64,000 nt of DNA from an uncultured Candidatus Saccharibacteria bacterium. Lineage in GTDB: Bacteria; Patescibacteriota; Minisyncoccia; Phycocordibacterales; CAIZLB01. This document shows positions 1 through 64,000 of this stretch, piece by piece. The notes under the pieces were generated by a model, which worked only from the letters and a program-made list of their open reading frames with translations, ran no database searches and had not been told where the DNA came from. The first letter of the stretch is position 1; each line of letters opens with the position of its first letter. The stretch spans positions 22,699 to 86,698 of the forward strand of contig CAYJDM010000005.1 of NCBI GenBank assembly GCA_964368945.1, in the 5' to 3' direction. The position numbers and the translations under genes were made by a program.

Positions 1-145
1 CCATTGATGGGAGCGATTCGATTGACATCCCTTCTGGAAGCGGTATTCCGGCGCTGACAATCTTTGCAAGCACATCAGATGCGGCAATAATCTTTTGGGG
101 CGATATGTTCCCCCATCCTGTACGAGGCCGATTTTTCGTTTTCAT
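1..145 (-). CDS. Partial hypothetical protein (N-terminus only; gene continues beyond the window start)
   Basis: Reverse-strand ATG at 143-145 (MKTKNRPRTGW...) with an open frame running to the window edge. Divergent from the PadR gene. No recognisable domain. Confidence 0.3.
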   Translation of the reverse strand, partial: MKTKNRPRTGWGNISPQKIIAASDVLAKIVSAGIPLPEGMSIESLPSM

Positions 146-272
146 AAGAACTGAAGCGGGGTTGGGTTTGAAAATCTTTCTTATCATAGATTGCCATGCG
201 GCGGGATTTTGTCAAAGCCGGAGCCATGATCAATGCCTTAGACCTTTTTCCACATACTACCTTGTTCTACAT

Positions 273-296
273 AGTACTATATGATACGCTAGTACT
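273..296 (+). promoter_or_regulatory. Inverted repeat AGTACTA-N10-TAGTACT immediately upstream of the PadR start codon; candidate PadR autoregulatory operator
   Basis: Perfect 7-bp inverted repeat at 273-279 / 290-296, ending 1 nt before the ATG at 298. PadR regulators typically autoregulate through palindromic operators. Confidence 0.35.
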
Positions 297-297
297 G

Positions 298-627
298 ATG
301 AAAGAAATCAATATCGAAGAAACGAAAGCCGGCATGAGACGCGGCATGCTCGAATACTGCATCCTGCTCATCATTTCGCGCGGCAAGATGTATGCATCGG
401 ATATGCTGGGCAAGCTCAAGGATGCGGACCTGATCGTGGTCGAAGGCACCATCTATCCCCTCCTCAACCGATTGCGCAATGACGGGTTGCTGGACTATAC
501 ATGGGAAGAATCCAAGTCCGGTCCGCCGCGCAAATACTATACCCTCACCCAGAAAGGCCGAGATAATCTCTCGCAGCTCAAGACGACATGGAAATCGCTG
601 GTCGAATCAATAGAAACATTAATGTAA
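298..627 (+). CDS. PadR-family transcriptional regulator
   Basis: Winged-helix PadR signature (MLEYCILLIISRGKMYASDM...GTIYPLLNRLRNDGLLDYTWEESKSGPPRKYYTLTQKG). The ATG at 298 is preferred over the longer alternative-start ORF from 196. Confidence 0.8.
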   Translation: MKEINIEETKAGMRRGMLEYCILLIISRGKMYASDMLGKLKDADLIVVEGTIYPLLNRLRNDGLLDYTWEESKSGPPRKYYTLTQKGRDNLSQLKTTWKSLVESIETLM

Positions 628-670
628 TCAAAATCACCAAAAATCACTTAGGCAAGCTAAAATCAATTTT

Positions 671-2587
671 ATGAAAAAAGCACTCACAATAAGCATAGCT
701 CAGACGCTCTTCACCATCGAAGAAGACGCATATGCAAAACTTGATCATTATTTAACCTCGATACGATCTCATTTCGCCCATACAGAAGGACATGCGGATA
801 TCCTCAGCGATATCGAGGCGCGAATCAGCGAGAAATTCACCGAATCCAAGAAGCGGATAATCACGCTCGAGGAAGTCGAGGCGGTCATTGCATCGATGGG
901 ACGAGTAGAGGATTTTGGCGATGCAGAAGATGCCGCGCATGCGCATAGAAGCCATGAAGGCAACCATGCAAATCATGATTCAAACAATGCTGCACAAGGA
1001 GATGCGGCGGCCGGAGATTTTTCTACAGAAAAGAAAAAGAAGCTCTATCGAAATCCTGATGACAAGATCCTTGCAGGAGTGGCATCTGGACTGGGAATTT
1101 ATTTCGGAGTCGATGCATTGTGGATGCGGCTCGGATTCGTTTTGCTGACGATATTCACCAATGGATTCGGAATTCTGCTCTATATAGTATTGGCGCTCAT
1201 TATGCCCGAAGCCAAGACATCCGCGCAGAAGCTCGAGATGGAAGGCAGCCCAGTAACGCTCGAGACGATGAGCGAAAACATACGCGATAATTTCAAAAAA
1301 AAAGTAAAGCCAAAGATGGACGAGCTGAAGGTAAGGCATGGAAATAGCATTACCCGCCTGCTCGCCCTTCCGTTCAAGATCCTCAAGAAAGTTTTTGACA
1401 TCCTCGTGCGAACGGTTTTCCCTCTTATCAGAATCCTGATCGGCGCTTTTATCGCCGTCATATCGCTTGGCGGAATCCTTTTCTTCTCATTCATGGCGCC
1501 GCTCATTCTCACGAATAGCACGGCATACTTCGACTTCCCTCTCATGACAATAGTCTCCGGCCCGCTTATGTATCTCGCGGTGATCGGAATCTATCTCGCC
1601 ATCGTCATTCCTTTGGTTATCATATTCATGCTTGCCATCGGTCTTATCAGGAGAAAAAACATCCTCAGCCTCAAGGTAGGACTGACTCTCCTGGCGATAT
1701 GGTTCGTCGCGACAATATGCGGAGGCGTTGCGGGATTCAATGGCGCGCAGAAGGTCGAGGCATATGCCGATACGAATCCGCTCTATGATAAAACTACCCG
1801 CGACTTCGCCATCAGATCAGATCTCATCAAGAATCTCGAAGTTCAGAGCGGCATCAAGCTCAACCTCGTCCAGATTGCCAAAGATGGCGACACTGCAGCG
1901 AATAGCGGAGGCGTGGGCACTAGCGCGGGCAGCACTACGGAGCCCAGACTCCAAGCAACAGGCCGAACTCGAATCATCGACGATCTCGTAGTACGACAGG
2001 ATGGCGACACCCTGCATATAGAGCTGCTGTCTTCCGCTCGAAATAATTTCTGCTTCTTCTGCAATCTCGATGGCATTGAAGCGACTTTGTATCTGCCTGC
2101 GCTCGACAGCATTACGGCAAAGCATGGCGCGGATATCTCTGTCGATTCGTGGAAAAGCCCCGCCCCATTCAGCATCACTTTGGAAAATGGCGGGCATGGC
2201 GAGATCGACGACCTCATAGCACCAGAGCTTCGCATCAATGTCATCCATGGATCTGAACTCGAATTGAATGCGGACACTTCGACTTCCACGATCGAGATCG
2301 AGAATGGCGCGCGACTCGATATGACCGGAACAAGCACGGCCGTATCGGCCAACGTCAAGCATGGCAGCCGCGTTGATTTCACCGATATGCTCATCAACAG
2401 CGCCAGCGCGATGGCAGAAAACGGCTCCCGCATCATATTCGGCAGTCTCAAGGATCTCAATGCGAATGCCAAGCATGGATCGAGGATCGAATATTCTGGA
2501 TCGCCAAAGGTGATTGAAAAAACATCGAATGGCTCGGTTGTGAAGAATACCAGCGACGATTCCGATTCGGACGAGATCGATTATTAA
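671..2587 (+). CDS. Membrane stress-sensor-like protein: N-terminal DUF1700-like helix, PspC domain, multi-TM region, C-terminal DUF4097 (putative adhesin / toast-rack) repeats
   Basis: PspC domain motif KLYRNPDDKILAGVASGLGIYFGVDALWMRLGFVLL..YIVLALIMPE. Several hydrophobic helices follow. The C-terminus has repeated beta-strand DUF4097-like units (HGSRVDF, HGSRIEY). The gene sits right after PadR, which is the classic arrangement. Confidence 0.75.
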   Translation: MKKALTISIAQTLFTIEEDAYAKLDHYLTSIRSHFAHTEGHADILSDIEARISEKFTESKKRIITLEEVEAVIASMGRVEDFGDAEDAAHAHRSHEGNHANHDSNNAAQGDAAAGDFSTEKKKKLYRNPDDKILAGVASGLGIYFGVDALWMRLGFVLLTIFTNGFGILLYIVLALIMPEAKTSAQKLEMEGSPVTLETMSENIRDNFKKKVKPKMDELKVRHGNSITRLLALPFKILKKVFDILVRTVFPLIRILIGAFIAVISLGGILFFSFMAPLILTNSTAYFDFPLMTIVSGPLMYLAVIGIYLAIVIPLVIIFMLAIGLIRRKNILSLKVGLTLLAIWFVATICGGVAGFNGAQKVEAYADTNPLYDKTTRDFAIRSDLIKNLEVQSGIKLNLVQIAKDGDTAANSGGVGTSAGSTTEPRLQATGRTRIIDDLVVRQDGDTLHIELLSSARNNFCFFCNLDGIEATLYLPALDSITAKHGADISVDSWKSPAPFSITLENGGHGEIDDLIAPELRINVIHGSELELNADTSTSTIEIENGARLDMTGTSTAVSANVKHGSRVDFTDMLINSASAMAENGSRIIFGSLKDLNANAKHGSRIEYSGSPKVIEKTSNGSVVKNTSDDSDSDEIDY

Positions 2588-2626
2588 AAATCGTACGCAG
2601 AGTAAAACGCAGATTATGTAGAATAG

Positions 2627-2661
2627 AAAAGCCCCTGGCGAACGAGTCGTTAGGGGCTTTT
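2627..2661. terminator. Intrinsic terminator hairpin between convergent genes
   Basis: Stem AAAAGCCCCT / AGGGGCTTTT with a 15-nt loop, followed by a U-rich tract. It lies between the stop of the + gene (2587) and the stop of the - gene (2698). Confidence 0.55.
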
Positions 2662-2697
2662 CGGATTTTCAATTCAGTTGCGCGGCGCGCTGCACGA

Positions 2698-3075
2698 TTA
2701 CGGCTTGTCCAGGATCCAGGCCGGAAGGACAAAAACTACGGTATCATCGCCGATCGAGGCCTCTCGCACTTCCCATCCAGGATGCACATTCTTCGAGGGT
2801 GCTTCAGGCGGATCATACACCATGCCGGAATGTCTCACGCAGTGAGCAGCGACACCATCGGCATCGCAGGCGAGAATCGCGCGTTCAGGCTTGAATTTAG
2901 AATGTCGGAAATCATCAGGGAAAAAAGCCAGGCAAGTTCGCGTATGGCCGGTAACCACATGTATTCCATCGAAATGCGTATCGGCTACGCTCGAGACGAG
3001 TCCTGCCAAGCCGTCTTTTCTTCTGGCGACGCCCCAAAGGAGGCTTTTTTCGGTGAGCAATTTTAGTAGGTCCAT
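2698..3075 (-). CDS. Hypothetical protein (125 aa), no confidently recognised domain
   Basis: Clean ORF bounded by terminator-like hairpins on both sides. Sequence MDLLKLLTEKSLLWGVARRKDG...HVVTGHTRT. Function unknown. Confidence 0.45.
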   Translation of the reverse strand: MDLLKLLTEKSLLWGVARRKDGLAGLVSSVADTHFDGIHVVTGHTRTCLAFFPDDFRHSKFKPERAILACDADGVAAHCVRHSGMVYDPPEAPSKNVHPGWEVREASIGDDTVVFVLPAWILDKP

Positions 3076-3192
3076 AAGTCAGTGAGTCTAGATTGTGTTG
3101 GATTTGGTGAATGCTGCACAGAGGATGACATGGAATGAAAATCCGAGTGTACGAAGCTGTCGGAAATCATTACATTCATATTGCAATAAGTC

Positions 3193-3219
3193 AAATGGCG
3201 CGCCTTAAGGCGCGCCATT
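3193..3219. terminator. Perfect 26-nt palindrome (AATGGCGCGCC TTAA GGCGCGCCATT) followed by a T-run
   Basis: Perfect palindrome seen directly, followed by CAAGCGGTTTTTTTG. It lies between two minus-strand genes. Confidence 0.5.
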
Positions 3220-3246
3220 CAAGCGGTTTTTTTGCTTTAATTCCGA

Positions 3247-3753
3247 CTAGGCAAGCGTGATTTTCTCGATCACGATGGGATTCATAGGCCTATCATTCGG
3301 ACCCGTCGGAGACATGCCGATCGCCTCGACGATATCCATGCCCGCAGTCACATGGCCGAAGACAGTATGTTTTCCATCAAGAAAAGCATTGTCCTGAAGG
3401 TTGATGAAGAACTGGCTGCCATTCGTATTCGGTCCGGCATTGGCCATGGAGATAGTGCCGGGCGCATTCCGGTTATTTGCATTCGTGCCTCCGATCTCAT
3501 CAGCGAATTTGTAGCCCGGGCCACCCGTTCCCCAATATGCCGCCTGAGAATCGTCCTTCGTAAGCGGATCACCGCCCTGGATCATGAAGCCTGCAATGAT
3601 GCGGTGAAATTTTACCCCATCATAGAATCCCTCCCCTGCGAGCTTTGCGAAATTCGCAACGGTATTGGGAGTCTGCTCATTATGGAATGCGATCGTGATA
3701 TCGCCCTTATTCGTATGGAGGACCGCACTTGATGGTGTGTTTTGCATTTGCAC
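3247..3753 (-). CDS. ppiB: Peptidyl-prolyl cis-trans isomerase, cyclophilin type
   Basis: Canonical cyclophilin motifs: FHRIIAGFMIQGGDP, GTGGPGYKFADE, SMANAGPNTNGSQFFI, HTVFG. Confidence 0.9.
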   Translation of the reverse strand: MQMQNTPSSAVLHTNKGDITIAFHNEQTPNTVANFAKLAGEGFYDGVKFHRIIAGFMIQGGDPLTKDDSQAAYWGTGGPGYKFADEIGGTNANNRNAPGTISMANAGPNTNGSQFFINLQDNAFLDGKHTVFGHVTAGMDIVEAIGMSPTGPNDRPMNPIVIEKITLA

Positions 3754-3842
3754 AGTGTATCAAAGCGCTCGCCCATTTTCCACCCTATCGTCAAACCCGT
3801 CTCGCGCGCATATGGCATTCGGTTTGATGCTATTATTAATTC

Positions 3843-5081
3843 ATGAAAAATTCAGATAGAAACTATAAGATCATATTGTGCATCCTCCTCATTGCATTTG
3901 GAGTATTCCTCTATTGGGCATATGGATGCTATGCATCAAAGACGGGAGGACAAGCGATGCGGCAGCATACCCTGGCCGATGACAATGCGCGAGAGATAGC
4001 GGTCCTTTCAGACAAGTCGGGCGAGATTGCCTCAGACAAGAATATAAAGACGGCGCATGACAATGCCGATACGCAGACTCCGACAACCGTATATGCGCCT
4101 TATTCTGCGTCGAATCCGCCCAAGACTTTTTCCATACTTGTAATGCCTGATACTCAATTCTATGCGCAGAGCTATCCTGAGATATTCTGCAAGCAGACCG
4201 AATGGATAGCCGCGAACAAGGCGAAGCTCAATATCCAATTCGTCTCTCAGCTCGGCGATATCGTCAATGACCACAAGGATCGCATCGATGAATGGGAGAC
4301 CGCATCGAAATGCATGAAGGTGCTGGACGATTCGAAAATACCTTACGGCATCATTCCCGGCAACCACGATACCGATGGACAATATCGCGAAGGCGGCATG
4401 CTGACATATGACGCATACTTCCCCGCTTCCCGCTATGATTCGAATTATTGGTATAAGGGAAATCGAAAGAATAATCAGAATAATTATCAGATCATCAATG
4501 TCCAGGTTCCCGATGCCGATGCGTCGGCAGGCTCGATCATAAAGCCGGTTGCTCGCACGATCCAGATGCTTTTTCTCAATCTGGAAATCGAGCCGTCTGA
4601 CAATACCCTCGCCTGGGCTAATTCCATTGTCAAAAAATATCCGAATATCTATACGGTAGTCACGACTCATAAATACCTGCCGGACAGCATCAGCAATGAG
4701 GCAGCGGCGGATGCATATGGCAAGCCCGGAGGACTAACGGCGCCGCTCGATGATAATCGCGCATATAGCCAAAGCGGAAATACCGGCCAGAATATCTGGG
4801 ACAAGCTCGTGAAAGACAATTGCAATATCCGCATGGTGTGGAATGGCCACTATCATATGACCGATGGCGAATTCATGCTCGATTCCAAGAATGCCTGTGG
4901 CACGAATGTCCGCCAGATCATCCAGGATTATCAGGCTCGCGAAGTGGGCGGCAATGGCAGATTGCGAATCTATACATTTGATTTCACTGCAAAAAAGATA
5001 AAGGCGCAGACATATTCGCCGCATACGAAATCATACGAGACCGATGCGGACAGCGAGTTTGAAATGGGTTTTGACATCTAG
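3843..5081 (+). CDS. Calcineurin-like metallophosphoesterase with N-terminal membrane anchor
   Basis: N-terminal TM helix (ILCILLIAFGVFLYWAY). Metallophosphatase motifs VMPDTQ, GDIVND, GNHD. Confidence 0.65.
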   Translation: MKNSDRNYKIILCILLIAFGVFLYWAYGCYASKTGGQAMRQHTLADDNAREIAVLSDKSGEIASDKNIKTAHDNADTQTPTTVYAPYSASNPPKTFSILVMPDTQFYAQSYPEIFCKQTEWIAANKAKLNIQFVSQLGDIVNDHKDRIDEWETASKCMKVLDDSKIPYGIIPGNHDTDGQYREGGMLTYDAYFPASRYDSNYWYKGNRKNNQNNYQIINVQVPDADASAGSIIKPVARTIQMLFLNLEIEPSDNTLAWANSIVKKYPNIYTVVTTHKYLPDSISNEAAADAYGKPGGLTAPLDDNRAYSQSGNTGQNIWDKLVKDNCNIRMVWNGHYHMTDGEFMLDSKNACGTNVRQIIQDYQAREVGGNGRLRIYTFDFTAKKIKAQTYSPHTKSYETDADSEFEMGFDI

Positions 5082-5096
5082 TCGATCGGACTCATG

Positions 5097-5135
5097 GTGT
5101 ATCTAACTATCACGTTACGTGATAGTTAGATACAC
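5097..5135. repeat. Perfect 18-bp-stem palindrome with TTA loop (GTGTATCTAACTATCACG tta CGTGATAGTTAGATACAC)
   Basis: Perfect inverted repeat seen directly. Core ACGTTACGT. No adjacent U-tract. It lies between convergent genes. Confidence 0.6.
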
Positions 5136-5159
5136 CACCACAAAGACGCAGACAGGGAC

Positions 5160-5192
5160 GAAGAAACCCGGACGTTACGTCCGGGTTTCTTC
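5160..5192. repeat. Second perfect palindrome, 15-bp stem with TTA loop (GAAGAAACCCGGACG tta CGTCCGGGTTTCTTC)
   Basis: Perfect inverted repeat 25 nt after the first. It shares the central ACGTTACGT core. Confidence 0.6.
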
Positions 5193-5217
5193 TACGTATC
5201 CTCTTCCCCGAATATGC

Positions 5218-6093
5218 TTAGATCTTTGTGAAAACCATCTTCTTCGAATCTGTGCCTGCGAATGTCAGCGTATTGCCAGAAAGGGAGACCGTTGCGCCCG
5301 TATTCAGCATGGAGCCGAACTGCTGCTCATAATCCATGAGGCCGACAGGAGTCGTGCAATACATCATCGTGCCGATCATACTTGCTTTCATGACATTATT
5401 CGTAAGCGCATATGTGCCGCCCATGCCATTGCAGAATTTAGCATTGATCTGATTGCCATTGAATGCCACTGAAGGCTTTGAATCCGTAGCGGCACCGGCT
5501 GGTACGGCAGCGCCATTGAATGAAGTCAGGCGAAATGTCTTGCCATCGAGGCTGGCCGAGAGACCTGTCGCAACTCCCGCGGCTGGCGGAGTCGTTGAAG
5601 CACCCGCGCCGCCATTGACCGCAGACTGGGCAGGAGTAAGGCCGTCGCGGCAATATCCTTCTGAATTCTTCACGACGATGCAATCCTTTTTATCAGCAAG
5701 CCATTTCATGCCGGTATCGGGACCCGTGCCATGATGCAAAGTGAGCGTCTCGAAATTGCGGGTGAATGTGACGCCTTTGCCGTCCGCCGTCTCGTCGCCG
5801 ATGACGGAGATCGGGCCATCAAGCATGACGAAATTCAATCGGTATTTGCGAGGCGCAGTCGATGCGATATATTCGACAGAGAGCGATGTCCCTTCAGGAC
5901 CAACCCATCGGCCTTGAAGCTGCAATGCGGTCGTTGAGTCTGAGCCGCCGTTTGAGCCATTGCTCGTATTCGTATTGGCATCAGTGGGAGCTGCAGGAGA
6001 ATTGTCAGGTGTATTTGCCATGCGAGCGCTCCACATGAGCGCAATGATAACGAGAACGACTACGATGGTCGTAGCGATTGTTGTTTTTTTCAT
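5218..6093 (-). CDS. Secreted/membrane-anchored protein with C-terminal META (HslJ-like) domain
   Basis: N-terminal signal/anchor (MKKTTIATTIVVVLVIIALMWS). C-terminal FCNGMGGTYALTNNVMKASMIGTMMYC...LSGNTLTF fits the META-domain pattern (GCN..G.Y....T.M.C). Confidence 0.55.
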   Translation of the reverse strand: MKKTTIATTIVVVLVIIALMWSARMANTPDNSPAAPTDANTNTSNGSNGGSDSTTALQLQGRWVGPEGTSLSVEYIASTAPRKYRLNFVMLDGPISVIGDETADGKGVTFTRNFETLTLHHGTGPDTGMKWLADKKDCIVVKNSEGYCRDGLTPAQSAVNGGAGASTTPPAAGVATGLSASLDGKTFRLTSFNGAAVPAGAATDSKPSVAFNGNQINAKFCNGMGGTYALTNNVMKASMIGTMMYCTTPVGLMDYEQQFGSMLNTGATVSLSGNTLTFAGTDSKKMVFTKI

Positions 6094-6116
6094 ATATAAA
6101 ATATACAGGTCGGAGA

Positions 6117-7145
6117 TTAAGATTGAATGAACTTGAAGCTCTTTACCATATCTTCCAAAATCCCCTGCACTTTCGCGCGATCGAATTCGGAGATTCCCTG
6201 AGACGGATCATAATTGCCTAAATTCGTAGAGTGGATCGTATACTCGACTGCATAGCAAAGGCCATCGCGCATCGTTCGATAGCTTGTCGTATCATAATAA
6301 TTGCCAGCGCCGGCATCGCCGAGATTGTATTTGCTGAATGCGACGCCATTGATCGTCACCCTGCCAGCCGAGACTGGATTCGTTGCTGAATCGGCAGCAG
6401 GATTCGCGACTTCGGGATTATATCCTGGTGTTTCGCCATTCGATGCGCGCAAACAAAGCTCTATCGATTTCGGATCAGCGCTTGAGCCCACGACGAATGT
6501 AGCTTCGCTGAAATTCGTCTTTGGCTGGAATGATCGCGGAATGACTACGGTTACGAGACGGTCGCCCATCGTATCAGCATTCGCGCGCCATTGCTGCGAA
6601 AGTTCGATTTCGTCGCCGACGACCATGAATTGCTTTGGATATGCGAAAGAGAATGTCTCTGCCTCATTCGTGAACGCATACTTCGAATCAGTGCCGAGCG
6701 TGCCTGAATCATCGCTTGCTACATTTCCAGCTACACAATCCGAATAGATGGCCTTATTTTTTTCCATGACCATCGCCGAATCCCCTTTTCCGATGAATGC
6801 AATATCGCCCTTCTCATATCTGATGCCGGAGCCAGAAACGACTTGAGGCAAAATGAATTCTCTTCCATCCGCCAGTGCGAGGCTCATCATCGAATCGCCG
6901 GCGTTTGTGCCATTGGCACCAGTCGCAGCTGTCTGATTATCGAATTGCGCCGTGACAGTTCCTTCCTTGCAAAAATACATAACTGAATCGTCAGAATCAT
7001 CGGCATCGTTCGCCGCTCCATTGCCATTATTATTCTGCGTCGTCACGCCATTCACCAAAGAAGGATTCATTACAGCAACCCTATCGATGATGATAACCAG
7101 TGCGATGAGAAAAAGCACCGGAATGATTATGTTTTTATATTTCAT
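6117..7145 (-). CDS. Secreted protein with MliC-like (membrane-bound lysozyme inhibitor of C-type lysozyme) domain
   Basis: Signal/anchor MKYKNIIIPVLFLIALVIII. The YFCKEGT...ILPQVVSGSGIRYEKGDIAFIGKGDSAMV...YSDC stretch matches the MliC pattern (Y.C...SGSGArY...KG..A......C). Confidence 0.55.
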   Translation of the reverse strand: MKYKNIIIPVLFLIALVIIIDRVAVMNPSLVNGVTTQNNNGNGAANDADDSDDSVMYFCKEGTVTAQFDNQTAATGANGTNAGDSMMSLALADGREFILPQVVSGSGIRYEKGDIAFIGKGDSAMVMEKNKAIYSDCVAGNVASDDSGTLGTDSKYAFTNEAETFSFAYPKQFMVVGDEIELSQQWRANADTMGDRLVTVVIPRSFQPKTNFSEATFVVGSSADPKSIELCLRASNGETPGYNPEVANPAADSATNPVSAGRVTINGVAFSKYNLGDAGAGNYYDTTSYRTMRDGLCYAVEYTIHSTNLGNYDPSQGISEFDRAKVQGILEDMVKSFKFIQS

Positions 7146-7157
7146 GCCTCAAGTATA

Positions 7158-8090
7158 TCAAATGGTGACATTGATGGGCGCAGCCGGAGGAAGATCGTCA
7201 TGATCATGCTGCTGAGCGACCGGTTGCTGCTGCCCGCCCTGCGGCTGTGCAGCGCCTTGAGAACTGCCCTGAGAACCCACCCATCCTACCGGAGACTGGG
7301 TTGGCGAGGATGTCTGCACCTGAGGCTGACCAGCTTGCTCGCCAACAGGAGGATGATCCGCGAGCGGAATCTGCTCGACCGCATGAGCCTGCGCATGCTG
7401 CTGAGGCGTCATCGGGAAAGGAGCTTGTGGCGGCGTCTCATGAACCTCGCCTGCGACCGGAGCCTGCTGAATGATCGGCGCGCCCGTCATGATGCCGTCG
7501 CGCTTCTGATGATGATATGTATTCGCGACTTCCGCATAGAAAGCGGGATTTGGAATATGGTGCAGGATAAAAATCGGAGCCAATTTATCATCAAGGCATT
7601 TCAAATCGCCAAAGCGGAATATTTTGCCGAGAAGTCCTTCCTCTATCTGAAAGGATTTCACATTCTTCAGGTCGTATACTGTCTGCGAGCTGAATATGAT
7701 TCCCTTTTTTATCTTGATGACATCAGGCGAGATCATATAATAGTCATTGATATGCACCATGATGATGCCGACTATATAGAGCAGATATGAGAAAACCAAA
7801 ACGAAGCTTATGACCAGGCTTGCCGAATTCATCATTGATGGCTGGCCGGCTGAAGGCGCGGCAGAGAATGCATTTGAGAAAAGAGGAATCAAAACCCCTG
7901 ACAAGAGGACCTGCAAAAGCACCCAAGCGACTATCAGTCCGAGCGTGCCGATTGCGATGCGTGTAATCGGTATGATTATATCCTTGCGGACGATATGGGT
8001 ATAAAGCACCTGCGGCTGAGCGGGAGCCTGTACGGGCGCTTGAGGAGCAGGCTGCGCCGATTGCTGTGGCTGAGTCATATCTGGTGGCAT
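7158..8090 (-). CDS. Membrane protein with bPH_2 (YdbT-like bacterial PH) domain and Pro/Gln-rich disordered tail
   Basis: Start reassigned to the internal ATG (MPPDMTQ). It has TM helices, and IKIKKGIIFSSQTVYDLKNVKSFQIEEGLLGKIFRFGDL is a bPH_2-like motif. The C-terminus is low-complexity and P/Q-rich. Confidence 0.55.
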   Translation of the reverse strand: MPPDMTQPQQSAQPAPQAPVQAPAQPQVLYTHIVRKDIIIPITRIAIGTLGLIVAWVLLQVLLSGVLIPLFSNAFSAAPSAGQPSMMNSASLVISFVLVFSYLLYIVGIIMVHINDYYMISPDVIKIKKGIIFSSQTVYDLKNVKSFQIEEGLLGKIFRFGDLKCLDDKLAPIFILHHIPNPAFYAEVANTYHHQKRDGIMTGAPIIQQAPVAGEVHETPPQAPFPMTPQQHAQAHAVEQIPLADHPPVGEQAGQPQVQTSSPTQSPVGWVGSQGSSQGAAQPQGGQQQPVAQQHDHDDLPPAAPINVTI

Positions 8091-8181
8091 GCAATAAGTG
8101 TACGCTCGAAAAAGAAAAACCGCCACCCGGATGGGCGGCGGCTCTTCTTTCAATTCTGCTTTTATGCAGAATTCTTCATTC

Positions 8182-8655
8182 TTACATATTCGGAGTCGAG
8201 GGAGGATTTGAAGGCATCTCTGGCGCAGCAGCTGACGCTGATGGAGCCGATGGAGCAGCGGGAGCTGCAGGAGCCGCAGTCGCAGTAGCCGTTCGCATGC
8301 CCTTTGGATTCGGGCCATACTTATTGTCCGGGCCGCTATCGCCTACTGTGAATACCAGCAATATGATCCATCCGACGAGAGGAATGAGACCGATAAGCAT
8401 CCACCAGCCGCTTCGATTAGTGTCATGCAATCGTCGTGCCAATACCGCAAGAGACGGAATCAAGACAGCAAGAGAGTATATTGATCCTATGATGCCGATT
8501 GACTCTTCCGCACCTGCTTTTCCAATGAAGCCATCGATAAAGCCGAGTACGAAGCTGATAATGATGTTGAATAGGATAAAAAACCAATATTCTGATCGAG
8601 TCGCTCGTCCAGAGAACGTAGCGTATTTCTTCAAAACCGTTAGATAATGATTCAT
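8182..8655 (-). CDS. DUF805-family inner-membrane protein
   Basis: RATRSEYWFFILFNIIISFV...LARRLHDTNRSGWWMLIGLIPLVGWIILLVF is the characteristic DUF805 pattern. C-terminal Ala/Pro-rich tail. Confidence 0.65.
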   Translation of the reverse strand: MNHYLTVLKKYATFSGRATRSEYWFFILFNIIISFVLGFIDGFIGKAGAEESIGIIGSIYSLAVLIPSLAVLARRLHDTNRSGWWMLIGLIPLVGWIILLVFTVGDSGPDNKYGPNPKGMRTATATAAPAAPAAPSAPSASAAAPEMPSNPPSTPNM

Positions 8656-8796
8656 CTGAGTTAAATAATGCTAATAAGGAATCGCCTATAAGTATAGCAA
8701 ATTAGCCCTGTATGCCAGGACGCCCTGGGGATGATGAAGATTGGATGAAGACGATCTTCCTCGACATCGGCACCCACCTCGTCGCATGGATTCGGC

Positions 8797-10662
8797 CTAT
8801 TTGCCAAAGACCCCTTTGAGGAATTCGGCAACCTTAGGGTATGCATCGAGACGGTTCTTGAGCTTGCTGAGGCCATGGCCTTCATCATGATAGACAAGCA
8901 GCTCTGCCCTGCCTCCTTGCGCGGTGATCTTTTCGACGATCTGCTCTGCCTCATTCAAAGGAACGCGAGGATCATTGGCTCCATGGATTACGAAGAGCGG
9001 CGCCTTTATTTTTTCTATATGATTGATGGGAGAAATATCATGCAAAAGCTGACGATCCGTAGCGAGCGATCCATATTCAGCCTCGCGAATCGCGCGACGA
9101 TATGATGCTGTATTCTCGAGGAATGTGACGAAGTTCGCGATGCCTACGACATCGATTCCGCCAACCCAGCGATCCGGATGAAAAGCGAGACCGGCAAGCG
9201 TCATATATCCGCCATAGCTTCCGCCCATCAGGACGACCTTATTCGCATCAAGTTCCGGCATCGTCTTTATATGATCATGCAGCGATGCGATATCGCTCAC
9301 GGAGTCGAGCCGCTTTTCGACATCGTCCATTGCGAGATATTTCTTTCCATAGCCAGCGCCGCCTCTGACATTCGGTGCAATGACCGCATATCCCTGATAT
9401 ACGAAATATTGAATGAGCAAAGCGAGATTCGGCTGGAATTGCGATTCCGGCCCGCCATGGATATGAATGATGACAGGAACTTTTTCATCGCTCACATTGT
9501 TTGCGGCGGCGGGATTTTTTGGCAGGTATAAAAAAGCAGGGACGCTTAGGCCATCGAATGATTCGTACCTGAATAATGCAGGCTCGACGAGATCTTCTGG
9601 CAGAACACCTTGTGCGGTATTGGTAATAGGCCAGCTTTTCTTTTCATCGATCGAATACATCCAGATATTCGTCGCATGTCGTGAATCATTCGTCGTGACG
9701 ATGAGATTCTTTGAATCGCGGGAAAACCTGCATGAAGTAATAGTCGTCTCCTCAGACAAGCCGGTCAATGGGACAGGAATAAAATTATCGGCATTTCGCG
9801 CATTATTCGAAATATCGAATAAGCGGAGTTTTTCATATCCATCTTCATTGATCTGAACAGCGAGATATTTGCCATCCAGAGATATTGTGCAGCCATTCAC
9901 ATCCCAATCCGGCGTCATGATATATGCGAATTCTTTTTTCCCAATATCAAAAAAGCTCAGGCCACGAAAGTCCCTGCCTTTATCTGTCCTGGTAAAAAAT
10001 CCGCTCTCATCAGGAAGCCATGATGCGCCGCCAAAATATTCCGATCCTTCATGGGCATTGATATGCTCGATCGCTGTTTTTCGCCCTTCAGCATCGAGCG
10101 TAATGAGATAAAGATCCTTGTCCGTATTGGTATTGCTTGTCCTTACCAGCAGATACGATCTGTCGGGAGAAAAGCCCGCTGAATGTGAATCTCCGCCCTT
10201 ATCGAATACGCAATGGCTTTCGCCCGTCTCCATATTCATCAAATAGACATCGAAATCGGTTCCATTTCGTCCATTGTGAGAAAATGAGATGAATTTGCCA
10301 TCTCGAGAAAAGCTCCCGAATGAATGCTTGATTTTAGGATTGTCAGTCAGTGCCTTGGTCGACTTGGTTTCGAGATCATAGAGATAGAATTGCACCTGCT
10401 CATCGCCTCCTTTGTCTTTGCCATAGATGATCTGATTTTTGGTCGGAGAAAAAAGCGCGAAGTCGAGCGCGCCATCGTACGAAGTCAGCTGTTCTGCTTT
10501 GGCGTGATCATCGTCTTTGCCTATCCCTTCGCTCGAAATCAGATAGAGCTGATGCGTACCGCTGGCATTATTGAGAAAAGAAATCAGGCTGCCATCATGA
10601 TTGATCGACAGTGAGCCCGAAGCCTGCACTTTGAGAAAATCACTGATTTGATAGGTTTTCAT
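8797..10662 (-). CDS. S9-family serine peptidase (prolyl oligopeptidase / acylaminoacyl-peptidase-like) with N-terminal beta-propeller
   Basis: C-terminal alpha/beta-hydrolase with GGSYGGYMT nucleophile elbow and a later D and H (HGANDPRV...HGL). The N-terminal repeats look like a TolB/WD40-like propeller. Confidence 0.85.
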   Translation of the reverse strand: MKTYQISDFLKVQASGSLSINHDGSLISFLNNASGTHQLYLISSEGIGKDDDHAKAEQLTSYDGALDFALFSPTKNQIIYGKDKGGDEQVQFYLYDLETKSTKALTDNPKIKHSFGSFSRDGKFISFSHNGRNGTDFDVYLMNMETGESHCVFDKGGDSHSAGFSPDRSYLLVRTSNTNTDKDLYLITLDAEGRKTAIEHINAHEGSEYFGGASWLPDESGFFTRTDKGRDFRGLSFFDIGKKEFAYIMTPDWDVNGCTISLDGKYLAVQINEDGYEKLRLFDISNNARNADNFIPVPLTGLSEETTITSCRFSRDSKNLIVTTNDSRHATNIWMYSIDEKKSWPITNTAQGVLPEDLVEPALFRYESFDGLSVPAFLYLPKNPAAANNVSDEKVPVIIHIHGGPESQFQPNLALLIQYFVYQGYAVIAPNVRGGAGYGKKYLAMDDVEKRLDSVSDIASLHDHIKTMPELDANKVVLMGGSYGGYMTLAGLAFHPDRWVGGIDVVGIANFVTFLENTASYRRAIREAEYGSLATDRQLLHDISPINHIEKIKAPLFVIHGANDPRVPLNEAEQIVEKITAQGGRAELLVYHDEGHGLSKLKNRLDAYPKVAEFLKGVFGK

Positions 10663-10743
10663 TTCGAGTAATTATACATGCTTGGACGGCTTTCGCATGC
10701 GTCCTTATAAGCCCTTATGCATCCTTATGCGACGCGAGAGCTA

Positions 10744-10775
10744 TTGATTTTTTACATAAAATATGCTGTAGTATA
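10744..10775 (+). promoter_or_regulatory. Putative promoter TTGATT-TTTTACATAAAA...TAGTAT upstream of the secreted-protein gene
   Basis: TTGATT -35-like hexamer and a downstream TAGTAT/TATAT -10-like element. It shares an 18-nt motif TTGAYTTTTTACATAAAA with the promoter at 51014. Confidence 0.35.
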
Positions 10776-10835
10776 TCCGATTACGGCAAGCAATTCCCGC
10801 CCCGTCATCGCTTCATACACCCAGCCAACTCTAAT

Positions 10836-12056
10836 ATGAAACAGTACATTAACTGGCGCCCCATGGCGCTTTTCGCATCTCTCTTCGCTTTCGCCGTGAC
10901 CATCTCCGGCTCCCTGCTCGGCGGCAATACTGCCGCGGCACAAGACTCGACCCTCACGCTGTCGGAACCGCAGATGCAAATCCCGTCGAGGGCGATACGG
11001 ATCAATCCCGAATACGGCGCTTATACTGTGCCGATGATGCTCGCGGCCTTCAAGGCCGAGACAGGCGACCTCAAGGTCAAGCGCATCTATGTCGAGGCCG
11101 ACTCCCTTGCCGTTAATACGTATTATCTCTACAATGGCAATACATTCATCGCCGCCACCGGCGTTGATCCAACACAGGAGACATTCATCGAAGCGAATAC
11201 CATCATGGCGAAGGATACGCTCTTAATGCCGACCATCAAGGTCAATCTGCGCGAAGACGCTCAGACAGCAAGCCCGACAGGCGCCGTCAGCATCAGAATC
11301 AAGCGGGTCACTTATGAGAAACCCGACGGATCCGAAGGCGTGGTGCAGTCGAATATCATCGGTCGCTCCATGTACCCCATGGAATCCGGTGCGATCTACA
11401 CCCTCCGCAGCGCTCCGACGATCACTGCCACCACGCATATGAATGGCACCACATCATCAGTCATCGCGACCTTCTCATTCGATATGCAGGCTTTCGGCGA
11501 TACGGTTCTGATGCCGACGCCGGACCTGTACCATATCCGCCTCACCGATCTCGACGGAGTCGATCAATATCTGATGCCAAGCATTGGAGTAGTTACCATG
11601 CCAAGCTCCGATCTCGGAGACGGATCCGTTTCAACGGTAACCGTAACGGCAAGCCTGACCGGCAATGCCATCCGCAAATCCGGCCTGTACAAGGCACGTC
11701 TCGAGCAAGTCGGATGGAAAATCGGACAGGCGACCACGCTCCAAACCTGGGGCCTGGATGATGCTGTCACCGGCATCCTGCAGATCAATTCCAATGATGT
11801 CGCGAATACTCGGATCACCGACATTCGCGCCAATGCTGATCAGACCCTGACGATAACGGCGGTCATCCCCGCCTTCGGCTATCTGCTGCAGCATTCGCCG
11901 GATATGGTCAATTGGTCGAATAATAATCCGCCAAACACCACGCGCACATTGATGAGCGTCGCACCGAACGGCATGCAGACGTTTGAGATCCGCACGCCGA
12001 TGCCGGCAGGCGCTGCCAAGCGCTTCTTCCGCATCGCGGTGACGCCTCAGCAATGA
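10836..12056 (+). CDS. Secreted hypothetical protein (signal peptide, 406 aa)
   Basis: Classic signal peptide MKQYINWRPMALFASLFAFAVTISGSLLG. No recognised domain. A terminator follows. Confidence 0.55.
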   Translation: MKQYINWRPMALFASLFAFAVTISGSLLGGNTAAAQDSTLTLSEPQMQIPSRAIRINPEYGAYTVPMMLAAFKAETGDLKVKRIYVEADSLAVNTYYLYNGNTFIAATGVDPTQETFIEANTIMAKDTLLMPTIKVNLREDAQTASPTGAVSIRIKRVTYEKPDGSEGVVQSNIIGRSMYPMESGAIYTLRSAPTITATTHMNGTTSSVIATFSFDMQAFGDTVLMPTPDLYHIRLTDLDGVDQYLMPSIGVVTMPSSDLGDGSVSTVTVTASLTGNAIRKSGLYKARLEQVGWKIGQATTLQTWGLDDAVTGILQINSNDVANTRITDIRANADQTLTITAVIPAFGYLLQHSPDMVNWSNNNPPNTTRTLMSVAPNGMQTFEIRTPMPAGAAKRFFRIAVTPQQ

Positions 12057-12100
12057 TGCCGGGCATCTGGCATGCATTGAAATTCAAGACAAAAAAACAA

Positions 12101-12126
12101 GGCCGGCTTCCTCGCGGAAGCCGGCC
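12101..12126. terminator. Bidirectional intrinsic terminator (GGCCGGCTTCC tcgc GGAAGCCGGCC)
   Basis: 11-bp perfect stem. A-run upstream and T-run downstream. Between convergent genes. Confidence 0.65.
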
Positions 12127-12149
12127 CTATCTTTTTATAAAATCTATTC

Positions 12150-12578
12150 CTATTTGCTTGTCATATCCGTGTTCACTACGTTCGCATCGACAGTCGGCTT
12201 TGCTATTTGCTTTTTTACAAAAAACTTCGCGCCCAGCCACACAGAAGGCACCGACAAAATGACGAGCGCCCAAGGATACCAAATTGGTCCGAGATGACCA
12301 TTGGCAAGCGCGCCCATGGTCCCGAAGACGATTCCGATGCAGCCAAAGACGATCGCATGCTTCATGGGATTTTGCGGCGCCATCCTGGCGACGATATATC
12401 CTCCGAGGATCGTATAGACGGTTCGATACAAGAGAGCGAGCAAAAATGGCGCCGTCGCGAATGATATTCCGGTAGGCATAAGGCCTGCCCTTTCGAGGAG
12501 CATATCTGTTGCCACGGAAAGAGCGACGACGGCAATGAATCCGTAAACCACCGCTCTGATGCTTTTGATTGTATTCAT
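12150..12578 (-). CDS. Small integral membrane protein (4 predicted TM helices), function unknown
   Basis: Hydrophobic segments throughout (IRAVVYGFIAVVALSVATDML; APFLLALLYRTVYTILGGYIV; IVFGCIGIVFGTMGALA; WALVILSVPSVWLGAKFF). Confidence 0.5.
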   Translation of the reverse strand: MNTIKSIRAVVYGFIAVVALSVATDMLLERAGLMPTGISFATAPFLLALLYRTVYTILGGYIVARMAPQNPMKHAIVFGCIGIVFGTMGALANGHLGPIWYPWALVILSVPSVWLGAKFFVKKQIAKPTVDANVVNTDMTSK

Positions 12579-12581
12579 ATA

Positions 12582-13262
12582 TCAGATGATAGCAGATTCA
12601 TTGATGCGTCGCACGATTTCATCCCAAGAAAAGACCCTCTCGACATTCGCAGGCAAAACGCCGTCGGGTATCTCGATTCCCTGCTTTGTCATTTCCTTTT
12701 TGATCGATTCGATGGCATTCCATGGGGTATCGAGGAGAAAAGCCGTCTTTACGCAAGGGCTGACATCCAGAATGTTCTTATAGTGATCGTCGATGAAATA
12801 ATCTATGCGCAGATCCGCGCATATATGGGATTTCTTTTTTCGCCTTTCGACAATCTCATGATGAGGATTGGTAAAAACAATATCGCGAAATATGCCCGGC
12901 AGGTTTTTATCAATCCACCTATGCGTAATCTCCGCCCTATCGTCTCCGCGCGCAGTCACGATGACCAGATCATGATGCTGCGCTAGCGCTTTCACCCCTT
13001 CTATCGCCCCGTCGATCGCCGGGCCATGATGATGCATATCTGTGGCGCAAAATTCATTGACGAAGGCCTCCTCGGTGATTTTGTCCAAGCCCCAAAGAAA
13101 GCCCATATAATATTCATGCTGCTCATCCCTCTTGAATGCGGTGCCATATTTCTGATTGATGAACTCGCGCAAATCATCTGCCAGATTGTATACGACATCG
13201 TCGAAATCGATGCCTATGGTTTTGCGGGGTATGGGAGATTGCGGGTTTTCGGCGGGTGTCAT
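12582..13262 (-). CDS. HAD-superfamily hydrolase, 5'(3')-deoxyribonucleotidase (NT5C/YorS)-like
   Basis: HAD motif I IGIDFDDVV, motif II VIVTAR, motif IV YFIDD. Size and layout resemble the NT5C family. Confidence 0.5.
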   Translation of the reverse strand: MTPAENPQSPIPRKTIGIDFDDVVYNLADDLREFINQKYGTAFKRDEQHEYYMGFLWGLDKITEEAFVNEFCATDMHHHGPAIDGAIEGVKALAQHHDLVIVTARGDDRAEITHRWIDKNLPGIFRDIVFTNPHHEIVERRKKKSHICADLRIDYFIDDHYKNILDVSPCVKTAFLLDTPWNAIESIKKEMTKQGIEIPDGVLPANVERVFSWDEIVRRINESAII

Positions 13263-13837
13263 GCTGGTAGTATATCCAAATGCCCCTTATCATTCCACCC
13301 CATGATGCGCCACTTGTTTTTGTCAGAATTGAAGACGAATGTCGATATGCCCGCATTCTCTAGGACCAAAACATCCTGCATTTTTGCGAGAAGCTCCGGC
13401 GTCAGCGAATCCCCGATGAGGAGATATGCGAGCAATGCCTTGAGGAAAATGGCATGGCTTACGACAACTATATGCCGCCGGCTCTCATCCACCTGCTCAA
13501 GCAGGGCTTTCGTATCGGCAAGCCTCTTGATCAAAACTTCATATGGTTCGTGAAATTCCCAATTGCCTTTTTCATTCGGCGAGGCTTTCACCTCTTTCAA
13601 AAATCCATATGCCACGGGTTGGATGCCAGTGACTCTCTCGATCTCCTGCCCGGTCTGCCGCGCGCGAAGGATATTGCTCGTATATATGACATCAATCGAT
13701 ACGCCCTTGAATTGATCGGCAACCGCAATTGCCTGAGCGCAGCCTTTTTCAGTAAGCGAATCCTCTGCCCCATCATGATCGGGATTTATATTGGATTGGC
13801 ATTCGGCATGCCTGACGATGTATACGGTGATTCTCAT
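13259..13837 (-). CDS. Histidine phosphatase family protein (phosphoglycerate-mutase-like)
   Basis: VYIVRHAECQSN (RHG-type catalytic His), LRARQTGQ, VVVSHAIFLKAL. Confidence 0.7.
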   Translation of the reverse strand: MRITVYIVRHAECQSNINPDHDGAEDSLTEKGCAQAIAVADQFKGVSIDVIYTSNILRARQTGQEIERVTGIQPVAYGFLKEVKASPNEKGNWEFHEPYEVLIKRLADTKALLEQVDESRRHIVVVSHAIFLKALLAYLLIGDSLTPELLAKMQDVLVLENAGISTFVFNSDKNKWRIMGWNDKGHLDILPA

Positions 13838-13850
13838 GATTCAGCGTGAA

Positions 13851-14519
13851 TTAGGAATACATCTCCGCGATCTTCCGCCTCGTCTTTTCGACCATCGCCC
13901 AAGCGACTTCCTGATCGATATCGCGATCGAATTCGAGCTTTCCGCCTGAATAATCCAGCGGCGCAATCACCTTGGTCTTGTACTCAGTGTCGATATCTTT
14001 TTTCACAATAAACGTCACGGCAAAATCGCTCATGCTCTTCGAAGAATGAAATGCGCCCTTTGGAACTTCGTAATCATTATTCTGATTGACGATATCCGCC
14101 TGCTCCATCGTATATGAAATCACCTCATCTGATGCGATCTGATTCCCGGCCCCATCGCCTCTAAAAATGCGAAATCCGCCCCCTTCATCCGGCCAAGTGC
14201 CATACATGCTATTCATGATCTTCCCGACAAGAACGAAGCTGTGTATACCGAATGCATGGTCATGTATTTCGAACATATCCGGACTGCGCTTCGGAAGCGT
14301 CGCATCCCAAATATGCAGCTGATATATGCCGGCACGCTTGTTCATATATGCATCCCCGCCTGTGTTGCCGCCCATATCCAAGCTGAGCTGCAGGAAGCCG
14401 TTGGGATGCAGGGTGATTTTTTTATCCTGCTTTTGGCGCATCTCTATCGCCTTGTCTATCATTGCCAAAACATCCGAGATCTTCAGCCCTTCGAAATCAA
14501 ATGTGAATTCCATATGCAT
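13851..14519 (-). CDS. Hypothetical protein, possibly cupin-like
   Basis: ORF trimmed to the internal ATG (MHMEF). The HDH..GIHSF stretch is weakly cupin-like. No confident family. Confidence 0.4.
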   Translation of the reverse strand: MHMEFTFDFEGLKISDVLAMIDKAIEMRQKQDKKITLHPNGFLQLSLDMGGNTGGDAYMNKRAGIYQLHIWDATLPKRSPDMFEIHDHAFGIHSFVLVGKIMNSMYGTWPDEGGGFRIFRGDGAGNQIASDEVISYTMEQADIVNQNNDYEVPKGAFHSSKSMSDFAVTFIVKKDIDTEYKTKVIAPLDYSGGKLEFDRDIDQEVAWAMVEKTRRKIAEMYS

Positions 14520-14583
14520 ACCAGTATACCCAAAAACCGCCACCTGAGTAGATGACGGTTTTGGCACGATTGATGCTGCTGCG

Positions 14584-14793
14584 CTACTTATTGAGCTGAT
14601 GCAATTCGCCCTCCGTTCGCTCGATGGCATCGGCATTCGCTTCGCGATCCTTTTCCAGCTTCTCCTTTTCTGCCTCAAGCTCGTTCTCGCGCTCTTCTCT
14701 CAACTGCTCCAATTCCTGCTCCCGTTTTTCATTCACTTCCTTGCTCGCCAATTCTTCCTTTTCCATATTCTTTACCTCGTCTGTTGTTGTCAT
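14584..14793 (-). CDS. Small (69 aa) highly charged coiled-coil protein
   Basis: E/K/R-rich heptad-like sequence (EKREQELEQLREERENELEAEKEKLEKD). It could be a real small gene or a low-complexity artefact. Confidence 0.3.
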   Translation of the reverse strand: MTTTDEVKNMEKEELASKEVNEKREQELEQLREERENELEAEKEKLEKDREANADAIERTEGELHQLNK

Positions 14794-14954
14794 ATATGTA
14801 TTAATTATGGCTAAAAAACCCGGGCCGATGCAACAGCTTCATGAACCCTAGAAATCTGGGCTGCATCGCCTCCTACATGCTCAGCCTAACCCCTGGCCGG
14901 ATCTATTCAAGCAAGTTATGCAGGTTTTGCGAGAAATGCTTAATGCGAAGTTAA

Positions 14955-15608
14955 TTATCCAATACGCACAGTTTCCCCTTCCCCGACAATATCGACCTTA
15001 CCATCCACGACCTTCAGTGCCGTATGATCATCGGTTGAATATACAGGATGCGCATAATGCGCCTTATTCGACTCGAGGTTTTCCTTTCTCACATGCTGAA
15101 AATAATCCGAATTGAGATGCGGGACGAAAATGAAATCCACATATCCGAAAGGATGCGCCAATTCTTCGAATGACTCCTCCGGATAGACGATGCTCATCAA
15201 ATCATGCGTAAGGAATTGCCCCATCACCATGCTGCCGGCGCTGATCCCCATATAGACTTTTGTTTTGAGCAATTCGGGTAGCATATCTGCAAGCCCTGTA
15301 TCTCGCATTGCTTTTGCGAGGTATTGCTCATTTCCTCCTCCAAAGCAGATCAGATCCGCGGCTTCCAAATGCGGCAGCCACTCTTCTTTTGACAAGCCTG
15401 CAATATCCAGAATATCGATTCGCTTGAACTGTTGCTTTTGGAATTCGACGAGATTATCGATAAGCCATGTCTTGTCATCAACGAATGAATTCGCAGCAGT
15501 TGGGATGAATAAAGCACAGATCTCATTTGCAGGCTTCCCAACGAGTTCGACAACCGCCTTGGCGATATGGTCATTGGTGATTCCGGCTGATGTGAGGAGG
15601 AGTTTCAT
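14955..15608 (-). CDS. Peptidase S51 family (dipeptidase E / cyanophycinase-like)
   Basis: MKLLLTSAG start and GISAGSMVMG nucleophile-elbow region, typical of peptidase E. Confidence 0.7.
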   Translation of the reverse strand: MKLLLTSAGITNDHIAKAVVELVGKPANEICALFIPTAANSFVDDKTWLIDNLVEFQKQQFKRIDILDIAGLSKEEWLPHLEAADLICFGGGNEQYLAKAMRDTGLADMLPELLKTKVYMGISAGSMVMGQFLTHDLMSIVYPEESFEELAHPFGYVDFIFVPHLNSDYFQHVRKENLESNKAHYAHPVYSTDDHTALKVVDGKVDIVGEGETVRIG

Positions 15609-15625
15609 ATTGATATATATTAGGA

Positions 15626-16240
15626 TTAGTTTTGCTTATCTTTTTCCCTTGTCTTTGCTTTCGCTTCTTTTGCCAGGTGTTTCTTGTATTTCAAGTATTC
15701 ATTGAGGCTCATATACGTTTTTGGATCCGCCTTATCGGTAAAAAGGATGCCATCAAGATGATCGAGTTCATGCTGAATGATGCGCGCCAAGAGGCCGCTG
15801 GCATCAAGGGTAAAGGGTATGCCTTTTTCATCAAATGCCTTTACGGTAACCGACTCGGGGCGATTGACCATGGCGAAGAGCTGGCCATTCACGACGCTGC
15901 CGCAGCCCTCCCATCCCTTGATCTTCTTTTTTGAGAAAGATGTGATCTTGGGATTGATGAAAATGCGAAGCGGATCTTCTGTGCCTTTGGCGATCTTTCG
16001 CTTCTTGGTCGTCTTGATTTCCGATATGAAAATGCGAGTGCTTTTGCCGATCTGCGGAGCTGCCATTCCCACGAGATCGTTGTGGCGCATTGAGTCCACG
16101 AGATCGCGAACCGTTGCCACATCTTGAGATGAGAGGTGCTTTGTCTTTTTCTCTATTTTTTTATTGAGAAAAAACTTCACGGGCTTTGCCTTTGCCCTAA
16201 TGACGCTATTGCCTGCTTGGACTGCTTCTTTGATTGCCAT
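15626..16240 (-). CDS. def: Peptide deformylase
   Basis: Motifs GMAAPQIG (motif 1), EGCGS (motif 2), QHELDHLDG (motif 3). Start set at the internal MAIKEAV. Confidence 0.8.
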   Translation of the reverse strand: MAIKEAVQAGNSVIRAKAKPVKFFLNKKIEKKTKHLSSQDVATVRDLVDSMRHNDLVGMAAPQIGKSTRIFISEIKTTKKRKIAKGTEDPLRIFINPKITSFSKKKIKGWEGCGSVVNGQLFAMVNRPESVTVKAFDEKGIPFTLDASGLLARIIQHELDHLDGILFTDKADPKTYMSLNEYLKYKKHLAKEAKAKTREKDKQN

Positions 16241-16247
16241 GGTTTTT

Positions 16248-16637
16248 TTAAAAATTCTTAAATTCCTCGACAAGGCCGTCGACCGAATCGTAAAAGATAA
16301 TCTTGTCCGCTGTGCCTTCTATGGTATCCGAAATATCCGAGCCTGTCTTTGCGATGACCACGATCGGCTTGCCAATTGCTTTCGCGAAGCCGGTAGCCAC
16401 GCCGAGTCCTACGCCTTTTTCAGAAAATTCCACCAAGAGCATATCGACCCCTCGAATCGCTTCGAAATCCTGAGTCATGATCTGCTTATTCGTGAATTTC
16501 AATGCGCCCCATTGCTCGAAGTCTCGTACCGCAACGATAGACTCATGGCCGGCCTTTGTCAAGGCATCGGACAGGCTTTCTATGAATGCGCGATTGGACA
16601 GATCTGAATGAAATTTGATTGCGAGGTAGATTTTCAT
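16248..16637 (-). CDS. Nucleoside 2-deoxyribosyltransferase-like Rossmann protein
   Basis: MKIYLAIKFH start, 129 aa flavodoxin-like fold. Resembles the NDT / DUF4406 family. Assigned by pattern only. Confidence 0.45.
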   Translation of the reverse strand: MKIYLAIKFHSDLSNRAFIESLSDALTKAGHESIVAVRDFEQWGALKFTNKQIMTQDFEAIRGVDMLLVEFSEKGVGLGVATGFAKAIGKPIVVIAKTGSDISDTIEGTADKIIFYDSVDGLVEEFKNF

Positions 16638-16658
16638 ATATCGAGATTTTGCTAAGAT

Positions 16659-17177
16659 CTAAAAAGAAAACTCCACAACCGTCTTGAATGGCTGTACCGG
16701 CGGATCATATTCAGGAGAGCCTTCTTCGAACCCTTGTCGCTGGACCAAATATGCCGAATCCCCTTTCACGATCTTGAAGATATCTCCGAAGCCAGCAGCA
16801 TAGCACTGAACGGCCGTGGTGCTCGCAAGCTTCGCCCCTTTGAAATCTGGCAATTCATTGCAGCCGCCTGGAGCAGTAGCGATCACCATCATCTCGGATC
16901 GCCCATCAAGATATTTCGCAGTGAGACGAACATTTGTTTGAGGCAAACCGTCAGGATTGAGCGAATCATCAGCTTCGAATGACCATTTGAAATTCGGAGG
17001 CGTAGCCGTATCAGAATTAGCGGTGCTTGTGGCTGTCGGGATATCATTCGCCATCTCTATCGGCTTTTCTGAAGGATTTGAAAAATACATCCTATAGGCG
17101 AAAAATCCCACGACTATTACCAGTACGATGATGAGGAAATTTCCCAGAGCATTGGAAGGTTTTGGTTGCATGCTCAA
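16659..17177 (-). CDS. Membrane-anchored hypothetical protein
   Basis: N-terminal TM anchor (LGNFLIIVLVIVVGFFAYRMYF), then a soluble domain of unknown function. Confidence 0.45.
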   Translation of the reverse strand: MSMQPKPSNALGNFLIIVLVIVVGFFAYRMYFSNPSEKPIEMANDIPTATSTANSDTATPPNFKWSFEADDSLNPDGLPQTNVRLTAKYLDGRSEMMVIATAPGGCNELPDFKGAKLASTTAVQCYAAGFGDIFKIVKGDSAYLVQRQGFEEGSPEYDPPVQPFKTVVEFSF

Positions 17178-17345
17178 AGTATATCAGAGATCGACTCTGG
17201 AGGTTTTTGCCGAAAATAACACCAAATGCTATGCTGACTGCAGCGATAAATCCATCTCATACCTCCAGCGCGCCTGCTCGGCCCACAAACTGGATGATGG
17301 TCGCATATCAGAGCAGCTCTATTACGGATCATTCAATCACTATCT

Positions 17346-17537
17346 ATGACTGACTCAACGAATCTCAAGCATAAGGACTGGGAAGGAATTCCCGAAGGCC
17401 AGAAGGAATGGTGGATCGAGCATCAGCGCAATTGGCGAAGCTGGGGCTCATGGTTTTCTTGGGGATCGCCTGTAGGCCTCGGCCTCTGGTTCGTCCTCAT
17501 GGCAGCCGCATTCTGGATCGTTATGCAGGCAATCTAA
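17346..17537 (+). CDS. Small (63 aa) Trp-rich membrane protein
   Basis: A C-terminal TM helix (LGLWFVLMAAAFWIVMQAI). An intrinsic terminator follows immediately. Confidence 0.4.
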   Translation: MTDSTNLKHKDWEGIPEGQKEWWIEHQRNWRSWGSWFSWGSPVGLGLWFVLMAAAFWIVMQAI

Positions 17538-17551
17538 TTTAGGAAAAAAAC

Positions 17552-17580
17552 AAAACCGCCTTCGTGAAGAAGGCGGTTTT
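17552..17580. terminator. Bidirectional intrinsic terminator (AAAACCGCCTTC gtgaa GAAGGCGGTTTT)
   Basis: 12-bp perfect stem flanked by A-run and T-run. Between convergent genes. Confidence 0.65.
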
Positions 17581-17581
17581 G

Positions 17582-18730
17582 TTATTGATCTTTTTTATTC
17601 GAATTAAAGCATGTGGTAATTCCCAAAAGCATAGCATCGAGTTTTTCGCCGACGTTTGCCCAAGACAGATTTGCAGAAGCGAACGCTTCCGCCTCGACAC
17701 CTATCTCTTGCCTTTTTGCAGTATCAAGCAAGAACCCTCTGATCGTCGAAGTCAGCAAAGGCACATCATCCGGCTTAATCAAGATCCCGCTTTCCCCATT
17801 CTTTATCAGTTCTTCATTGCCCATCCCCTCTGAAGCGACTATGCAGGCACCTACAGCCATTGCTTCCGCAACGACCGTCATAAGGCCTTCTTTGTATACG
17901 GAAGGAAAAACACATAATGTCGAAGAGTAAAAATAATCTTGAACATTCTCGACAAAGCCCTCAAAATGTACCGAGTCTCTGATACCCGCATCCGCTGACA
18001 GCTTTATCATGTTTTCCTTCTCAGGACCATCGCCCAGAATCCATAACGATGCCTCGGGAAATTCTTTCTTTATACCAGCAAAAGAATGTATTAGGTTTTC
18101 AACGCCTTTTCCGAGAATGAGTCTGCCCGCGAAAACCAGATTGATGCCTTCCGGAAGCACACGATTGAGCACAGACGGTTTTTCGGCACCTTTTTGAATA
18201 ATGTAATTCAAAGGGACCTTGTTTCTATCGATTTTCTGCTGCCAGCGCCTCTTGACGTTCTCGCTATTCGATATGGTCGCATCGCAAAACGAAAGGAAGG
18301 CATTGTAAATTTCAATCTCATGTTCTGGATGACCACCGAGATAGACAGCGTTTGGGATATCGAGATTGCGAAAAACAGAATCCACTAAATAATAGCTGAG
18401 AGCGACGTCAGGCCGATCGTCTTTCATGACATTGTGAATCAGTATCGAAAACAATATCGTCTCGCGATCCCATCTGCTCTGATTCGATTCGGGCGCCTCA
18501 TCGTAGATATATCGATACTTGTCAGGAATGACCATTTCGACAATCCTAATTTGAGGATTGCTCTTTATGAATGCTTTGTATTGGGCTGAATACACATCAT
18601 CGACAGGTCGTATCGTATAGAGAATCACTTCATTGTCGAGGCGCGAGAGAAGCTCTGCATGCATCATGCACACCCTTTCGCTGCCACCGACATAATAGGA
18701 GACCCTTGGTTGGATTATGCCGATCTTCAT
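17582..18730 (-). CDS. Glycosyltransferase family 4 (GT-B, group 1)
   Basis: MKIGIIQPRVSYYVGGSERV N-terminus. C-terminal GT1 core (FAGRLILGKGVENLI...EGMGNEELI). Confidence 0.8.
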   Translation of the reverse strand: MKIGIIQPRVSYYVGGSERVCMMHAELLSRLDNEVILYTIRPVDDVYSAQYKAFIKSNPQIRIVEMVIPDKYRYIYDEAPESNQSRWDRETILFSILIHNVMKDDRPDVALSYYLVDSVFRNLDIPNAVYLGGHPEHEIEIYNAFLSFCDATISNSENVKRRWQQKIDRNKVPLNYIIQKGAEKPSVLNRVLPEGINLVFAGRLILGKGVENLIHSFAGIKKEFPEASLWILGDGPEKENMIKLSADAGIRDSVHFEGFVENVQDYFYSSTLCVFPSVYKEGLMTVVAEAMAVGACIVASEGMGNEELIKNGESGILIKPDDVPLLTSTIRGFLLDTAKRQEIGVEAEAFASANLSWANVGEKLDAMLLGITTCFNSNKKDQ

Positions 18731-19689
18731 AGCGTTTTCTTCAAATCAGCCAATATCGCAATGCCAGTATCGTTTTTCAATAATTCGATATCCATCAATT
18801 CTTCAAACGAAACCTCTTTTCTTTCTACCGTTTCAAATCCGTCTTTTTCCGGAATGAATTCTCCCTGGCTTGACACATCAGCGACAAAGCGACTCTGCTT
18901 CGAGACAGAGAGGACTTCTCCATTAAGCATGACTTTGACGACGACCTCCCCGAGAAGTCTCGCATTGCTTATTTCAACCTGCGCCTCCTCCCTGACCTCT
19001 CTCACCGCACAATCCAAAGGCGACTCATCCATATGACAACCACCTCCGGGCAATGCATGCGAAGCGGCACCATCCTCTCGCACGACAATGAATTGGCCGT
19101 CTTCAGTTTTGGCAAATGTAACAGACTGAGTGTTTGGATATTGAACAGGGTCCGTTCCGGCGGGAAGATACGTAAACGAGTAATCAAATGCCTTCTTCTT
19201 ATATTCAGATAATACGAAATTGTACATATCGAGGAGCTGGTCATTGTCAGATCTTTGAGAAAAAAGCTTCCTGGCCTCATCCTTCTGCAATGCATCCCTT
19301 TCGAGGGTTTCTTTTGGCTGCCAAGACCGATCGACTTCCCTCACGAATGACATGGTGACAGGCATCACATTTTTCTTCGCAAACTTGAACTTGCTTTCGT
19401 CGCCGCTATTAGTAGCGAGGACATACCCAATAGTCTCGATATGATCTATGAATATCCCCGCCTCTTCATGAGCCTCTCTTTTCAATGCATCTTCCCATGT
19501 TTCCCCTTGCTCTATCTTTCCGCCGACGATATCCCACCAGCCATTCTTTTTCTTCACAATGACGAGATTCTGTCCGATGAAAGCGAACGATAGCGGTGTG
19601 GACACAGGCAGGCCTTCAGGGAGGTTGCGCGCCTCAAAGAAGACAAATTCTGTCTTTACCCCATTATCTTCTGTTTGGTACTTATTCAT
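18727..19689 (-). CDS. Tandem NUDIX hydrolase (two NUDIX domains)
   Basis: Two NUDIX boxes: GGKIEQGETWEDALKREAHEEAG and PGGGCHMDESPLDCAVREVREEAQV. Confidence 0.8.
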   Translation of the reverse strand: MNKYQTEDNGVKTEFVFFEARNLPEGLPVSTPLSFAFIGQNLVIVKKKNGWWDIVGGKIEQGETWEDALKREAHEEAGIFIDHIETIGYVLATNSGDESKFKFAKKNVMPVTMSFVREVDRSWQPKETLERDALQKDEARKLFSQRSDNDQLLDMYNFVLSEYKKKAFDYSFTYLPAGTDPVQYPNTQSVTFAKTEDGQFIVVREDGAASHALPGGGCHMDESPLDCAVREVREEAQVEISNARLLGEVVVKVMLNGEVLSVSKQSRFVADVSSQGEFIPEKDGFETVERKEVSFEELMDIELLKNDTGIAILADLKKTL

Positions 19690-21244
19690 GATTTTTATTT
19701 ATAAGCTCTTCATATGTTTTTAAATTTTGCACATATTCCTTCTCCTGCAGCTCGACGCTGCCTGACCGAGGCGGATGATTCAAATGATACACGCCGCATT
19801 CGAGAATGGGAATGACGAAGCAGCCATTTGCAATTAGCCGCGCCCCAAAATACGTATCCTCCAGACCCCAACCGATGAATTTGTCTGAAAACCCCCCAGA
19901 TTTTATGAACAGGCTCTTTTTCAAGCTCATATTATGCCCTACGACCATCGAAGGCAAATCATAGCCATTTATCATTCTTCCATATCCGAAATCCTTAAAT
20001 GCATTCGTATCGCTCAGTATTTCATAGACGCCATCAAGGTCGATTTTATTAATCCAATTCTGTCCCTTAGCCGATATTCTCGCCATTCTCTTGTCATCAT
20101 ATTTCGAAGGAATCTCAAGCCCTTCCATTATTCGGTCCGGATTGTTGATGTCGGAATCCCTTTCAATATTTTTCTTCATGGAGACAAAAACCGCTTCGGG
20201 ATAAAAACGCAGGCGATTCGAATGCTCCGCCAAATAGTTCTTGGATAGCAATATGTCAGAATCAATGAACAAAAGATGCTCATTCGAGGTAGCAGCAACT
20301 CCGATATTTCTTGCGGCAGAAAGGCCAGACCTTGTCTCAAGCCGGACGATCTTGAGCTTGAAAGAGAATGAATTGATTCTATCTTTCAACATATCCGAGA
20401 CCAGGACATTGCTACCGTCATCGACAACGACCACTTCGATCATGCGCTTTTCATCCAAGCTTAGATCCTGACCCTCAATAGCGAGCAGGACCTGAAGGAT
20501 CGTATCCTCAGAATTATAAGCGGGCACAATTATGGAAATGGGGCGCATCGATTTCGCACCAACCTTAACGAGCCTATTGTAATGATTCGAGAAAACGGAA
20601 TAGTCATTTGATTTATTGCTCAGACTTGATTTTATGCTGGCACTGCCAGAAGACATTAGATCTATGCCGAATTCATTCCCATATCGGGTAACTTTATGAT
20701 TGAGAATGCTTGACTCATCGAACAAGGCTTCCTTCCCAACCCCCTCAAACCTTTTGCCGATATCCGATGAGGTCAATTCCCTGTCAATGAATTCTTGATA
20801 TTCAGCAGCACGATTGCCAGTGAGTCCTTCGTCTACGGTCATGAGATCCCCGATAGGCGTCCCTAAATCGACCTTAATATGATGATCGGCGGCATCAATT
20901 TTGCAAAATTCCATCTGGACAACCGTATCGCTTATGTACGCGTCTGAAAATCCGAGATCGTTGATGACCCTAAGGAAATATTTTATATTCTTATTCTGTA
21001 TCCCTATCGGAGGAGTGGAGCTAAAGACTTCAATGAATTTTTTATTGAGCTCGGAATCAGCATCATGCCGCTGCATATAGCATGATGAGTCAGCAAATGT
21101 CACCTCCAATATTTTTTCTTGATGCTCTGTATACATTCCGAGCGAAGACCTGACCGCAGGCAGGCTGTATTCGCCTACAAGCGAGACAAGCAGCTCCTGA
21201 AGGCGATCTTTCTTTATCAAATATTTTTTTCTATGACTTTTCAT
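19682..21244 (-). CDS. Glycosyltransferase family 2 with ~230-aa N-terminal domain of unknown function
   Basis: GT-A motifs ISIIVPAYNSEDTI, VVVVDDGS, FIDSD (DXD). Confidence 0.8.
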   Translation of the reverse strand: MKSHRKKYLIKKDRLQELLVSLVGEYSLPAVRSSLGMYTEHQEKILEVTFADSSCYMQRHDADSELNKKFIEVFSSTPPIGIQNKNIKYFLRVINDLGFSDAYISDTVVQMEFCKIDAADHHIKVDLGTPIGDLMTVDEGLTGNRAAEYQEFIDRELTSSDIGKRFEGVGKEALFDESSILNHKVTRYGNEFGIDLMSSGSASIKSSLSNKSNDYSVFSNHYNRLVKVGAKSMRPISIIVPAYNSEDTILQVLLAIEGQDLSLDEKRMIEVVVVDDGSNVLVSDMLKDRINSFSFKLKIVRLETRSGLSAARNIGVAATSNEHLLFIDSDILLSKNYLAEHSNRLRFYPEAVFVSMKKNIERDSDINNPDRIMEGLEIPSKYDDKRMARISAKGQNWINKIDLDGVYEILSDTNAFKDFGYGRMINGYDLPSMVVGHNMSLKKSLFIKSGGFSDKFIGWGLEDTYFGARLIANGCFVIPILECGVYHLNHPPRSGSVELQEKEYVQNLKTYEELINKNHE

Positions 21245-22124
21245 AATTTTTTGGATTGCTCACAAATGATAATTCGTCTATCATGAATGAAATGAGGCCC
21301 TCATCGATATCCTCCAAAGGGAATGCCTTCATTCCGCCAAAATCAGCCTCAAGATGGCCTTCCTGCCTAATCCTATTCAAATAGTTTTTCCAGCAAGCCT
21401 TCATCAAATCCCCTTTTTCGACAACAACATTGCCGTGGGACATTTCTTGGGCAATATGAAGGAGCTCTCCGAGGATCGACAAAGTAGCCGAATGAGCGAG
21501 CAATACGACGTTTACCCCCCTGGACTCGACTTCTCCTCGATGCTCTAGATAATCAACAATGGCCTCATAATATCTTTGACTCAGCGCTCGGTAGCTTTCA
21601 CCGTACGAGACGAAACTCTCATTGAGCTCGGGATACTTGCATTCGCCAGATTCAAGCGCCACGGGATCGCCGAAGCGGTAGTTTGGATTATTGTAATCGC
21701 CGTCTTCATCAAAAGTTTCTGCCCAAAAAGCATTCCACGCATCCTTGAGGAAGCCTATCCTTCTTCCAGGAACATAATCTGGAGGGAGCACTATTTCGCC
21801 ATGTGAAAGCTCCGCAAATCGATCATCCTTTCTTATCGCCACCCTAATACCCCCGTCTTTTTCTTCGACGGTATCCTTAAGCAAGGACGCTGTTGAGTAC
21901 GCCCTCTTGCGAGGGGACGATACGATAAGGACCTTCTCCATGCCCTTCGCATGAGTATTATCGATGACCATCTGCGCATTTGCGGCGATCACCTCCATAG
22001 ATTTCTCATCTACCTCCTTGAGATCGGTATCCATGCCGTCGGTCAAATCATCGACATCTTCGAAATGCCTTCCAACAAGAACAGTATCGGTTTCTGAATT
22101 TTGCCCAAAATTATTTTTTTCCAT
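21231..22124 (-). CDS. Histidine phosphatase superfamily protein
   Basis: VLVGRHFED (RHG-like), VLIVSSPRKRAYSTASLL (matches sSP.kRa.qTA), VVLLAHSATLSIL. Confidence 0.5.
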   Translation of the reverse strand: MEKNNFGQNSETDTVLVGRHFEDVDDLTDGMDTDLKEVDEKSMEVIAANAQMVIDNTHAKGMEKVLIVSSPRKRAYSTASLLKDTVEEKDGGIRVAIRKDDRFAELSHGEIVLPPDYVPGRRIGFLKDAWNAFWAETFDEDGDYNNPNYRFGDPVALESGECKYPELNESFVSYGESYRALSQRYYEAIVDYLEHRGEVESRGVNVVLLAHSATLSILGELLHIAQEMSHGNVVVEKGDLMKACWKNYLNRIRQEGHLEADFGGMKAFPLEDIDEGLISFMIDELSFVSNPKNYEKS

Positions 22125-22824
22125 ATGTATTACACTTAATCAACGCGACGACAAAGCCTCCGTTAAATTTAATATAGGCCTTTCTTGAAATAAACCATAA
22201 AGGAAGGATGAGAACTCTCAGTACCTCCCAAAATGCCTTGCTTCTTTTTGGCAAATGCAGATACTCGATCTTCTCGACCGAGGCCCCAGAAGCCTCCAAT
22301 AATTGGATAAATGACTTGAGGCTGTAATGGTGGATATGCCCGTATTTCCGCTCAGTCTCCTTCCACGGATCGATCTTTTTGCACGTCGCCCACATGATGA
22401 ATCTATTTATCGGATTGTCCTCGATAGGCACCTTGATCACAGCGAGTTTTCCTAGCGACAATATTCTGTCAAGGAGCTCTTTATCATTTTCAACATGCTC
22501 AACTATATCTATGGCCAAGACCAGATCGAAGCCAGTTCGCTGATAATCAAAAATGCTTAGGGGCAGCCACTCAACAACCCCCTCGCTATCATTCTGCCGA
22601 GCGATATCTATTATCTTGCGGGATATGTCTACCCCTACGACATCCTTGCTGCCAAGCCTCTTTGCGATTTCTATAAGGATCTTACCAGATCCACACGCTA
22701 TATCAATTATGGAATCAGGCTTGAATCCCTTGGGCAAGATGCTCAAAACCGCGCTGCTCTTTGTATGAAAATCGGAATCATGCAAATCCTTATTCAGTTT
22801 CAGGTATTCTTCTTGATAGTCCAT
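22111..22824 (-). CDS. Class I SAM-dependent methyltransferase
   Basis: Motif I IIDIACGSGKILIE, motif II VVGVDIS, then DLVLAIDIVEHV. Confidence 0.8.
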   Translation of the reverse strand: MDYQEEYLKLNKDLHDSDFHTKSSAVLSILPKGFKPDSIIDIACGSGKILIEIAKRLGSKDVVGVDISRKIIDIARQNDSEGVVEWLPLSIFDYQRTGFDLVLAIDIVEHVENDKELLDRILSLGKLAVIKVPIEDNPINRFIMWATCKKIDPWKETERKYGHIHHYSLKSFIQLLEASGASVEKIEYLHLPKRSKAFWEVLRVLILPLWFISRKAYIKFNGGFVVALIKCNTYGKK

Positions 22825-22825
22825 G

Positions 22826-23491
22826 TTATTTCATTATTAGGTTAAATTCGTCATTGCCGAGCGATCCATTTTTCCTTTCAAAAAAAGTATGCACGGATTT
22901 CCATCCGAAGCCTTTCCCCATTTCAATGCAGGCGGTATCGTCATCGAAAAATAATACCCTACTGGCTTGAGGCAAAGACCGCGAGACCACCTCAAACACT
23001 TCGGCCGAAGGCTTTCTGACAAAACCCAATTCGGACTCGCCAAAAATGCGCTTGACGCAATTGACGACACCGACCCTAGAAGCAATGCGAGATGCAAAGT
23101 AAGAAGAATTATTCGTGAAGATAATCAAGGGAATATCATATTGTGACAAAACTTTCCATGGCGATGACTCGCCAATGCCCAGCATATCGAGATCCATCGG
23201 CGCTATCACCTCTCGGTTGAATTCCTCTTCGTCGACGCCCGACAACAGGCATGCCGCAATCTCTGAAACGGTATTGAATTTCTCCTTTTGGATACGAATG
23301 AAATCCTTAGCGTGCTCTGTTTCAAAACCGTATTTCTTAAGCAAAAAAGCATACAACGTTTCGTAAAAAACTTCACGCGCTTTCATGATATCCGGATACA
23401 GCGTGCCATCGCAATCCAATACGATATATTCCGGAGAATGTTCCGAGATCAATTCTGATATCCTCAGAGCTGGATCAGGATTATATTTCAT
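22826..23491 (-). CDS. HAD-family hydrolase
   Basis: YIVLDCDGTLY (motif I), IIFTNNS (motif II), VLFFDDD (motif IV). Confidence 0.75.
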   Translation of the reverse strand: MKYNPDPALRISELISEHSPEYIVLDCDGTLYPDIMKAREVFYETLYAFLLKKYGFETEHAKDFIRIQKEKFNTVSEIAACLLSGVDEEEFNREVIAPMDLDMLGIGESSPWKVLSQYDIPLIIFTNNSSYFASRIASRVGVVNCVKRIFGESELGFVRKPSAEVFEVVSRSLPQASRVLFFDDDTACIEMGKGFGWKSVHTFFERKNGSLGNDEFNLIMK

Positions 23492-24362
23492 TTTTGATCC
23501 AGTTATATGTCTTTAAAAGGCCCTCGTCCCAGGCAGTGCGAGCCTCCCAATCCAGAAGCCTCTTTGATTTTGAAACGTCCACGTCTTCGAGAATCGTCTG
23601 ATTGTTTCTTTGCTCGATGAAGACTATCTCGGATGCCGAACCCGTAATGCGCTTAACATCCTCTGCCATGCGAATCGCGGACACGGCTTCCTTTTGAGAA
23701 AGATTGAATACCTGGCATTTTGCATTTTCAGGATTTTCCAGCGGAGCAACTATGCCTTCTACGAGATCGTCTATGAAAGTAAGCGTTCTTTCTTGAGCGC
23801 CATCACCATGTACCGTTATCGGTTCATTCCTAAGGGCCTGACTAAAGAACACATGAAGCCCGAGCGCCTTCCGCATGCCAGGCCCATAGATAGTGGCAAA
23901 TCGCAGAATTGTCCATGGCATATCGTAATTCTTTCCATAGCCTCTGACGATCCATTCGCCGGCATACTTCGAACATGCGTACAGGTCTGAAGGATTTGGC
24001 AGCGTCTCATCCTCAATGGCAGGATGCTTATCCAAGTTCCCGTATACGCATACCGTCGAAGCATATATAAGCCACTTCGACTGCTTTGCGCAGACATAAG
24101 AAACATTGTGAGTTCCCTCCACATTCTTCAAGACGCCGTCTCTGCCAACATCAGGATTTGCCGTCATCTTCGTCAAATCAGCTTGGGCGGCGATGTGAAA
24201 TACCACATCGACTTCTTTTATCGCCCTTTCGACGCAATCCAAGTTCAATAGATCATCCCCTGTCAAAATGTCGAAGCCGCGAACATCGTGCCCCTTCTTC
24301 CTGAGATCATCCATGACTTTCGAACCGATGAAGCCGCCGCTTCCTGTAATGAGAATTTTCAT
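23481..24362 (-). CDS. NAD-dependent epimerase/dehydratase (extended SDR; UDP-sugar epimerase-like)
   Basis: MKILITGSGGFIGS Rossmann start and YxxxK region (YACSKYAGE). Start set at MKILITG; the ORF-track start at 24398 lies inside a terminator hairpin. Confidence 0.85.
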   Translation of the reverse strand: MKILITGSGGFIGSKVMDDLRKKGHDVRGFDILTGDDLLNLDCVERAIKEVDVVFHIAAQADLTKMTANPDVGRDGVLKNVEGTHNVSYVCAKQSKWLIYASTVCVYGNLDKHPAIEDETLPNPSDLYACSKYAGEWIVRGYGKNYDMPWTILRFATIYGPGMRKALGLHVFFSQALRNEPITVHGDGAQERTLTFIDDLVEGIVAPLENPENAKCQVFNLSQKEAVSAIRMAEDVKRITGSASEIVFIEQRNNQTILEDVDVSKSKRLLDWEARTAWDEGLLKTYNWIKNEI

Positions 24363-24369
24363 ATAAAAA

Positions 24370-24402
24370 AATAATGTGGCATATTCACTATGCCACATTA
24401 TT
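24370..24402 (-). terminator. AT-rich intrinsic terminator (AATAATGTGGCATA ttcac TATGCCACATTATT) whose U-tract runs directly into the epimerase start codon
   Basis: 14-bp perfect stem. On the minus strand it is followed by UUUUUUUAU then the AUG at 24362. Confidence 0.5.
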
Positions 24403-24425
24403 ATTATAAAAGAAAGGACAGAGAG

Positions 24426-25154
24426 TCATCCTAGCTCTACGACCCTGAATAGGAATTTGACTCCCAAGGACCATCGGGCACCGGCACGGGCTTGGCAGGC
24501 ATTAATCCAGCGCCTGCCTTTATTACGCCGGCGGACGCAAAGAATCCGGTGATTTCCAGCCGTGTCTTCAAAAGGTTTCATTGCAAGCCAAAGGATTTCT
24601 CCGCAAGGCTGACTGTCGTACAGAAGACGCAGCTGGTATGCATCCTCCGGAAGACAGAGCTTGAGTGCCGAGCCACCCAAATTCTTCTCGCTCCAACGAG
24701 CCAAGAAATCGGTATCCAAAAACACGTCGGTCCTGACTGGCTCATCGAATCCGAAAAATTCAAGCGGCAATGCGGCAAGGCTTGCCATGCCACTTGAATT
24801 CTCGACGCTGAACGACGGATGCTTGATGAGATACCGCGACCAAATTCCGAGATGGTATTTTTTCTCAACCAGATCGCATAATTCCGAGGCCGTCATATTT
24901 CCGACCGGAATGCTCTTCCAGGGATCAATTTTTGTTCCTGGAACATGCCTGATAACCGTTCGCGCCCGGTGCTTTACCGCCTCAAAGAAAAGATGCACTG
25001 CTTCAGCGCCATTCCTCAAGGTCCATTCGATGTCTTTGTCTGGGACCTTGCCGAGATAATGGGAATTGCTGAGAAAAAGCCCTGCGATTTCAGCCGCCCT
25101 CGGGTCAGCCAACTTTCCATCGCCGCCTTGTGGTCCGCTCAATGGTTCATTCAT
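24426..25154 (-). CDS. Hypothetical protein
   Basis: ORF with an internal ATG (MNEPLSG). No recognisable family by eye. Confidence 0.4.
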   Translation of the reverse strand: MNEPLSGPQGGDGKLADPRAAEIAGLFLSNSHYLGKVPDKDIEWTLRNGAEAVHLFFEAVKHRARTVIRHVPGTKIDPWKSIPVGNMTASELCDLVEKKYHLGIWSRYLIKHPSFSVENSSGMASLAALPLEFFGFDEPVRTDVFLDTDFLARWSEKNLGGSALKLCLPEDAYQLRLLYDSQPCGEILWLAMKPFEDTAGNHRILCVRRRNKGRRWINACQARAGARWSLGVKFLFRVVELG

Positions 25155-25253
25155 AGTTTTGGTGAATCTGATTGTTGTGTTTCTGTGTTTCCTGATCTGG
25201 TGAAAATATAAAACATATTGTGGATTTTGTCCACTAATCGACAGCACTACATC

Positions 25254-25685
25254 TTAAGCCCGCTTCACCGCCAGCTTGATGATTTTCTCAAGTTCCTTCG
25301 CATCAATATCAGCAAGCCTCTTGATATAGAGGCAACCTCCGCCCTCCTTATATTTGCCGAGGCTCAGAAGAAAATCATTGTCTCCTTTATTTTCCTTCAG
25401 CCCGCCATTCGTCATGGTAAAAACCTTCAGGCCATAGAGCGCGATATTCTGGGCTCGCGGTGCGAAGCCGATCTGCATCCATTCTGCAGTCTTGCCATTC
25501 GCATATGCATATGTCCTGCGGCCGAAGCCGACGATCGATGCGCCCCACATTTCAGGCTTCGACTTCGAAATCTTTTCCATCATCGCGCAAATAGCGATGC
25601 AGTCCTCACGCTTTTCCGCATCCTTTATCGTTCTCAAAAATTTCGAGACGCTTGCCTTATTGAGTTTTGTTTTTAGTTCGGGCAT
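25254..25685 (-). CDS. DUF1801 (YdhG-like) domain protein
   Basis: FLRTIKDAEKREDCIAICAMMEKIS...MWGASIVGFG resembles the DUF1801 family. Confidence 0.4.
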   Translation of the reverse strand: MPELKTKLNKASVSKFLRTIKDAEKREDCIAICAMMEKISKSKPEMWGASIVGFGRRTYAYANGKTAEWMQIGFAPRAQNIALYGLKVFTMTNGGLKENKGDNDFLLSLGKYKEGGGCLYIKRLADIDAKELEKIIKLAVKRA

Positions 25686-25715
25686 GAATTTTTTTGATAG
25701 TATGCCGCCCAATGC

Positions 25716-26123
25716 CTAAGCCGCTGGCAACTTGCTAAAGTCCATATGAAAAAATTCCCAGACATGCCCATCGAGATCCTCAATCGCCTTCGTATACATG
25801 AAGACGAGATCCTCTTCCCTATGTAGCTTGCCACCTGCCGCAATTGCTTTTGCATATATGGCATCAACCTCTTCGCGGCTTTCGCATGAGAGAGCGAGCA
25901 GCGCCTCATTCGCAACCTTCGCATCAACCAATTCCTTCTTCGTGAATTGCTTGAACTTTTCTTCCGTTAGGATCATGGCATAGATATGCCCATCATCGAT
26001 GATGAGGCAGGCTCCGTCATCGTTCGAAAACTGCGGATTGAATGAATAGCCCAGTGCCTCAAAGAAAGCCCTGCTTTTCGCCAGGTCCTTGACCGTGAGA
26101 TTGATGAATACTTGTTTTGTCAT
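25716..26123 (-). CDS. VOC-family (glyoxalase/bleomycin-resistance-like) protein
   Basis: Paired beta-alpha-beta-beta-beta module. INLTVKDLAKSRAFFEALGY and C-terminal HVWEFFH. Confidence 0.7.
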   Translation of the reverse strand: MTKQVFINLTVKDLAKSRAFFEALGYSFNPQFSNDDGACLIIDDGHIYAMILTEEKFKQFTKKELVDAKVANEALLALSCESREEVDAIYAKAIAAGGKLHREEDLVFMYTKAIEDLDGHVWEFFHMDFSKLPAA

Positions 26124-26207
26124 GAGGCAATTATAGTATGGCGTGATTGCGGAGTCGAGAATGCCCAGGCTTCAAGATCGGCATGGTCAAGCAGCGCAGA
26201 CTCGATG

Positions 26208-26510
26208 CTACAGTCTAGAGCGAGCGATGATTTCAATTTCACTCTCTTGTAAATTTGGAAATTTTTTCCTGACATCACCCAACCTCAATCGAGCTTCTTT
26301 ACGAGTCAGGTATCTTAGTCCGAATTTAACTATTTCATTTGGATTTGAATCATTTCTATCATCCTGAGGTGAAAATTCTTCCGCATTTGGATATAAAGGT
26401 GTATTAAAAAGCCTTTGGACTCTTTTTATTTCTCGTTGTTGTCTCTTTTCAGGTGTGAAAAAAGCTATGTAAATTAGCAAAATTATTATAATAATCAACG
26501 AATAAATCAT
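26208..26510 (-). CDS. Small (100 aa) membrane-anchored protein in a locally AT-rich segment
   Basis: N-terminal TM (MIYSLIIIIILLIYIAFF) followed by a charged tail. The surrounding ~400 bp is visibly AT-richer than its neighbours. Confidence 0.35.
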   Translation of the reverse strand: MIYSLIIIIILLIYIAFFTPEKRQQREIKRVQRLFNTPLYPNAEEFSPQDDRNDSNPNEIVKFGLRYLTRKEARLRLGDVRKKFPNLQESEIEIIARSRL

Positions 26511-26661
26511 ACTTAAATTTTATCTCTTATTTGCTGGGAGAGAAGGAATCGGACCTTCATTGAGAGCTTCAAAGGCTCCTGTCCTACCATTAGACGATCT
26601 CCCAATAGATTTGTCAATACCCACTCAATCGAGGGGAATATACGACATATCGCCCACTACT

Positions 26662-27687
26662 TTATACAAAAAACTTGAAAAGCGCCAGCTCAATCGGCAT
26701 CACCGAAACGAAAGTCTTGCCCACCTGCTCCCGATGTGTCAGCAATAATTCGAGCATGCGCATGGCATCTCCGACCTGCTTCTTGCTTTTGACGATTCCC
26801 GCCTCGCTGAGCAGGAATGCGCGCAGCTCAGACATGACGAGATCCGCGAAGATCTTCACATCCATATCCGATTCATGGATTTTTTTCAAAATAGAAATTC
26901 CTGCAGCGAGACCCGTCGCATCCGCAGAGACATCCTCACTCCCCGCTCGTGCGCCAAGAACAGCATCCACAAAGCTCGCAACCAAAAGATGCGGCGGCAC
27001 TGAGATTATTTTCTCAACTTCTTCGAGAGAAACTTTCGCAGAATCCTTTCCGCCTGCCTTGGCCATTCCCACGACAGACTGCAGCGTCGACAAGGTATCT
27101 CTATACGAGCCATTTCCGACCATGGCGATTACCTCGGCGGCTTTTTCATCCATTTCTACGCCCTCCTTGCGCGCCACATTCACGACATGATTCTTGAGCG
27201 TCTCAACAGTGGGCTTGGCAAAATGGAATAACTGGCAGCGCGAGATGATGGTCTCAGGAATCTTATGAAGCTCCGTCGTAGCGAGAATGAAAATCACATG
27301 CTTCGGCGGCTCCTCAAGCGTTTTCAAAAAAGCATTGAAAGCGGATTTCGAAAGCATATGGACCTCGTCCAATATATAGACCTTGAATTTCGAATTCAGC
27401 GGCAAAGTATATACCGCCTCATTCAGCGTTCGGATATCCTCCACGCTGGTATTCGATGCCGCATCGATTTCATAAATATCCTCAGGCGCTGTCCCGATAT
27501 TCTGCGCAAATATTCTGGCTATCGTCGTCTTGCCCGTTCCTCTCGATCCCGCGAAAAGATATGCATGCGATGGCTGTGCGGCTGATTCCACCTTCTTTAC
27601 TTCTGCTTCGAGGATATTGACGATATGGCTCTGACCGACGACTTCGCTGAATTGCGCCGGACGATATTTGCGGTATAGGGATGACAT
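26662..27687 (-). CDS. dnaX: DNA polymerase III subunit gamma/tau (short form, lacks the Zn module)
   Basis: YRKYRPAQFSEVVGQ, Walker A GSRGTGKTTIAR, FKVYILDEVHML, SRC sensor. Confidence 0.8.
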   Translation of the reverse strand: MSSLYRKYRPAQFSEVVGQSHIVNILEAEVKKVESAAQPSHAYLFAGSRGTGKTTIARIFAQNIGTAPEDIYEIDAASNTSVEDIRTLNEAVYTLPLNSKFKVYILDEVHMLSKSAFNAFLKTLEEPPKHVIFILATTELHKIPETIISRCQLFHFAKPTVETLKNHVVNVARKEGVEMDEKAAEVIAMVGNGSYRDTLSTLQSVVGMAKAGGKDSAKVSLEEVEKIISVPPHLLVASFVDAVLGARAGSEDVSADATGLAAGISILKKIHESDMDVKIFADLVMSELRAFLLSEAGIVKSKKQVGDAMRMLELLLTHREQVGKTFVSVMPIELALFKFFV

Positions 27688-27730
27688 GAGGATCAGTATA
27701 GCATTTGATGTTTTTTATGGAAAAAAACAC

Positions 27731-27760
27731 GCCGGCCCTTTCGGGCGCGGCATGCATTAT
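27731..27760 (-). terminator. Intrinsic terminator at the downstream end of the island (before dnaX)
   Basis: GC-rich stem GCCGGCCC tttc GGGCGCGGC with one bulge. Followed on the minus strand by a U-run. Confidence 0.5.
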
Positions 27761-27792
27761 CTAGCGACGAAGCGCAATCGCCTTGCGCGATA

Positions 27793-28287
27793 TCAGCAGC
27801 ATTCGCATGGAACCAAATGACATTTGGTGCAACGGGGCTTCTTGCGTGGGCGAAGCTCATCGTTCGGAATCATGGCGTCTCGTGCCGCATTCAGGAACTC
27901 GGCGACTGTCATGCCGCCTTCCATGGATGCATCTTCCTCCAGATCATCTAGACAGGCAAACACGGTTCGCCAGCCTCCCTTGTCGAGCCTCACGGCCCGA
28001 AATCCCGGCAGGCAGATCATCTGCCAGTAATCTCCGAGGTCAGTGGATGCCTCGGCCTGAATCGGCTTGAAAGCATGAGCATAGATCAGACAATGATCCC
28101 GCACCGTTGACGATCCGCCCAAGATCCGAAAGAGGCCTGCGGCCAGTTCCTTTATCGTGTCTTCAGGCTTGAATAATCGCGCGATACGCGGATGGATTTC
28201 GCCTATCAATTCCCGATCTGTCAGGAAAGCGGCTTCTGCGACTGGTGTTGGTGTTGGCATGGTTCGAGTATCGCCCTCGCCCATCAT
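27793..28287 (-). CDS. Island gene C: hypothetical protein with C-terminal CxxCx4CxCC zinc-knuckle-like motif; paralog of gene B
   Basis: ORF with ATG-ATG start. C-terminus PRCTKCHLVPCECC. Shares the GW..FAC block (RLDKGGWRTVFAC) with gene B (RIKNSGWMQLFAC). Confidence 0.5.
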   Translation of the reverse strand: MMGEGDTRTMPTPTPVAEAAFLTDRELIGEIHPRIARLFKPEDTIKELAAGLFRILGGSSTVRDHCLIYAHAFKPIQAEASTDLGDYWQMICLPGFRAVRLDKGGWRTVFACLDDLEEDASMEGGMTVAEFLNAARDAMIPNDELRPRKKPRCTKCHLVPCECC

Positions 28288-28373
28288 GGACAAGAACTTG
28301 TTTTGGCGATATGCGGATCAGCGATTCGCTGCCATATGCGCAGCACGAATCCCTATCCCGCATATCGCCAAAA
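28266..28373. repeat. Regulatory repeat element copy 1: half-site TATCGCCCT, then inverted repeat TTTTGGCGATATGCGG ... CCGCATATCGCCAAAA (41-nt spacer containing the palindrome CAGCGA-T-TCGCTG)
   Basis: Seen directly. 16-bp perfect inverted repeat at 28301-28316 / 28358-28373, plus an upstream degenerate half-site at 28267-28277. Confidence 0.6.
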
Positions 28374-28447
28374 CCAAGCCGGATCAAAGGGCTATTGTTC
28401 TAAAGACACAATACACCATCGCTGCAAGCCGAGTCAAAAAATGCGCG

Positions 28448-28480
28448 CCGTCCCCACTCGGGGATCGGCGCGCATACTGC
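28448..28480 (-). terminator. Intrinsic terminator after island gene B
   Basis: GCGCGCCGTCCCC actc GGGGA(T)CGGCGCGC, a 13-bp stem with one bulge. Followed on the minus strand by a U-run. Confidence 0.55.
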
Positions 28481-28502
28481 GCATGCTTGCGAACGGCCAT
28501 CT

Positions 28503-28934
28503 TCAGGCCATGGCTTCCTCGACTTGCTTAGGAGCGAATTGAGGAAACGCCCCATAGATATCGCTGAGCGCGATCGTCTCATTCGATCCCCATGAATTCG
28601 TGATATTCCGATTTCTACATGCAAACAGCTGCATCCAGCCGCTATTTTTGATGCGGCGCATGTCCTCAATGGCGACGGGCATCCCGATGAGACCCCGTCG
28701 GATCGTTGAGGCGCTTGCGCCCTTGTTCGGAACATACAGTTCGTTGAAATACACCTTGACCGAAATCAGATCGCCGCCGTCATTCCTCATCACTGCCATG
28801 ACCAGCCCATCAGCAATCCGCTCCAGCGAGGAATTATGGCTTTTTGCAGCCGACGGAAGCACCAGATCCTTCATGATCGCGGCAATAATTTCAAGTGAGA
28901 CTCCGAGAGAGCTGAGTATTTCTTCTTTGTTCAT
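28503..28934 (-). CDS. Island gene B: hypothetical protein, paralog of gene C (no Cys knuckle)
   Basis: Start at the ATG (MNKEEILSSLG). The longer ORF-track start at 29039 would read through the regulatory repeat. Conserved block MRRIKNSGWMQLFAC. Confidence 0.45.
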   Translation of the reverse strand: MNKEEILSSLGVSLEIIAAIMKDLVLPSAAKSHNSSLERIADGLVMAVMRNDGGDLISVKVYFNELYVPNKGASASTIRRGLIGMPVAIEDMRRIKNSGWMQLFACRNRNITNSWGSNETIALSDIYGAFPQFAPKQVEEAMA

Positions 28935-28938
28935 GCTT

Positions 28939-29055
28939 GGATATCGCCCTTTCCGGTCATGGAAAGAATTTTGATTGTTTTGGCGATATGCGAAGGCTCG
29001 GGCAAGGACAAGGGAAAAAGCAAGGGGCGCCAAGAGCATTCGGATATCGCCAAAA
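28939..29055. repeat. Regulatory repeat element copy 2: half-site GGATATCGCCCT, then inverted repeat TTTTGGCGATATGCG ... CGGATATCGCCAAAA (48-nt spacer)
   Basis: Seen directly. Same architecture and half-site sequence as copy 1, 673 bp away. Confidence 0.6.
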
Positions 29056-29195
29056 CGGCTGAGAGAGCGGAAGGCAATGCAAGTATCACAGAAAGATCAT
29101 TCGTGAAAACTATACAATAGGCGCAAAAACTATGCCACTGTGCAAAACCATCTCTGACGGGCAGCGAAAATCTCGGTCAGACAGACAAAAAAAGC

Positions 29196-29221
29196 GCCGT
29201 CCCTTTCGGGACGGCGCTCGA
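29196..29221 (-). terminator. Intrinsic terminator after island gene A
   Basis: GCGCCGTCCC tttc GGGACGGCGC, a perfect 10-bp stem. Followed on the minus strand by a U-run. Confidence 0.6.
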
Positions 29222-29237
29222 ATTTCGAGCTCATGCC

Positions 29238-30026
29238 TCAGCTCGCGGGCATCGATTCAACGGCCTCTACGCGCGGATGGTATTTTTCGAGTCCGAGTGC
29301 TACGAGCGTGCGACAAGCGCATGGCTTATTTCCGCAAGCCAGGCAGCCTTTTCCATAAAAATGGTCGACGGCTGTCGCAAGATCGATCTCGAGCATCGAG
29401 GAAATGGCGCAAATCCACGTGAATACATCCGCAAGCTCCTGAGCATAGCTATCGGCAATGTCATCCGACGTATTGAGCGGCTGCGTCGCATCGATCTCCA
29501 GCATCGCCACTTCGGACACTTCAGAAAAAAGCCGATTGAGCACGCCTTCGATTCCTGCCGCTTGATTATGCGCGCCATATCTTTGACGCAGCGTCTGCTG
29601 CCACATCGATATGCTCCATTCCAATTGCGCAGGATCGATCACGCTTTCGCATGGATTTTCCGATCGCGCCTCAGAGGCGCATGTGCATGGATCCGAGTTG
29701 CAGTACCCGCATTTGTTCGCAGGAAATTTCCGGCAGAGCGTCTCATTGAAGGGAAAGCCGGCATAGAATCCGTCGATGAAAGCCATCAGCCTCGAAAAGA
29801 GCGAAGCGCATGCCTTTCTCAAGACATGCCGATCTCGCTTCTTGCGAATGCAATCGTGAATATAGCGCACTGCCTTGAGCAGGAATGCGCCACGCTCGAG
29901 ACGGCTCCGCATGAGCAGGGAATTCTTCTTGCCGTATATTTCGGCGAAATGGGCCTGCCATGCATCGATTCCATACGTAGTTTTGTCTGTGGTTTCCGGT
30001 GTCGGTATCGCTGAAGAAGATTTCAT
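29238..30026 (-). CDS. Island gene A: tandem all-alpha MazG-like nucleotide pyrophosphohydrolase-like protein; each half ends in a CxxCx4CxC motif
   Basis: The second half aligns to small MazG/YpjD-type NTP-PPases (LFSEVSEVAMLEI; ELADVFTWICAISSMLEIDLATAVDHFYGK). The first half is a degenerate copy. Cys motifs are CGYCNSDPCTC and CLACGNKPCAC. Alternative TTG start at 30041. Confidence 0.55.
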   Translation of the reverse strand: MKSSSAIPTPETTDKTTYGIDAWQAHFAEIYGKKNSLLMRSRLERGAFLLKAVRYIHDCIRKKRDRHVLRKACASLFSRLMAFIDGFYAGFPFNETLCRKFPANKCGYCNSDPCTCASEARSENPCESVIDPAQLEWSISMWQQTLRQRYGAHNQAAGIEGVLNRLFSEVSEVAMLEIDATQPLNTSDDIADSYAQELADVFTWICAISSMLEIDLATAVDHFYGKGCLACGNKPCACRTLVALGLEKYHPRVEAVESMPAS

Positions 30027-30085
30027 TCGCGCTCCTTTCAATGCCTGTATGAGGCGGTTGGATGTTGAGGATGTGTAGTGAAGAA

Positions 30086-31285
30086 CTATTCCTTCAAGAT
30101 CACAGTACCATTAAAATGAGAATCTGTAAATGCCTCAATGATGCGTCGCACATCCGCAGCATTCTCTGCTTTTTCCATCAATTCCATGCGCAATTCCTTG
30201 GCGCCGTCGAATCCGTTTATATATGCCTTGAAGTGCTTTTTCATTATGGCGAAATTCTTGATCGCGCCGAGATGCTTTTCGAATAGCTCAGTGTGGCGGA
30301 TTGCCATCTGCAAACGCTCTTCGATTGTCGGATTATGCGCGGCTGCTGATGACCAGTCGGCATTTTCGCCGGCCTTCTGTTCGTCATTGCCTTTTTTAAT
30401 ATAAAAATTATTCAAACCGCTCCATAGCCAAGGATTGCCGAATAGCGCGCGCCCAAGCATGGCTCCATCGGCTCCCTGCTCCGCCGCTTTCTCCAAACCA
30501 TCTGGCACAGAAACGATATCTCCATTGCCCATGATGAGCGTGCGGTCGATAGGCGCGAGCTCAGCCTGAATCTGATCGCGGATCGCGACAGCTTCGCCGA
30601 CATGTTCCCATCTCGCAGGCACGAGCGACATTTCCTTGCGCGTTCGCGCATGAATAGTGATCGCGGCTGGATGCGCTTCGAGCAAAGCAGGCAGCCAAGT
30701 CGCCAATTCATTTTTGCCATAGCCGATTCGCGTTTTTACCGATACGGGAATCGGCACGCTTATGCCATCAAATGCATTGCGATCAGATGCGGGAGATTTT
30801 CCATCTTCAAAAGCGCGCTTCGCACCGGCCTGCGCAGCGCGAATGATTTCCTGCGCGCGCTTCGGATTCTTGATCATGCCCGCGCCAGCACCCTGCTTCT
30901 CGATTGATTTGTCAGGGCACCCCATATTGATATCAATGCCATCAAATCCGAGCGTCGCGACGAGATATGCTGCCTGCTCCATATATTCAGGATTCGATCC
31001 GAACAATTGCGCGACGATCGGATGCTCGGTCGGGCCGAACAAAAGATCCGCCATCAGCTTCGCCTTCCCTTCCGGAGTAGCGCGCACGATGCCGTCGGCA
31101 GAAACGAATTCCGTCCACATCATATCCGGATTGCCGCATTCGGCGATCAATGTTCGAAAAGCCACATCCGTAACATCCGCCATCGGCGCAAGGACGCTGA
31201 GCGGACGGCCAGGTCGAATAACCTCGCCAGTCGCGATGTCTTTGCCATCGATGATTTCAGTTTTTAGCTTTTGCCAGACATGCAT
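30086..31285 (-). CDS. dus: tRNA-dihydrouridine synthase (Dus family)
   Basis: SVLAPMADVTDVAFR, TIM-barrel FMN motifs, and the catalytic Cys region (GIDINMGCP). Start set at the internal ATG (MHVWQK). Confidence 0.8.
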   Translation of the reverse strand: MHVWQKLKTEIIDGKDIATGEVIRPGRPLSVLAPMADVTDVAFRTLIAECGNPDMMWTEFVSADGIVRATPEGKAKLMADLLFGPTEHPIVAQLFGSNPEYMEQAAYLVATLGFDGIDINMGCPDKSIEKQGAGAGMIKNPKRAQEIIRAAQAGAKRAFEDGKSPASDRNAFDGISVPIPVSVKTRIGYGKNELATWLPALLEAHPAAITIHARTRKEMSLVPARWEHVGEAVAIRDQIQAELAPIDRTLIMGNGDIVSVPDGLEKAAEQGADGAMLGRALFGNPWLWSGLNNFYIKKGNDEQKAGENADWSSAAAHNPTIEERLQMAIRHTELFEKHLGAIKNFAIMKKHFKAYINGFDGAKELRMELMEKAENAADVRRIIEAFTDSHFNGTVILKE

Positions 31286-31351
31286 ACTATATGTATAAAA
31301 CCCTCCGCCTTTTTCAATCACAATACCAAACGATCGCAGGATTGTATATAA

Positions 31352-31495
31352 AAAAATGTGACCCGTCCCCCACAGGGTGAGGACGGGTCGTGCTGGTCGA
31401 TGCATGGGGCTACGGATTTTCGCTCAGGCTTGATGCCGTCGCTAAGTCTATTCAATTCGCAGCCGGCCATGTCCTTTGGACATTGTCGGCAGCAC
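31352..31495 (-). ncRNA. Candidate ~140-nt small RNA or attenuator leader upstream of dus (promoter to terminator)
   Basis: Minus-strand near-consensus promoter TTGACT-16-TATAAT (plus-strand coordinates 31524-31529 / 31502-31507). It is followed ~110 nt later by hairpin GACCCGTCC...GGACGGGTC (31360-31389) plus a U7 tract. No ORF fits inside. Confidence 0.35.
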
Positions 31496-31501
31496 ATAAG
31501 T

Positions 31502-31529
31502 ATTATAGCATAGTTGCAATAATAGTCAA
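31502..31529 (-). promoter_or_regulatory. Near-consensus sigma70-type promoter (TTGACT-16 nt-TATAAT) on the minus strand
   Basis: Hexamers read directly from the reverse complement of 31502-31529. Confidence 0.5.
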
Positions 31530-31636
31530 TAGGCATTTTATCTAGAAAAAAACGCCTACAAAATTCGTATTTCCATGCTAAAATGGCGTCTTAAAACTTT
31601 TATATAAATAAAAACGTTCAACAGAACACAGCACAT

Positions 31637-33043
31637 ATGGCAAGCAAACCAAACCAGACAAAAGCACCAGCGACGAAGGCTCCCGCAGCGAAGGCGTCGG
31701 CGAAAGCCGCACCAGTAGCCGGACTTTCCCCTATCAAGACAATCATGGGCCGAGAAATTCTCGACTCGCGAGGAAATCCGACTGTGGAAGTCGATGTCAC
31801 TCTCCGCGACGGCTCATTCGGACGAGCCGCTGTTCCATCAGGAGCATCCACAGGATCATATGAAGCGATCGAGCTTCGAGATGGAGACAAGAAGCGATAT
31901 CTCGGAAAGGGCGTGCTCAAGGCCGTAGCGAATGTGAATGGCCCATTGCGAAAGGCATTGGTTGGAAAATCTTTTACGCAGGAAACTCTCGACCGAGCAA
32001 TGATCGCGCTTGATGGAACTCATAACAAGGCAAAGTTCGGAGCGAATGCAATCCTCGGAATCTCAATGGCTTTCTCACACGCAGCTGCGAAGTCAAAGAA
32101 GATGCCTTTGTTCAAATATTTCGCTCAGATCGCAAAGACTGGCAAGCCGATGTCTCTCCCGCTTCCGATGATGAATATCTTGAACGGAGGAAAGCATGCT
32201 GAAAAGTCTACGGACCTTCAGGAATTCATGGTCATGCCTGTCGGCGCGAAGTCTTGGTCTCAGGCTTTGCAGATGGGAGCTGAAGTTTTCCATGCTCTCA
32301 AGAAAATCCTTCACGATCGAGGACTCGGAACTACGACTGGCGATGAAGGAGGATATGCGCCGTCTCTCGGAAATAATGAAAGCGCGCTCAAGGTCATCCT
32401 CGAGGCGATCGAAAAGGCCGGATACAAGCCTGGAAAGGATATCGGAATCGCAATCGATGCCGCTTCGACTGAATTGTACAAGCCAGGCGAAGGAAGCGTT
32501 GCCGGCGAATCAAAGAACGGCACATATGAGCTCGCATCAGAAAAGCGAACTCTTTCTACGCCGGAAATGGTTGCCTTCTATGCAGACTGGCTTACGAAGT
32601 ACCCTATCGTCTCTATCGAGGACGGATTCTCAGAAGACGATTGGCTCGGATATGAAATGCTTACAAAGCAGTGCGGAAAGAAAGTTCAGATCGTCGGAGA
32701 TGATCTTTTCGTAACGAATATCGACCGACTCAAGACTGGCATCGAGCGAAAGGCTGGAAACTCCATCCTCATCAAGCTCAACCAGATCGGTTCAGTCACT
32801 GAGACAATCGACGCTATCAAGATGGCACATAAGGCCGGCATGACAGCAGTCGTCTCTCATCGATCAGGAGAAACAGAGGACACGACAATCTCTCATTTCG
32901 TCGTCGGACTCGGATGCGGACAGATCAAGACCGGCTCACTCTGCCGAACTGATCGAGTCGCGAAGTATAACGAACTCCTCCGAATCGAAGAGCAATTGGG
33001 TGCGAAGGCGGTGTTTGCTGGAAAGGGCGCGTTTAAGGGTTAG
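31637..33043 (+). CDS. eno: Enolase (phosphopyruvate hydratase) with a 25-aa Ala/Lys/Pro-rich N-terminal extension
   Basis: [27 protein letters not shown], and the catalytic motifs ([20 protein letters not shown]). The N-terminal [29 protein letters not shown] precedes the canonical enolase start. Confidence 0.9.
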
Positions 33044-33064
33044 TCGCTGAATTGCAAAACGAAG

Positions 33065-33108
33065 GACGCCGCTCTCGCATCGATGATGCATGAGAGCGGC
33101 GTTTTTTT
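33065..33108 (+). terminator. Intrinsic terminator after eno
   Basis: ACGCCGCTCTCGCATC gat GATGCATGAGAGCGGCGT followed by TTTTTTT. Confidence 0.7.
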
Positions 33109-33416
33109 GGTCCTGCGACCAATCAATCATGGTTTGCATTGAGCTGGCGCGCGCCACCATCGCACTATGGTCCCTGGCGGTCGCGGCGTGAATTTCTTGA
33201 CAGAACCAGGCTTGCGCGCCCTCAGTTGCTTGCCGAATTTATTAGCCAATCGGGCGGCGGTTCTGCGGAAGCTTTCCACAGCTACCGCTTTCTTGTTTGA
33301 TTCCAGTTTTTTTGACACGAGTTAAGAGTGGTTTGAAGTTAGCATCCCCTTTCTCAAAGAAGTTGAGCTTTCCTGCCAATAACGATATTCTTAAGTTACG
33401 AAAAAAGCAAATGAGT

Positions 33417-33452
33417 TAGCCGCCGTCCGGGAGTTCCGGGCGGCGGCTTTCT
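33417..33452. repeat. Repeated palindromic terminator-like element, copy 1 (GAGttaGCCGCCGTCCGGGAGTTCCGGGCGGCGGCTTT)
   Basis: 7-bp GC stem plus inner CCGG pairing. U-rich flanks on both strands. A near-identical copy lies at 33958-33993. Confidence 0.55.
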
Positions 33453-33468
33453 TTGTTTGGTCAGATTC

Positions 33469-33879
33469 CTACGGTTGAAATCTGCCCATCAATCTCGATA
33501 TAGCTGTCGTAGTTGCTGAAGTAAGATTCTTTTCTTTCGACTGTCTTCTTACTTCTTCAGATGCTTCCGACGAGCATTCGATCTGGCCTTCGCGATTAGT
33601 CCTGGCAACAATAATCAATTGCCCGCCTTGACGCATCAATGTCAGATGCTGCCGCTCGAAAAAACCAGCAGGATCGAGGCCGCGCGCGACGAGCGCATTT
33701 TCCTTTGCCTGGCCCAAGATGACCCGATGAAGAGTATCGTCATCCTTGTTGCAGCAAACATATCGGCCAGAGACGACGCTTTTGGGCTTTTGGCCCGATG
33801 AGGGGCCTTTGCCTGCTGGCAGGGCCTGTTCCCTGGTCTTCGGTATTGGCCATCCACGATAGTGAGGGTACTTGCTCAT
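33469..33879 (-). CDS. Hypothetical protein (136 aa) in a gene-poor region
   Basis: ORF ending 17 nt before repeat copy 1. No recognised domain. A C-rich CCCCAACCCCAACCC motif lies 5-30 nt upstream of its ATG. Confidence 0.35.
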   Translation of the reverse strand: MSKYPHYRGWPIPKTREQALPAGKGPSSGQKPKSVVSGRYVCCNKDDDTLHRVILGQAKENALVARGLDPAGFFERQHLTLMRQGGQLIIVARTNREGQIECSSEASEEVRRQSKEKNLTSATTTAISRLMGRFQP

Positions 33880-33957
33880 ATGCTGGGTTTCGGGTTGGGG
33901 TTGGGGTTTGACTTATTCCTGCCGACATCATGCCATAAGAATATGGAAAAAAGAAGT

Positions 33958-33993
33958 GAGCCGCCGTCCGGGAGTTCCGGGCGGCGGCTTTGT
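33958..33993. repeat. Repeated palindromic terminator-like element, copy 2
   Basis: GAGCCGCCGTCCGGGAGTTCCGGGCGGCGGCTTT. Its core is identical to copy 1 over ~34 nt. Confidence 0.55.
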
Positions 33994-34037
33994 TCTAATC
34001 TTTCAGGCTGCTGTGCTGTAGAATTCCGGGCTTTTTT

Positions 34038-34349
34038 CTAATGCCCGCTTCGATAGCTTCTGATGGCACCCATCTTGGCTCTTTCTCCAGGTTTGTAGAA
34101 TGCCTTATCTCTGGTAAACGCGCTGACATGCGGGTTGTCATCTTGACGCATTTCGTGGCGATCAATATATCGCTTGAGGCTGCGCATTTTCCAGCCCTGA
34201 CTGCGGCCACTGCGGCGCCAAGGCGGCTTTGAGAGCACGAAACGCCTCTCGATCGCTCGGGCCAGGCCCGTGACGCCTGCCACTTCGTATATTTTATATA
34301 TTGCCATAATGTGCTGATTTGGGTTGATTTGAATTTGCTTATATGCCAA
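34038..34349 (-). CDS. Hypothetical basic protein (103 aa)
   Basis: ORF ending 45 nt before repeat copy 2. K/R-rich. No known domain. Coding status uncertain. Confidence 0.25.
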   Translation of the reverse strand: MAYKQIQINPNQHIMAIYKIYEVAGVTGLARAIERRFVLSKPPWRRSGRSQGWKMRSLKRYIDRHEMRQDDNPHVSAFTRDKAFYKPGERAKMGAIRSYRSGH

Positions 34350-34641
34350 GCTCTCCCGTTAGGAATTCTTTGCCCCTAGTATTCAACCGTCGCTCCATGA
34401 CCCATCCTTTGCCATCTCCTCTCCGGCAAAGAATTGTCGAATAGGTTCGGCGTCGTTTGGCGCTTTTCCGCGCCGGCTTTTTCCGGGCTCGCTCATACTT
34501 TTGTTGAGGTGTCTTTCTTTTTGCTGCCATACGGCCTCCTTTGGTTTGGTTGTTCTGTTGGCCCCGATGCGGTCGTCGCTCGGTGATTCCGAGAGGTACT
34601 ATGGCATGCAAATAAGAAACTGTAAAACCGTCGAATGCCAT
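34339..34641 (-). CDS. Hypothetical very basic protein (100 aa)
   Basis: Overlaps the previous ORF by 11 nt. It could be one frameshifted gene (pseudogene) or two small genes. KR-rich (AAKRKTPQQKYERARKKPARKSAKRRR). Confidence 0.2.
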   Translation of the reverse strand: MAFDGFTVSYLHAIVPLGITERRPHRGQQNNQTKGGRMAAKRKTPQQKYERARKKPARKSAKRRRTYSTILCRRGDGKGWVMERRLNTRGKEFLTGELGI

Positions 34642-34667
34642 AACGCGATCGATCCCCTTTTCCCAAA

Positions 34668-36338
34668 ATGAAACCCGCGGTAGAATACGGCTCTATGCAA
34701 AACGACAAATCGTCCAAGAACAAAAACCAGACCTGCCTCATCGTCCTCGACGGCTGGGGCTATCGCGAGGATACGCAGCATAATGCCGTGGCTGCCGCCA
34801 AGACTCCGAATTTCGACAGATACTGGAAGCAATACCCTCATACCCTCCTCGAGGCCAGCGGTTTGGCTGTCGGCTTGCCGGAAGGCCAGATGGGAAATAG
34901 CGAGATTGGCCACACGACGATCGGTGCAGGCAAGTCCATCGATACGGATCTTGTGCGCATCAAGAAGTCGATCGAGGCAGACGGCTTCTCAACGAATCTT
35001 GCTTTTATAAAAATCTTCGAGCATGTCAAAGCGCATGACTCAACCCTGCATGTCAAAGGATTGGTTGGAAATGGCGGTGTGCATGCGCATACGGAACATC
35101 TCATCGCTTTTCTGAAGGCTGCGAAGAAGGCAGGCATCGAAAAGATCGCAATACATGCCTTCACTGACGGACGAGATACCGCACCACAGAGCGCCGCAGG
35201 TTTTCTAGAAGAGATAGAAAATGCCATCGAAGAAATCGGCGTCGGCTATATCGCGACTGCATCAGGGCGATTCTATGCCATGGATCGAGACAATAATTGG
35301 GATCGATTGGCCAAGGCCGAAGAGGTCATGTTTGAGGGCAAGGGCAAGACGCATCAGCATTCTACGACTTCGAATAAGCCATCTGTTTATGTCCGAGCGC
35401 TTCATGCAGAAGGAATCCTCGACGAGCATATGGAGCCTGTCATCTTCCTCGATGAGGATGGCAAGTCATATAAGGTGGAAAAAAATGACGGCATCTTCTT
35501 TTTCAATTTCCGCTCGGATCGCGCCCGCATGCTTTCGAAGAATATCGCAAAGAAAGCCACAGAGAACAATTGGTGCTTCGTTACGCTAACTGAATATCAG
35601 AAAGATCTCGAATGCCTTGTCGCTTTTCCCCCATCCCTCATCGAGACGACTATGGCCAAGGAAATCTCTGCCGCAGGCCTGACGCAGGCGCATATAGCAG
35701 AGACTGAGAAATATCCGCATGCCACTTTTTTCCTCAATGGCGGCACGGAAGAGCCTCATGAAGGCGAAAAGCATATCATGCTCGATAGCCGCAAGGATGT
35801 GCCGACCCATGACCTCGCCCCAAAGATGCGCGCGGAAGGAATCGCGGACAAAGCCATCGAGCAGATCAATGAAGGAGCGAATTTCATCTTCATCAATTTC
35901 GCCAATCCGGACATGGTCGGACACACTGCCAATGTTCCGGCAATCATCGAAGCCGTCGAGGAAACCGATCTGCAGCTCGGTCGCGTCGTCGATGCCATGC
36001 TAGCGCGAAGCCATGTGAAAAGCGTCGCCTCCGACGGACATGAAATCGAAGGCCCAACAGGAATCGCCACTTCCCTTTTCGTCACAGCGGATCATGGCAA
36101 TGCGGAAATGAATCTCGATATGGAAACCGGCGATAAGCATACTGCGCATACGATCAATCCTGTGCCGGCGATCATCGTATCCGATACATTATTCGAAAGC
36201 AAAAACATCGCCACGACGGACGGATCGCTGGTCAAATTGCGATCAGGCGGATCGCTCGCCGATATTGCGCCGACAATGCTCGATATCCTGGACGTGGACA
36301 AGCCGATGACAATGACAGGGAAAAGCTTGATTGAATAG
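34668..36338 (+). CDS. gpmI: 2,3-bisphosphoglycerate-independent phosphoglycerate mutase
   Basis: LIVLDGWGYRED, MGNSEIGHTTIGAG, and the C-terminal metal-binding TADHGN. The alternative start MQNDK at 34695 is possible. Confidence 0.9.
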   Translation: MKPAVEYGSMQNDKSSKNKNQTCLIVLDGWGYREDTQHNAVAAAKTPNFDRYWKQYPHTLLEASGLAVGLPEGQMGNSEIGHTTIGAGKSIDTDLVRIKKSIEADGFSTNLAFIKIFEHVKAHDSTLHVKGLVGNGGVHAHTEHLIAFLKAAKKAGIEKIAIHAFTDGRDTAPQSAAGFLEEIENAIEEIGVGYIATASGRFYAMDRDNNWDRLAKAEEVMFEGKGKTHQHSTTSNKPSVYVRALHAEGILDEHMEPVIFLDEDGKSYKVEKNDGIFFFNFRSDRARMLSKNIAKKATENNWCFVTLTEYQKDLECLVAFPPSLIETTMAKEISAAGLTQAHIAETEKYPHATFFLNGGTEEPHEGEKHIMLDSRKDVPTHDLAPKMRAEGIADKAIEQINEGANFIFINFANPDMVGHTANVPAIIEAVEETDLQLGRVVDAMLARSHVKSVASDGHEIEGPTGIATSLFVTADHGNAEMNLDMETGDKHTAHTINPVPAIIVSDTLFESKNIATTDGSLVKLRSGGSLADIAPTMLDILDVDKPMTMTGKSLIE

Positions 36339-36366
36339 CGACAGTGAGTCAATTATGGAAAAAAGA

Positions 36367-36394
36367 AAACCGCGACTCGATCTGAGCGCGGTTT
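36367..36394. terminator. Bidirectional intrinsic terminator (AAACCGCG ... CGCGGTTT)
   Basis: 8-bp stem flanked by an A-run and a T-run. Between convergent genes. Confidence 0.55.
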
Positions 36395-36415
36395 TCTTTT
36401 TCTCAAATAAACGAG

Positions 36416-36826
36416 CTAGATCAAAGACATGATCACGAGCGTCGCCACGATCAGGCCGACAAGCTCATGAGATGCATCGATCCAGAACAATCCCCAAACA
36501 TAATCCTTCTTGAGGTTGTAGAGCTTTCGCTGAGCAAGCATCGGGAAAACGAATCCGAGCCACAAGAGGAATGTGACGAAGATCGCCTGCATCCAGCTCG
36601 TGCCATAATTGACTACGAAAAGCGAGAGCACGAATGTGCTGACAAGCGTGACGAGGAGGCCCCATAGGATCCATGCCCCGCCATTGCTCTCAGGCTTGAA
36701 ATCAGGAGCAGTGCCCTGAAGCGTGAGCCACTTCCTTCCAAAAAGACCCTTTGGCATATACCAGATTGCCCCGATAATAAAGCGCGCCACAGTGGCCGCA
36801 AGCAAAACCAAAATAAATGATGTCAT
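36416..36826 (-). CDS. Integral membrane protein (4 TM), DUF1761-like
   Basis: Hydrophobic helices throughout. No catalytic motif. Confidence 0.45.
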   Translation of the reverse strand: MTSFILVLLAATVARFIIGAIWYMPKGLFGRKWLTLQGTAPDFKPESNGGAWILWGLLVTLVSTFVLSLFVVNYGTSWMQAIFVTFLLWLGFVFPMLAQRKLYNLKKDYVWGLFWIDASHELVGLIVATLVIMSLI

Positions 36827-36904
36827 GCGGATAGTATACCCTTCTTGCGCCGAGTCGAAAAGCGGACAGCGATGGCCGTGACCAGCGAGACTCTGTCGCC
36901 CTTC

Positions 36905-37486
36905 CTAATGCTTGATCGTAGCCTCGAGCTTCGTCATATCCTGCGATCCGCGAGCGATATCGGAATGCAGTCGCTGGATTTCATTCTGCACATGGAATTT
37001 ATTTTCCTTGAGCTTTTCTACCGCTGCCTCTCGCCTCTTGGCCTCCAATTCCTTTTGCGATTTGACACTGCTCAATCTCAGATATTCGGTCTCCGCATGA
37101 TGCATATCATTTGTGAGCCGAGCCAGAAGGGCCTTGGTCTCCTCTATATGCTTTCTGAGGCTGTCGACTTCTTCCTTCGCGGCGGCGATCTGATGATGGG
37201 AATCCTCGCTAACACGCTTCGCCTCGGTTGCTGCCAAATCCGCTCGCGTCAGCTCATTCGTGAATCTGCGCAGATCCGATTCGCGGCTCGAGAGCTCCAA
37301 TTTATTATGCCGCAATTTCCGGTCTTCCAATTCGAACTTTTCCTTGGCGCGCTCTTTCTCTACGCGATTCTTTTCCTTGATATTGTGATCATCGCGCATG
37401 CGCTCCGAAAGCGCGCCTTCATTCGCGACGAGTGTCCGCCGCGATCCCGACAATCCTCCTCCTGGTAATGGTGCACCGAAGATCAT
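36905..37486 (-). CDS. Coiled-coil protein at the distal end of the pilus operon
   Basis: E/K/R-rich heptad periodicity over ~150 aa. 15 nt downstream of the pseudopilin gene on the same strand. The antisense + ORF (36845-37468) was rejected. Confidence 0.45.
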   Translation of the reverse strand: MIFGAPLPGGGLSGSRRTLVANEGALSERMRDDHNIKEKNRVEKERAKEKFELEDRKLRHNKLELSSRESDLRRFTNELTRADLAATEAKRVSEDSHHQIAAAKEEVDSLRKHIEETKALLARLTNDMHHAETEYLRLSSVKSQKELEAKRREAAVEKLKENKFHVQNEIQRLHSDIARGSQDMTKLEATIKH

Positions 37487-37527
37487 ATATGGAGATAGTA
37501 TAGCATTCCGCAATTAGACATTTTAAA

Positions 37528-38058
37528 TTATGGGAAAATTTCCTGAACTCCTGGCAAGATTCCGAAGTCTATTTTGATTATGCGAGAGCGAGGATTTGCC
37601 GGGTTGAGTAAAAGCGCGAATCTGGTTATGCCATTTTCCGTCGAGGTAGCCCAATGCGCATCCGGGAATCCATCATTCGCGAGAGAAAATAACGACACGA
37701 CAACCCTTGCGCCGGCAGCATGAATGAAGCCGCATTCGATTTCATTTTTGGCCGTTCCAAAATCGCATTCCGCAAAAACGCCAATGCCTTCCTTGCTGAA
37801 AACGATCCTCGTTTGATCGTCGCTGACCTCTGCATAATCCGCTATTTGATTCAGATCGTGCAAATAGACCGCAAGCCGAAGCAAAGATGCATGAGTCTCG
37901 GCTTTTTTGACAATCAGGCTGAGCCTGTCATTGAAAACCCCTGAAGTCTGAACGAAGATCGAAATCGCAATCGCTATGAGCGCGACTGAGATTATCATTT
38001 CGATAAGGGTAAATCCTCGCTTTCGGAGCTTTGCGCTTCTTTTTATCATAATACTCAT
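37528..38058 (-). CDS. Prepilin-type N-terminal cleavage/methylation domain protein (pseudopilin / minor pilin)
   Basis: RKRGFTLIEMIISVALIAIAISIF is the class III signal: G-F-T-L-I-E followed by a hydrophobic helix. Confidence 0.7.
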   Translation of the reverse strand: MSIMIKRSAKLRKRGFTLIEMIISVALIAIAISIFVQTSGVFNDRLSLIVKKAETHASLLRLAVYLHDLNQIADYAEVSDDQTRIVFSKEGIGVFAECDFGTAKNEIECGFIHAAGARVVVSLFSLANDGFPDAHWATSTENGITRFALLLNPANPRSRIIKIDFGILPGVQEIFP

Positions 38059-39506
38059 CAGAATTTGATTATCGCTATCGGCGTAGTCGTGCTCTCCATG
38101 CCAACGACAATGTCTCGACCGGCACATGTCATGCTCGTGGTGGTTGCGGGCAATGCGACAGATCGATCCATTGAATATGCGCCAGATTGGTTTCGCTTGA
38201 GCAATTCGATGGCTGGCGAAGGTACTTTCGAGAGTGCCAGCAAATACGATCCGCCAAATACCTCCTCGACCTGCAGGATCGTCTTATTCATATCCGCACT
38301 TGCGATCGTTGAGAATTTCCAAGGCAAAGGCTTCGATGCCGCAACATCGTCAAGCAGTCCGGAGGTTTTATACAATTCAACATTCCCTACCGTTCTTCCG
38401 AAATACGCTTCCTTTTTGTACGTAGCTATCGATTTTCCATTTCCGGATAATCCGGGCGCGTCGAAGGATTTTGCCAATATAAATTCACTGAGTGACTTGA
38501 ATGGTGTATTGCCGACCATTGTGCTGCCAGTCAATGCCGTAGAGGAACCGTTTACGAATGCAGGGGCTTTTAGCAAATATGTCGAGAATTCGATGGGATT
38601 GGGAGACCCGACGATTAGCTCATACGGCGTGCGGGCCATATCGTTTATGCCCGCATTGATTTCAACAGACTGAATTGGGAAAGCATACAGATCATCCTTC
38701 TGATCGCCAGAAGGCCGATGTGCGATTTTGCTCGCGTTCAATTCCCTGCTGGTATTTTTATCCAGACCTATGTATATCCAATCTTTAGAGCTCAGAATGC
38801 GCAAAGGCAGTCCGGCTGCCACGGGAAACAATCCTGGAAATATCGACCTCACCATCGCCTTATCTATTTGTGGCATGCCAGTGTTGGTCGCGGAATCTGT
38901 CGGTACCCATTCGAATAAGCTGTTGATCGGAATCCTGACCACTGGAGAAGTAATGCTTCTTTGAGCTACGAATATATACGAATCAAAGAAATCAAAATCT
39001 ACCGTGCCCGGGCCGAATTCTATTGAACCAACAGGATCATGCGTATCTGCATGAAAAACATACATATCGGGATCAGTCGTGGATGAGCTATTCGTCCCCA
39101 AGACCAAATACCCCCGCCCATTATTCGGAATGTATTGAATAGTCGAAAGGATATTTCTTTGATGAGAAAAGAAATGCGGATACGAAACAATTGGAGTCGT
39201 CGAAGATATCGCATATTGCGCCAAAGCCATATCGCAAGAATGCCGATTGGAATATCCGTTTATATTGTCAGGCAAGAACCATTCGATATTGCCTGTAACT
39301 ATTTCATCATGCGCTATCGATGCCGCTCTAGATTTTTTGATCTGAAATTCCTCGCTTGAAAATATGAACAAAAGTATCGGCAGGCAAATGATTGAGAAAA
39401 CGGCCAAGGCGATCAGAATCTCCATAATCATGGAGCCTCGGCTTGCTGATATGGCGGCATTATTTTCCATGAATTTTTTATTCATATCCATCATATTATT
39501 TGACAT
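38058..39506 (-). CDS. Large (482 aa) pilin-like protein with atypical prepilin signal (GSMIMEILIALAVFSI)
   Basis: Gly then Glu at +5, followed by a hydrophobic helix. The long C-terminal domain may be a tip adhesin / large minor pilin. Confidence 0.55.
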   Translation of the reverse strand: MSNNMMDMNKKFMENNAAISASRGSMIMEILIALAVFSIICLPILLFIFSSEEFQIKKSRAASIAHDEIVTGNIEWFLPDNINGYSNRHSCDMALAQYAISSTTPIVSYPHFFSHQRNILSTIQYIPNNGRGYLVLGTNSSSTTDPDMYVFHADTHDPVGSIEFGPGTVDFDFFDSYIFVAQRSITSPVVRIPINSLFEWVPTDSATNTGMPQIDKAMVRSIFPGLFPVAAGLPLRILSSKDWIYIGLDKNTSRELNASKIAHRPSGDQKDDLYAFPIQSVEINAGINDMARTPYELIVGSPNPIEFSTYLLKAPAFVNGSSTALTGSTMVGNTPFKSLSEFILAKSFDAPGLSGNGKSIATYKKEAYFGRTVGNVELYKTSGLLDDVAASKPLPWKFSTIASADMNKTILQVEEVFGGSYLLALSKVPSPAIELLKRNQSGAYSMDRSVALPATTTSMTCAGRDIVVGMESTTTPIAIIKF

Positions 39507-40563
39507 GCTGCATCAATCCATAGAGAGGGCTCAAGATGCCGTATGCCAATAATCCGACCAATACTCCGATTCCAATCATCAATACGGGCTCGAGCATTTT
39601 CATATATATCTTCGAATAATGATCCAAGGCTTCTGCATGATGCTCAGCCAAATGATCGAACATATCCCCATACGACGACGATCTCTCAGCCACTGAGGCA
39701 AACAATGTCCATATCGAAGGAACGATCTCTGTTCCTGCTCGCCTCATCTGTCCGCCTTTCAGCGCATCCGAAAGCTGCATGCCCTTGGTCACGGATTCGG
39801 ATATTCGGATGAATTCCAATTTGATCGGATGAAGCTTGGTCGTATTCGCGAGCAGCCCGAATACCGTACCGATATCGGCACGGAATCGTATATATAGAGC
39901 AATGAATGCGGAATAAGAGCCGAATAGATAGGCTTTCATGAATGAGGAAATTGCCGGCGATTTTAGGATAAAAATATGGAATTTCATCCTAAAGAATCTC
40001 AATCGGAAGATGACGATCAATGCGACAATAAGCCCAATAAGCGTTCCGATCACGAGCGGGCTCCTATGGATCAGCAAGTCTGATGCATATAGCATCATGC
40101 TCGTCAGCGGATTCAGGGAGACACCAGGCATGCTGATGATGTCCTTTATATTCGGAACGATTACGAGAAGGGTGAACAATGAGAACGAAATCGTCATGAG
40201 GAGCACGATGGCTGGATATACGGACAATCCAATAATCTGCGACCTGGCCTTATTCGCATTCGACAGATGGGCCACTATCTTTTCCAATGCGACCGCGATC
40301 TGGCCATTCGATTCGCTGATATGGATTATCTGGATAAAAAGAGGATTCTTGCTGAGCTGCGTATGCGAGAACACTTCCGAATATGGCATGCCCGATAGGA
40401 ACATATCAGCAATCGTTTCCATATCGCGCTTCTGCTTATTTTTCTTTGATGATGCGATATAGAGCAAAGCCTCCCTGGGAGAAATCCCCGCCCGGATCGA
40501 ATGAGCGAGCGCCTTAAGAGACTGCCTGTCTATCGTATAAATCTTTGCTTTATTTTTCATCAT
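39496..40563 (-). CDS. pilC: Type IV pilus assembly / type II secretion platform protein (PilC/GspF family)
   Basis: Two T2SS-F repeats, three TM segments. Typical length and position next to the ATPase. Confidence 0.8.
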   Translation of the reverse strand: MMKNKAKIYTIDRQSLKALAHSIRAGISPREALLYIASSKKNKQKRDMETIADMFLSGMPYSEVFSHTQLSKNPLFIQIIHISESNGQIAVALEKIVAHLSNANKARSQIIGLSVYPAIVLLMTISFSLFTLLVIVPNIKDIISMPGVSLNPLTSMMLYASDLLIHRSPLVIGTLIGLIVALIVIFRLRFFRMKFHIFILKSPAISSFMKAYLFGSYSAFIALYIRFRADIGTVFGLLANTTKLHPIKLEFIRISESVTKGMQLSDALKGGQMRRAGTEIVPSIWTLFASVAERSSSYGDMFDHLAEHHAEALDHYSKIYMKMLEPVLMIGIGVLVGLLAYGILSPLYGLMQHVK

Positions 40564-41666
40564 TATCGAATATATTTATTCATCTCATCTTTGGATATCA
40601 AACCTTCATGGAACATATTTTCAACCCTATCCTTCAGCAGCATAATCCCCTCTTCCCTAATCGTCTGTGCGAGACTATTGCTACCTGCCCCATCGGAAAA
40701 CATCAGCGCCGATTTGAATTTCTGATTGAATTGCACGATTTCGAATATGATTTTGGCGCTTGAATGCGTATGGATCTTTCTTTGAGATACGAGCAAATTG
40801 ATGACCTGTGCGCATGCATCTGATTTGATACCGATCGAATTCAATCGGTCGATGATGCCGAGAGCCGAGACGGCATGAATGGTAGCCAATACCAAATGGC
40901 CTGTCAGCGCCGCTTGTATTGCAAGCTCCGCCGTTTCCCTGTCGCGTATTTCACCAACCATGATTACGTCCGGATCCTGCCGCAGCACACTGCGCAGAGC
41001 ATGCGCAAATCCGAATCCTTGCTCTTGCTGAACGACGATTTGCCTTATATTCGGAATGACAACTTCGACGGGATCCTCGAGCGTTACGATGACTTTGGAT
41101 TGTCGGGATAGATGTCTCAAGCATGCATAGAGCGTAGTCGTCTTGCCCGAACCAGTAGGGCCGGAGACCAGGATCAATCCGGAATCCTTATGGAGCGCGG
41201 ATATGAGCATTTCATATTCCTCAGTAGGCAAGCCTATATGCGCCAGATCGAATAAATCGACATTGTTCGAAAATATGCGGCATACGATATTTTCTCCGAA
41301 CACGGTCGGCGCTGTCGATACGCGAATGTACGCCTTGGTTTCAATATGCGATTCCGCATCTTTGTGTCGGAACGTGAATGCACCGTCCTGGCTCTTGTCA
41401 TTTATATCCAATCGCAATCTGGCAAGCACTTTTATCCTGCCTACAATCGAGCGGGCAATTTCATGAGAAATTGATGTGCGGTTTGTTATATTCGTGCCGA
41501 TACGCAAAGTGACCCATGCCGCATATTCGGCAATATCGAGATGAATGTCGCTGGCTTTCAGCAAAATAGCGATTCGACATAATTCGTCGGTTGTCTCGAT
41601 GCTATCGTTGCCGATCAGGCTTGTCTGCATTGCTGGTTTCAGTAAGCGATCATTCATCGCGAACAC
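40563..41666 (-). CDS. pilB: Type IV pilus / T2SS assembly ATPase (PilB/GspE family, short form lacking the N-terminal domains)
   Basis: Walker A VSGPTGSGKTTTL. Asp box and His box (DVIMVGEIRD; TGHLVLATIHA). GspE-type motif DGAFTFRHKD...IRVSTAPTVFGENIVCRI. Confidence 0.8.
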   Translation of the reverse strand: MFAMNDRLLKPAMQTSLIGNDSIETTDELCRIAILLKASDIHLDIAEYAAWVTLRIGTNITNRTSISHEIARSIVGRIKVLARLRLDINDKSQDGAFTFRHKDAESHIETKAYIRVSTAPTVFGENIVCRIFSNNVDLFDLAHIGLPTEEYEMLISALHKDSGLILVSGPTGSGKTTTLYACLRHLSRQSKVIVTLEDPVEVVIPNIRQIVVQQEQGFGFAHALRSVLRQDPDVIMVGEIRDRETAELAIQAALTGHLVLATIHAVSALGIIDRLNSIGIKSDACAQVINLLVSQRKIHTHSSAKIIFEIVQFNQKFKSALMFSDGAGSNSLAQTIREEGIMLLKDRVENMFHEGLISKDEMNKYIR

Positions 41667-41713
41667 TTTAGCAATAGCGACATTAAGTTTTGATCAAATA
41701 AAAAAAAGAAAAA

Positions 41714-41737
41714 CCGCCGGTCGTTGCCAACCGGCGG
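41714..41737 (-). terminator. Intrinsic terminator after the hypothetical gene 41765-42550
   Basis: CCGCCGG tcgttgccaa CCGGCGG. Followed on the minus strand by a U-run. Confidence 0.5.
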
Positions 41738-41764
41738 CTTGCATTCTAGAAGCGATGAAACCGC

Positions 41765-42550
41765 TTATTCCTTAGGCACGCCATGGAAAATCCTCCAAAT
41801 GAGATGATTGATCTCATCGATCAGCTTGAATCGATGCGTCGGTTTTTCTTTTTCCGAAACAGCGATCGTGGCCGCAGGCTCTGGTTTTGGCTCAGGGTCA
41901 AGTGTCCATTTTTCGCCATTGGTAATTGCAAGGAAGCGCAGGAACGGCAGGCTTTCAATAGACTCGGGACCGTAAACGGATTGCCGCATAGGAGTAAAAT
42001 GCGTATCGGCAAAATTGCCAAGCGCATAATAGTTTCGAGGATCAGTGACACGATCCATCATCGAAGAATCTTTGAAGGCGGCGCCAAAGTAGATATCGGC
42101 AGTCGGACGGTCGGACTGACCATGCGAAGGCAAACAAATGGCGACATATAAAAGATTCCAAGGCGACGAATTGTAACGACCGCTCCTAAGCTTACGATAG
42201 AGGCAAACCTTGACACTGTATGTTCCGCCCAGATAACTGGTGACGGAAGGCCCGTACATGACCCAGGAACCCTGTGCGTGGACGATACAGGTCTGAATAA
42301 CCCCCTCCTCGCAACCTTCTGGCGTTGCAGTTTCCCATTCCTCAAGAGGCATTGCCGGCTTCACGACACTCGTATTGGGCTCATCGCCATCCATCCACAC
42401 CTGTACATCGCAATGATGATAGAAGTGGATGGAGATTTCGTCATGCAGGGCACATGTGCGCTGTTTTACTGCAAGACGTGCGATTTCGAGGGCTGTCGTG
42501 ACCGCGGAGGTGTGGACCGCTTTGCTTTTCGTTGTATTTTGTAGTTTCAT
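41765..42550 (-). CDS. Hypothetical protein (261 aa) with a long structured 5' leader
   Basis: Clean ORF with its own promoter and terminator. No recognised domain. Confidence 0.5.
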   Translation of the reverse strand: MKLQNTTKSKAVHTSAVTTALEIARLAVKQRTCALHDEISIHFYHHCDVQVWMDGDEPNTSVVKPAMPLEEWETATPEGCEEGVIQTCIVHAQGSWVMYGPSVTSYLGGTYSVKVCLYRKLRSGRYNSSPWNLLYVAICLPSHGQSDRPTADIYFGAAFKDSSMMDRVTDPRNYYALGNFADTHFTPMRQSVYGPESIESLPFLRFLAITNGEKWTLDPEPKPEPAATIAVSEKEKPTHRFKLIDEINHLIWRIFHGVPKE

Positions 42551-42585
42551 TTTGACACAATCAATGTGCTAACGACCAGACGCTC

Positions 42586-42629
42586 TTACCTGGAAATCCA
42601 GCACCTCAGCATGAGGTGCTGGAAGGTAA
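42586..42629 (-). promoter_or_regulatory. Long interrupted hairpin in the 5' leader (TTACCT gg aaa TCCAGCACCTCA gca TGAGGTGCTGGA AGGTAA)
   Basis: 12-bp perfect stem plus 6-bp outer stem. No U-tract. 37 nt before the start codon. Further small hairpins lie upstream in the ~165-nt leader. Confidence 0.4.
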
Positions 42630-42730
42630 TAACGCAGACCGTTGTTGCCATCAAGACAACGCATTAGAAGCATGCGAATGTATCCAATGCATTGTCCTGA
42701 AACTGCAACCAGTGAAAAATCTCCTTTACA

Positions 42731-42760
42731 ATAATACCACATATATATGGTATTTGTCAA
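42731..42760 (-). promoter_or_regulatory. Sigma70-type promoter TTGACA-18-TATTAT on the minus strand
   Basis: Read from the reverse complement (plus-strand TGTCAA 42755-42760; ATAATA 42731-42736). Confidence 0.45.
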
Positions 42761-42774
42761 GTATTTATAGGGCT

Positions 42775-43680
42775 CTATTTAAGGGTAAAATCACCAGCCT
42801 TCACCCGCATGATATTTCGCGCAATCGCCCCTACCCCCGCCCTCTGTCCCAGCCAACATGCAAAGCTTCTTATATAGAATCCGCTGCTTACCGTCATGCT
42901 GAATTTCATAATCTTGAGCGGCACATTGCAGTCGTCTCTGCCAGGCGCCTCATATTCAGTCTGCCATTTTTTCCATGATTCAATTATTTCATTTTGCCTA
43001 AAGTCGCCCTTGATCTGTTGCGCGAATACGATCGATTCGATCGCGAGTTCATCAGGCGAGATTTCCGCATGGTGTAACGAACCATCAAGTAACGTCATAG
43101 TTTCTTCCACCAAGTCTGAGATCCGCGACACCTTCTTTGCATCCTTCCCTTGCTCGCGAGAAAGAATTTCAATCTCATATATTTCAACCTCATTCGTCGG
43201 CAATTTCGGAATTGTCGCATCGATCCCATGATCTTTTACATATTGAAAAAGCGGAATGCCATCGATCGGCTTCGACGAATAGAATGGATATGTTTGCCGC
43301 ACTTTGCCCAAGAGATCGTCTCGACCACCAAGCTTGCCGTCATCGCTACCGCCATCTTGATCAAAACTTAATGTCGGCCATGTTAAAAAATCATCGCCGG
43401 CAGTATCGCCCGAAGCGACAATGCCGAGCTGGTCGAAAGTGTCCGTCGCGACGCCTAAAACAACCTCGAATTCATATGTCTTCTTTAACCCCAAATATGA
43501 CTCCTTTTCCTTAATCTCATCGCCCTCAAGGGCGATCAATAATCCGGCCGCTAGAGGGTCGAGGCGGCCTGCATATGTGAGGGATACGGGAACGGGTTTG
43601 CCCTCGCTTTGGAGGTCGTTTTTGAGCCTCTGGAGGCATTCCAGGCAGGTCTCTCCCTGTTTCTTGTATAATAGGTGCAT
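42775..43680 (-). CDS. truB: tRNA pseudouridine(55) synthase (TruB family, divergent)
   Basis: YAGRLDPLAAGLLIALEGD corresponds to the GHTGTLDPLATGVL catalytic motif. LGVATDTFD corresponds to LGvtTdTdD. Start set at MHLLYKKQGET. Confidence 0.65.
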   Translation of the reverse strand: MHLLYKKQGETCLECLQRLKNDLQSEGKPVPVSLTYAGRLDPLAAGLLIALEGDEIKEKESYLGLKKTYEFEVVLGVATDTFDQLGIVASGDTAGDDFLTWPTLSFDQDGGSDDGKLGGRDDLLGKVRQTYPFYSSKPIDGIPLFQYVKDHGIDATIPKLPTNEVEIYEIEILSREQGKDAKKVSRISDLVEETMTLLDGSLHHAEISPDELAIESIVFAQQIKGDFRQNEIIESWKKWQTEYEAPGRDDCNVPLKIMKFSMTVSSGFYIRSFACWLGQRAGVGAIARNIMRVKAGDFTLK

Positions 43681-43702
43681 AGACGTTAGAATCATAACCA
43701 TC

Positions 43703-45010
43703 ATGCAAAGAAAGTCCAATACCCTATCGACAGAGCCTTATAAGGGCGTCAGAGATTTTTACCCTGAAGACCTATTCGTTCAGGAGCATATATTCTCTGT
43801 CTGGAAAAAGGCCGTCGAGAAATTCGGGTATGCCAAATACGATGCATCGATCCTCGAGCCGACAGAGCTCTACAAAGCCAAGTCTGGCCAGGAAATCGTA
43901 AATGAGCAGATGTATACATTCGTCGATCGAGGCGATCGCGAAGTTGCATTGCGACCAGAAATGACGCCAACGGTAGCGCGACTCGTGGCTGGGCGAAGAC
44001 GAGAACTAGGTTACCCTCTCCGCCTCTATTCTATTCCAAACCTATTCCGATATGAGAGACCTCAGCGCGGACGATTGCGAGAGCATTGGCAGCTCAATGT
44101 GGATATGTTCGGCCTCGCCAATACATCAGCGGACATCGAGATCATAGAAGTCGCATCCGAAATCATGAAGGAATTCGGAGCGCAGACTTCGGATTTCAAG
44201 ATTCGCATCAGCAGCCGCAAGCTCCTCAATTCCCTCTTCAATGATTGGTATGAGCTGGACGAGAATCAGGCGCATGCGATGAGCAAGCTTCTCGATCGCA
44301 AGGCAAAGATCCCAGAAGAAACATTCTATTCCGAGGCAGAGCAGATCATCGGCAAGCCTTTCGCCTTCTTGAATTTCGATTTGGACGGCGATCGAAGCCA
44401 GGCATTCGCATTCCCGAATATCAAGGCAGCCTACGAAGAGCTCAAGCTCGCAATGGATACGCTCAAGGAACGCGGCATCACGAATGTCGAATTCGATCCG
44501 GGAATCGTTCGGGGATTCGACTATTATACGGGCATCGTATTCGAGGTATATGACACTGATCCCGCAAACAATCGCGCGCTCTTTGGAGGCGGACGATATG
44601 ATGAGCTCATGGACCTATTCGGGGGCGAAAGCATGCCAGCATGCGGATTCGGCATGGGAGATGTAACGATCCGAGACTTCCTCGAGACCCGAAATCTTTT
44701 GCCAGCATATAAGCCTGCAGCGAATGTGATGATCTGCATCATGGAGGATTCGACAGGAGCAGCAAAGTCATTTGCGGAAAAAATCGCCCGAGAGCTGCGA
44801 GACATCGGCGTAAATATCGCAATGAATTATTCCGAAAGAAGCACCGGAGACCAGATCAAGACCGCTGAAAAGCATAGCATTCCGAATGTCATCATCATCG
44901 GAGAAAATGAGGCGTCTGCAAATGCATATGAGATAAAGAATCTCGCATCCGGAGAAAAAGCCTCTGTCCCCAACCCCGAATTTGTAAAAGAGTTCGTGGC
45001 TCGTGTATAA
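43703..45010 (+). CDS. hisS: Histidyl-tRNA synthetase
   Basis: GVRDFYPED, class II motif 2 (LRLYSIPNLFRYERPQRGRLREHWQLNVDMFG), motif 3 (GGGRYDEL), and a C-terminal anticodon-binding domain. Start at the internal ATG (MQRKS). Confidence 0.9.
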   Translation: MQRKSNTLSTEPYKGVRDFYPEDLFVQEHIFSVWKKAVEKFGYAKYDASILEPTELYKAKSGQEIVNEQMYTFVDRGDREVALRPEMTPTVARLVAGRRRELGYPLRLYSIPNLFRYERPQRGRLREHWQLNVDMFGLANTSADIEIIEVASEIMKEFGAQTSDFKIRISSRKLLNSLFNDWYELDENQAHAMSKLLDRKAKIPEETFYSEAEQIIGKPFAFLNFDLDGDRSQAFAFPNIKAAYEELKLAMDTLKERGITNVEFDPGIVRGFDYYTGIVFEVYDTDPANNRALFGGGRYDELMDLFGGESMPACGFGMGDVTIRDFLETRNLLPAYKPAANVMICIMEDSTGAAKSFAEKIARELRDIGVNIAMNYSERSTGDQIKTAEKHSIPNVIIIGENEASANAYEIKNLASGEKASVPNPEFVKEFVARV

Positions 45011-45019
45011 TGCGCCGAT

Positions 45020-45595
45020 ATGCGCAAAATAGTATTTGATATTGAAACCAGAAACGCCTTTCAGGATGTCGGAAAATGGGACCCTACTCTCCTCGACATC
45101 TCCGTGCTCTGCACCTACGATACCGAGACCGGTGAATATCAGAGCTATCTGCAGGAAGATCTCCATAAGCTCTGGCCGATACTCGAGCGCGCCGATATGC
45201 TCATCACATTCAACGGAGACCACTTCGATATTCCGCTCCTGAATAAATACTATTCTGGCGATCTGACAAAGATAAAGAGTCTCGATCTCCTCAAGGAAAT
45301 TCGAAAAGCCATCGGCTTCCGAGTAGGTTTGGACAATATCGCCTCTGCGACGCTCGGCAAAGGCAAAACCGCCCATGGCCTCGAAGCAATTGAATGGTGG
45401 AAGAAAGGCGAGATCGAAAAGATCATCAAGTACTGCATCAGCGATGTGGAAGTGACGAAGGACGTATACGAATATGCAATGACGAATAAGAAGCTCAAAT
45501 ACAAGGAGGGCGACAAGGTTATCGAATTCGATATCGACCCTACTGACTGGGAGAAAAAAGAAGAGAGCAAGATGACATTCAGCCTGCCGTTCTAG
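45020..45595 (+). CDS. RNase H-like 3'-5' exonuclease (PolB-exonuclease-like, YprB family)
   Basis: FDIET (Exo I), FNGDHFDIPLL (Exo II), YCISDVEVT (Exo III, YxxxD). Confidence 0.55.
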   Translation: MRKIVFDIETRNAFQDVGKWDPTLLDISVLCTYDTETGEYQSYLQEDLHKLWPILERADMLITFNGDHFDIPLLNKYYSGDLTKIKSLDLLKEIRKAIGFRVGLDNIASATLGKGKTAHGLEAIEWWKKGEIEKIIKYCISDVEVTKDVYEYAMTNKKLKYKEGDKVIEFDIDPTDWEKKEESKMTFSLPF

Positions 45596-45614
45596 GCATG
45601 ATATAATCTTTGGC

Positions 45615-46352
45615 ATGAACGCCTCGTACAAGTACACAAAAGGAAATGTCCTTACCCCTATTGCAATCCTCATTGCAGGACTCGCGATCGCTTTTGCCAT
45701 TTATCTGAACCGCTCCAGCGTCGCAGAGCCAAAGGCCATCTCGATAGACGAGCCTCAGGTTTTGAACAATGATGCTTTCATCCCTGTCGATGACCGCGAC
45801 CATGTGCTCGGAGATATCGACAATGCATCGCTTATCATCGTCGATTATTCGGATCTTCAGTGCCCATATTGCAAGATGATGCATGAGACATTGAATCAGA
45901 TATATTCTGAAAATAAAGCTTCTGGCAAAATCGCCTGGGTCTATAGGCATTTCCCTCTTTCCATCCATGCTCAGTCAGGATCTCTCGCGCAAGCATCTGA
46001 ATGTGCCGCTGATGTAGGAGGAGAGGAAAAGTTTTTCCCATTCATTGATAAGGTATTCGCAGCATCGGATCCGGATATCGAGCCAGATCCAAAGCAATTG
46101 CCTGTGTACGCAGGAGAGCTGGGCATCGATGTTGCCAAATTCAATGTCTGCCTATCAAGCGGCAAATTTGCCCAGAAGACAAAGGACAGCTATGACAATG
46201 CCATCAAAATGACAAACGTCGAAGTCACGCCTTTCACGGTTTTCGTATCAAAAGACAAAATCATTCCCATCGTAGACTCGAAAGGAAATGGATTCGGCGC
46301 GCTTCCATATGGAACGATGAATGCCTTGGTTAAGGAATTTTTGGGACAATAA
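45615..46352 (+). CDS. DsbA-like thiol:disulfide oxidoreductase, membrane-anchored
   Basis: N-terminal TM, then thioredoxin fold with the CPYC active site (DYSDLQCPYCKMMHE). Confidence 0.75.
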   Translation: MNASYKYTKGNVLTPIAILIAGLAIAFAIYLNRSSVAEPKAISIDEPQVLNNDAFIPVDDRDHVLGDIDNASLIIVDYSDLQCPYCKMMHETLNQIYSENKASGKIAWVYRHFPLSIHAQSGSLAQASECAADVGGEEKFFPFIDKVFAASDPDIEPDPKQLPVYAGELGIDVAKFNVCLSSGKFAQKTKDSYDNAIKMTNVEVTPFTVFVSKDKIIPIVDSKGNGFGALPYGTMNALVKEFLGQ

Positions 46353-46432
46353 TCTCGCGATTTGACTATTTGCTATTTTATGTCATTCTAAATCACAGAA
46401 AGCCCGAACCCCAACACCAACCCCGTCTACCC

Positions 46433-47038
46433 ATGACCATTCTGACATCCCAAATAGAAATGCCTGGCCAGCCCAGGCTGATCACACTTGAAACCCCGCA
46501 AGACAAGAACGTCTACGACTGGCTGAAGGAGACATATCCGGAGGCTTGCTACGAAGGTCCGTACGACGTCCCTGAACATCCCCTTACGCTAAAGAATGTG
46601 TTGAGCAAGCAGACGACAGGTCCAGCAAGCAGAAAGCATTTTGGACTCATGAGAGTCGCAAACATATTGCCTGCCGAATATGATAAAGATGAGCGAATGG
46701 CGATCCAAACGCTCAGGTACATGTTTGCATCCGTAACTATGAAAATTGGGGAAGAAACGTACAGGGCCCGAAACGCAAGGGCTTTGGATCTACTGACATT
46801 TTTCACCGCGGATCAATCTGCGACCATGAGACTAATCAAGCAGGATCGTGAGCGCTCCACTTTGATCTATGCACTCGGAGAAACATTCGAAACGCTAGAT
46901 CGCTCTAATAAAATCATCAACCGACATGCGCTGAGGGCAAATTATTTTCTTGTCCCCCCACAACTAAGCAAGGAAACGGTCGGAGGCTATATTGAAAACA
47001 GGAACGAAATCCTTCTCGTTCTCGAAAAGGAAAACTGA
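46433..47038 (+). CDS. Hypothetical protein (201 aa)
   Basis: ORF from an internal ATG. The CCCGAACCCCAACACCAACCCC motif lies 9 nt upstream. No recognised domain. Confidence 0.4.
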   Translation: MTILTSQIEMPGQPRLITLETPQDKNVYDWLKETYPEACYEGPYDVPEHPLTLKNVLSKQTTGPASRKHFGLMRVANILPAEYDKDERMAIQTLRYMFASVTMKIGEETYRARNARALDLLTFFTADQSATMRLIKQDRERSTLIYALGETFETLDRSNKIINRHALRANYFLVPPQLSKETVGGYIENRNEILLVLEKEN

Positions 47039-47080
47039 CACTTCGGCCTTGCGCCACGGTATTGATATCCACCCCCCGAC

Positions 47081-47108
47081 AAAAGCCCCAGCTTTCGTTG
47101 GGGCTTTT
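47081..47108. terminator. Bidirectional intrinsic terminator (AAAAGCCCCAG cttt CG TTGGGGCTTTT)
   Basis: Stem plus a following TTTTTTT. Between convergent genes. Confidence 0.6.
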
Positions 47109-47132
47109 GTTTTTTTGCCGCATATCTAACGA

Positions 47133-50100
47133 CTATTCGCCGAGCAAGAACTCCTCAAAATCCCTAATCGCATCGAAGTCATTCTTATACTCCCCTTTCG
47201 CATATTTCTGCGCAATCTCGGCAGGCATTTCGAAATCGAGCGCTTGGATCCGCTGGTATACGGCGACAGCGAGCTTCTTCAATCGATCCGCATCCTCATC
47301 CGTGAGCTCAAGCTCCGCACAATGGATTTCCTTCTTTGTGCCGACCGGCTCTACGAATTCGATGACGCCGAATCTGACATCGGTATTTGCTGCGCCATGG
47401 AGACCCCTCGAAGCAGAGCGCAGTCGCGGGAACAATACCTCGCGGCAATACGCAGAATGCTCGATCAATAATTTATAAAAAAGAAGCTGGTTCTTGTAAT
47501 GATAGCCTTTGATCGCCATCGTCCCAGTCGCGTCCTCAAAAGACTCGAATGCGCGGCCAGTCTTATAATCATGAACCGAAAGCTGATCTTCCGAAATCGA
47601 GACCTTGTCTATTTTTCCTGTAATAAAAGCCCTGCCCTTATTTGGGAAATCCTCATGGCCAATGCCATCGTCCGCATAGCCATCGGCATCGGGATCCACG
47701 ATCAGAATCTGCTCGCGTCCGAAATCCATCTCTGCGATATCCGCATCCTTGAATGTATCAGATCGCTTTGCCATGAATGCCGTCAGGGCTGCCTTGCCAC
47801 GCGATAGGAATAGCTTGAAGTCGGCAGGATGGAGCTTTTCCTTTTTCAAAAACTTCTCGAATTCTGCAAGGATATCATCGATCGGCATCAATTCAGCAGC
47901 CGCATCAGATTTCTCTCTCTTTTTGCCGCCTGTATCGGCTCCAAACTGAGTCTCGTTCGATGTCTCAGTCTTTTTCTTTAGATCCAAAAGGATGCATTCG
48001 AGCGTCGAATGAATCGCAGAACCATATGCGCCGGATGGCGTCTTGCTCTGCGGAAATCGCAGAAGATTCTGCTCAAAGAAAAGCCGCGGTCCGCCCTTCG
48101 GAACATTCAGGAAATTATTCAGATGAGTGACCGACAATTTATAGTTCTCGACAAGGCCGCGGAGCAAGGCATTTTCCTCATCCAAAAATTCAGTCGTATG
48201 ATAAGCCATCTGTGCAGACTCGAGGAGCTCTTCTGCCTCTGGTGCGAATTTTGCTAGTGCCAGCTTGTCGATGCTGCCAACCAAGGCTTCGCTTTCAGGC
48301 ACGGCATCGACGAGGAATCGCAGACGGCTCGCCTTCTTTCCCCCTTCTTTCACTTCATGCGCAGTGAGAATCAGATTATCCTTCGCGCGAGTTAGAGCCA
48401 CATAGAATAGCCGCAGCTGATCGTCCTCTGAGTCGCCGGCTGGCTTTACGGGCAGGTTTATAGGAAAAGGAATTCGGTCCGGCATGCCGCGAGAAGCCCA
48501 GACATCGTCCTGGCATGAGAGCACAAAGACCGTATCGAATTCGAGGCCTTTGGACTTATGCGCGGACATCAGATTCACTGCGCTTCGAGCAGTCACGAAT
48601 GGGCTTTCGTCATTGAGGCTGAGATTGTTTTTCTCATACATATCCACGAACTTCACCAGATCCGCAATCGTCAAATGCCCGCTTAGCGAATCAAATCCGT
48701 CAAATGCGCGAATGGCATTGATAAAAACCCGCAGGCTCGACAAGAACGAAAGGTATTCGGAACGCGCATGAGAAAACTTTTCGCCAGAGAAATAATGCGC
48801 GCGGAAAGGGCTGGTGAATTTCGCATCCGGCTTATCGCTGTCGCGCTCCAAGCCATCATCCAAATCATCCTCCTTATCAGTATCGACGGCCAGTGCGACA
48901 TGAGCGCCGATGATGCGATCGAGGATGAGCTCGAGCGGAGCGCTTTTGGCCTCCACGGAAAGCTCGATCAGGAACTCAGCGATATCTGCCACGCGCTTGC
49001 CATAAGACCCACCATTGGTGTCGCCAAAGCCAGGCTCGCCCATGCTGGCCATGACCTCGAGCCAAGTCTTGCCCGAACGCTTTGCCTCTAGCGAAATATT
49101 CCAGACATCGATCCGGCGAATTCCCCAGAATGGAAAGCTCAGGATCGTCGGAAGGAGATCTTCTTGCGCGCTTTCATGCGGCTGCGAGCCGATCACAGAT
49201 GAAATATACCGAGCGATCATGATGATCTCGCGGATATGCGGCTCGGCGAATACGTTTTGCTCACGCTCATATTTGATAGGCACTTTTTCATTGCGCAAAA
49301 AAGGCACGATCGCCTCGAGATTGGCATGCTTGCGCCCGATAATGGCGATATCCTCAGGCTTTGTGCCAGCGTCGATGAGCTCGCGGATTTTTTGCGCCAC
49401 GAACTTATATTCATGAAGGTGCGTTTCGAAAAGGTGATACGAAACATCGGTCGCAGACCCCATATCGCGTAGAAGAGACTCGGACGTTACGTCCAAGTTT
49501 GTTCGATGCCTAGTGACATCTGATCTGTCTTCAGTTTTGTTCGCCGACTTGAAAGACTTGAGCTGCTTCGACAGATCTGGAATGAGATTCTCGAGGCGCT
49601 TTTCCCCTTTTCTCATAATATTCATAGCGAGATCGAGAATGCCTTGCGTCGAGCGATAATTGTCCGTCATCGATACGAGCCCCACGTCGATATAGCGATG
49701 CCGAAAATCGAGGATATTCGAAAGCTCCGCGCCCTGGAATTTATAGATCGCCTGATCATCATCGCCCACGACCATGATATTCGGCCGGCCGCCATGCTCC
49801 GGAGCGCTGGTGAGCAGCGAGAGGATTCGCATCTGCGCATTGTTGGTATCCTGGAACTCATCGACGAGCAGATACTGGTACTGCTCCTGCAATTCATATC
49901 GCAGCCGTGCATTAGTAGACAGTGCCTGAATCACATCGAGAATCATATCGTCGAAGTCGAAGTAGCCGAGCCTATGCATTTCCGTCTGATAGGCCTTATA
50001 CAAAGCAGCGAAGCTCCGCATGCGCCCGATATTCAATGCATCCTTGAAAACCTTCCGGCCATCGTCATCCTTCACTATCCATTTAGCCTTCCATTTTGAG

Positions 50101-50981
50101 AGAGGCTCGGTCTCGTCTTTTTTGGACGCTTCGCTCAAAGCATCCGCTATCGAGCTCGCGACGGCTTCTTCGATTGAGTGAAAAGCGATGGCGGCAGCGC
50201 TTTTCTCCCCTGACTTTACGCCGCTCTTTTCGCCGCCTTTTTCTTTTGCCTCGCGCGCCTCCTTGACGCGCTTCGAGCCCGCATCAGCCAAAGCCTGAAC
50301 CGCGCGCTCGATGGCACTGAAGTCCTTTTTGCTCAGACGCTCCTCGAATGCAGGCAGAACCGTCGCAGAAATCGTCTCGAACCCCTTTTCATTATCATCG
50401 AGAATCTCAACGAGCTCATGCGGCATGAGGCCGGACTTCTTTATATTCGAAATGGCATTCTGCGTGGCCTTGAGATAAACGAAGCCTTCCTCCGGATGGT
50501 ATGAGCGAAGCGGATCATCATGATCAAGCGCATTGAAAAGATTTTCCAGAACCGAAATCTGCGTAATCGGATCAGCGGCCCTGAATGTCGCTCCATGATA
50601 AAAAAACTCCCCATGCTTGCGAATGATATCGACGCAAAAATTATGGAATGTATGAATGGCGACGCCATATGCGCGCTCGCCTATCAGACGAGACAAGCGA
50701 TCCCGCATATTCTGCGATGCCGAATCGGTAAATGTCAGGCAGAGGATATTGGAAGGCATGGCCTGAGTCTCCTTGAGGATCTGCGCCACTCGCATGCCCA
50801 GGATTTCGGTCTTGCCTGACCCTGGCCCCGCGACCACCAGCAAAGGGCCATCTATCGTGTCTACGGCCTTCTTTTGGGCGGAATTGAGCTTTGCATAGCG
50901 CTGGCTGAACACATGCTCAAAGCCATGCTCAGGCCCATTCTGGGCATTGTTTTGGGCCTTTGTAGAGGGCTTCATATGCAT
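47133..50981 (-). CDS. UvrD/AddA-family ATP-dependent DNA helicase with C-terminal PD-(D/E)XK (RecB-type) nuclease domain
   Basis: Walker A VVAGPGSGKTE, motif II LLVDEFQDTN, helicase motifs through VI. C-terminal FITGKIDKVS...VHDYKTG nuclease motif. Confidence 0.85.
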   Translation of the reverse strand: MHMKPSTKAQNNAQNGPEHGFEHVFSQRYAKLNSAQKKAVDTIDGPLLVVAGPGSGKTEILGMRVAQILKETQAMPSNILCLTFTDSASQNMRDRLSRLIGERAYGVAIHTFHNFCVDIIRKHGEFFYHGATFRAADPITQISVLENLFNALDHDDPLRSYHPEEGFVYLKATQNAISNIKKSGLMPHELVEILDDNEKGFETISATVLPAFEERLSKKDFSAIERAVQALADAGSKRVKEAREAKEKGGEKSGVKSGEKSAAAIAFHSIEEAVASSIADALSEASKKDETEPLSKWKAKWIVKDDDGRKVFKDALNIGRMRSFAALYKAYQTEMHRLGYFDFDDMILDVIQALSTNARLRYELQEQYQYLLVDEFQDTNNAQMRILSLLTSAPEHGGRPNIMVVGDDDQAIYKFQGAELSNILDFRHRYIDVGLVSMTDNYRSTQGILDLAMNIMRKGEKRLENLIPDLSKQLKSFKSANKTEDRSDVTRHRTNLDVTSESLLRDMGSATDVSYHLFETHLHEYKFVAQKIRELIDAGTKPEDIAIIGRKHANLEAIVPFLRNEKVPIKYEREQNVFAEPHIREIIMIARYISSVIGSQPHESAQEDLLPTILSFPFWGIRRIDVWNISLEAKRSGKTWLEVMASMGEPGFGDTNGGSYGKRVADIAEFLIELSVEAKSAPLELILDRIIGAHVALAVDTDKEDDLDDGLERDSDKPDAKFTSPFRAHYFSGEKFSHARSEYLSFLSSLRVFINAIRAFDGFDSLSGHLTIADLVKFVDMYEKNNLSLNDESPFVTARSAVNLMSAHKSKGLEFDTVFVLSCQDDVWASRGMPDRIPFPINLPVKPAGDSEDDQLRLFYVALTRAKDNLILTAHEVKEGGKKASRLRFLVDAVPESEALVGSIDKLALAKFAPEAEELLESAQMAYHTTEFLDEENALLRGLVENYKLSVTHLNNFLNVPKGGPRLFFEQNLLRFPQSKTPSGAYGSAIHSTLECILLDLKKKTETSNETQFGADTGGKKREKSDAAAELMPIDDILAEFEKFLKKEKLHPADFKLFLSRGKAALTAFMAKRSDTFKDADIAEMDFGREQILIVDPDADGYADDGIGHEDFPNKGRAFITGKIDKVSISEDQLSVHDYKTGRAFESFEDATGTMAIKGYHYKNQLLFYKLLIEHSAYCREVLFPRLRSASRGLHGAANTDVRFGVIEFVEPVGTKKEIHCAELELTDEDADRLKKLAVAVYQRIQALDFEMPAEIAQKYAKGEYKNDFDAIRDFEEFLLGE

Positions 50982-51013
50982 ATCATTATACCGCGCTGTG
51001 GATATTGGCTATG

Positions 51014-51042
51014 GTTGACTTTTTACATAAAAGGTGCTATTA
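51014..51042 (+). promoter_or_regulatory. Consensus-like sigma70 promoter TTGACT-17-TATTAT
   Basis: Hexamers at 51014-51019 and 51037-51042. Shares TTGAYTTTTTACATAAAA with the element at 10744. Confidence 0.5.
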
Positions 51043-51138
51043 TATATATGCCAGATTGTTCCTTAAGCCCTCCTGCATGCAGGAGCAAAACGACCAACCC
51101 GCCGGAGCGATCCGGCACAACCCAAAAACCAAACCAGT

Positions 51139-51378
51139 ATGTACAGCTATTGGATCGAAGTGCTCGTCATAGGCATACTTACGGTGCTCTGCATGTATGC
51201 GGTGCCCGTAATCCTCAACGAGCTAATCACAAGGCTACTCCGTCGCCGCGCGAAATCGACAGGATATGCGATCGATGATACGGCCTTGCAAAACAAGGCG
51301 ATCATTATCACCGCAAGTATCATCGCCCTGGCGGTAATCACAGCCTTGCTGATTTCGAGGATCTACCCGATCCTCTGA
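51139..51378 (+). CDS. Small (79 aa) two-TM membrane protein
   Basis: Two hydrophobic helices flanking a basic loop (RLLRRRAKS). Bracketed by a strong promoter and a terminator. Confidence 0.5.
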   Translation: MYSYWIEVLVIGILTVLCMYAVPVILNELITRLLRRRAKSTGYAIDDTALQNKAIIITASIIALAVITALLISRIYPIL

Positions 51379-51406
51379 GCAGGACCACCGTCAAAACCAT
51401 ACGAAT

Positions 51407-51432
51407 AAAGGCCCGGCAACTGCCGGGCCTTT
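51407..51432 (+). terminator. Intrinsic terminator (AAAGGCCCGG caactg CCGGGCCTTT + TTTTG)
   Basis: Perfect stem and T-run. Confidence 0.65.
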
Positions 51433-51470
51433 TTGTCGCCATGATGAATGGCGATGCTTTGTATGGGCCG

Positions 51471-51677
51471 CTATTTGCGACCCGCCTCCCCTTTGCTTTG
51501 CGACGAGGGCTTTTGCTTTTCAGGACTGAAGATCCTTTTATGGTCCCGAACGAGATATGCCGCGCCGATGAGCGCGAGGAGAAGGCATGCGCAGACGAAG
51601 AGCGCCGCGATCAACCTGATAATCGTATTCCTGTCTGAAGGTGCGAGATGCGTGTTCAATTGCGTGGGTGGTTGCAT
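51471..51677 (-). CDS. Small (68 aa) hypothetical membrane protein
   Basis: One TM helix (IIRLIAALFVCACLLLALIGAAYLV). Weakly supported. Confidence 0.25.
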   Translation of the reverse strand: MQPPTQLNTHLAPSDRNTIIRLIAALFVCACLLLALIGAAYLVRDHKRIFSPEKQKPSSQSKGEAGRK

Positions 51678-51943
51678 GCCCTTTCGGGCATCGGTTTGGA
51701 GAATTCTGTGTGAAAGAGAGGTCGAAATTCGACTGTGAATCGCATTGGGAGGAACCTGCTCTGACCATCAGAATACAATAGATTCATCATTATATCAATA
51801 TGTAGCAAAATTGCCCGGGCATGCATTGATATGTCGGGGCCTGATTCTATGTCCGGATTTCATCGCCAGGTATCCCTTACCCGGTAACAAAACGCGCCTC
51901 CTTCATGCGGATTGTGTATCTCTACAACAAGCAGAAATAGAAA

Positions 51944-52003
51944 AAACCTCACCGTTCTGCTTCCTTGCAAAAATGCGCAAATCAGCAGAACGGCGAGGTT
52001 TTT
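51944..52003. terminator. Bidirectional terminator after rpoD (14-bp stem with one mismatch, 24-nt loop)
   Basis: CCTCACCGTTCTGC ... GCAGAACGGCGAGG with T-runs on both strands. Confidence 0.5.
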
Positions 52004-52012
52004 TATTTCTGA

Positions 52013-53347
52013 CTAATAGTTCTTCAACCGATTCACCTTCTCATGCTGGCGGATCTTTTCATGAGCTTTGGCTTCGATCTGTCGGATTCGCTCTCGCGTT
52101 ACGCCGAACATCTTGCCTACTTCTTCGAGCGTATGCTGGATGCCATCCGTGAGGCCATGTCGGAGCGCGAGGATTTCTCGCTCTTTTTCCGAAAGGTCGC
52201 CGAGGATTTCAGTGACCTGATCCGCAAGGATTCGTCGAGATGATTCCTGATCAGGAGAGAGGATTTTATCATCAGGGATAAAATCTCCGAACATCGACTT
52301 GTCATCGCCATCATCACCGACTGGCGCATCCAATGAAACCGTATTCTGATCGATTTTCTCAATCATATATACCTTCTCTGGCTCGATTCCCATCTCAGTC
52401 GCGATTTCCTCTGGCAAAGGCTCTCGTCCCAAATCCTGGAACAATCGTCGCACTACCTGCTTATACTTCGCAATCGTTTCAACCATATGCACGGGAACTC
52501 GGATCGTTCGGGACTGATCAGCGAGGGCTCGCGTGATCGACTGTCGAATCCACCATGTCGCATATGTCGAGAATTTGAATCCCTTTGACCAATCGAATTT
52601 GTCTACGGCCTTGAAGAGACCGAGGTTTCCTTCCTGAATCAAGTCGAGCAATGTGAGATCAGGGCTTCGGTTCGCATATTTCTTGGCGATAGAAACCACG
52701 AGTCGGAGGTTTGCTTTGGCAAGGAGATTCTTTGCCTCCATATCTCCGAGCGCAATTCGCTTTGCGAGCTCTTTTTCCTCATGCGCATTGATGAGAGGAT
52801 ACTGGCCGATTTCCTTGAGATACATCTGGATGGAGTCATATGTATCGCTCTTTGCAGTTCCATATTTTTTCAAAATATCCTCAGCATCCTTATTGAAATC
52901 AAGCAATCCTCCTCCTTCGAGAACATCCACCCCGGCAACCGACAGCGTATTGTAGAGCTCTTCGAGGAAGATAACATCGTCCTCGATATGCGGGAATGAT
53001 TTGAGGATTTCATCATATGTCACGAAGCCGCGATCCTTTCCCTTCTGGATCAAATCAACCGCCCTTTCTTCCATTGACCCTCGAGTGGGCTTTCCTTTCT
53101 TTGGATGCTGTGCGGTCTCGATCACATTCGACAAGGACATATCGGCAGCATGAAGACCATGCGTCTTTTTTGACGACTTTGGCTTATAGGCTTTCGGACC
53201 TTTCATTTTCGGCTCTTTTACCTTGGCGACTTTTGGCTGTTTTGCTGGCTTCGGCGCTTTTGCTGCTTTCGCAGTCACTTTCTTTGCGGCTTTCTCAGGC
53301 TTTGACGGCTTCGATGGCTTGCTTTTGATTTTTGTTTTTTGTGGCAT
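52013..53347 (-). CDS. rpoD: RNA polymerase sigma-70 factor with ~65-aa Lys/Ala/Pro-rich N-terminal tail
   Basis: Region 2 (DLIQEGNLGLFKAVDKFDWSKGFKFSTYATWWIRQSITRA), region 3, region 4.2 (LTLEEVGKMFGVTRERIRQIE). N-terminal KPSKPSKPEKAAKKVTAKAAKAPKPAKQPK... Confidence 0.9.
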   Translation of the reverse strand: MPQKTKIKSKPSKPSKPEKAAKKVTAKAAKAPKPAKQPKVAKVKEPKMKGPKAYKPKSSKKTHGLHAADMSLSNVIETAQHPKKGKPTRGSMEERAVDLIQKGKDRGFVTYDEILKSFPHIEDDVIFLEELYNTLSVAGVDVLEGGGLLDFNKDAEDILKKYGTAKSDTYDSIQMYLKEIGQYPLINAHEEKELAKRIALGDMEAKNLLAKANLRLVVSIAKKYANRSPDLTLLDLIQEGNLGLFKAVDKFDWSKGFKFSTYATWWIRQSITRALADQSRTIRVPVHMVETIAKYKQVVRRLFQDLGREPLPEEIATEMGIEPEKVYMIEKIDQNTVSLDAPVGDDGDDKSMFGDFIPDDKILSPDQESSRRILADQVTEILGDLSEKEREILALRHGLTDGIQHTLEEVGKMFGVTRERIRQIEAKAHEKIRQHEKVNRLKNY

Positions 53348-53405
53348 ATATTTTATTGGCTTTCTATTAATTGTTTTATGTTATGAAAAATTTTTTGCTT
53401 TCCTG

Positions 53406-55448
53406 TCATCTTTTCTGTCTGTGAAGCTCTGATAGTCGAAGGGAGATTTCTTGACACTTGCGGATTATTTCGTCTGATCTTACCTTATCTCTGGAACTCT
53501 CAGCAAGGGATAATTCGGACATATGCTTGCTTAATTTCTGCTTGAGCGATCGTTCTTCGAGCTCATACAGAAGATCGAAGAGATGCCTGCGCAGATTCTC
53601 TATCTGCGCTTCTATTTTTCCATCAGACTGGGCGAAAAACGCCTCGCCCTCGAACAATAATTCATCGCGATTATTCGCGCGCAATTCCGCTATCTGCTTT
53701 GCCTCATCTCCCTGCACGAAAACAGCGAAGCGCTCTTCGGCATCGTCGCGGACTTTCTTGTATTTTTCAGCATGGGCGGCATTTGCGACTGGCTTGCCCG
53801 CATCAGCATCAGCGTTCGTGCCACCCGCCTTTTCCATGAGTGATTCTATATACGTCATGAGAGCCAGAGTCCTGCGCATAGCCACATCGACCGGAGTCTT
53901 TGCCTCGATATGGTCTTGGCTCGCATACATCTTTCCGCCCATCACTTTTTCATTGCCGATATAATCAGCGGAATCATTCGATGACCCGGACGATCCCTTT
54001 GAATCTGACTTTGAGGCGGATGATTTCGACGATGACGATTGAGAAAAAGAGCTGAGTCCAAGTATTGATTCGCGGCCATCGATGGCGATCTTTTGAACCA
54101 GGGCATCGACCTCATCGCTGATTCTCTTTTCGTCGATCTTTGACTTCAGGCCTCTCGCCGCGACAAGCGAGATCAATTCGCCTCGCTTGATAGAGCTTGG
54201 CGTAAGGGCGATATCCGGCACGATTTCCTTCTCCAAAGCCTTGATTAATTCATGGCGCATCTTGTCCCCTCCTCTATCATTACCATCCGCATCGACATCC
54301 GAATATTTTTCCATCAAGACGCCCAGATAATATTCCACGACATGCGTAGACTTCTTGAGGGCTTCGACGAATGCCGCCTTGTCCTTCACGATGAGAGAAG
54401 CCGGATCCTCGCCCTTTGGCAAAGTCACGACTTTCACATCGAAGCCCTGCTCGATCGCCAATCGCTCCCCTCTTCGCGTAGCGCCATAGCCGGCATTGTC
54501 GGCGTCGTACATGAAGATGAGATTCTTCGTCATGCGGCCGATTTTTTCCAAATGAAGAGAAGTCAAGGCCGTTCCCGATGTAGCGACGGTATTCTCGACG
54601 CCGATCTGATGCGACATGAGCAAATCCATCTGGCCCTCTACCAGAATCACATAGCCCCATTTGCGAATGGCATGCTTGGCGCGATCGAATCCATACAATA
54701 GCTCTGACTTATTGAAGACCTGGCTGTCCGGGCTATTGAGATATTTTGCCGAGGCGCCATCCACCGCTTCTTTGCCAAAGATTCTGCCAGAAAACCCTAC
54801 GACACGTCCTGACGAATCGAATAATGGGAACATGATGCGCGAACGGAATCGGTCATAGCATTTGCGCTGACCATTCTCCAAGCTCTGCTTGATCAAGCCG
54901 ACCTGCTCCATCTCATCGAGCGAGATCAGATGCCCTTCGATTTTCTGATTGATGAGATATGACGAAACCGATCGCCATTCATCCGGCGCATATCCGATCT
55001 TCCAATCCTTGGCGCTTTGCTCCGTCAATCCTCGATCAAACAGATATCTCAAAGCATCTGCTCCAGGTGCCGGCTTGGCAAGCCACAAAAGCCGCGCATA
55101 AAACTCCATGGCCATTTCCAGGATCTTGTACTGACGCTCGCTTTTCTTATAGGCATCCGATTTGAATTCATCGAGAGGCACGCCCGCGCGCTCAGCCAGC
55201 ACCTTGAGGGCGCCTAGGAAATCCATCTTTTCATATTCCTGAACGAAGGTGAAGATATCCCCTTTCTGTCCGCAACCGAAGCAATAATAATTGTTTCGGG
55301 ATGGCGAGATGAAGAATGACGGAGTTTTTTCATTGTGAAAAGGACACCGCGCCTTGAAATTGGCGCCGGCGCTTTCCACCTTGATATACGAACTGATTAC
55401 ATCAACGATACCGAGTCGTTCCTTGATGCGTTCAGCTGTTGAGGCCAT
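53406..55448 (-). CDS. dnaG: DNA primase
   Basis: CHC2 zinc finger (CPFHNEKTPSFFISPSRNNYYCFGCGQKGD), RNA-polymerase domain, TOPRIM (EGQMDLL...YDADNAG), and a Ser-rich C-terminal linker. Confidence 0.9.
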   Translation of the reverse strand: MASTAERIKERLGIVDVISSYIKVESAGANFKARCPFHNEKTPSFFISPSRNNYYCFGCGQKGDIFTFVQEYEKMDFLGALKVLAERAGVPLDEFKSDAYKKSERQYKILEMAMEFYARLLWLAKPAPGADALRYLFDRGLTEQSAKDWKIGYAPDEWRSVSSYLINQKIEGHLISLDEMEQVGLIKQSLENGQRKCYDRFRSRIMFPLFDSSGRVVGFSGRIFGKEAVDGASAKYLNSPDSQVFNKSELLYGFDRAKHAIRKWGYVILVEGQMDLLMSHQIGVENTVATSGTALTSLHLEKIGRMTKNLIFMYDADNAGYGATRRGERLAIEQGFDVKVVTLPKGEDPASLIVKDKAAFVEALKKSTHVVEYYLGVLMEKYSDVDADGNDRGGDKMRHELIKALEKEIVPDIALTPSSIKRGELISLVAARGLKSKIDEKRISDEVDALVQKIAIDGRESILGLSSFSQSSSSKSSASKSDSKGSSGSSNDSADYIGNEKVMGGKMYASQDHIEAKTPVDVAMRRTLALMTYIESLMEKAGGTNADADAGKPVANAAHAEKYKKVRDDAEERFAVFVQGDEAKQIAELRANNRDELLFEGEAFFAQSDGKIEAQIENLRRHLFDLLYELEERSLKQKLSKHMSELSLAESSRDKVRSDEIIRKCQEISLRLSELHRQKR

Positions 55449-55544
55449 AGGTTTTGGGTTGAGATTTTTTGTAAAGGTCGCCGTGACTTAAGCGAGCCTT
55501 TTGATAAATCCCGAGCACATAGTTCTTGACGCGATTACGCGTTC

Positions 55545-58500
55545 CTATGCATTCAAGTATTCGTCTGTATCTCCGTTCGCGTACGAATCGTGAAGATCCT
55601 GGATCATCTTGTTCTTCGGGCTTCCCTTGAATCCGGTTCCGGCAGGGATCAATCGTCCGATGATGACGTTTTCCATGATTCCATAAAGCTGATCCGGCTG
55701 TGCCTTCAATGATGCGCCGATGAGGATTCGGTTCGTATGCTGGAACGATGCCGCCGAGAGAACGCTTCTTCGCGAAAGCGATGCTTCCGTGATTCCCATG
55801 GCTACATGCTCTCCCTTCGCCTCGATTCCGCTATTGTTTCGAGCCTTTCGGTTTTCTACATCCATTTCTACGCTTTCGACATGGTCGCCGACTGCGAATG
55901 GAGTGCTGCCCGCTTCCTTGACCCTCTGTCGTGAGAACATCTGTCGCACGATGATTTCGATATGCTTTCGGTTCAAGCTATCTCCCTGCAACTCGTAAAT
56001 CTTCTTTACTTCATTGATGATGTATTCCTGAGCAGCGCTCTGTCCGGCATACTTGTAAAGCTCTTCGATATCCGCATGACCGTCAGTGAGGATGTCTCCC
56101 TTCGATACATGCTGATTCGCCTTTACAGTAGGAACTCGCGGGTGATGGAAGAGGTATTCCGTCTCGACGATCTTCTTGCCCTTTGCAGGAGCATCAGGAA
56201 TGATCTTGATGATTCGGTCTCGTCCGGCCTCTCGCACTTCGCTGATGACGCCATCAACCTTTGCGATGATCGCAGGGTGCTTAGGCGCTCGAAGCTCGAA
56301 CAATTCTTCTACTCGCGGCAAACCGGCTGTGATATCTCCTCCGACTACGGCTACACCTCCTGAGTGGAAGGTACGCATAGTAAGCTGAGTTCCCGGCTCT
56401 CCAATCGCCTGTGCGGCAACCGTACCGACGGCTTCTCCGAGGTCTGTCATCTTGCCCTTGGCAAGATCCATACCGTAGCAAGCTGCGCAGATTCCAAGCT
56501 CAGTCTTGCAAGAGAGCGGAGATCGCACTGCCAATTCGATGATTCCCTGGCTTTCGAGAACGAGGGCATCGTCCTTTGTCAAAAGATGGCCTCGCTTGAA
56601 GATGACTGCTCCATCAGCATTCGTCACATCCTTGGCGACGATTCGTCCAGTGGCAGACTTCACGTATGATTGAGAGATTCCTGATGCGGTCTTGTGGGTG
56701 ATCGTAATCGATTCCTTCGTTCCGCAATCGTCTTCGGTGATCATGATGTCCTGAGCGACAACGAAGAGTCGTCGCGTAAGGTATCCGGCCTTCGCTGTGT
56801 TCAAGGCAGTATCGGTCATACCCTTTCGCACGCCGTGAGTCGTAATGAAGTATTCAATCGGAGTAAGTCCTTCCTTGAATGATGATGTGATCGGAAGCTC
56901 GATCGTCTCTCCCTGAGAGTTTTGGATCATACCCTTCATACCCACCATCTGCGTAAGCTGACCCATCGAACCTCGCGCTCCTGAGATAACCATGTCATAG
57001 ACCGGGCTATTTCGATCAAGAGTTCGAGCTACATGTGATTCAACTTCTGCCTTGGCATCCTGCCAGATTCCGATGATCTTTCGAGTCTTCTCGTCTGCAG
57101 CGAGCAATCCATCATTGTAATCCGCAGTAACGACATCGGATTTGACCCGAGCTCGTTCTACTACTTCATGCTTCTCTGGCTGAACGACGATGTCATCGAT
57201 AGACCAAGTGACGCCTGACTTAGTCACATATTTGAATCCGAAATCCTTAAGCTTATCGATAAGCACAGGAACATTATCAAGGCCTACGAGATTGACGGTA
57301 TCCTTGATGATTCCGCTCATAACTGACTGTGTGACTTCCTTATTCACATATGCATATGTATCTGCAAGGAGATTGTTGAAAAGAATTCGTCCGACCGTAG
57401 TCTCGAATACCTTTCCTTCGAATTCAGCGAACTTAGGAGTCTCAGGAGCGAGGACCTTGATGATCGTTCGGTATGAGATCTGATCGAAGTTCAAAGCCTG
57501 AATAGCTTCGTCCGGACCAGAGAAAGCCTTGCCTTCTCCCTTTTCTCCTGGAACATGCTTCGTCATCCAGAATGCTCCGAGCACGATATCGAGCATCTTA
57601 TTCGTAACAGTCGGCTCTCCTGTTCCCGGCTTCAAGATGTTCTTGCTAGACTGCATGATTTCTCGTGCCTCAAGCTGAGCTTCTTCGGACAATGGAACGT
57701 GGACGGCCATCGTATCTCCGTCGAAGTCGGCGTTGAATGGAGAACAAACGAGAGGGTGAACCTGGATCGCATTACCTTCTGTCAAAACCGGCTGGAAAGC
57801 CTGGATAGACAATCGGTGAAGCGTAGGGGCTCGGTTCAAGAGAACGTATTTATCCTTGATGATCTGCTCGAGGATTGCCCATACTTCTGGAATACCATCA
57901 TCGATCAATCGAGATGCGCCTCGAATATTGAAGGCCATTTCTCGCTTGAGCAATTCTGAGATAACGAATGGTCGGAACAATTCCAATGCCATATGCTTTG
58001 GAAGTCCGCACTGGTTGAGCTTGAGGTTTGGACCTACGACGATTACTGATCGTCCAGAGTAGTCCACTCGCTTTCCGAGCAAGTTCTGTCGGAAGAGACC
58101 TCGCTTGCCCTTGAGGTTATCGGCAATAGACTTGAGCGGTCGTCGCTGAGCCGCGCCCATTCCTGCATATACGGTAGAACCATGTCGGATCGAGTTGTCG
58201 ATCAAGGCATCTACGGCTTCCTGCAAGATTCGCTTCTCATTTCGAAGGATGACGTCCGGAGCATTGATCTCTCGTAGCTTTCGAAGTCGATTGTTTCGGT
58301 TGATAACTCGTCGGTAGAGATCGTTAACATCAGAAGTGGCATGTCGTCCGCCTTCCAATGCAACCATAGGTCGGAGACCTGCTGGAATTACAGGGAGAGC
58401 ATTGATGAACATCCATTCAGGTCGAACATTCGCCTGAGCGAGGGATTTGACGACTGAGATTCGTCGGAGGATCTTGTCTCGATCGACAGCGGATGCCTTA

Positions 58501-59234
58501 TCGACATTTGATTCGAGCTCTGTAAGGAGCTTTTTGACATCGAGAGTCTTGAAAATATTGTGAACAGCTTCTGCGCCGATGCCAGCCTCGAATGAAGATC
58601 CATATCGGAGAGAGAATTTATGGTATGCGACTTCGTCGAGAACGCGTCCGATCTGAATGCTTTCGATATCAGTCTTTGCGCCCATGAGCAATTCGATAAG
58701 AGCCTCCTTGGTCTTTTCATCCTGAAGAGTCTTTACCTTATTCTTATATTCGCTATCGAGCTCTCGGAGGAGTCGGGCTTTTTCTTCCTCATTGACCTTG
58801 GTGATCAAATATCCGGCGAAGTAGATAACCTTCTCCACTTCTCCAGCATTCATTCCGAGAACCTGTGCGATTCGAGAAGGAAGAGTTCGCAAGTACCAGA
58901 TATGAGAAACGGGCACGCAAAGCTCGATATGGCCCATTCGCTCTCGTCGAACGATTGATCGCGTAAGCTCTACTCCGCACTTCTCGCAGACGATTCCCTT
59001 ATATCGAATTCCCTTATACTTTCCGCAATAACATTCGAAATCCTTTTCAGGACCGAAGATTTTCTCATCGAAAAGACCATTCTTCTCGCTTCGCTGCGTT
59101 CGGTAGTTCATCGTCTCCGGCTTCGTCACCTCGCCATGAGACCATTCTCGGATTCGCTCAGGAGATGCGAGCTTGAGGACGATTGAGTCGAATGCATCCA
59201 CGCTTTTTTCCTTGATTGTTCTTGAAGTTTTCAT
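55545..59234 (-). CDS. rpoC: DNA-directed RNA polymerase subunit beta'
   Basis: Zn-finger [27 protein letters not shown] active site, and bridge-helix / trigger-loop motifs. Confidence 0.95.
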
Positions 59235-59279
59235 AATTGTGTTTTTTTGTGTAGGTTTTAGATAAAAGTTGGATGCGGC

Positions 59280-62200
59280 TTAAATCGAATCATCTTCAAT
59301 CAATTCTCCAATTCGACCGTCTTTTTGGAGTTCTACATCGATGCCGAGACCTCGCAGGTTCGCCAACAATACATTGAACGATGCGGGAGCATTAGGCTCG
59401 ATCAATCGCTGGCCCTTTACGATAGAGTCGAAAGCCTGAGATCGTCCGACGATATCGTCCGACTTGATCGTAAGCATTTCTCGGAGCATATGAGCGGCTC
59501 CATAACCTGCGAGCGCCCACACTTCCATTTCTCCGAATCGCTGACCTCCTGACTGCGCCTTTCCTCCGAGAGGCTGCTGCGTGATCAAAGAGTAGGGACC
59601 GATAGATCGCATATGGATCTTATCCTCGACCATATGGTGAAGCTTCAACATATACATGTATCCGACTGATACGTCCTGCTCGAACTTTTCTCCAGTTCGT
59701 CCATCGAAAAGCTTCTGCTTTCCAGTCTCAGGGATTCCCTGAGCAACGAGCTCTGCCTTGATTTCCTCAACCGTCGCGCCCATGAATGGAGGGACGATAG
59801 CCTGATATCCGCCCTTTGCAGCAGCGAGACCGAGGTGAAGTTCCATGATCTGTCCGAGGTTCATTCGAGAAGGCACACCGAGCGGAGTAAGGATCATATC
59901 CACAGGAGTACCGTCAGCCATGAATGGCATATCTTCGACAGGAAGGACTCGTGAGATGACACCCTTGTTTCCATGTCGTCCAGCGAACTTATCTCCGACA
60001 GTCGCATTTCGAAGAAGCGCGACCTCGATATGGATTCGCTTGATGATTCCAGATTCGAGCTTATCGCCTCGCTCTCGCGAGAATACCTTGACGCCGATGA
60101 CTCGTCCTCGCTTTCCATTTTCGAGTCGCTTAGATGAATCCTTAACGTCTCGAGACTTTTCTCCGAAGATTGATCGGAGGAGTCGCTCTTCAGGCGTAAG
60201 CTGCGTTTCAGACTTCGGAGTGATCTTTCCTACGAGGATATCTCCTGGCCGAACTTCTGCGCCGATTCGAACGATGCCGTCTACATCGAGGTTCTTGAGC
60301 TTGCCTTCTCCGACATTCGGAATGTCATGAGTAGTGACTTCGGGCCCAAGCTTCGTATCTCGAACATTGATTTCGAATTCTTCGAGGTGCACGGTCGTGA
60401 ACTTCGATTCTCGAACCAATCGCTCAGAAATGATGATGGCATCTTCATAGTTCGCGCCAGACCATGTCATGAATGCGATGAGCGCATTCTGTCCGAGCGC
60501 GATCTGACCATTGTCAGTCGTAGAAGCATCAGCGAGAATATCTCCTCGCTTTACTTTCTGATTAGGGAAAACAACCGGTCGCTGATGGAAAGCCGTGAAC
60601 TGGTTAGACTTTTCGAATGCGACGAGCTTGTATTCAATGTCCTTCTTTGGACCCTTGAAAACGATCTTCTGCGCATCTACATATGTGATAGTTCCATCAT
60701 CTGGAGCCACGATTACTCGTCCTACATCGAGAGCTGCTTTTTCTTCAATTCCCGTAGCAACGAAAGGAGCTTCAGGAACGATTACAGGCGTAGCCTGCTT
60801 CTGCATATTCGATCCCATCAAGGCTCGCGTACCATCATCATTGCTTACGAAAGGAATCATCGATGTAGAGATCGAGAATGCCTGCTCTGTAGCAACGTCC
60901 ATGAGATCCACATCAGTAGCAAGTACGATCGCAGGCTTGCCCTTGAGTCGTACCTCTACGCGCTCTTCCTTGATCTTCATATTCGTATCATACGGAGTCG
61001 CAGCGTGGGCGATTCTGAAGCCTTCTTCTTCGAGGGCGTTCAAATAGATGATTTCAGACGTGATCTTTCCATTCTTTACCTTTGCATATGGAGTCTCGAT
61101 CATGCCGAAATGGTTGATTCGAGCATATGTAGCAAGCTGAAGAACGAGACCGATGTTCGGACCTTCAGGCGTATGGATCGGACAGATTCGTCCATAATGA
61201 GAAGGGTGTACGTCTCGAACTTCGATACCTGCTCGCTCTCGCGTAAGTCCGCCGGGACCGAGGGCTGAGATTCGTCGCAAGTGCTCTAGCTCTGAGAGGA
61301 CATTTTCCTGGCTCATGAACTGTGATAGCTGGTTCGTCGTGAAGAATTCCTTTACTCGAGCCTGGAGAGGTCGAGGAGAGATGAAGTTCACAGGCAATGT
61401 CGCATCAGTATCAATAGTAGACATTCGGTTCTGAATGTTTCGCTTGATCTGAGTCATACCGATTCGAACCTTCTGCTGGAGCATTTCTCCAACCAATCGC
61501 ACTCGTCGAGATCCCATATGGTCGATATCGTCGATTTCCGCCGCAGGATTATGGTTGAGCTCGATCATATGCATGATGCTCGTAACGAGATCGTCAAGAG
61601 TGAGCGCCATCTGGCTGAGATTCTTCTCATCCATAGGCTTGCCGAATCGCTGATTGAATCGGAATCGTCCGACTCGCGAGAATTCATATCGCTCCGTGCT
61701 GAAAAGCGCCGAGATATGCTCTTTGGCGTTTTCTGGAGTGGCGAGGTCGCCATCTCGAAGCTTTCGGTAGATTTCTACATATGATTCGTCAGATGTCTTG
61801 GCATGATCCTTTGCCAAAGTAACCTCGAGGTGAGGCTTAGCATACTTGCTTGTCTTGAATAGGTCGTAGATTTCCGTATCAGTATCCACTCCGAAGATTC
61901 GAAGAAGCGAAGAAACCGGGAATTTTCGCTTTCGATCGATCTTTACCATCATCGCGCCATCCGCTTCCGTCTCGATCTCAATCCATGCGCCTCGTGCTGG
62001 AATGATCTTCGTTCCGAAATAGCTCTTTCCCTTGAGTTCATTTGCTGTGAAAAACACACCGTATGATCGCGCGAGCTGAGGCACGATCAATCGCTCGATA
62101 CCATTGATGATGAACGTACCGTGCTCAGTCATGACAGGGAAGTCGGCCATGAATACTTCCTGCTCCTTCTCAGTATTGAGGATCTTGTTCTTGACTCGAA

Positions 62201-62462
62201 CCATCACCTTGAGAGGGGCTTCGAAGTTGACCTTATTGGCCTTGGCATATGCCTCGTCGTATTTGGGCTTCTGAAGCTCGAATCCCGTAAAGTCGAGCTC
62301 GAATTTCTTTCCTGTAAAATCCTGGATTGAAGAGAATTCTCCGAATACGTCTTTCAATCCCTGTTCCTGAAGCCATTTGAATGAATCAAGCTGAGCCTCA
62401 ACCAGGTTTGGCATCGGTGTCAGCGGCTCCTTAAATTTTGAAAAATATTTCTTTGGGCGCAT
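59280..62462 (-). CDS. rpoB: DNA-directed RNA polymerase subunit beta
   Basis: Rifampicin-cluster region (QLSQFMSQENVLSELEHLRRISALGPGGL), GDKFAGRHGNKGV, and C-terminal motifs. Confidence 0.95.
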   Translation of the reverse strand: MRPKKYFSKFKEPLTPMPNLVEAQLDSFKWLQEQGLKDVFGEFSSIQDFTGKKFELDFTGFELQKPKYDEAYAKANKVNFEAPLKVMVRVKNKILNTEKEQEVFMADFPVMTEHGTFIINGIERLIVPQLARSYGVFFTANELKGKSYFGTKIIPARGAWIEIETEADGAMMVKIDRKRKFPVSSLLRIFGVDTDTEIYDLFKTSKYAKPHLEVTLAKDHAKTSDESYVEIYRKLRDGDLATPENAKEHISALFSTERYEFSRVGRFRFNQRFGKPMDEKNLSQMALTLDDLVTSIMHMIELNHNPAAEIDDIDHMGSRRVRLVGEMLQQKVRIGMTQIKRNIQNRMSTIDTDATLPVNFISPRPLQARVKEFFTTNQLSQFMSQENVLSELEHLRRISALGPGGLTRERAGIEVRDVHPSHYGRICPIHTPEGPNIGLVLQLATYARINHFGMIETPYAKVKNGKITSEIIYLNALEEEGFRIAHAATPYDTNMKIKEERVEVRLKGKPAIVLATDVDLMDVATEQAFSISTSMIPFVSNDDGTRALMGSNMQKQATPVIVPEAPFVATGIEEKAALDVGRVIVAPDDGTITYVDAQKIVFKGPKKDIEYKLVAFEKSNQFTAFHQRPVVFPNQKVKRGDILADASTTDNGQIALGQNALIAFMTWSGANYEDAIIISERLVRESKFTTVHLEEFEINVRDTKLGPEVTTHDIPNVGEGKLKNLDVDGIVRIGAEVRPGDILVGKITPKSETQLTPEERLLRSIFGEKSRDVKDSSKRLENGKRGRVIGVKVFSRERGDKLESGIIKRIHIEVALLRNATVGDKFAGRHGNKGVISRVLPVEDMPFMADGTPVDMILTPLGVPSRMNLGQIMELHLGLAAAKGGYQAIVPPFMGATVEEIKAELVAQGIPETGKQKLFDGRTGEKFEQDVSVGYMYMLKLHHMVEDKIHMRSIGPYSLITQQPLGGKAQSGGQRFGEMEVWALAGYGAAHMLREMLTIKSDDIVGRSQAFDSIVKGQRLIEPNAPASFNVLLANLRGLGIDVELQKDGRIGELIEDDSI

Positions 62463-63029
62463 GTATGCTATGGGTAAAATGAGTAAAATTGGTAGGTTTT
62501 TGTAATGAAGATCTCATCAAAAGCGCTTTCAAAGCCGCATAATCTACCCCAAAAGTTATCCACAGAGACCGGTTTTCTCCCCTATTTGCAGCCTTTTTCA
62601 AGGCAGAAATCGTTGAGGAATCTCTGTGTTTTAACCCCTAATAAACAAAAAAAATCGCACGGAATTGGGATATCGAGCGAGTTGCTAGTTAGGGATGGGA
62701 TTTTAAATATGGCCTAGAATAAGCTTAAAATGAAACTTAGTAACAGGAAAGTCTGTCAGGTTCACGCGAAGAGCTGGCGGGAAAACTCATTCGTCTTACG
62801 CAGAATACTATTCTTGCATTATTTTTAGGCCCCGTCAACAGGTATCCGGAAGCAAAACAAAAGTCAATCATCTTTTACACATATGGGGATAAAAAGGTTG
62901 CATGTCGATTGCTTCTGCCCTGTCTCAGGCATATCATTGACCTGAAGCCATCAAAGCTCTTTGATTTCTTTTCCTTTCGAAACTTCCCCAGTCCATCAGC
63001 CAGCACAACCCCACCACCATACTGCCATC

Positions 63030-63275
63030 ATGATCAATTCCGTACCAGGGCTTCTGCCCTTCGTCCCATCAGCGACTCCACGCATTCGCCGGCCGCAAGC
63101 GGCACAGTCGCCAGCGAGCATCGTGCCATCTCCCTTGCCAGGACAACTCGTCATAGTGAGCAAAAACGGCATCAGCTCGGCATTCATGCCGCAATCAATG
63201 CCATCGCCCCAATCGCCGCCCCGCGATTTCGCCGAAGGCGCACCTGAAGACAATCTTCCGAACGATGAGAGCTGA
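63030..63275 (+). CDS. Possible small Pro-rich protein (81 aa) in the otherwise non-coding region upstream of rpoB
   Basis: An ATG 12 nt downstream of a CAACCCCACCACC motif; a strong terminator follows at 63303. But this region is GC-rich and has ORFs in all frames. Confidence 0.15.
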   Translation: MINSVPGLLPFVPSATPRIRRPQAAQSPASIVPSPLPGQLVIVSKNGISSAFMPQSMPSPQSPPRDFAEGAPEDNLPNDES

Positions 63276-63302
63276 GGGACCGAATAGGTTCACAAAAACA
63301 CG

Positions 63303-63345
63303 CTGCCGGCCCCGCATGATTGCGGAGGCCGGCAGGTTTTTTTTT
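63303..63345. terminator. Bidirectional intrinsic terminator (CTGCCGGCC ccgcatgattgcgga GGCCGGCAG + T9)
   Basis: 9-bp outer stem plus inner CCGCA/TGCGG pairing. Followed by TTTTTTTTT. Serves the GNAT gene on the minus strand. Confidence 0.65.
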
Positions 63346-63402
63346 AAATTTAATCCCTCCAATAAGCTCATTCCATGAAGAAAATATGCATACTAGCTAG
63401 GT

Positions 63403-63897
63403 TTATTCGCCGTCAGCTGGATTATATTCCATCATATAGTGCATATCCGTCGTCTCAGTATCCTTAAATCCGAGCTTTGTATATAGCCGCCTCGCATCTA
63501 CGTTTTCCCTTAGAACCTGCAGCTTTACAGGAATTCCCTTTGATTTCGCTTCATCTATCAATTCCCGCAAGACCTTGCTGCCGATGCCTTGTCTCTGGAA
63601 TTCATTTGAGACGACCAATTCATGCAAGAAGATATGATCCGAATGACGCTCAATCGCGCAATATCCGCAATCTCTTTCGTCGCTCATCATCACCTCATGA
63701 GGATCCGCATTCCAGGCATTGTCAAAAAATTCATCCTGCATCGCTTCATCCCATTCGCCGAACTGTCTGACTACCGTATCGTGATATCCCTCATGATGAA
63801 CGCGACGCGCGAAATCAGTATCTTCTGCAGTCGCGGCCCGTCTTGTTATTTTCGGACCTTCTTCAAGTGTTGCCATACCCGGAGCTTTTTCATTCAT
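63403..63897 (-). CDS. GNAT-family N-acetyltransferase
   Basis: Motif A QRQGIGSKVLRELIDEAK and motif B region (RRLYTKLGF). Confidence 0.8.
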   Translation of the reverse strand: MNEKAPGMATLEEGPKITRRAATAEDTDFARRVHHEGYHDTVVRQFGEWDEAMQDEFFDNAWNADPHEVMMSDERDCGYCAIERHSDHIFLHELVVSNEFQRQGIGSKVLRELIDEAKSKGIPVKLQVLRENVDARRLYTKLGFKDTETTDMHYMMEYNPADGE

Positions 63898-64000
63898 AGT
63901 GAATCAATTATACATTCTCGCTGCCTTTCTTGGAATTCTTGATCAAATCTTCAGCAGCTCTCCATTCCTCAATCTTCTTATGATCGCCGGACATGAGCAC

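Follow-up and report, generated by a model that had tools for sequence, protein, structure and literature searches.

Genes B and C, which lie between a MazG-like gene and dnaX in the genome of an uncultured Paceibacterota bacterium (CPR/Patescibacteria), are both real genes and are best read as two adjacent, independently terminated transcription units. Each is preceded by approximately 120 nt of leader DNA. The two leaders are clearly homologous as judged from their sequences, pointing to duplication of at least a regulatory module, and at the DNA level the duplication lies far beyond chance. Comparison with a related strain shows the leader to be the most constrained part of the locus, under much stronger purifying selection than the encoded proteins. 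Taken as a whole, the data leave us evenly balanced on a model in which two stand-alone units share one leader-based control that probably operates at the RNA level. The analysis was performed on a 64-kb window, by which we mean the whole stretch of DNA presented above.

Organization of the locus

The genes are ordered A, B, C and dnaX, with A, B and C all encoded on the minus strand (Table 1). B and C are adjacent, have the same orientation and similar lengths (143 and 155 aa), and each possesses its own leader and terminator. Gene callers place the start of C at 28284, which yields a protein of 163 aa, versus the start at 28260 (155 aa) adopted in the preliminary description. The intrinsic terminators located 3' of A, B and C have GC-rich stems of 12-15 bp directly before a run of U6-U7. 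The repeat spacing of the B and C units was measured as 673-682 bp, and the units are arranged head to tail, in keeping with the initial proposal that a period of ~673 bp corresponds to one unit of element, gene and terminator. The terminator had also been counted as part of the duplicated module. Each unit does end in a terminator, but the likeness between them extends only to GC stems with GAAA/GAGU-type loops, and the terminator of non-duplicated gene A is equally similar to those of B and C.

Promoter-like sites of the B and C units are found on the correct strand, inside the gaps between terminator and hairpin. These calls are consensus matches only, and the scan returned 4 sites compared with 2.6 expected in shuffled sequence. 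The C-unit site retains its -35 element in the related strain L001, with a weaker -10 element (TAATGT). Inspection by eye revealed a second candidate for the B unit, TGtGATACT, near positions 29075-29083.

Table 1. Features of the A-B-C locus, with positions in the window
Feature	Position	Strand	Description
Gene A	29238..30026	minus	262 aa, MazG-like; outside the B/C repeat
Terminator of gene A, intrinsic	29192..29219	minus	12-bp GC stem, GAAA loop, U7
Promoter-like site, B unit	29109..29138	minus	GTGGCA-18-TATAGT; 9/12 consensus matches; putative
Long inverted repeat/hairpin, B leader	28977..29056	minus	16-nt arms, 48 nt between
Proximal leader of B, short hairpin and uORF	28931..28966	minus	Hairpin 28966-28949; uORF 28960-28931
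Gene B	28503..28934	minus	143 aa, MNKEEIL...; orphan protein
Terminator of gene B, intrinsic	28435..28475	minus	~15-bp stem, then U6; kept in L001
Promoter-like site, C unit	28408..28437	minus	TTGACT-18-TATTGT; putative
Long inverted repeat/hairpin, C leader	28300..28374	minus	16-nt arms, 43 nt between
Proximal leader of C	28261..28299	minus	Short hairpin 28297-28273, upstream ATGs 28287/28284, then GGGCGATACT-N6-ATG
Gene C	27793..28260	minus	155 aa from MPTPTP; 163 aa if start is 28284
Cys knuckle of C	27799..27831	minus	C-terminal, C-x2-C-x3-P-C-x-C after basic run RPRKKPR
Terminator of gene C, intrinsic	27716..27755	minus	GC stem, GAAA loop, U7; directly upstream of dnaX promoter; kept in L001

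The leaders of B and C are duplicated

Both leaders have the same order of elements: an inverted pair of the 16-mer GTTTTGGCGATATGCG, a short hairpin around an upstream ATG, the sequence GGGCGATA and the start codon. There are four copies of the 16-mer at 0-1 mismatch (28300-28315, 28359-28374, 28977-28992 and 29041-29056), which form two inverted pairs, and no further copy occurs elsewhere in the 64-kb window. Another 35 nt that reach to the start codon are 71% identical between the two leaders; blastn aligned 63 nt at 78% identity, and an 18-nt exact repeat is also present. These matches bear out the earlier claim that the upstream DNA elements are homologous. The DNA homology of the two units ends at the start codon. 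The reported difference in reading-frame register is also real and reflects a 1-nt indel between the leaders. The conserved upstream ATG is in frame with C (28287/28284) and in another frame for B, where it opens a 9-codon uORF (MTGKGDIQA, then stop) whose stop codon overlaps the ATG of B (AUGA).

Searches with nhmmer detected no third leader copy in the window or in any of the loci collected. The inverted-repeat pattern had no match in 185,579 representative genomes or in viral contigs. Its only metagenome match, L029, was rejected as an unrelated artefact: the end of that contig folds back on itself within a high-GC cytochrome c maturation operon. The inverted-repeat element is a point at which metagenome assemblies break.

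Predicted hairpins in the leaders

The long stem of B extends to 23 pairs with 2 mismatches (-33.3 kcal/mol, z -6.8) and folds a little more stably on the antisense strand, and that of C comprises 17 perfect pairs, or 29 pairs at 86% (-51.4 kcal/mol, z -8.9). Past the shared 13-16 bp, the inner stems are complementary but different in sequence (GCGG/CCGC... versus CGAA/UUCG and GCUC/GAGC). Measured between their centers, the arms lie 59 bp apart in one element and 64 bp apart in the other, a difference of half a helical turn. The short hairpin of B, CUUUCC-AUGACC-GGAAAG, holds the upstream AUG in its loop. Its counterpart in C folds with -14.2 kcal/mol in the sense strand and uses G-U pairs; there is no structure in the antisense strand. 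Two of the three substitutions that distinguish the B leader of the window from that of L001 form a compensatory change of a U-A to a C-G pair in the short hairpin. Over the 3-4 sequences available, compensatory pairs number one for the short hairpin and two for the long hairpin, and a U-to-C substitution in an arm of L001 disrupts a pair with no compensating change. We favor a hairpin over two plain half-sites because the inner stems differ, the arm spacing differs, the folding z-scores are -6.8 and -8.9, a compensatory pair is present and the short hairpin of C forms in the sense strand only.

No Rfam family reached its gathering threshold in the leader region, where matches were limited to chance-level microRNA-type hairpins; the sole passing match in the window was tRNA-Gln. 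A terminator or attenuator reading of the long stem was rejected, since no U run follows it.

The leader is more constrained than the proteins

Only one related strain, L001, was found to carry the element. The C leader is identical in L001 at 55 of 55 positions (28261-28315), including all 39 of the proximal part (28261-28299), as are 31 of the 32 positions in the C hairpin arms and 39 of 42 in the B leader. The B coding region is 74% identical in DNA and 63% in protein, and that of C is 78% identical in DNA and 72-73% in protein (P0002/L001). Neither contains indels, and dN/dS is 0.36 for B and 0.28 for C. Third-position changes are in excess in both coding regions. For dnaX, the same two strains share 94% DNA and 100% protein identity with a dS of 0.35, and synonymous divergence between the strains spans 0.35-0.67. 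Because the C leader is unchanged over 55 nt while the coding regions are only 74-78% identical, the leader is the most constrained segment. In the closest representative genome (L005, dnaX 65% identical), gene A is retained between dus and dnaX; another small gene occupies the place of B and C, and the locus has no inverted-repeat element.

B and C are near-orphans that share one short block

The preliminary description presented B and C as tandem paralogs sharing a long sequence block. We found that protein similarity is confined to R(L/I)xxxGWxx(V/L)FAC. The ungapped block comprises 13 residues, RLDKGGWRTVFAC versus RIKNSGWMQLFAC, with 6 identities; these right-hand residues of the pattern given in the preliminary description align, but its left half, as written, is out of register in both proteins. 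The block spans residues 91-103 and 94-106, an offset of 3 residues between proteins of similar length. BLASTP of B against C gave E = 0.004 in a single comparison, and the Smith-Waterman score was reached by 4-15 of 1000 shuffles. Profile-profile comparison scored 21.5-21.7 against a column-shuffle null of 12 +/- 2.4, a level reached by 0 of 300 and 0 of 200 shuffles. With the block removed, nothing rose above chance (N-terminal part 9.8 versus null 10.0; C-terminal part 6.6 versus null 7.8), and the alignment yielded a block that exceeds shuffled sequence but nothing beyond it, the very outcome that the preliminary description had named as refuting its claim. Unmasked hhalign produced a B/C alignment that is collinear over ~70 residues. 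AlphaFold models of the two proteins (pLDDT 36 and 41) are too poor for fold comparison.

Word-indexed searches with A, B and C recovered only the proteins themselves and one ortholog. An exhaustive HMMER search with the C family identified one distant homolog of C (P0005, 38% identity, E 6e-23), in which the FAC of the block is not conserved; a repeat-protein match from this search was regarded as motif-level only. The xGW turn motif also matches unrelated CarboxypepD_reg repeats. Neither B nor C had a match below E = 0.01 in Pfam, PHROGs, NCBIfam or PADLOC, sequence searches of the PDB gave nothing credible, and no signal peptide or transmembrane segment is visible in either protein. Protein patterns and blastn revealed nothing to indicate a phage or viral origin. 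B and C are best read, from their sequences, as near-orphan, fast-evolving and lineage-restricted proteins that are probably cytoplasmic and for which no fold is predicted. Their paralogy is plausible but unproven, and we still consider it the likelier reading because the block exceeds chance and occupies nearly the same position, the proteins are similar in length and the leaders are homologous. What stands of the tandem duplication is thus the homology of the leaders, with the relationship of the proteins not established. The rates at which the proteins diverge between the strains would suffice to erase an ancient duplication.

Gene A and a shared Cys knuckle

Gene A scored 14.5 bits against Pfam MazG (PF03819), below the cut-off of 22, and aligned to PDB entry 1vmg with E 0.12 and the ExxE...ExxD motif in register. 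Its homolog in L005 occupies the same slot with 38% identity, and residues E169/E172 and E197/D200 are invariant between the two. The protein is an internal duplication of a helical domain plus a C-x2-C-x4-C-x-C knuckle in which the N-terminal repeat is degenerate (hhalign of the two halves: Prob 79%, E 1.5e-5).

C was said to carry a Cys knuckle that B lacks, and the motif CTKCHLVPCEC (C-x2-C-x4-C-x-C) is indeed found in C and absent from B. It is kept in L001 and in P0005. Two copies of this pattern are present in gene A, whose L005 homolog also has it, and the knuckle of C aligns to that of A. In ~400 kb of related CPR DNA, the knuckle is restricted to the A and C families. No other similarity to MazG or gene A was detected in B or C. 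A literature search for the Cys motif returned no match.

Discussion

We lean towards an origin of the locus by tandem duplication of a whole unit, consisting of leader, ORF and terminator, after which the proteins would have diverged almost beyond recognition while the leader stayed constant. Transcription may begin at the promoter-like sites that closely follow the preceding terminator; the inverted repeat would then be transcribed and form a long stem-loop whose base of 16-17 bp is invariant. A second, short hairpin would display the conserved upstream AUG and pair a pyrimidine stretch with a purine tract. The shared leader could then impose a common post-transcriptional control on B and C, with the invariant stem recognized by a factor or by a double-strand-specific RNase. 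Translation would enter at the upstream AUG, which in C may be read in frame and in B would open the 9-codon uORF, with the AUGA overlap providing the coupling to the main AUG. The Cys4 knuckle common to C and A suggests that C may act together with A or share a partner or metal with it.

Structured stem-loops in 5' leaders include leaders processed by RNase III (rnc, pnp), stabilizing 5' hairpins (ompA) and hairpins that sequester ribosome-binding sites. The B and C leaders resemble these in three respects: a long stem with almost perfect pairing lies between the start codon and a promoter-like site, an additional small hairpin pairs a pyrimidine stretch with a purine tract beside the start, and the leader sequence is more conserved than the protein. 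They differ in that they belong to no Rfam family, their transcription is presumed, and the arms are invariant in sequence as well as in pairing. This genome hardly uses Shine-Dalgarno sequences, and classical sequestration of a ribosome-binding site may therefore not apply. Gene regulation in CPR/Patescibacteria is little known, and most of their small proteins are orphans. A non-coding leader that is invariant in front of fast-changing proteins is thus a candidate for a regulatory element and offers a means of locating co-regulated genes in complete genomes of this lineage, within a narrow scope, as the element is known in two strains only.

The duplication might have involved the leader alone, two unrelated orphans having each gained the regulatory element by recombination or gene conversion, with the block a product of chance or convergence such as a beta-hairpin turn motif. 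The end of DNA homology at the start codon, the drop of similarity to the null level when the block is left out, the variation of FAC within the C family and the occurrence of xGW in CarboxypepD_reg repeats all suit this explanation. We nevertheless regard it as unlikely, given that the block beats all 300 and all 200 column shuffles, is offset by no more than 3 residues between two proteins of similar length and belongs to an unmasked alignment collinear over ~70 residues; the proteins also diverge between strains fast enough to obscure an old duplication of whole units. Alternatively, the repeat could be a DNA operator bound by a sequence-specific regulator upstream of a core promoter in the 40 nt that are 100% conserved, producing a leaderless or near-leaderless mRNA. 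The conserved segment could be such a promoter because most genes of this genome look leaderless; in the window, many lack a Shine-Dalgarno sequence and have TATAMT 6-8 nt upstream of the ATG. dnaX is arranged likewise (TTTCCA-17-TATACT-N7-ATG), and GATACT lies 6 nt upstream of the ATG of C. Moreover, the arm sequence is invariant, not merely complementary, across paralogs and orthologs, as predicted for sequence-specific recognition. However, the corresponding GATATC-N5-ATG of B is missing the terminal T that is key to a -10 box, the two elements differ by 5 bp in the spacing of their arms, the inner stems remain complementary despite their different sequences, the short hairpin of C needs G-U pairs and thus is no DNA palindrome, and no regulator gene was identified beside the units. 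These features make an operator rather improbable.

An alternation of like-oriented orphan ORFs with imperfect 75-80-bp palindromes, spaced less than a kilobase apart (here a period of ~0.68 kb), recalls the attC cassettes of integrons, including integrase-less clusters, and the breakage of metagenome assemblies at the element would also suit a mobile or recombination site. The likeness to cassettes is superficial. An attC site has the form 5'-RYYYAAC...GTTRRRY-3' and lies 3' of its ORF, whereas these elements have the opposite polarity, reading 5'-GTTTTGG...CCAAAAC-3' on both strands with GTT outermost on the 5' side and AAC outermost on the 3' side, and are located 5' of the ORFs, where they run into the conserved leader. 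In addition, each ORF comes with a terminator and a promoter-like site of its own, and there is no integrase among the neighboring genes examined. REPIN and MITE elements likewise consist of two inverted copies of a short conserved sequence around a variable spacer that form an intergenic hairpin, but the present element occurs in only two copies in 64 kb, both before related units rather than dispersed, with no visible target-site duplication and with homology that continues to the start codon. An invertible promoter or switch was rejected, as the 43-48-bp spacer is itself palindromic and inversion would change little. Given also that the pattern is absent from the representative genomes and viral contigs and that its sole metagenome match is spurious, we consider a mobile or recombination site extremely unlikely. 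The toxin/immunity or effector/inhibitor array suggested in the preliminary description fares little better and is very unlikely. B and C are small, adjacent and lineage-restricted, and the only suggestive trait is that both evolve fast relative to dnaX. No toxin, immunity or defense model matched either protein in Pfam, PHROGs, NCBIfam, PADLOC or the PDB, a terminator separates the genes into distinct units, whereas such pairs are typically co-transcribed, neither protein has a visible export or membrane signal, and dN/dS is well below 1.

Returning to the model of two units under a shared leader, a quite doubtful extension would be that the 120-nt leader represents a new lineage-specific cis-regulatory RNA of the CPR, composed of the invariant 16-17-bp stem, the upstream AUG displayed in a loop and the AUGA-coupled uORF. 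It would be recognized by an RNA-binding factor of its own, which might be the basic 155-aa protein with its Zn-knuckle tail. Such an RNA would co-regulate a small set of fast-diversifying orphans that act with the knuckle-bearing MazG-like enzyme. The C-terminal half of gene A aligns with the MazG family of all-alpha NTP pyrophosphohydrolases and keeps ExxE...ExxD, and the protein departs from that family in falling below the Pfam threshold, in its two knuckles and in its degenerate N-terminal repeat. The rare Cys4 knuckle, common to C and the MazG-like protein, provides one testable functional link.

Repeated hairpin leaders ahead of genes B and C

The 16-mer GTTTTGGCGATATGCG is present in four copies with no or one mismatch and is found nowhere else in the window. 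The copies form two inverted pairs, one in the leader of gene C (28300-28374) and one in the leader of gene B (28977-29056). Homology between the leaders runs from the gene-proximal arm up to the start codon and consists of an 18-nt exact repeat followed by 35 nt at 71% identity (63 nt at 78% by blastn). The preliminary description had proposed homologous upstream DNA with a period of about 673 bp; these repeats bear out the homology, and the measured spacings between the B and C units are 673-682 bp.

Features of the dus-dnaX region and the gene A homolog in the compared locus L005
Feature	Position	Strand	Context
dus	31405→30086	minus	first in transcription order
gene A, 262 aa	30026→29238	minus	after dus; then a terminator
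gene B, 143 aa	28934→28503	minus	after A terminator; own terminator follows
gene C, 155 aa	28260→27793	minus	after B terminator; own terminator follows
dnaX	27687→26662	minus	after C terminator
tRNA-Gln(UUG)	26533-26604	minus	~60 nt downstream of dnaX
gene A family	window 29238-30026; L005 8640-9422	minus (window copy)	flanked by dus and dnaX in two Paceibacterota genomes

Both leaders conserve an upstream ATG within an invariant TCCATGA. This ATG is in frame with C, and in the B leader it opens a 9-codon uORF (MTGKGDIQA) whose stop codon overlaps the B start as ATGA. The different reading-frame register noticed from the sequence is therefore correct, and it stems from a 1-nt indel immediately ahead of the start codon. 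Because P0005, a distant C homolog, starts at the equivalent of MPTPTP with an in-frame stop upstream, the downstream ATG of C marks the conserved N-terminus.

Genes A, B and C are each closed by a GC-rich stem with a run of six or seven U behind it. Each unit thus has a terminator, as the duplicated module was said to include, but the likeness among the terminators is generic and that of the non-duplicated gene A is equally similar. Both terminator-hairpin gaps hold promoter-like sites on the correct strand, identified as consensus matches only. Independent metagenome assemblies break in or beside the upstream inverted repeat, at position 1 of L001 (window about 28985) and at the end of L004 (about 29067), as would happen if the assembly graph became ambiguous at the repeated 16-18-mers.

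Constraint between strains

The one related strain found is represented by L001, a 1.76-kb contig on which dnaX and both orthologs with their leaders recur. Between the strains, dnaX has 100% protein and 94% DNA identity (dS 0.35); B is 63% identical in protein (dN/dS 0.36) and C 72% (dN/dS 0.28). Together with zero indels and an excess of third-position changes, these ratios indicate that B and C are real, fast-evolving coding genes. The C leader is identical at 55 of 55 positions (proximal arm plus 39 nt to the ATG) and at 15 of 16 in its distal arm, and the B leader at 39 of 42; other intergenic DNA is 71-82% identical, with indels. We conclude that the repeated unit with its hairpin leader is genuine and that the leader is under strong constraint, more so than any other part of the locus.

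RNA leader or DNA operator

The inverted pairs fold into long stem-loops of -51.4 kcal/mol (z -8.9) for C and -33.3 kcal/mol (z -6.8) for B. In these stems the outer 13-17 pairs consist of the shared sequence. The inner stems keep their pairing with different sequences, the apical parts are unlike in length and sequence, and the arms are centred 59 bp apart in one element and 64 bp in the other, a shift of half a helical turn, all of which argues for a selected hairpin over two independent protein half-sites. Downstream of the long stem-loop comes a short one. In the B leader (CUUUCC-AUGACC-GGAAAG) it has the upstream AUG in its loop, and two of the three B-leader substitutions between the strains make up a compensatory U-A to C-G pair. 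The corresponding C stem uses four G-U pairs and so can form in the sense strand only. Most likely, the shared element would act as a structured leader giving common control of both orphan genes.

Alternatively, the inverted repeat might be an operator next to a core promoter formed by the conserved 40 nt, since C has GATACT-N6-ATG, although the B equivalent, GATATC, is a poor -10. It also speaks against an RNA reading that most long ORFs in the window lack a Shine-Dalgarno sequence (gene A, with AAGGAG, departs from this) and that many, including dnaX, 12582-13262 and 6117-7145, have a TATAAT/TATACT -10 box placed 6-8 nt upstream of the ATG. This pattern suggests that leaderless mRNAs are widespread here. 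Judged from sequence, an RNA leader seems somewhat probable, and a DNA operator is a possible, less favored reading.

Relationship and identity of the B and C proteins

Neither protein has a credible match in Pfam, PHROGs, NCBIfam, PADLOC or PDB sequences. For C, a word-index search of 5.8 billion proteins and an exhaustive HMMER search of 1.84 billion representatives returned the L001 ortholog and P0005 (38% identical); for B they returned only itself. AlphaFold models of both were unusable, and a search for phage or viral signal at the locus found none.

B and C align without gaps over 13 residues only, RLDKGGWRTVFAC against RIKNSGWMQLFAC; in neither protein does the longer pattern first proposed stay in register over its left half. 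BLASTP gave E = 0.004 as a single comparison, and the Smith-Waterman score was reached by 4-15 of 1000 shuffles. Profile-profile scores, from ortholog pairs and with a three-sequence C profile, were 21.5-21.7 against column-shuffle nulls of 12 +/- 2.4 (reached by 0/300 and 0/200 shuffles). The proposal of tandem paralogs thus retains a block that exceeds its nulls and is nearly collinear (91-103 against 94-106). However, with the block removed the N-terminal and C-terminal remainders score exactly at null, an outcome that the preliminary description itself had named as refuting paralogy, and P0005 has the FAC of the block replaced. Homology resting on this one short block is plausible but not demonstrated; duplication of the whole unit, the simplest history, is reasonably likely.

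Within C (window 27793-28260), LPGFRAVRLDKGGWRTVFA at residues about 84-103 resembles the last two strands of CarboxypepD_reg/prealbumin-like repeats (PGxYxLxAxKDGW). The matching protein, P0006, is a 1057-aa actinobacterial-type repeat protein (whole-library E 2e-4, summed over 4 repeats), and the likeness probably reflects a beta-hairpin motif rather than homology.

A cysteine motif common to C and gene A

The tail of C carries a basic run and then C-x2-C-x3-P-C-x-C. This tail, whose knuckle was already noted in C, is kept in the orthologs of C, and in ~400 kb of related CPR DNA the Cys pattern is confined to the C family and, at two copies per protein, to gene A and its L005 homolog. The C-terminal half of gene A is MazG-like with a conserved ExxE...ExxD, and the family falls below the Pfam MazG threshold. 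Its halves align by hhalign (Prob 79%, E 1.5e-5, 108 columns), so gene A is an internal tandem duplication of a MazG-like helical domain plus C-x2-C-x4-C-x-C knuckle, with ExxE...ExxD kept in the C-terminal copy only. The putative Zn-knuckle-type motif common to C and the adjacent A is the only functional lead on the B and C proteins.

Other readings of the locus

The preliminary description likened the array to toxin/immunity modules. Fast evolution of B and C is the only positive evidence for such a pair, and a terminator separates the two genes, so we do not retain this reading. The locus most readily calls to mind an integron attC array, but its core sites have the opposite polarity, its palindromes lie ahead of the ORFs and a separate terminator closes each ORF. 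A REPIN or MITE should be dispersed, and only two copies occur in the window, both in homologous context. The spacer is 43-48 bp long and itself palindromic, which makes an invertible switch implausible. The inverted-repeat pattern was absent from the public collections searched apart from one metagenome match (L029 6391-6460), where a high-GC contig encoding cytochrome c maturation genes ends in a perfect fold-back; this match, either an assembly artefact or a chance palindrome, is unrelated to this locus. We regard the locus as modestly interesting and lineage-restricted, and not as a novel type of system.

Genomic setting

The best relatives of dnaX are in Paceibacterota/Parcubacteria metagenome-assembled genomes (closest 65% identical), and the source genome belongs to the Patescibacteria. 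The tRNA-Gln(UUG) is the sole Rfam/ARAGORN match in 64 kb, and no signs of an integration site were seen beside it. In L005, the closest representative genome, the dus-dnaX slot keeps the gene A homolog and has a different small gene in place of B and C; the repeat element is absent between its dus and dnaX. In L005 the gene A homolog is also separated from a secreted Kre9/KNH-like Ig-domain protein by ~1 kb of GC-rich DNA (7620-8640). The overlapping ORFs of this segment, 157 aa on the plus and 138 aa on the minus strand, lack a Pfam match, and the segment may be left over from inserted DNA.

Follow-up and report, generated by a model that had tools for sequence, protein, structure and literature searches.

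The 351-nt gap between the divergently oriented genes eno and dus contains a unit that is probably an independent gene for a structured small RNA (sRNA) of ~145 nt, non-coding and specific to its lineage. The gap belongs to a 64-kb stretch of DNA (64,000 nt), the whole of which is referred to here as the window; it derives from an uncultured, ultrasmall member of the Patescibacteria (CPR) in the Paceibacteria/Parcubacteria group. On the minus strand, a near-consensus promoter, a structured core and an intrinsic terminator follow one another in the same orientation as dus, and the same unit is present at the same eno–dus position in two related metagenomic contigs, L082 and L083. The initial annotation had proposed that the unit is either an independent ~140-nt sRNA or a leader of dus; the first half of this proposal is supported, with promoter, terminator and fold all conserved and no ORF shared by the three copies. 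The sequence features that the annotation named were all confirmed at its coordinates. The gap and its borders contain the following features.

31576–31584, plus strand: putative eno promoter, extended –10 TGcTAAAAT, divergent from the RNA gene
31524–31529, minus strand: –35 hexamer TTGACT of the RNA gene, part of an 11/12 promoter match; TTGAC is invariant in L082 and L083
31502–31510, minus strand: extended –10 TGcTATAAT of the RNA gene; TATGCTATAAT is kept in L083 and L082 has TATGCTATGAT
31352–31497, minus strand: predicted ~145-nt transcript, its 5' end (predicted start near 31497–31494) placed from the position of the –10 and its 3' end from the U-tract
31390–31495, minus strand: structured core, a three-way junction; the three sequences fold alike and RNAalifold agrees
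31495–31490 with 31395–31390 and 31488–31486 with 31400–31398, minus strand: P1, in which GUGCUG pairs with CAGCAC and CGA with UCG
31481–31471, minus strand: P2 hairpin GUCC-AAA-GGAC, the portion kept across relatives
31470–31404, minus strand: P3, a long irregular hairpin of the structured core
31350–31389, minus strand: intrinsic terminator, with its stem at 31389–31360, then ACA, then U7 at 31356–31350
31320–31348, minus strand: putative dus promoter recognized by its match to the consensus, with TATACA at 31348–31343, a 17-nt spacer and TGgTATTGT at 31328–31320
31283–31285, minus strand: likely true dus start codon, giving a 399-aa form; homologues align from residues 1–4

Genomic context and homologues

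Enolase is encoded on the plus strand from an ATG at 31637 and matches Pfam families Enolase_N and Enolase_C, while the minus-strand dus product matches Pfam Dus. The putative –10 block of eno is kept in all close relatives. A Lys/Ala/Pro-rich N-terminal extension of ~35 aa (31637–31740, plus strand) precedes Enolase_N, and the enolases of close relatives are similar in length (450–469 aa). Just downstream of eno, a 136-aa minus-strand ORF without a Pfam match (33469–33879) is flanked by two copies of a 45-nt terminator-like palindrome, AGCCGCCGTCCGGGAGTTCCGGGCGGCGGCT, at 33409–33453 and 33950–33994; the copies lie 541 nt apart and are 91% identical. On the other side of the locus, two hypothetical proteins encoded downstream of dus (29238–30041 and 27793–28293, both minus strand) have no Pfam match. 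Both contain Cys motifs of the form CxxCxxxPCxC (CGYCNSDPCTC, CLACGNKPCAC, CTKCHLVPCEC), and the C-terminal part of the 267-aa protein appears MazG-like by eye.

Within a species-representative genome collection, the best relatives of this Dus protein are found in Candidatus Paceibacterota MAGs and share no more than 63% identity with it; in metagenome assemblies, identity reaches 85%. Closer relatives of the locus were gathered through Dus protein similarity, and in these the eno–dus synteny is kept and the content of the gap varies. An enolase-based search for closer relatives returned two contigs, both of which end before the intergenic region. The RNA unit is located at 2633–2784 in L082 (Dus 85% identical; nhmmer E value 9e-30) and at 2807–2958 in L083 (Dus 81% identical; nhmmer E value 6e-34), and the window copy is about 74–75% identical to each. 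In the spacer that separates the RNA promoter from the eno promoter block, the alignment is of low confidence and is interrupted by long unalignable insertions. That the unit is conserved next to a spacer that can hardly be aligned argues for purifying selection on the unit.

The homologues also bear on the annotation of dus itself. The deposited 439-aa Dus (P0001), which is also the form predicted by Logan in L081, begins with an ATG at 31405, and its additional N-terminal segment (31286–31405, minus strand) crosses the terminator hairpin and U-tract of the RNA. Because homologues support the 399-aa start at 31285, the 439-aa form looks like an annotation over-extension across the terminator of the RNA.

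Promoter and terminator

TTGACT-16-TATAAT was originally pointed out as one of the best promoters in the window, and a scan of both strands of the entire 64 kb agrees, placing it among just two sites that match the consensus at 11 of 12 positions. The –10 hexamer TATAAT (31507–31502) is separated from the –35 hexamer by 16 nt and is preceded by a TG at 31510–31509, which the initial annotation had missed and which makes this an extended –10 promoter. Both of the 11/12 sites carry the TG; block shuffles of the window yield 0.67 sites at 11/12 and 0.03 sites with the TG. TTGAC and TATGCTAT(A/G)AT are kept in L082 and L083, and the unit thus has a promoter of its own, as expected of a stand-alone sRNA gene.

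Two further promoter-like sites were observed. The other 11/12 site with a TG, TTGACA-18-TATTAT (42760–42731, minus strand), is followed by ~180 nt without a credible ORF, which includes the hairpin CCAGCACCTCATGCTGAGGTGCTGG, and then by a 261-aa ORF from 42550; the interval 42550–42760 (minus strand) could correspond to an extended structured leader or to a further small RNA. A 10/12 site, TGGACA-18-TATTAT (31477–31506, plus strand), lies antisense within the 5' end of the RNA gene, points toward eno, and is found in L082 too. This site may be incidental to the P2 hairpin and the –10 box, or it may serve eno as an upstream promoter.

The terminator hairpin, GACCCGTCC...GGACGGGTC (31389–31360), lies ~105 nt downstream of the promoter and contains 11 base pairs, eight of them G-C. 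The GC-rich hairpin at 31360–31389 is as first described, but the UUUUUUU that was said to follow it immediately is set off from it by three nucleotides (ACA). Owing to this 3-nt offset between stem and U-tract, some read-through into dus is possible. In L082 and L083, two to three compensatory pairs (A-U to G-C, U-A to C-G, and C-G to A-U) preserve the terminator stem, and the U-tract is likewise kept, so that the unit also has its own terminator, a second property of stand-alone sRNA genes.

Coding capacity

A small-protein gene is a very improbable explanation for the unit. The protein would be either a leaderless, Cys-rich product beginning MCCRQCPKDMAGC (59 aa from the ATG at 31497, or 72 aa from 31536) or the product of an antisense ORF of ~51–57 aa. 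An ATG does lie 5 nt after the –10 hexamer, making a leaderless start conceivable; the ORFs are open in the window, and a gene caller annotated the antisense ORF in L083 as a 57-aa gene. However, a six-frame comparison of the three copies reveals stops and frameshifting indels on both strands and no conserved frame. The sense frame of both L083 and L082 contains TGA at codon 3 and is shifted by a 1-nt indel, and L083 is without a sense-frame ATG. The antisense ORF called in L083 is in turn broken in the window by a stop and a frameshift. The 72-aa Cys-rich ORF at 31318–31536, which had rightly been judged unlikely from the start, is present in the window, yet its frame is not conserved in L082 or L083, and the ORF would have to cross the terminator hairpin. 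No ORF of the RNA region has a Pfam match, and a search of the antisense peptide against 5.8 billion proteins returned only the peptide itself. The frame comparison thus largely refutes a protein-coding function.

Secondary structure and covariation

The predicted 146-nt transcript (31497–31352) has a minimum free energy (MFE) of –56 kcal/mol, with a z-score of –3.84 relative to 200 dinucleotide shuffles. In its core, P1 closes a three-way junction from which the P2 hairpin and the long P3 arm emerge, and the terminator begins directly after P1. The end of the P3 arm carries a conserved motif, GC-AnA-GGC-AUCAA-GCC-UGA-GC, that forms an internal-loop hairpin. The internal hairpin noted at the outset (ATGTCC aaa GGACAT) is confirmed as P2, its conserved part across relatives being GUCC-AAA-GGAC. 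All three homologous sequences, each folded alone, adopt the same architecture.

Comparison of the three copies suggests that the helices have been maintained through sequence change. Counted on an alignment in which one segment was shifted by one position by hand, double compensatory changes affect six of the 48 consensus pairs: one in P1 (G-C to A-U), two in the basal P3 stem (U-A to G-C at one pair; G-C, G-U and A-U at the other) and three in the terminator. Another two of the 48 pairs changed on one side only and still form. Six pairs are disrupted in one of the sequences, and most of these belong to the upper P3 of the window copy. Positions differ in 19% of paired columns and in 39% of unpaired columns. 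RNAalifold applied to the MAFFT alignment predicts the same structure with seven covarying pairs; the broken pairs that it reports at columns 36–40 reflect a one-column misalignment. Since L082 and L083 are nearly identical, the three members amount to effectively two lineages and give the covariation no statistical power, so that its support for a conserved fold is suggestive. The check on conservation and covariation in relatives that was suggested with the original description thus found promoter, terminator and fold kept in both contigs, with six compensatory changes. Invariant positions cluster at the P1/P2 junction (CUGnCGACAAUGUCCAAAGGACA, CAUCGACCAG) and in the distal internal-loop hairpin, not in an accessible linear stretch. 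A contact between AUUGA and UCAA loops may also form.

Relationship to dus

The orientation and position of the unit raise the alternative that it is a cis-regulatory leader of dus, such as a riboswitch or a protein- or tRNA-sensing attenuator, in which a signal at the junction domain would set the balance between termination and read-through. Several features fit this arrangement. The unit has the same orientation as dus, whose start codon follows its end by 75 nt in the window and by about 50 nt in L083, and every RNA-like occupant of the gap in related loci points the same way. The conserved junction core borders immediately on the terminator, a position in which the P1 helices of aptamers are often found. 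The offset U-tract may also leave termination incomplete.

Against these features stand several observations on the region between the unit and dus. First, dus would not depend on the promoter of the RNA, because a putative promoter of its own is located beyond the terminator; a leader would be expected to have no promoter intervening between its terminator and the gene, and here the TGgTATTGT block occupies that position. The conserved block, CGTCTGGTATTGTGATTTT, is found directly upstream of dus in L082, L083, L084, L087 and L088. Among these, L084 and L087 carry it without this RNA, and L088 carries it with an unrelated unit in the gap. Second, L082 contains another structured segment between the RNA and dus (2786–2932, ~150 nt, z = –3.6), with a terminator-like hairpin followed by U6. 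This second segment is possibly driven by TGaTACAAT, located directly after the first terminator.

The best duplexes between the 5' half of the terminator and the core (–8.9 to –14.8 kcal/mol) fall within the distribution for shuffled sequences, and the best antiterminator sites lie at different, non-homologous places in the three sequences. In the MFE structure of the nascent transcript, the 5' half of the terminator is free of pairing, and no leader peptide is conserved. Nor does the motif recur with dus as a riboswitch would be expected to recur with its gene: it is upstream of dus in the three syntenic loci, blastn and nhmmer did not find it at any of the 80 dus loci taken from representative genomes of more distant Paceibacteria, and it is also absent from eight closer loci with dus. 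At most of the 80 distant loci, dus ends a co-directional operon and has almost no gap upstream of it. A leader function, the second half of the initial proposal, is accordingly disfavoured, and we regard it as unlikely, given the putative promoter block of dus, the extra unit in L082, the absence of the motif at other dus loci and the lack of an antiterminator pairing beyond chance.

Comparison with known RNAs

A search of the whole window against Rfam 15 at the gathering threshold identified only tRNA-Gln (26534–26604). When the region 31200–31700 was searched at E ≤10, three chance-level hits were obtained, with scores of 13–18 bits against gathering scores of 49–119. Searches of the eight related loci at E ≤1 found nothing relevant, and the RNA region of L082 and L083 was likewise empty. 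ARAGORN detected no tRNA or tmRNA features in the region. The Rfam/Infernal comparison put forward with the initial annotation thus matches no family and does not reclassify the unit as a housekeeping RNA.

In general features the unit resembles the housekeeping RNAs (SRP/4.5S, 6S, 5S, tmRNA and RNase P), sharing with them a strong promoter, a stable fold and paired 5' and 3' ends, and its size is in a range similar to that of 4.5S, 5S and 6S RNAs. Unlike them, it has no covariance-model hit and is not recognized as a tmRNA by ARAGORN, and its absence from most relatives means that it is not a universal housekeeping RNA. Specific candidates were also considered and rejected. The universal motifs of SRP domain IV are a GNRA tetraloop and an AGCA loop, and both are absent by direct reading. 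The arms of the RNA are too unequal for 5S rRNA. Strings recalling SRP domain IV, a hammerhead core (CUGANGA...GAAA) or TPP-riboswitch-like elements (GGCUG.G, UUGAA) are either not conserved in L082 and L083 or without Rfam support.

Riboswitches that terminate transcription and contain a three-way junction, of which the purine type is an example, share with the unit a compact junction, a closing P1, a terminator directly after P1 and junction nucleotides that are the best conserved. In contrast to these riboswitches, the RNA has no antiterminator alternative, is followed by a separate conserved promoter before the downstream gene, lacks a gene-class association across genomes and has no Rfam match at E ≤10.

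The closest likeness is to generic stand-alone intergenic sRNAs. Such genes have been found in E. coli and other bacteria by searches for promoters and terminators. The unit shares with them a near-consensus promoter, an intrinsic terminator with a U-tail, a length of 100–200 nt, the absence of a conserved ORF, retention among close relatives only and a variable intergenic site. It differs from them in that no exposed conserved seed or target could be found and in that conservation centres on the core of a helical junction, as is more usual for RNAs that bind proteins or ligands. In a crude duplex-energy screen of the region from –60 to +30 of the 89 ORFs of the 64-kb window, the RNA scored no higher than a shuffled sRNA. 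We know of no Hfq or ProQ chaperone context for this lineage, another difference from the generic class. The RNA is probably a new and very narrowly distributed member of this orphan intergenic kind.

We propose that the RNA would be transcribed at a high level from its own promoter, that transcription would end before dus, which would use its own promoter, and that the RNA would act in trans. It would more likely function as a folded binding module for a protein or other macromolecule than as a classical seed-pairing sRNA, because conservation is concentrated in the junction core and the internal-loop hairpin rather than in an exposed linear seed.

Distribution and the variable eno–dus gap

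The known distribution of the RNA comprises three contigs, and DNA sequencing runs that contain the locus are ERR4405439, SRR13208893 and SRR29476927. A covariance model, R1, built from the structured core of the three members scores 97–136 bits on them, and R1, when run over the window together with related loci totalling 656 kb, revealed nothing beyond these members and no paralogue. A metagenome scan with the invariant 19-mer CGACAATGTCCAAAGGACA yielded two matches, both due to chance and inside one protein-coding gene. A scan of viral contigs with GGCATCNAGCCTGAGC yielded more than 120 matches, all due to chance, and none was extended by the profile. Phage and plasmid collections contained nothing similar to the unit.

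At other related loci, the same slot is empty or differently occupied. In L087 (Dus 78% identical) the gap is empty and measures about 170 nt, and in L084, L086 and L092 it holds unannotated protein genes without a Pfam match. An origin of the RNA by decay of the protein genes present in this slot at other loci was considered and rejected, as no similarity was found. Still other loci have RNA-like units with a promoter and a terminator. L091 (1110–1300; Dus 75% identical) contains an unrelated unit of ~150 nt with the promoter TTGACA-17-TGgTATCAA, two hairpins and a terminator; the z-score of its fold is –5.8. In L088 (1655–2200; Dus 71% identical; identical in L089 and L090), a unit of ~500 nt is devoid of ORFs, has a strong terminator and folds with a z-score of –4.9. 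Its promoter region (CCTATTGACAAT...TGCTATAGT) resembles that of the window, with a marginal nhmmer match (E value about 0.02–0.06). Rfam and tmRNA searches found no match for the L088 unit, which may be an unknown large structured RNA.

This setting brings up another alternative, that the unit is non-functional or selfish DNA, a recent fragment such as a mobile-element remnant or a decayed gene that carries promoter-like and terminator-like sequences by chance and appears conserved only through close kinship. Its very narrow distribution over three contigs would be compatible with such an origin, as would the hotspot character of the slot, which holds different cargo in each lineage. We nevertheless consider this explanation improbable, about as much so as a leader function. 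Conservation of the unit far exceeds that of the neighbouring spacer in the same intergenic region, substitutions in its stems are preferentially compensatory, and the promoter hexamers and the TG are retained. Comparison with phage and plasmid records, with the proteins encoded in this slot at other loci and with Pfam families revealed no similarity, and no flanking repeats were noticed.

A more speculative idea, which draws on a handful of loci and which we hold to be improbable, is that in this Paceibacteria clade the eno–dus gap could serve as a dedicated cassette site that swaps unrelated, strongly promoted and terminator-capped structured RNAs. The candidates for such cassettes are the ~145-nt RNA, the second unit of L082, the ~150-nt RNA of L091 and the ~500-nt RNA of L088, all of which are co-oriented with dus.

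Significance

Searches of the literature yielded no described natural regulatory or structured sRNA for Patescibacteria/CPR bacteria. The family is tiny, and its immediate impact is modest as a result. For annotation, the consequences would be the shortening of an over-extended 439-aa Dus and the removal of a spurious 57-aa ORF that was called on the RNA in a relative. As a delimited gene, the RNA would be a concrete candidate for metatranscriptomic validation and a seed for a new RNA family. If the eno–dus gap were indeed a cassette site, this would suggest that these ultrasmall episymbiotic bacteria have a rapidly evolving function based on RNA, perhaps in host interaction, defence or the control of tRNA modification.

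Follow-up and report, generated by a model that had tools for sequence, protein, structure and literature searches.

Basic, disordered tails are already known from bacterial housekeeping proteins. The group 1 sigma factors SigA (M. tuberculosis) and HrdB (Streptomyces) of Actinobacteria carry a long unstructured N-terminal segment, and in Parcubacteria the ribosomal protein uS19 ends with a lineage-specific, Ala/Lys-rich C-terminal region of about 25 aa (Tsurumaki et al. 2022, PMC9297842). Lys/Ala/Pro-rich, disordered, low-complexity tails of the PAKKA/AKP type are present in mycobacterial Ku and HupB, and for M. smegmatis Ku the PAKKA tail is reported to influence how the protein binds DNA (PMC3553676). 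The C-terminal domain of linker histone H1 and AlgP are likewise K/A/P-dominated and disordered; AlgP, a histone H1-like protein, is described as helping the even spacing of polyphosphate granules, i.e. as associating with a polyanion (PMC9239181). In SimR, a TetR regulator, a disordered basic N-terminal extension is reported to add contacts to the DNA minor groove (PMC3241653).

In the window, i.e. the whole stretch of 64,000 nucleotides analysed here, which comes from an uncultured, ultra-small bacterium of the Patescibacteria (CPR), Paceibacteria (Parcubacteria) group, such tails are found at the N-termini of two proteins, the sigma factor RpoD and enolase. The former resembles SigA and HrdB in being a group 1 sigma factor with a long unstructured N-terminal segment, but it comes from a CPR bacterium, its tail is not as long and is followed by a region 1.1 that can be recognised, and the protein as a whole becomes net basic through the tail. 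PDB chains of SigA and HrdB (466-550 aa) align to it from query residue ~197, corresponding to chain residues ~227-310, and leave unmatched a long N-terminal part, which we take to be rich in Lys, Ala, Thr and Pro. Homology of the tail to those of the actinobacterial sigma factors cannot be established because of their low complexity; since Actinobacteria have long unstructured tails on their primary sigma factors, a feature like the tail of RpoD is to be expected, here in a new lineage. The uS19 tail is like those of the window in occurring in the same bacterial group, in being A/K-rich and in its location on a housekeeping protein, but it is C-terminal and belongs to an RNA-binding ribosomal protein, whose gene lies outside the window. 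The tails of Ku and HupB are C-terminal tandem repeats on DNA binders, whereas those of the window are N-terminal, do not form an array and in one case are carried by a glycolytic enzyme. Compared with H1 and AlgP, the window proteins lack a winged helix and, in their tails, any S/TPKK motif or Pfam match, and the likeness is one of composition, not homology. In mechanism, the SimR extension can be likened to the sigma tail, although it is short, Arg-rich and located on a specific repressor of an unrelated family.

Enolase is linked to RNA metabolism elsewhere, as a component of the E. coli RNase E degradosome and as the RNA-binding human ENO1. The enolases concerned are acidic and free of basic tails, and either a partner peptide recruits them or they bind RNA with their body; for the window enolase, RNase E, RNase Y or another such partner was not identified. 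In the literature searched, a Lys-rich extension at the N-terminus of a bacterial enolase was not found described, nor directly a lysine-rich sigma tail in CPR bacteria, and no solved enolase structure was found to cover such a tail, in keeping with the first-pass annotation of this DNA, which had called a tail of this kind on enolase unusual. Among housekeeping proteins with basic disordered tails, enolase is a new bearer.

Sequence and structure of the two tails

RpoD is encoded by an ORF of 444 aa (positions 52013-53347, minus strand). Pfam detects Sigma70_r1_1 (aa 97-147), r1_2, r2, r3 and r4, each above its cut-off, and in the PDB, SigA chains match best (E 3e-99), sigma chains aligning to the protein only from query residue 91 or beyond. 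The dnaG gene is located immediately upstream of rpoD, in the window as well as in six related loci. With all regions and the dnaG-rpoD context present, the protein is a group 1 (primary) sigma-70 factor. Three segments can be told apart in it. The N-terminal polycationic tail, defined by composition, pLDDT below 50, homologues and dN, comprises codons 1-65 (53153..53347, minus strand); this is exactly the stretch in which about 65 aa of basic low-complexity sequence had been noticed initially. It is made up of K (35%), P (15%), A (14%), S (8%), T (5%) and V (5%), with a net charge of +21 and a pI of 10.7 over the 65 aa. A non-repetitive linker follows, delimited by alignment and pLDDT (codons 66-88, 53084..53152, minus strand; HAADMSLSNVIETAQHPKKGKPTRG), which is kept only in the four closest relatives and for which disorder is predicted too. 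The conserved body (52013..53083, minus strand), outlined by Pfam, alignment and PDB matches, contains regions 1.1, 1.2, 2, 3 and 4 together with the stop codon, and is acidic (pI 5.5). In the AlphaFold2 model, built with homologue alignments, residues 1-87 have a pLDDT below 50 and no secondary structure, and the first helix starts at residue 89.

The enolase ORF, on the plus strand, is 468 aa long (31637-33043). Its basic tail, recognised by composition, homologues and a pLDDT below 50 (residues 1-26), spans codons 1-29 (31637..31723, plus strand), so that the extension reported at first does exist, its length being 28-29 rather than 25 aa; A (38%), K (17%) and P (14%) predominate, and aa 1-29 have a net charge of +5 and a pI of 10.6. 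The catalytic body (31724..33043, plus strand) is formed by the Pfam domains Enolase_N, starting at aa 33, and Enolase_C, the TIM barrel (E 4e-56 and 2e-124, respectively), and is itself basic, with a pI of 8.98. PDB enolases match the protein with E 9e-160, in alignments which begin only at query residues 25-36. The AlphaFold2 model has a pTM of 0.84; residues 1-26 have a pLDDT below 50 and are devoid of secondary structure, and strand β1 is formed by residues 33-42. By its domains, PDB matches and model, the protein is a phosphopyruvate hydratase. The bodies of both RpoD and enolase are modelled with confidence, and the Lys-rich stretches of both lie outside known domains, as Pfam region 1.1 begins at residue 97 and Enolase_N at residue 33. 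The neighbourhood of the enolase gene consists of Dus, enolase, iPGM and pilus genes, and inspection of these loci did not provide a functional hint.

The best 25-residue windows of the two tails contain 19/25 and 20/25 K, A or P residues, corresponding to probabilities of ~9e-10 and ~6e-11 against the window's own amino-acid frequencies (K+A+P = 0.189), with fewer than 2e-5 such cases expected in the whole window; the next-highest ORF reaches a K/A/P fraction of 0.56 per 25-residue stretch. A chance origin of the two K/A/P-rich tails is excluded. The window has a GC content of 48.7%, and its proteome has a median pI of 6.2 and a median Lys content of 6.2%. A proteome-wide drift towards lysine, considered as the source of the tails, was ruled out on the basis of this median pI and of the occurrence of tails in only two families among 232 ORFs of ten loci.

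Other origins and known motifs were also evaluated. Tandem Repeats Finder detected in rpoD only a 9-bp x 2.6 SKP repeat and nothing in eno, and repeat slippage was rejected as the origin of the tails, no repeat array being found in the DNA. A Sec or Tat signal peptide was likewise rejected, for lack of a hydrophobic h-region, the longest hydrophobic run being of 2 residues in both tails. PAKKA and S/T-P-K/R-K/R (SPKK-type) motifs are both absent from the two tails (0 occurrences of each); a Pfam scan of the tail peptides gave no meaningful match even at E<=10, and the winged-helix globular domain PF00538 was found neither in the full proteins nor, at E<=10, in the tails. The resemblance to H1, HrdB and HupB initially proposed holds for composition; given the lack of Pfam matches and of PAKKA and S/TPKK motifs, 'H1-like' and 'HupB-like' describe that composition and not family membership.

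Distribution among relatives

Homologues were collected from sources labelled Paceibacteria or Parcubacteria, the labels of the best matches including Candidatus Taylorbacteria, Pacebacteria, Parcubacteria and Lloydbacteria. The alignment of orthologues, which had been proposed as a check of tail conservation, revealed a basic tail in 120/120 of the nearest sigma homologues, about 49-148 aa long ahead of region 1.1, and a tail of at least 10 aa (10-59 aa) in 78/111 evaluable enolase homologues, while the other 33 have none; if shorter ones are included, enolase tails range from 5 to 59 aa. The enolase tails are largely confined to homologues at roughly 80% identity or more, and remoter enolases begin canonically. 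In a library of clusters at 50% identity, sigma tails are found in nearly all the closest representatives, and at least 37/125 evaluable sigma representatives, down to an identity of ~40%, have a strongly basic 30-residue stretch before region 1.2; one of the basic-tailed representatives is from Kiritimatiellia.

Judging from these distributions, the sigma tail arose earlier and more widely than the enolase tail, the two having different depths. The idea that the two proteins acquired their tails together does not agree with this picture, in which one tail extends from all of the nearest sigma factors to many remoter ones and the other is limited to an enolase subclade. A tail-less enolase (P0101) and a tailed sigma factor (P0215) appear to be encoded on one and the same contig of 693,708 bp.

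Terminal basic tails made of K, A, P, S, T and V were also searched for in the 232 ORFs of the window and of nine related Paceibacteria loci, where only those of enolase and sigma were found. Within these sampled loci the tails are protein-specific. The census covers mostly rpoB-rpoC-dnaG-rpoD and Dus-eno-iPGM neighbourhoods, sampled repeatedly; as synteny is strongly conserved, the loci are largely redundant, and ribosomal and nucleoid proteins fall outside the sample. A lineage-wide use of such tails, suggested at the outset, is therefore borne out within each of the two families, whose orthologues keep them, but does not extend to other proteins of the ten loci. As for uS19, a lineage-restricted, A/K-rich terminal extension kept by relatives can be recognised, from homologue alignments, in both sigma and enolase.

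Pooled sigma tails (n=118) are composed of K (35%), A (13%), V (9%), S (8%), P (8%) and T (7%), with +0.33 charges per residue, and pooled enolase tails of at least 5 aa (n=86) of K (27%), A (18%), S (13%), P (9%), T (8%) and V (8%), with +0.26 per residue. Neither W nor C occurs, Y and F do not exceed 0.3%, and D+E amount to ~3% in sigma and ~1% in enolase.

Charge and possible roles of the tails

Both tails are best read as translated, disordered, polycationic N-terminal extensions, most likely acting as non-specific electrostatic tethers to polyanions, a reading to which we assign a probability of about 0.5. The sequence of the tails evolves fast, while selection keeps their composition (Lys plus Ala, Pro, Ser, Thr and Val) and charge. 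Their ligand and cellular role we infer as follows. The sigma tail (about +21 here, +20 to +40 in general), placed ahead of region 1.1, probably adds sequence-independent contacts with DNA, which may help the holoenzyme in promoter search or in promoter complexes, in the manner of the basic disordered extensions of other DNA-binding proteins, Ku with its PAKKA tail (PMC3553676) and SimR (PMC3241653). The enolase tail probably adds to the effect of a charge-inverted body, and would keep the enzyme on RNA, on the nucleoid or on an RNA-processing assembly, an anionic envelope or membrane being a less likely site; RNA or the nucleoid is the most economical guess because of the parallel with sigma and uS19. 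Against tethering, the enolase tail of the window is short and carries only +5, and enolase is not a nucleic-acid enzyme. The tail is dispensable for catalysis, as relatives without it exist (33/111).

The charge of the enolase body was compared among homologues. A collection scan with the window enolase, saturated by universal motifs, provided only one close relative, from Taylorbacteria, and 74 non-CPR loci, the latter serving as a charge control. The body has a median pI of 8.73 and a net charge of +4 in tailed homologues (n=78), and a median pI of 8.62 and a net charge of +4 in tail-less close homologues (n=33), to be compared with medians of 4.72 and -23 for non-CPR enolases (n=62); a Vogelbacteria enolase has a pI of 4.98. 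Since tail-less close homologues are equally basic, the inversion of body charge is older than the tail, and in the same direction. The combined charge of body and tail argues for directional selection toward polyanion binding.

The tails could also have no specific ligand at all, being a tolerated low-complexity expansion or an 'entropic bristle' or solubility segment under weak compositional selection. Their fast turnover is what such segments would display, identity among the closest sigma factors being 0.62-0.71 in the tail against 0.97-0.99 in the core, and so are the widely varying lengths (5-59 aa in enolase, 49-148 aa in sigma) and the lack of a tail in 33 of the 111 close enolase homologues. 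A merely tolerated segment is harder to reconcile with a tail in all of the 120 nearest sigma factors, with the strict exclusion of W, C and Y (near 0) and a D+E content of ~1-3%, with its restriction to two protein families among 232 ORFs and with an enolase body inverted in charge in the same way. Taken together, universality, residue exclusion, two-family restriction and body inversion speak for positive charge as the target of directional selection, not for tolerance, and we regard the absence of a ligand as unlikely.

A more specific version of the tethering reading, which we put forward as speculation and consider doubtful, is that the enolase of a Paceibacteria subclade was re-engineered in two steps for a nucleic-acid-bound role, the body first moving from about -23 to about +4 and a polylysine-type tail being added later. 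The enzyme would then be recruited to an RNA-degradation or RNA-processing assembly, or would belong to a glycolytic module tethered to the nucleoid. If true, this would be a partner-independent route to an association of enolase with RNA, reached in other bacteria by scaffolding on RNase E or RNase Y; an enolase with inverted charge and a Lys tail would, in that event, represent a clean natural case of a metabolic enzyme made polyanion-binding.

Alternatively, the enolase tail and basic body might anchor a moonlighting surface or membrane enolase to anionic cell-wall polymers, to lipids or to the surface of a host cell. In lactobacilli, enolase binds lipoteichoic acid electrostatically, in a pH-dependent manner. 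Adhesive surface enolases are widely reported in bacteria and parasites (e.g. PMC3374825), many CPR bacteria live as episymbionts, with which an anchor of this type would agree, and the charge inversion of the whole enzyme would favour any polyanion, envelope polymers included. The tail does not contain, however, a hydrophobic stretch resembling a signal peptide, and the protein is cytoplasmic by default; moreover, sigma binds DNA and is obligately cytoplasmic, and the tail of the same kind that it carries suggests that the two proteins share nucleic acids as their ligand. On this balance surface anchoring looks rather improbable.

For sigma, median net charges are +24 for the tail, -8 for region 1.1 plus linker and +12 for the whole protein: the tail turns a normally acidic sigma factor into a net basic one. 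It might act mainly within the molecule, by pairing with the acidic region 1.1 and linker and thereby tuning auto-inhibition or the way in which region 1.1 is ejected from the channel of RNA polymerase. The tail is directly N-terminal to region 1.1, a region reported to control both the release of sigma and the formation of promoter complexes (PMC12478191, PMC7641759), and the charges of tail and region 1.1 are negatively correlated (rho -0.24, p 0.04, phylogeny-uncorrected). This correlation is weak, and the +24 of the tail is about three times the acidic charge of region 1.1 plus linker, leaving a large excess; the correlation may leave room for an intramolecular role, which as the main function of the tail we consider improbable.

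Returning to tethering as the preferred reading, CPR genomes are tiny and encode few regulators, and cheap charge tethers on core machinery may therefore replace dedicated factors. A tail on the only housekeeping sigma factor, present in 120/120 of the nearest homologues, is relevant to the way in which promoters are located by bacteria that, judging from the genes of the window, have no Shine-Dalgarno sequences and many promoters of the leaderless type.

Translation starts

The tails might be an annotation artefact, if the true starts were located downstream (M37 in enolase; M48, M70 or M92 in RpoD) and longest-ORF calling had added untranslated frame. Internal in-frame ATGs do exist. M92 of RpoD sits just before region 1.1, and enolase, originally described as having no alternative ATG, has one at M37 (31745..31747, plus strand), the sole alternative start, 2 codons upstream of the R that is conserved in REILDSRG. 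One Lloydbacteria RpoD is given in NCBI as 360 aa, the rest of its 90% cluster as 452-454 aa, which indicates that some annotators chose a downstream sigma start. Since start-site annotations disagree, the tails are easily lost from databases; Tsurumaki et al. (PMC9297842) warn that whether a CPR protein has an N-terminal extension hinges on how its start was predicted.

The internal ATGs are nevertheless implausible starts. In five CPR enolases without a tail, the start codon is located exactly 9 codons ahead of the conserved Arg of REILDSRG. The only start codons of the window enolase are at -38 and -2 relative to this residue; it has none at the canonical position, where a start is not consistently present in the tailed relatives either. 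Translation from M37 would cost the protein half of strand β1 and 7 residues that are conserved, and most homologues have V or I at this position; similarly, M92 of sigma is not conserved among homologues. In the sigma tail 32/65 codons, many of them for Lys, are one substitution away from a stop, yet the frame is open in all of the 120 homologues over about 49-148 codons, and the tails of the 78 enolase homologues (10-59 aa) are likewise open and uniform in composition. The sigma tail ATG follows the dnaG stop codon after gaps of 5-95 nt across seven loci. In the window, a TAAAAT -10-like box (53350..53355, minus strand), included in the 58-nt gap after dnaG, ends 2 nt before that ATG, whereas a -10 box is not found upstream of enolase M37, and the sequences upstream of sigma M48, M70 and M92 match one in 4/6 positions at best.

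Substitution rates were estimated for the closest genes. In the four closest sigma genes, where the Lys columns are aligned and all indels are in frame, dN is 0.24-0.30 for the tail and 0.015-0.03 for the core, with dS at least 0.9, and in the closest enolase pair it is 0.26 for the tail, against a dS of 0.85, and 0.025 for the core; tail dN is thus ~10x core dN and well below dS, the dN/dS values being qualitative only because dS is saturated (~1 or undefined). These patterns, read from the aligned genes, indicate that both tails are genuinely translated, with composition and charge held by selection, and we judge an annotation artefact very improbable.

A Shine-Dalgarno-like motif is present in 0/25 well-supported genes of the window. 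The tails might accordingly be thought of as an RNA-level feature, an A-rich, unstructured 5' coding region compensating for absent Shine-Dalgarno sequences in a lineage where many N-termini start with MKK, MPK or MAK, but this is hardly credible, as the sigma tail has a GC content of 46% against 48% in the rest of the gene and uses AAG for 9/23 Lys codons, the tails extend for 29-148 codons, far past any initiation window, selection is seen at the amino-acid level, and other genes of the same genome are without tails.

As a separate observation on gene starts, a TATAAT box matching in at least 5/6 positions ends 2-10 nt before the ATG at 23/46 ORF starts, compared with 4.7% of all ATG trinucleotides. 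This suggests that leaderless initiation may be widespread in the lineage, which, if so, matters for the calling of start codons in its genomes.

Charge of the enolase body and annotation of the sigma start

The charge of the enolase catalytic body is inverted in this CPR clade. In the window enolase (31724-33043, plus strand) and its homologues (P0001-P0120), the body is basic, with a median pI of about 8.7 and a net charge of +4, irrespective of the tail; the corresponding values for the 62 non-CPR enolases among the comparison loci (L002-L080) are pI 4.7 and net charge -23. A Vogelbacteria enolase (L005) remains acidic, at pI 4.98.

The start of sigma differs between public annotations. One Lloydbacteria RpoD is annotated at NCBI as a 360 aa protein (OGZ11819.1), while the remaining members of its 90% cluster (P0241) measure 452-454 aa, and some database entries lack the basic tail because of this disagreement in annotated starts. 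Antisense ORFs are found over both tails (RpoD, 53017-53328, plus strand; enolase, 31618-31920, minus strand); they are 100-103 aa long and Leu/Ser/Phe-rich or Ala/Phe-rich in composition, and were rejected as genes, being shadows of the Lys/Ala codons.

Translation initiation

Shine-Dalgarno-like motifs were found upstream of none of 25 well-supported window genes. A TATAAT box (at least 5/6 match), ending 2-10 nt 5' of the ATG, accompanies 23 of the 46 ORF starts in the window, against a background of 4.7% of all ATG trinucleotides. Examples of this pattern are the starts at 10662, 24398, 26123, 50981 and 63897 on the minus strand and at 45020 and 45615 on the plus strand. Taken together, the position of the boxes and the missing Shine-Dalgarno motifs point to widespread leaderless mRNAs.

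Gene neighborhoods

Two gene blocks of conserved synteny are found repeatedly across Paceibacteria, as revealed by comparison with loci L081-L092: rpoB-rpoC-dnaG-rpoD-(small ORF)-UvrD/PDDEXK helicase-nuclease-DsbA-RNaseH-like-HisRS-TruB (47133-62462), and Dus-enolase-iPGM-(hypotheticals)-T2SSF-T2SSE pilus genes-TruB-HisRS (30086-41666). Within the former, DnaG (53406-55448, minus strand) is, at 680 aa, longer than its relatives (559-663 aa), and contains an internal low-complexity Ser-rich segment, SSFSQSSSSKSSASKSDSKGSSGSSNDS, at about aa 465-500.

Within the latter, the Dus ORF (tRNA dihydrouridine synthase; 30086-31405, minus strand) encodes 439 aa, compared to 388-404 aa in several relatives, and its listed start may therefore be over-extended. 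The eno-dus intergenic region carries a strong promoter-like site on the minus strand (31502-31529; TTGACT-16-TATAAT with TG, 11/12 match). On the other side, between enolase and iPGM, three short putative ORFs of 136, 103 and 100 aa (33469-34641, minus strand) show an unusual Arg/Lys-rich composition, e.g. KRKTPQQKYERARKKPARKSAKRRR; small, unannotated hypothetical genes occupy the same interval in related loci.
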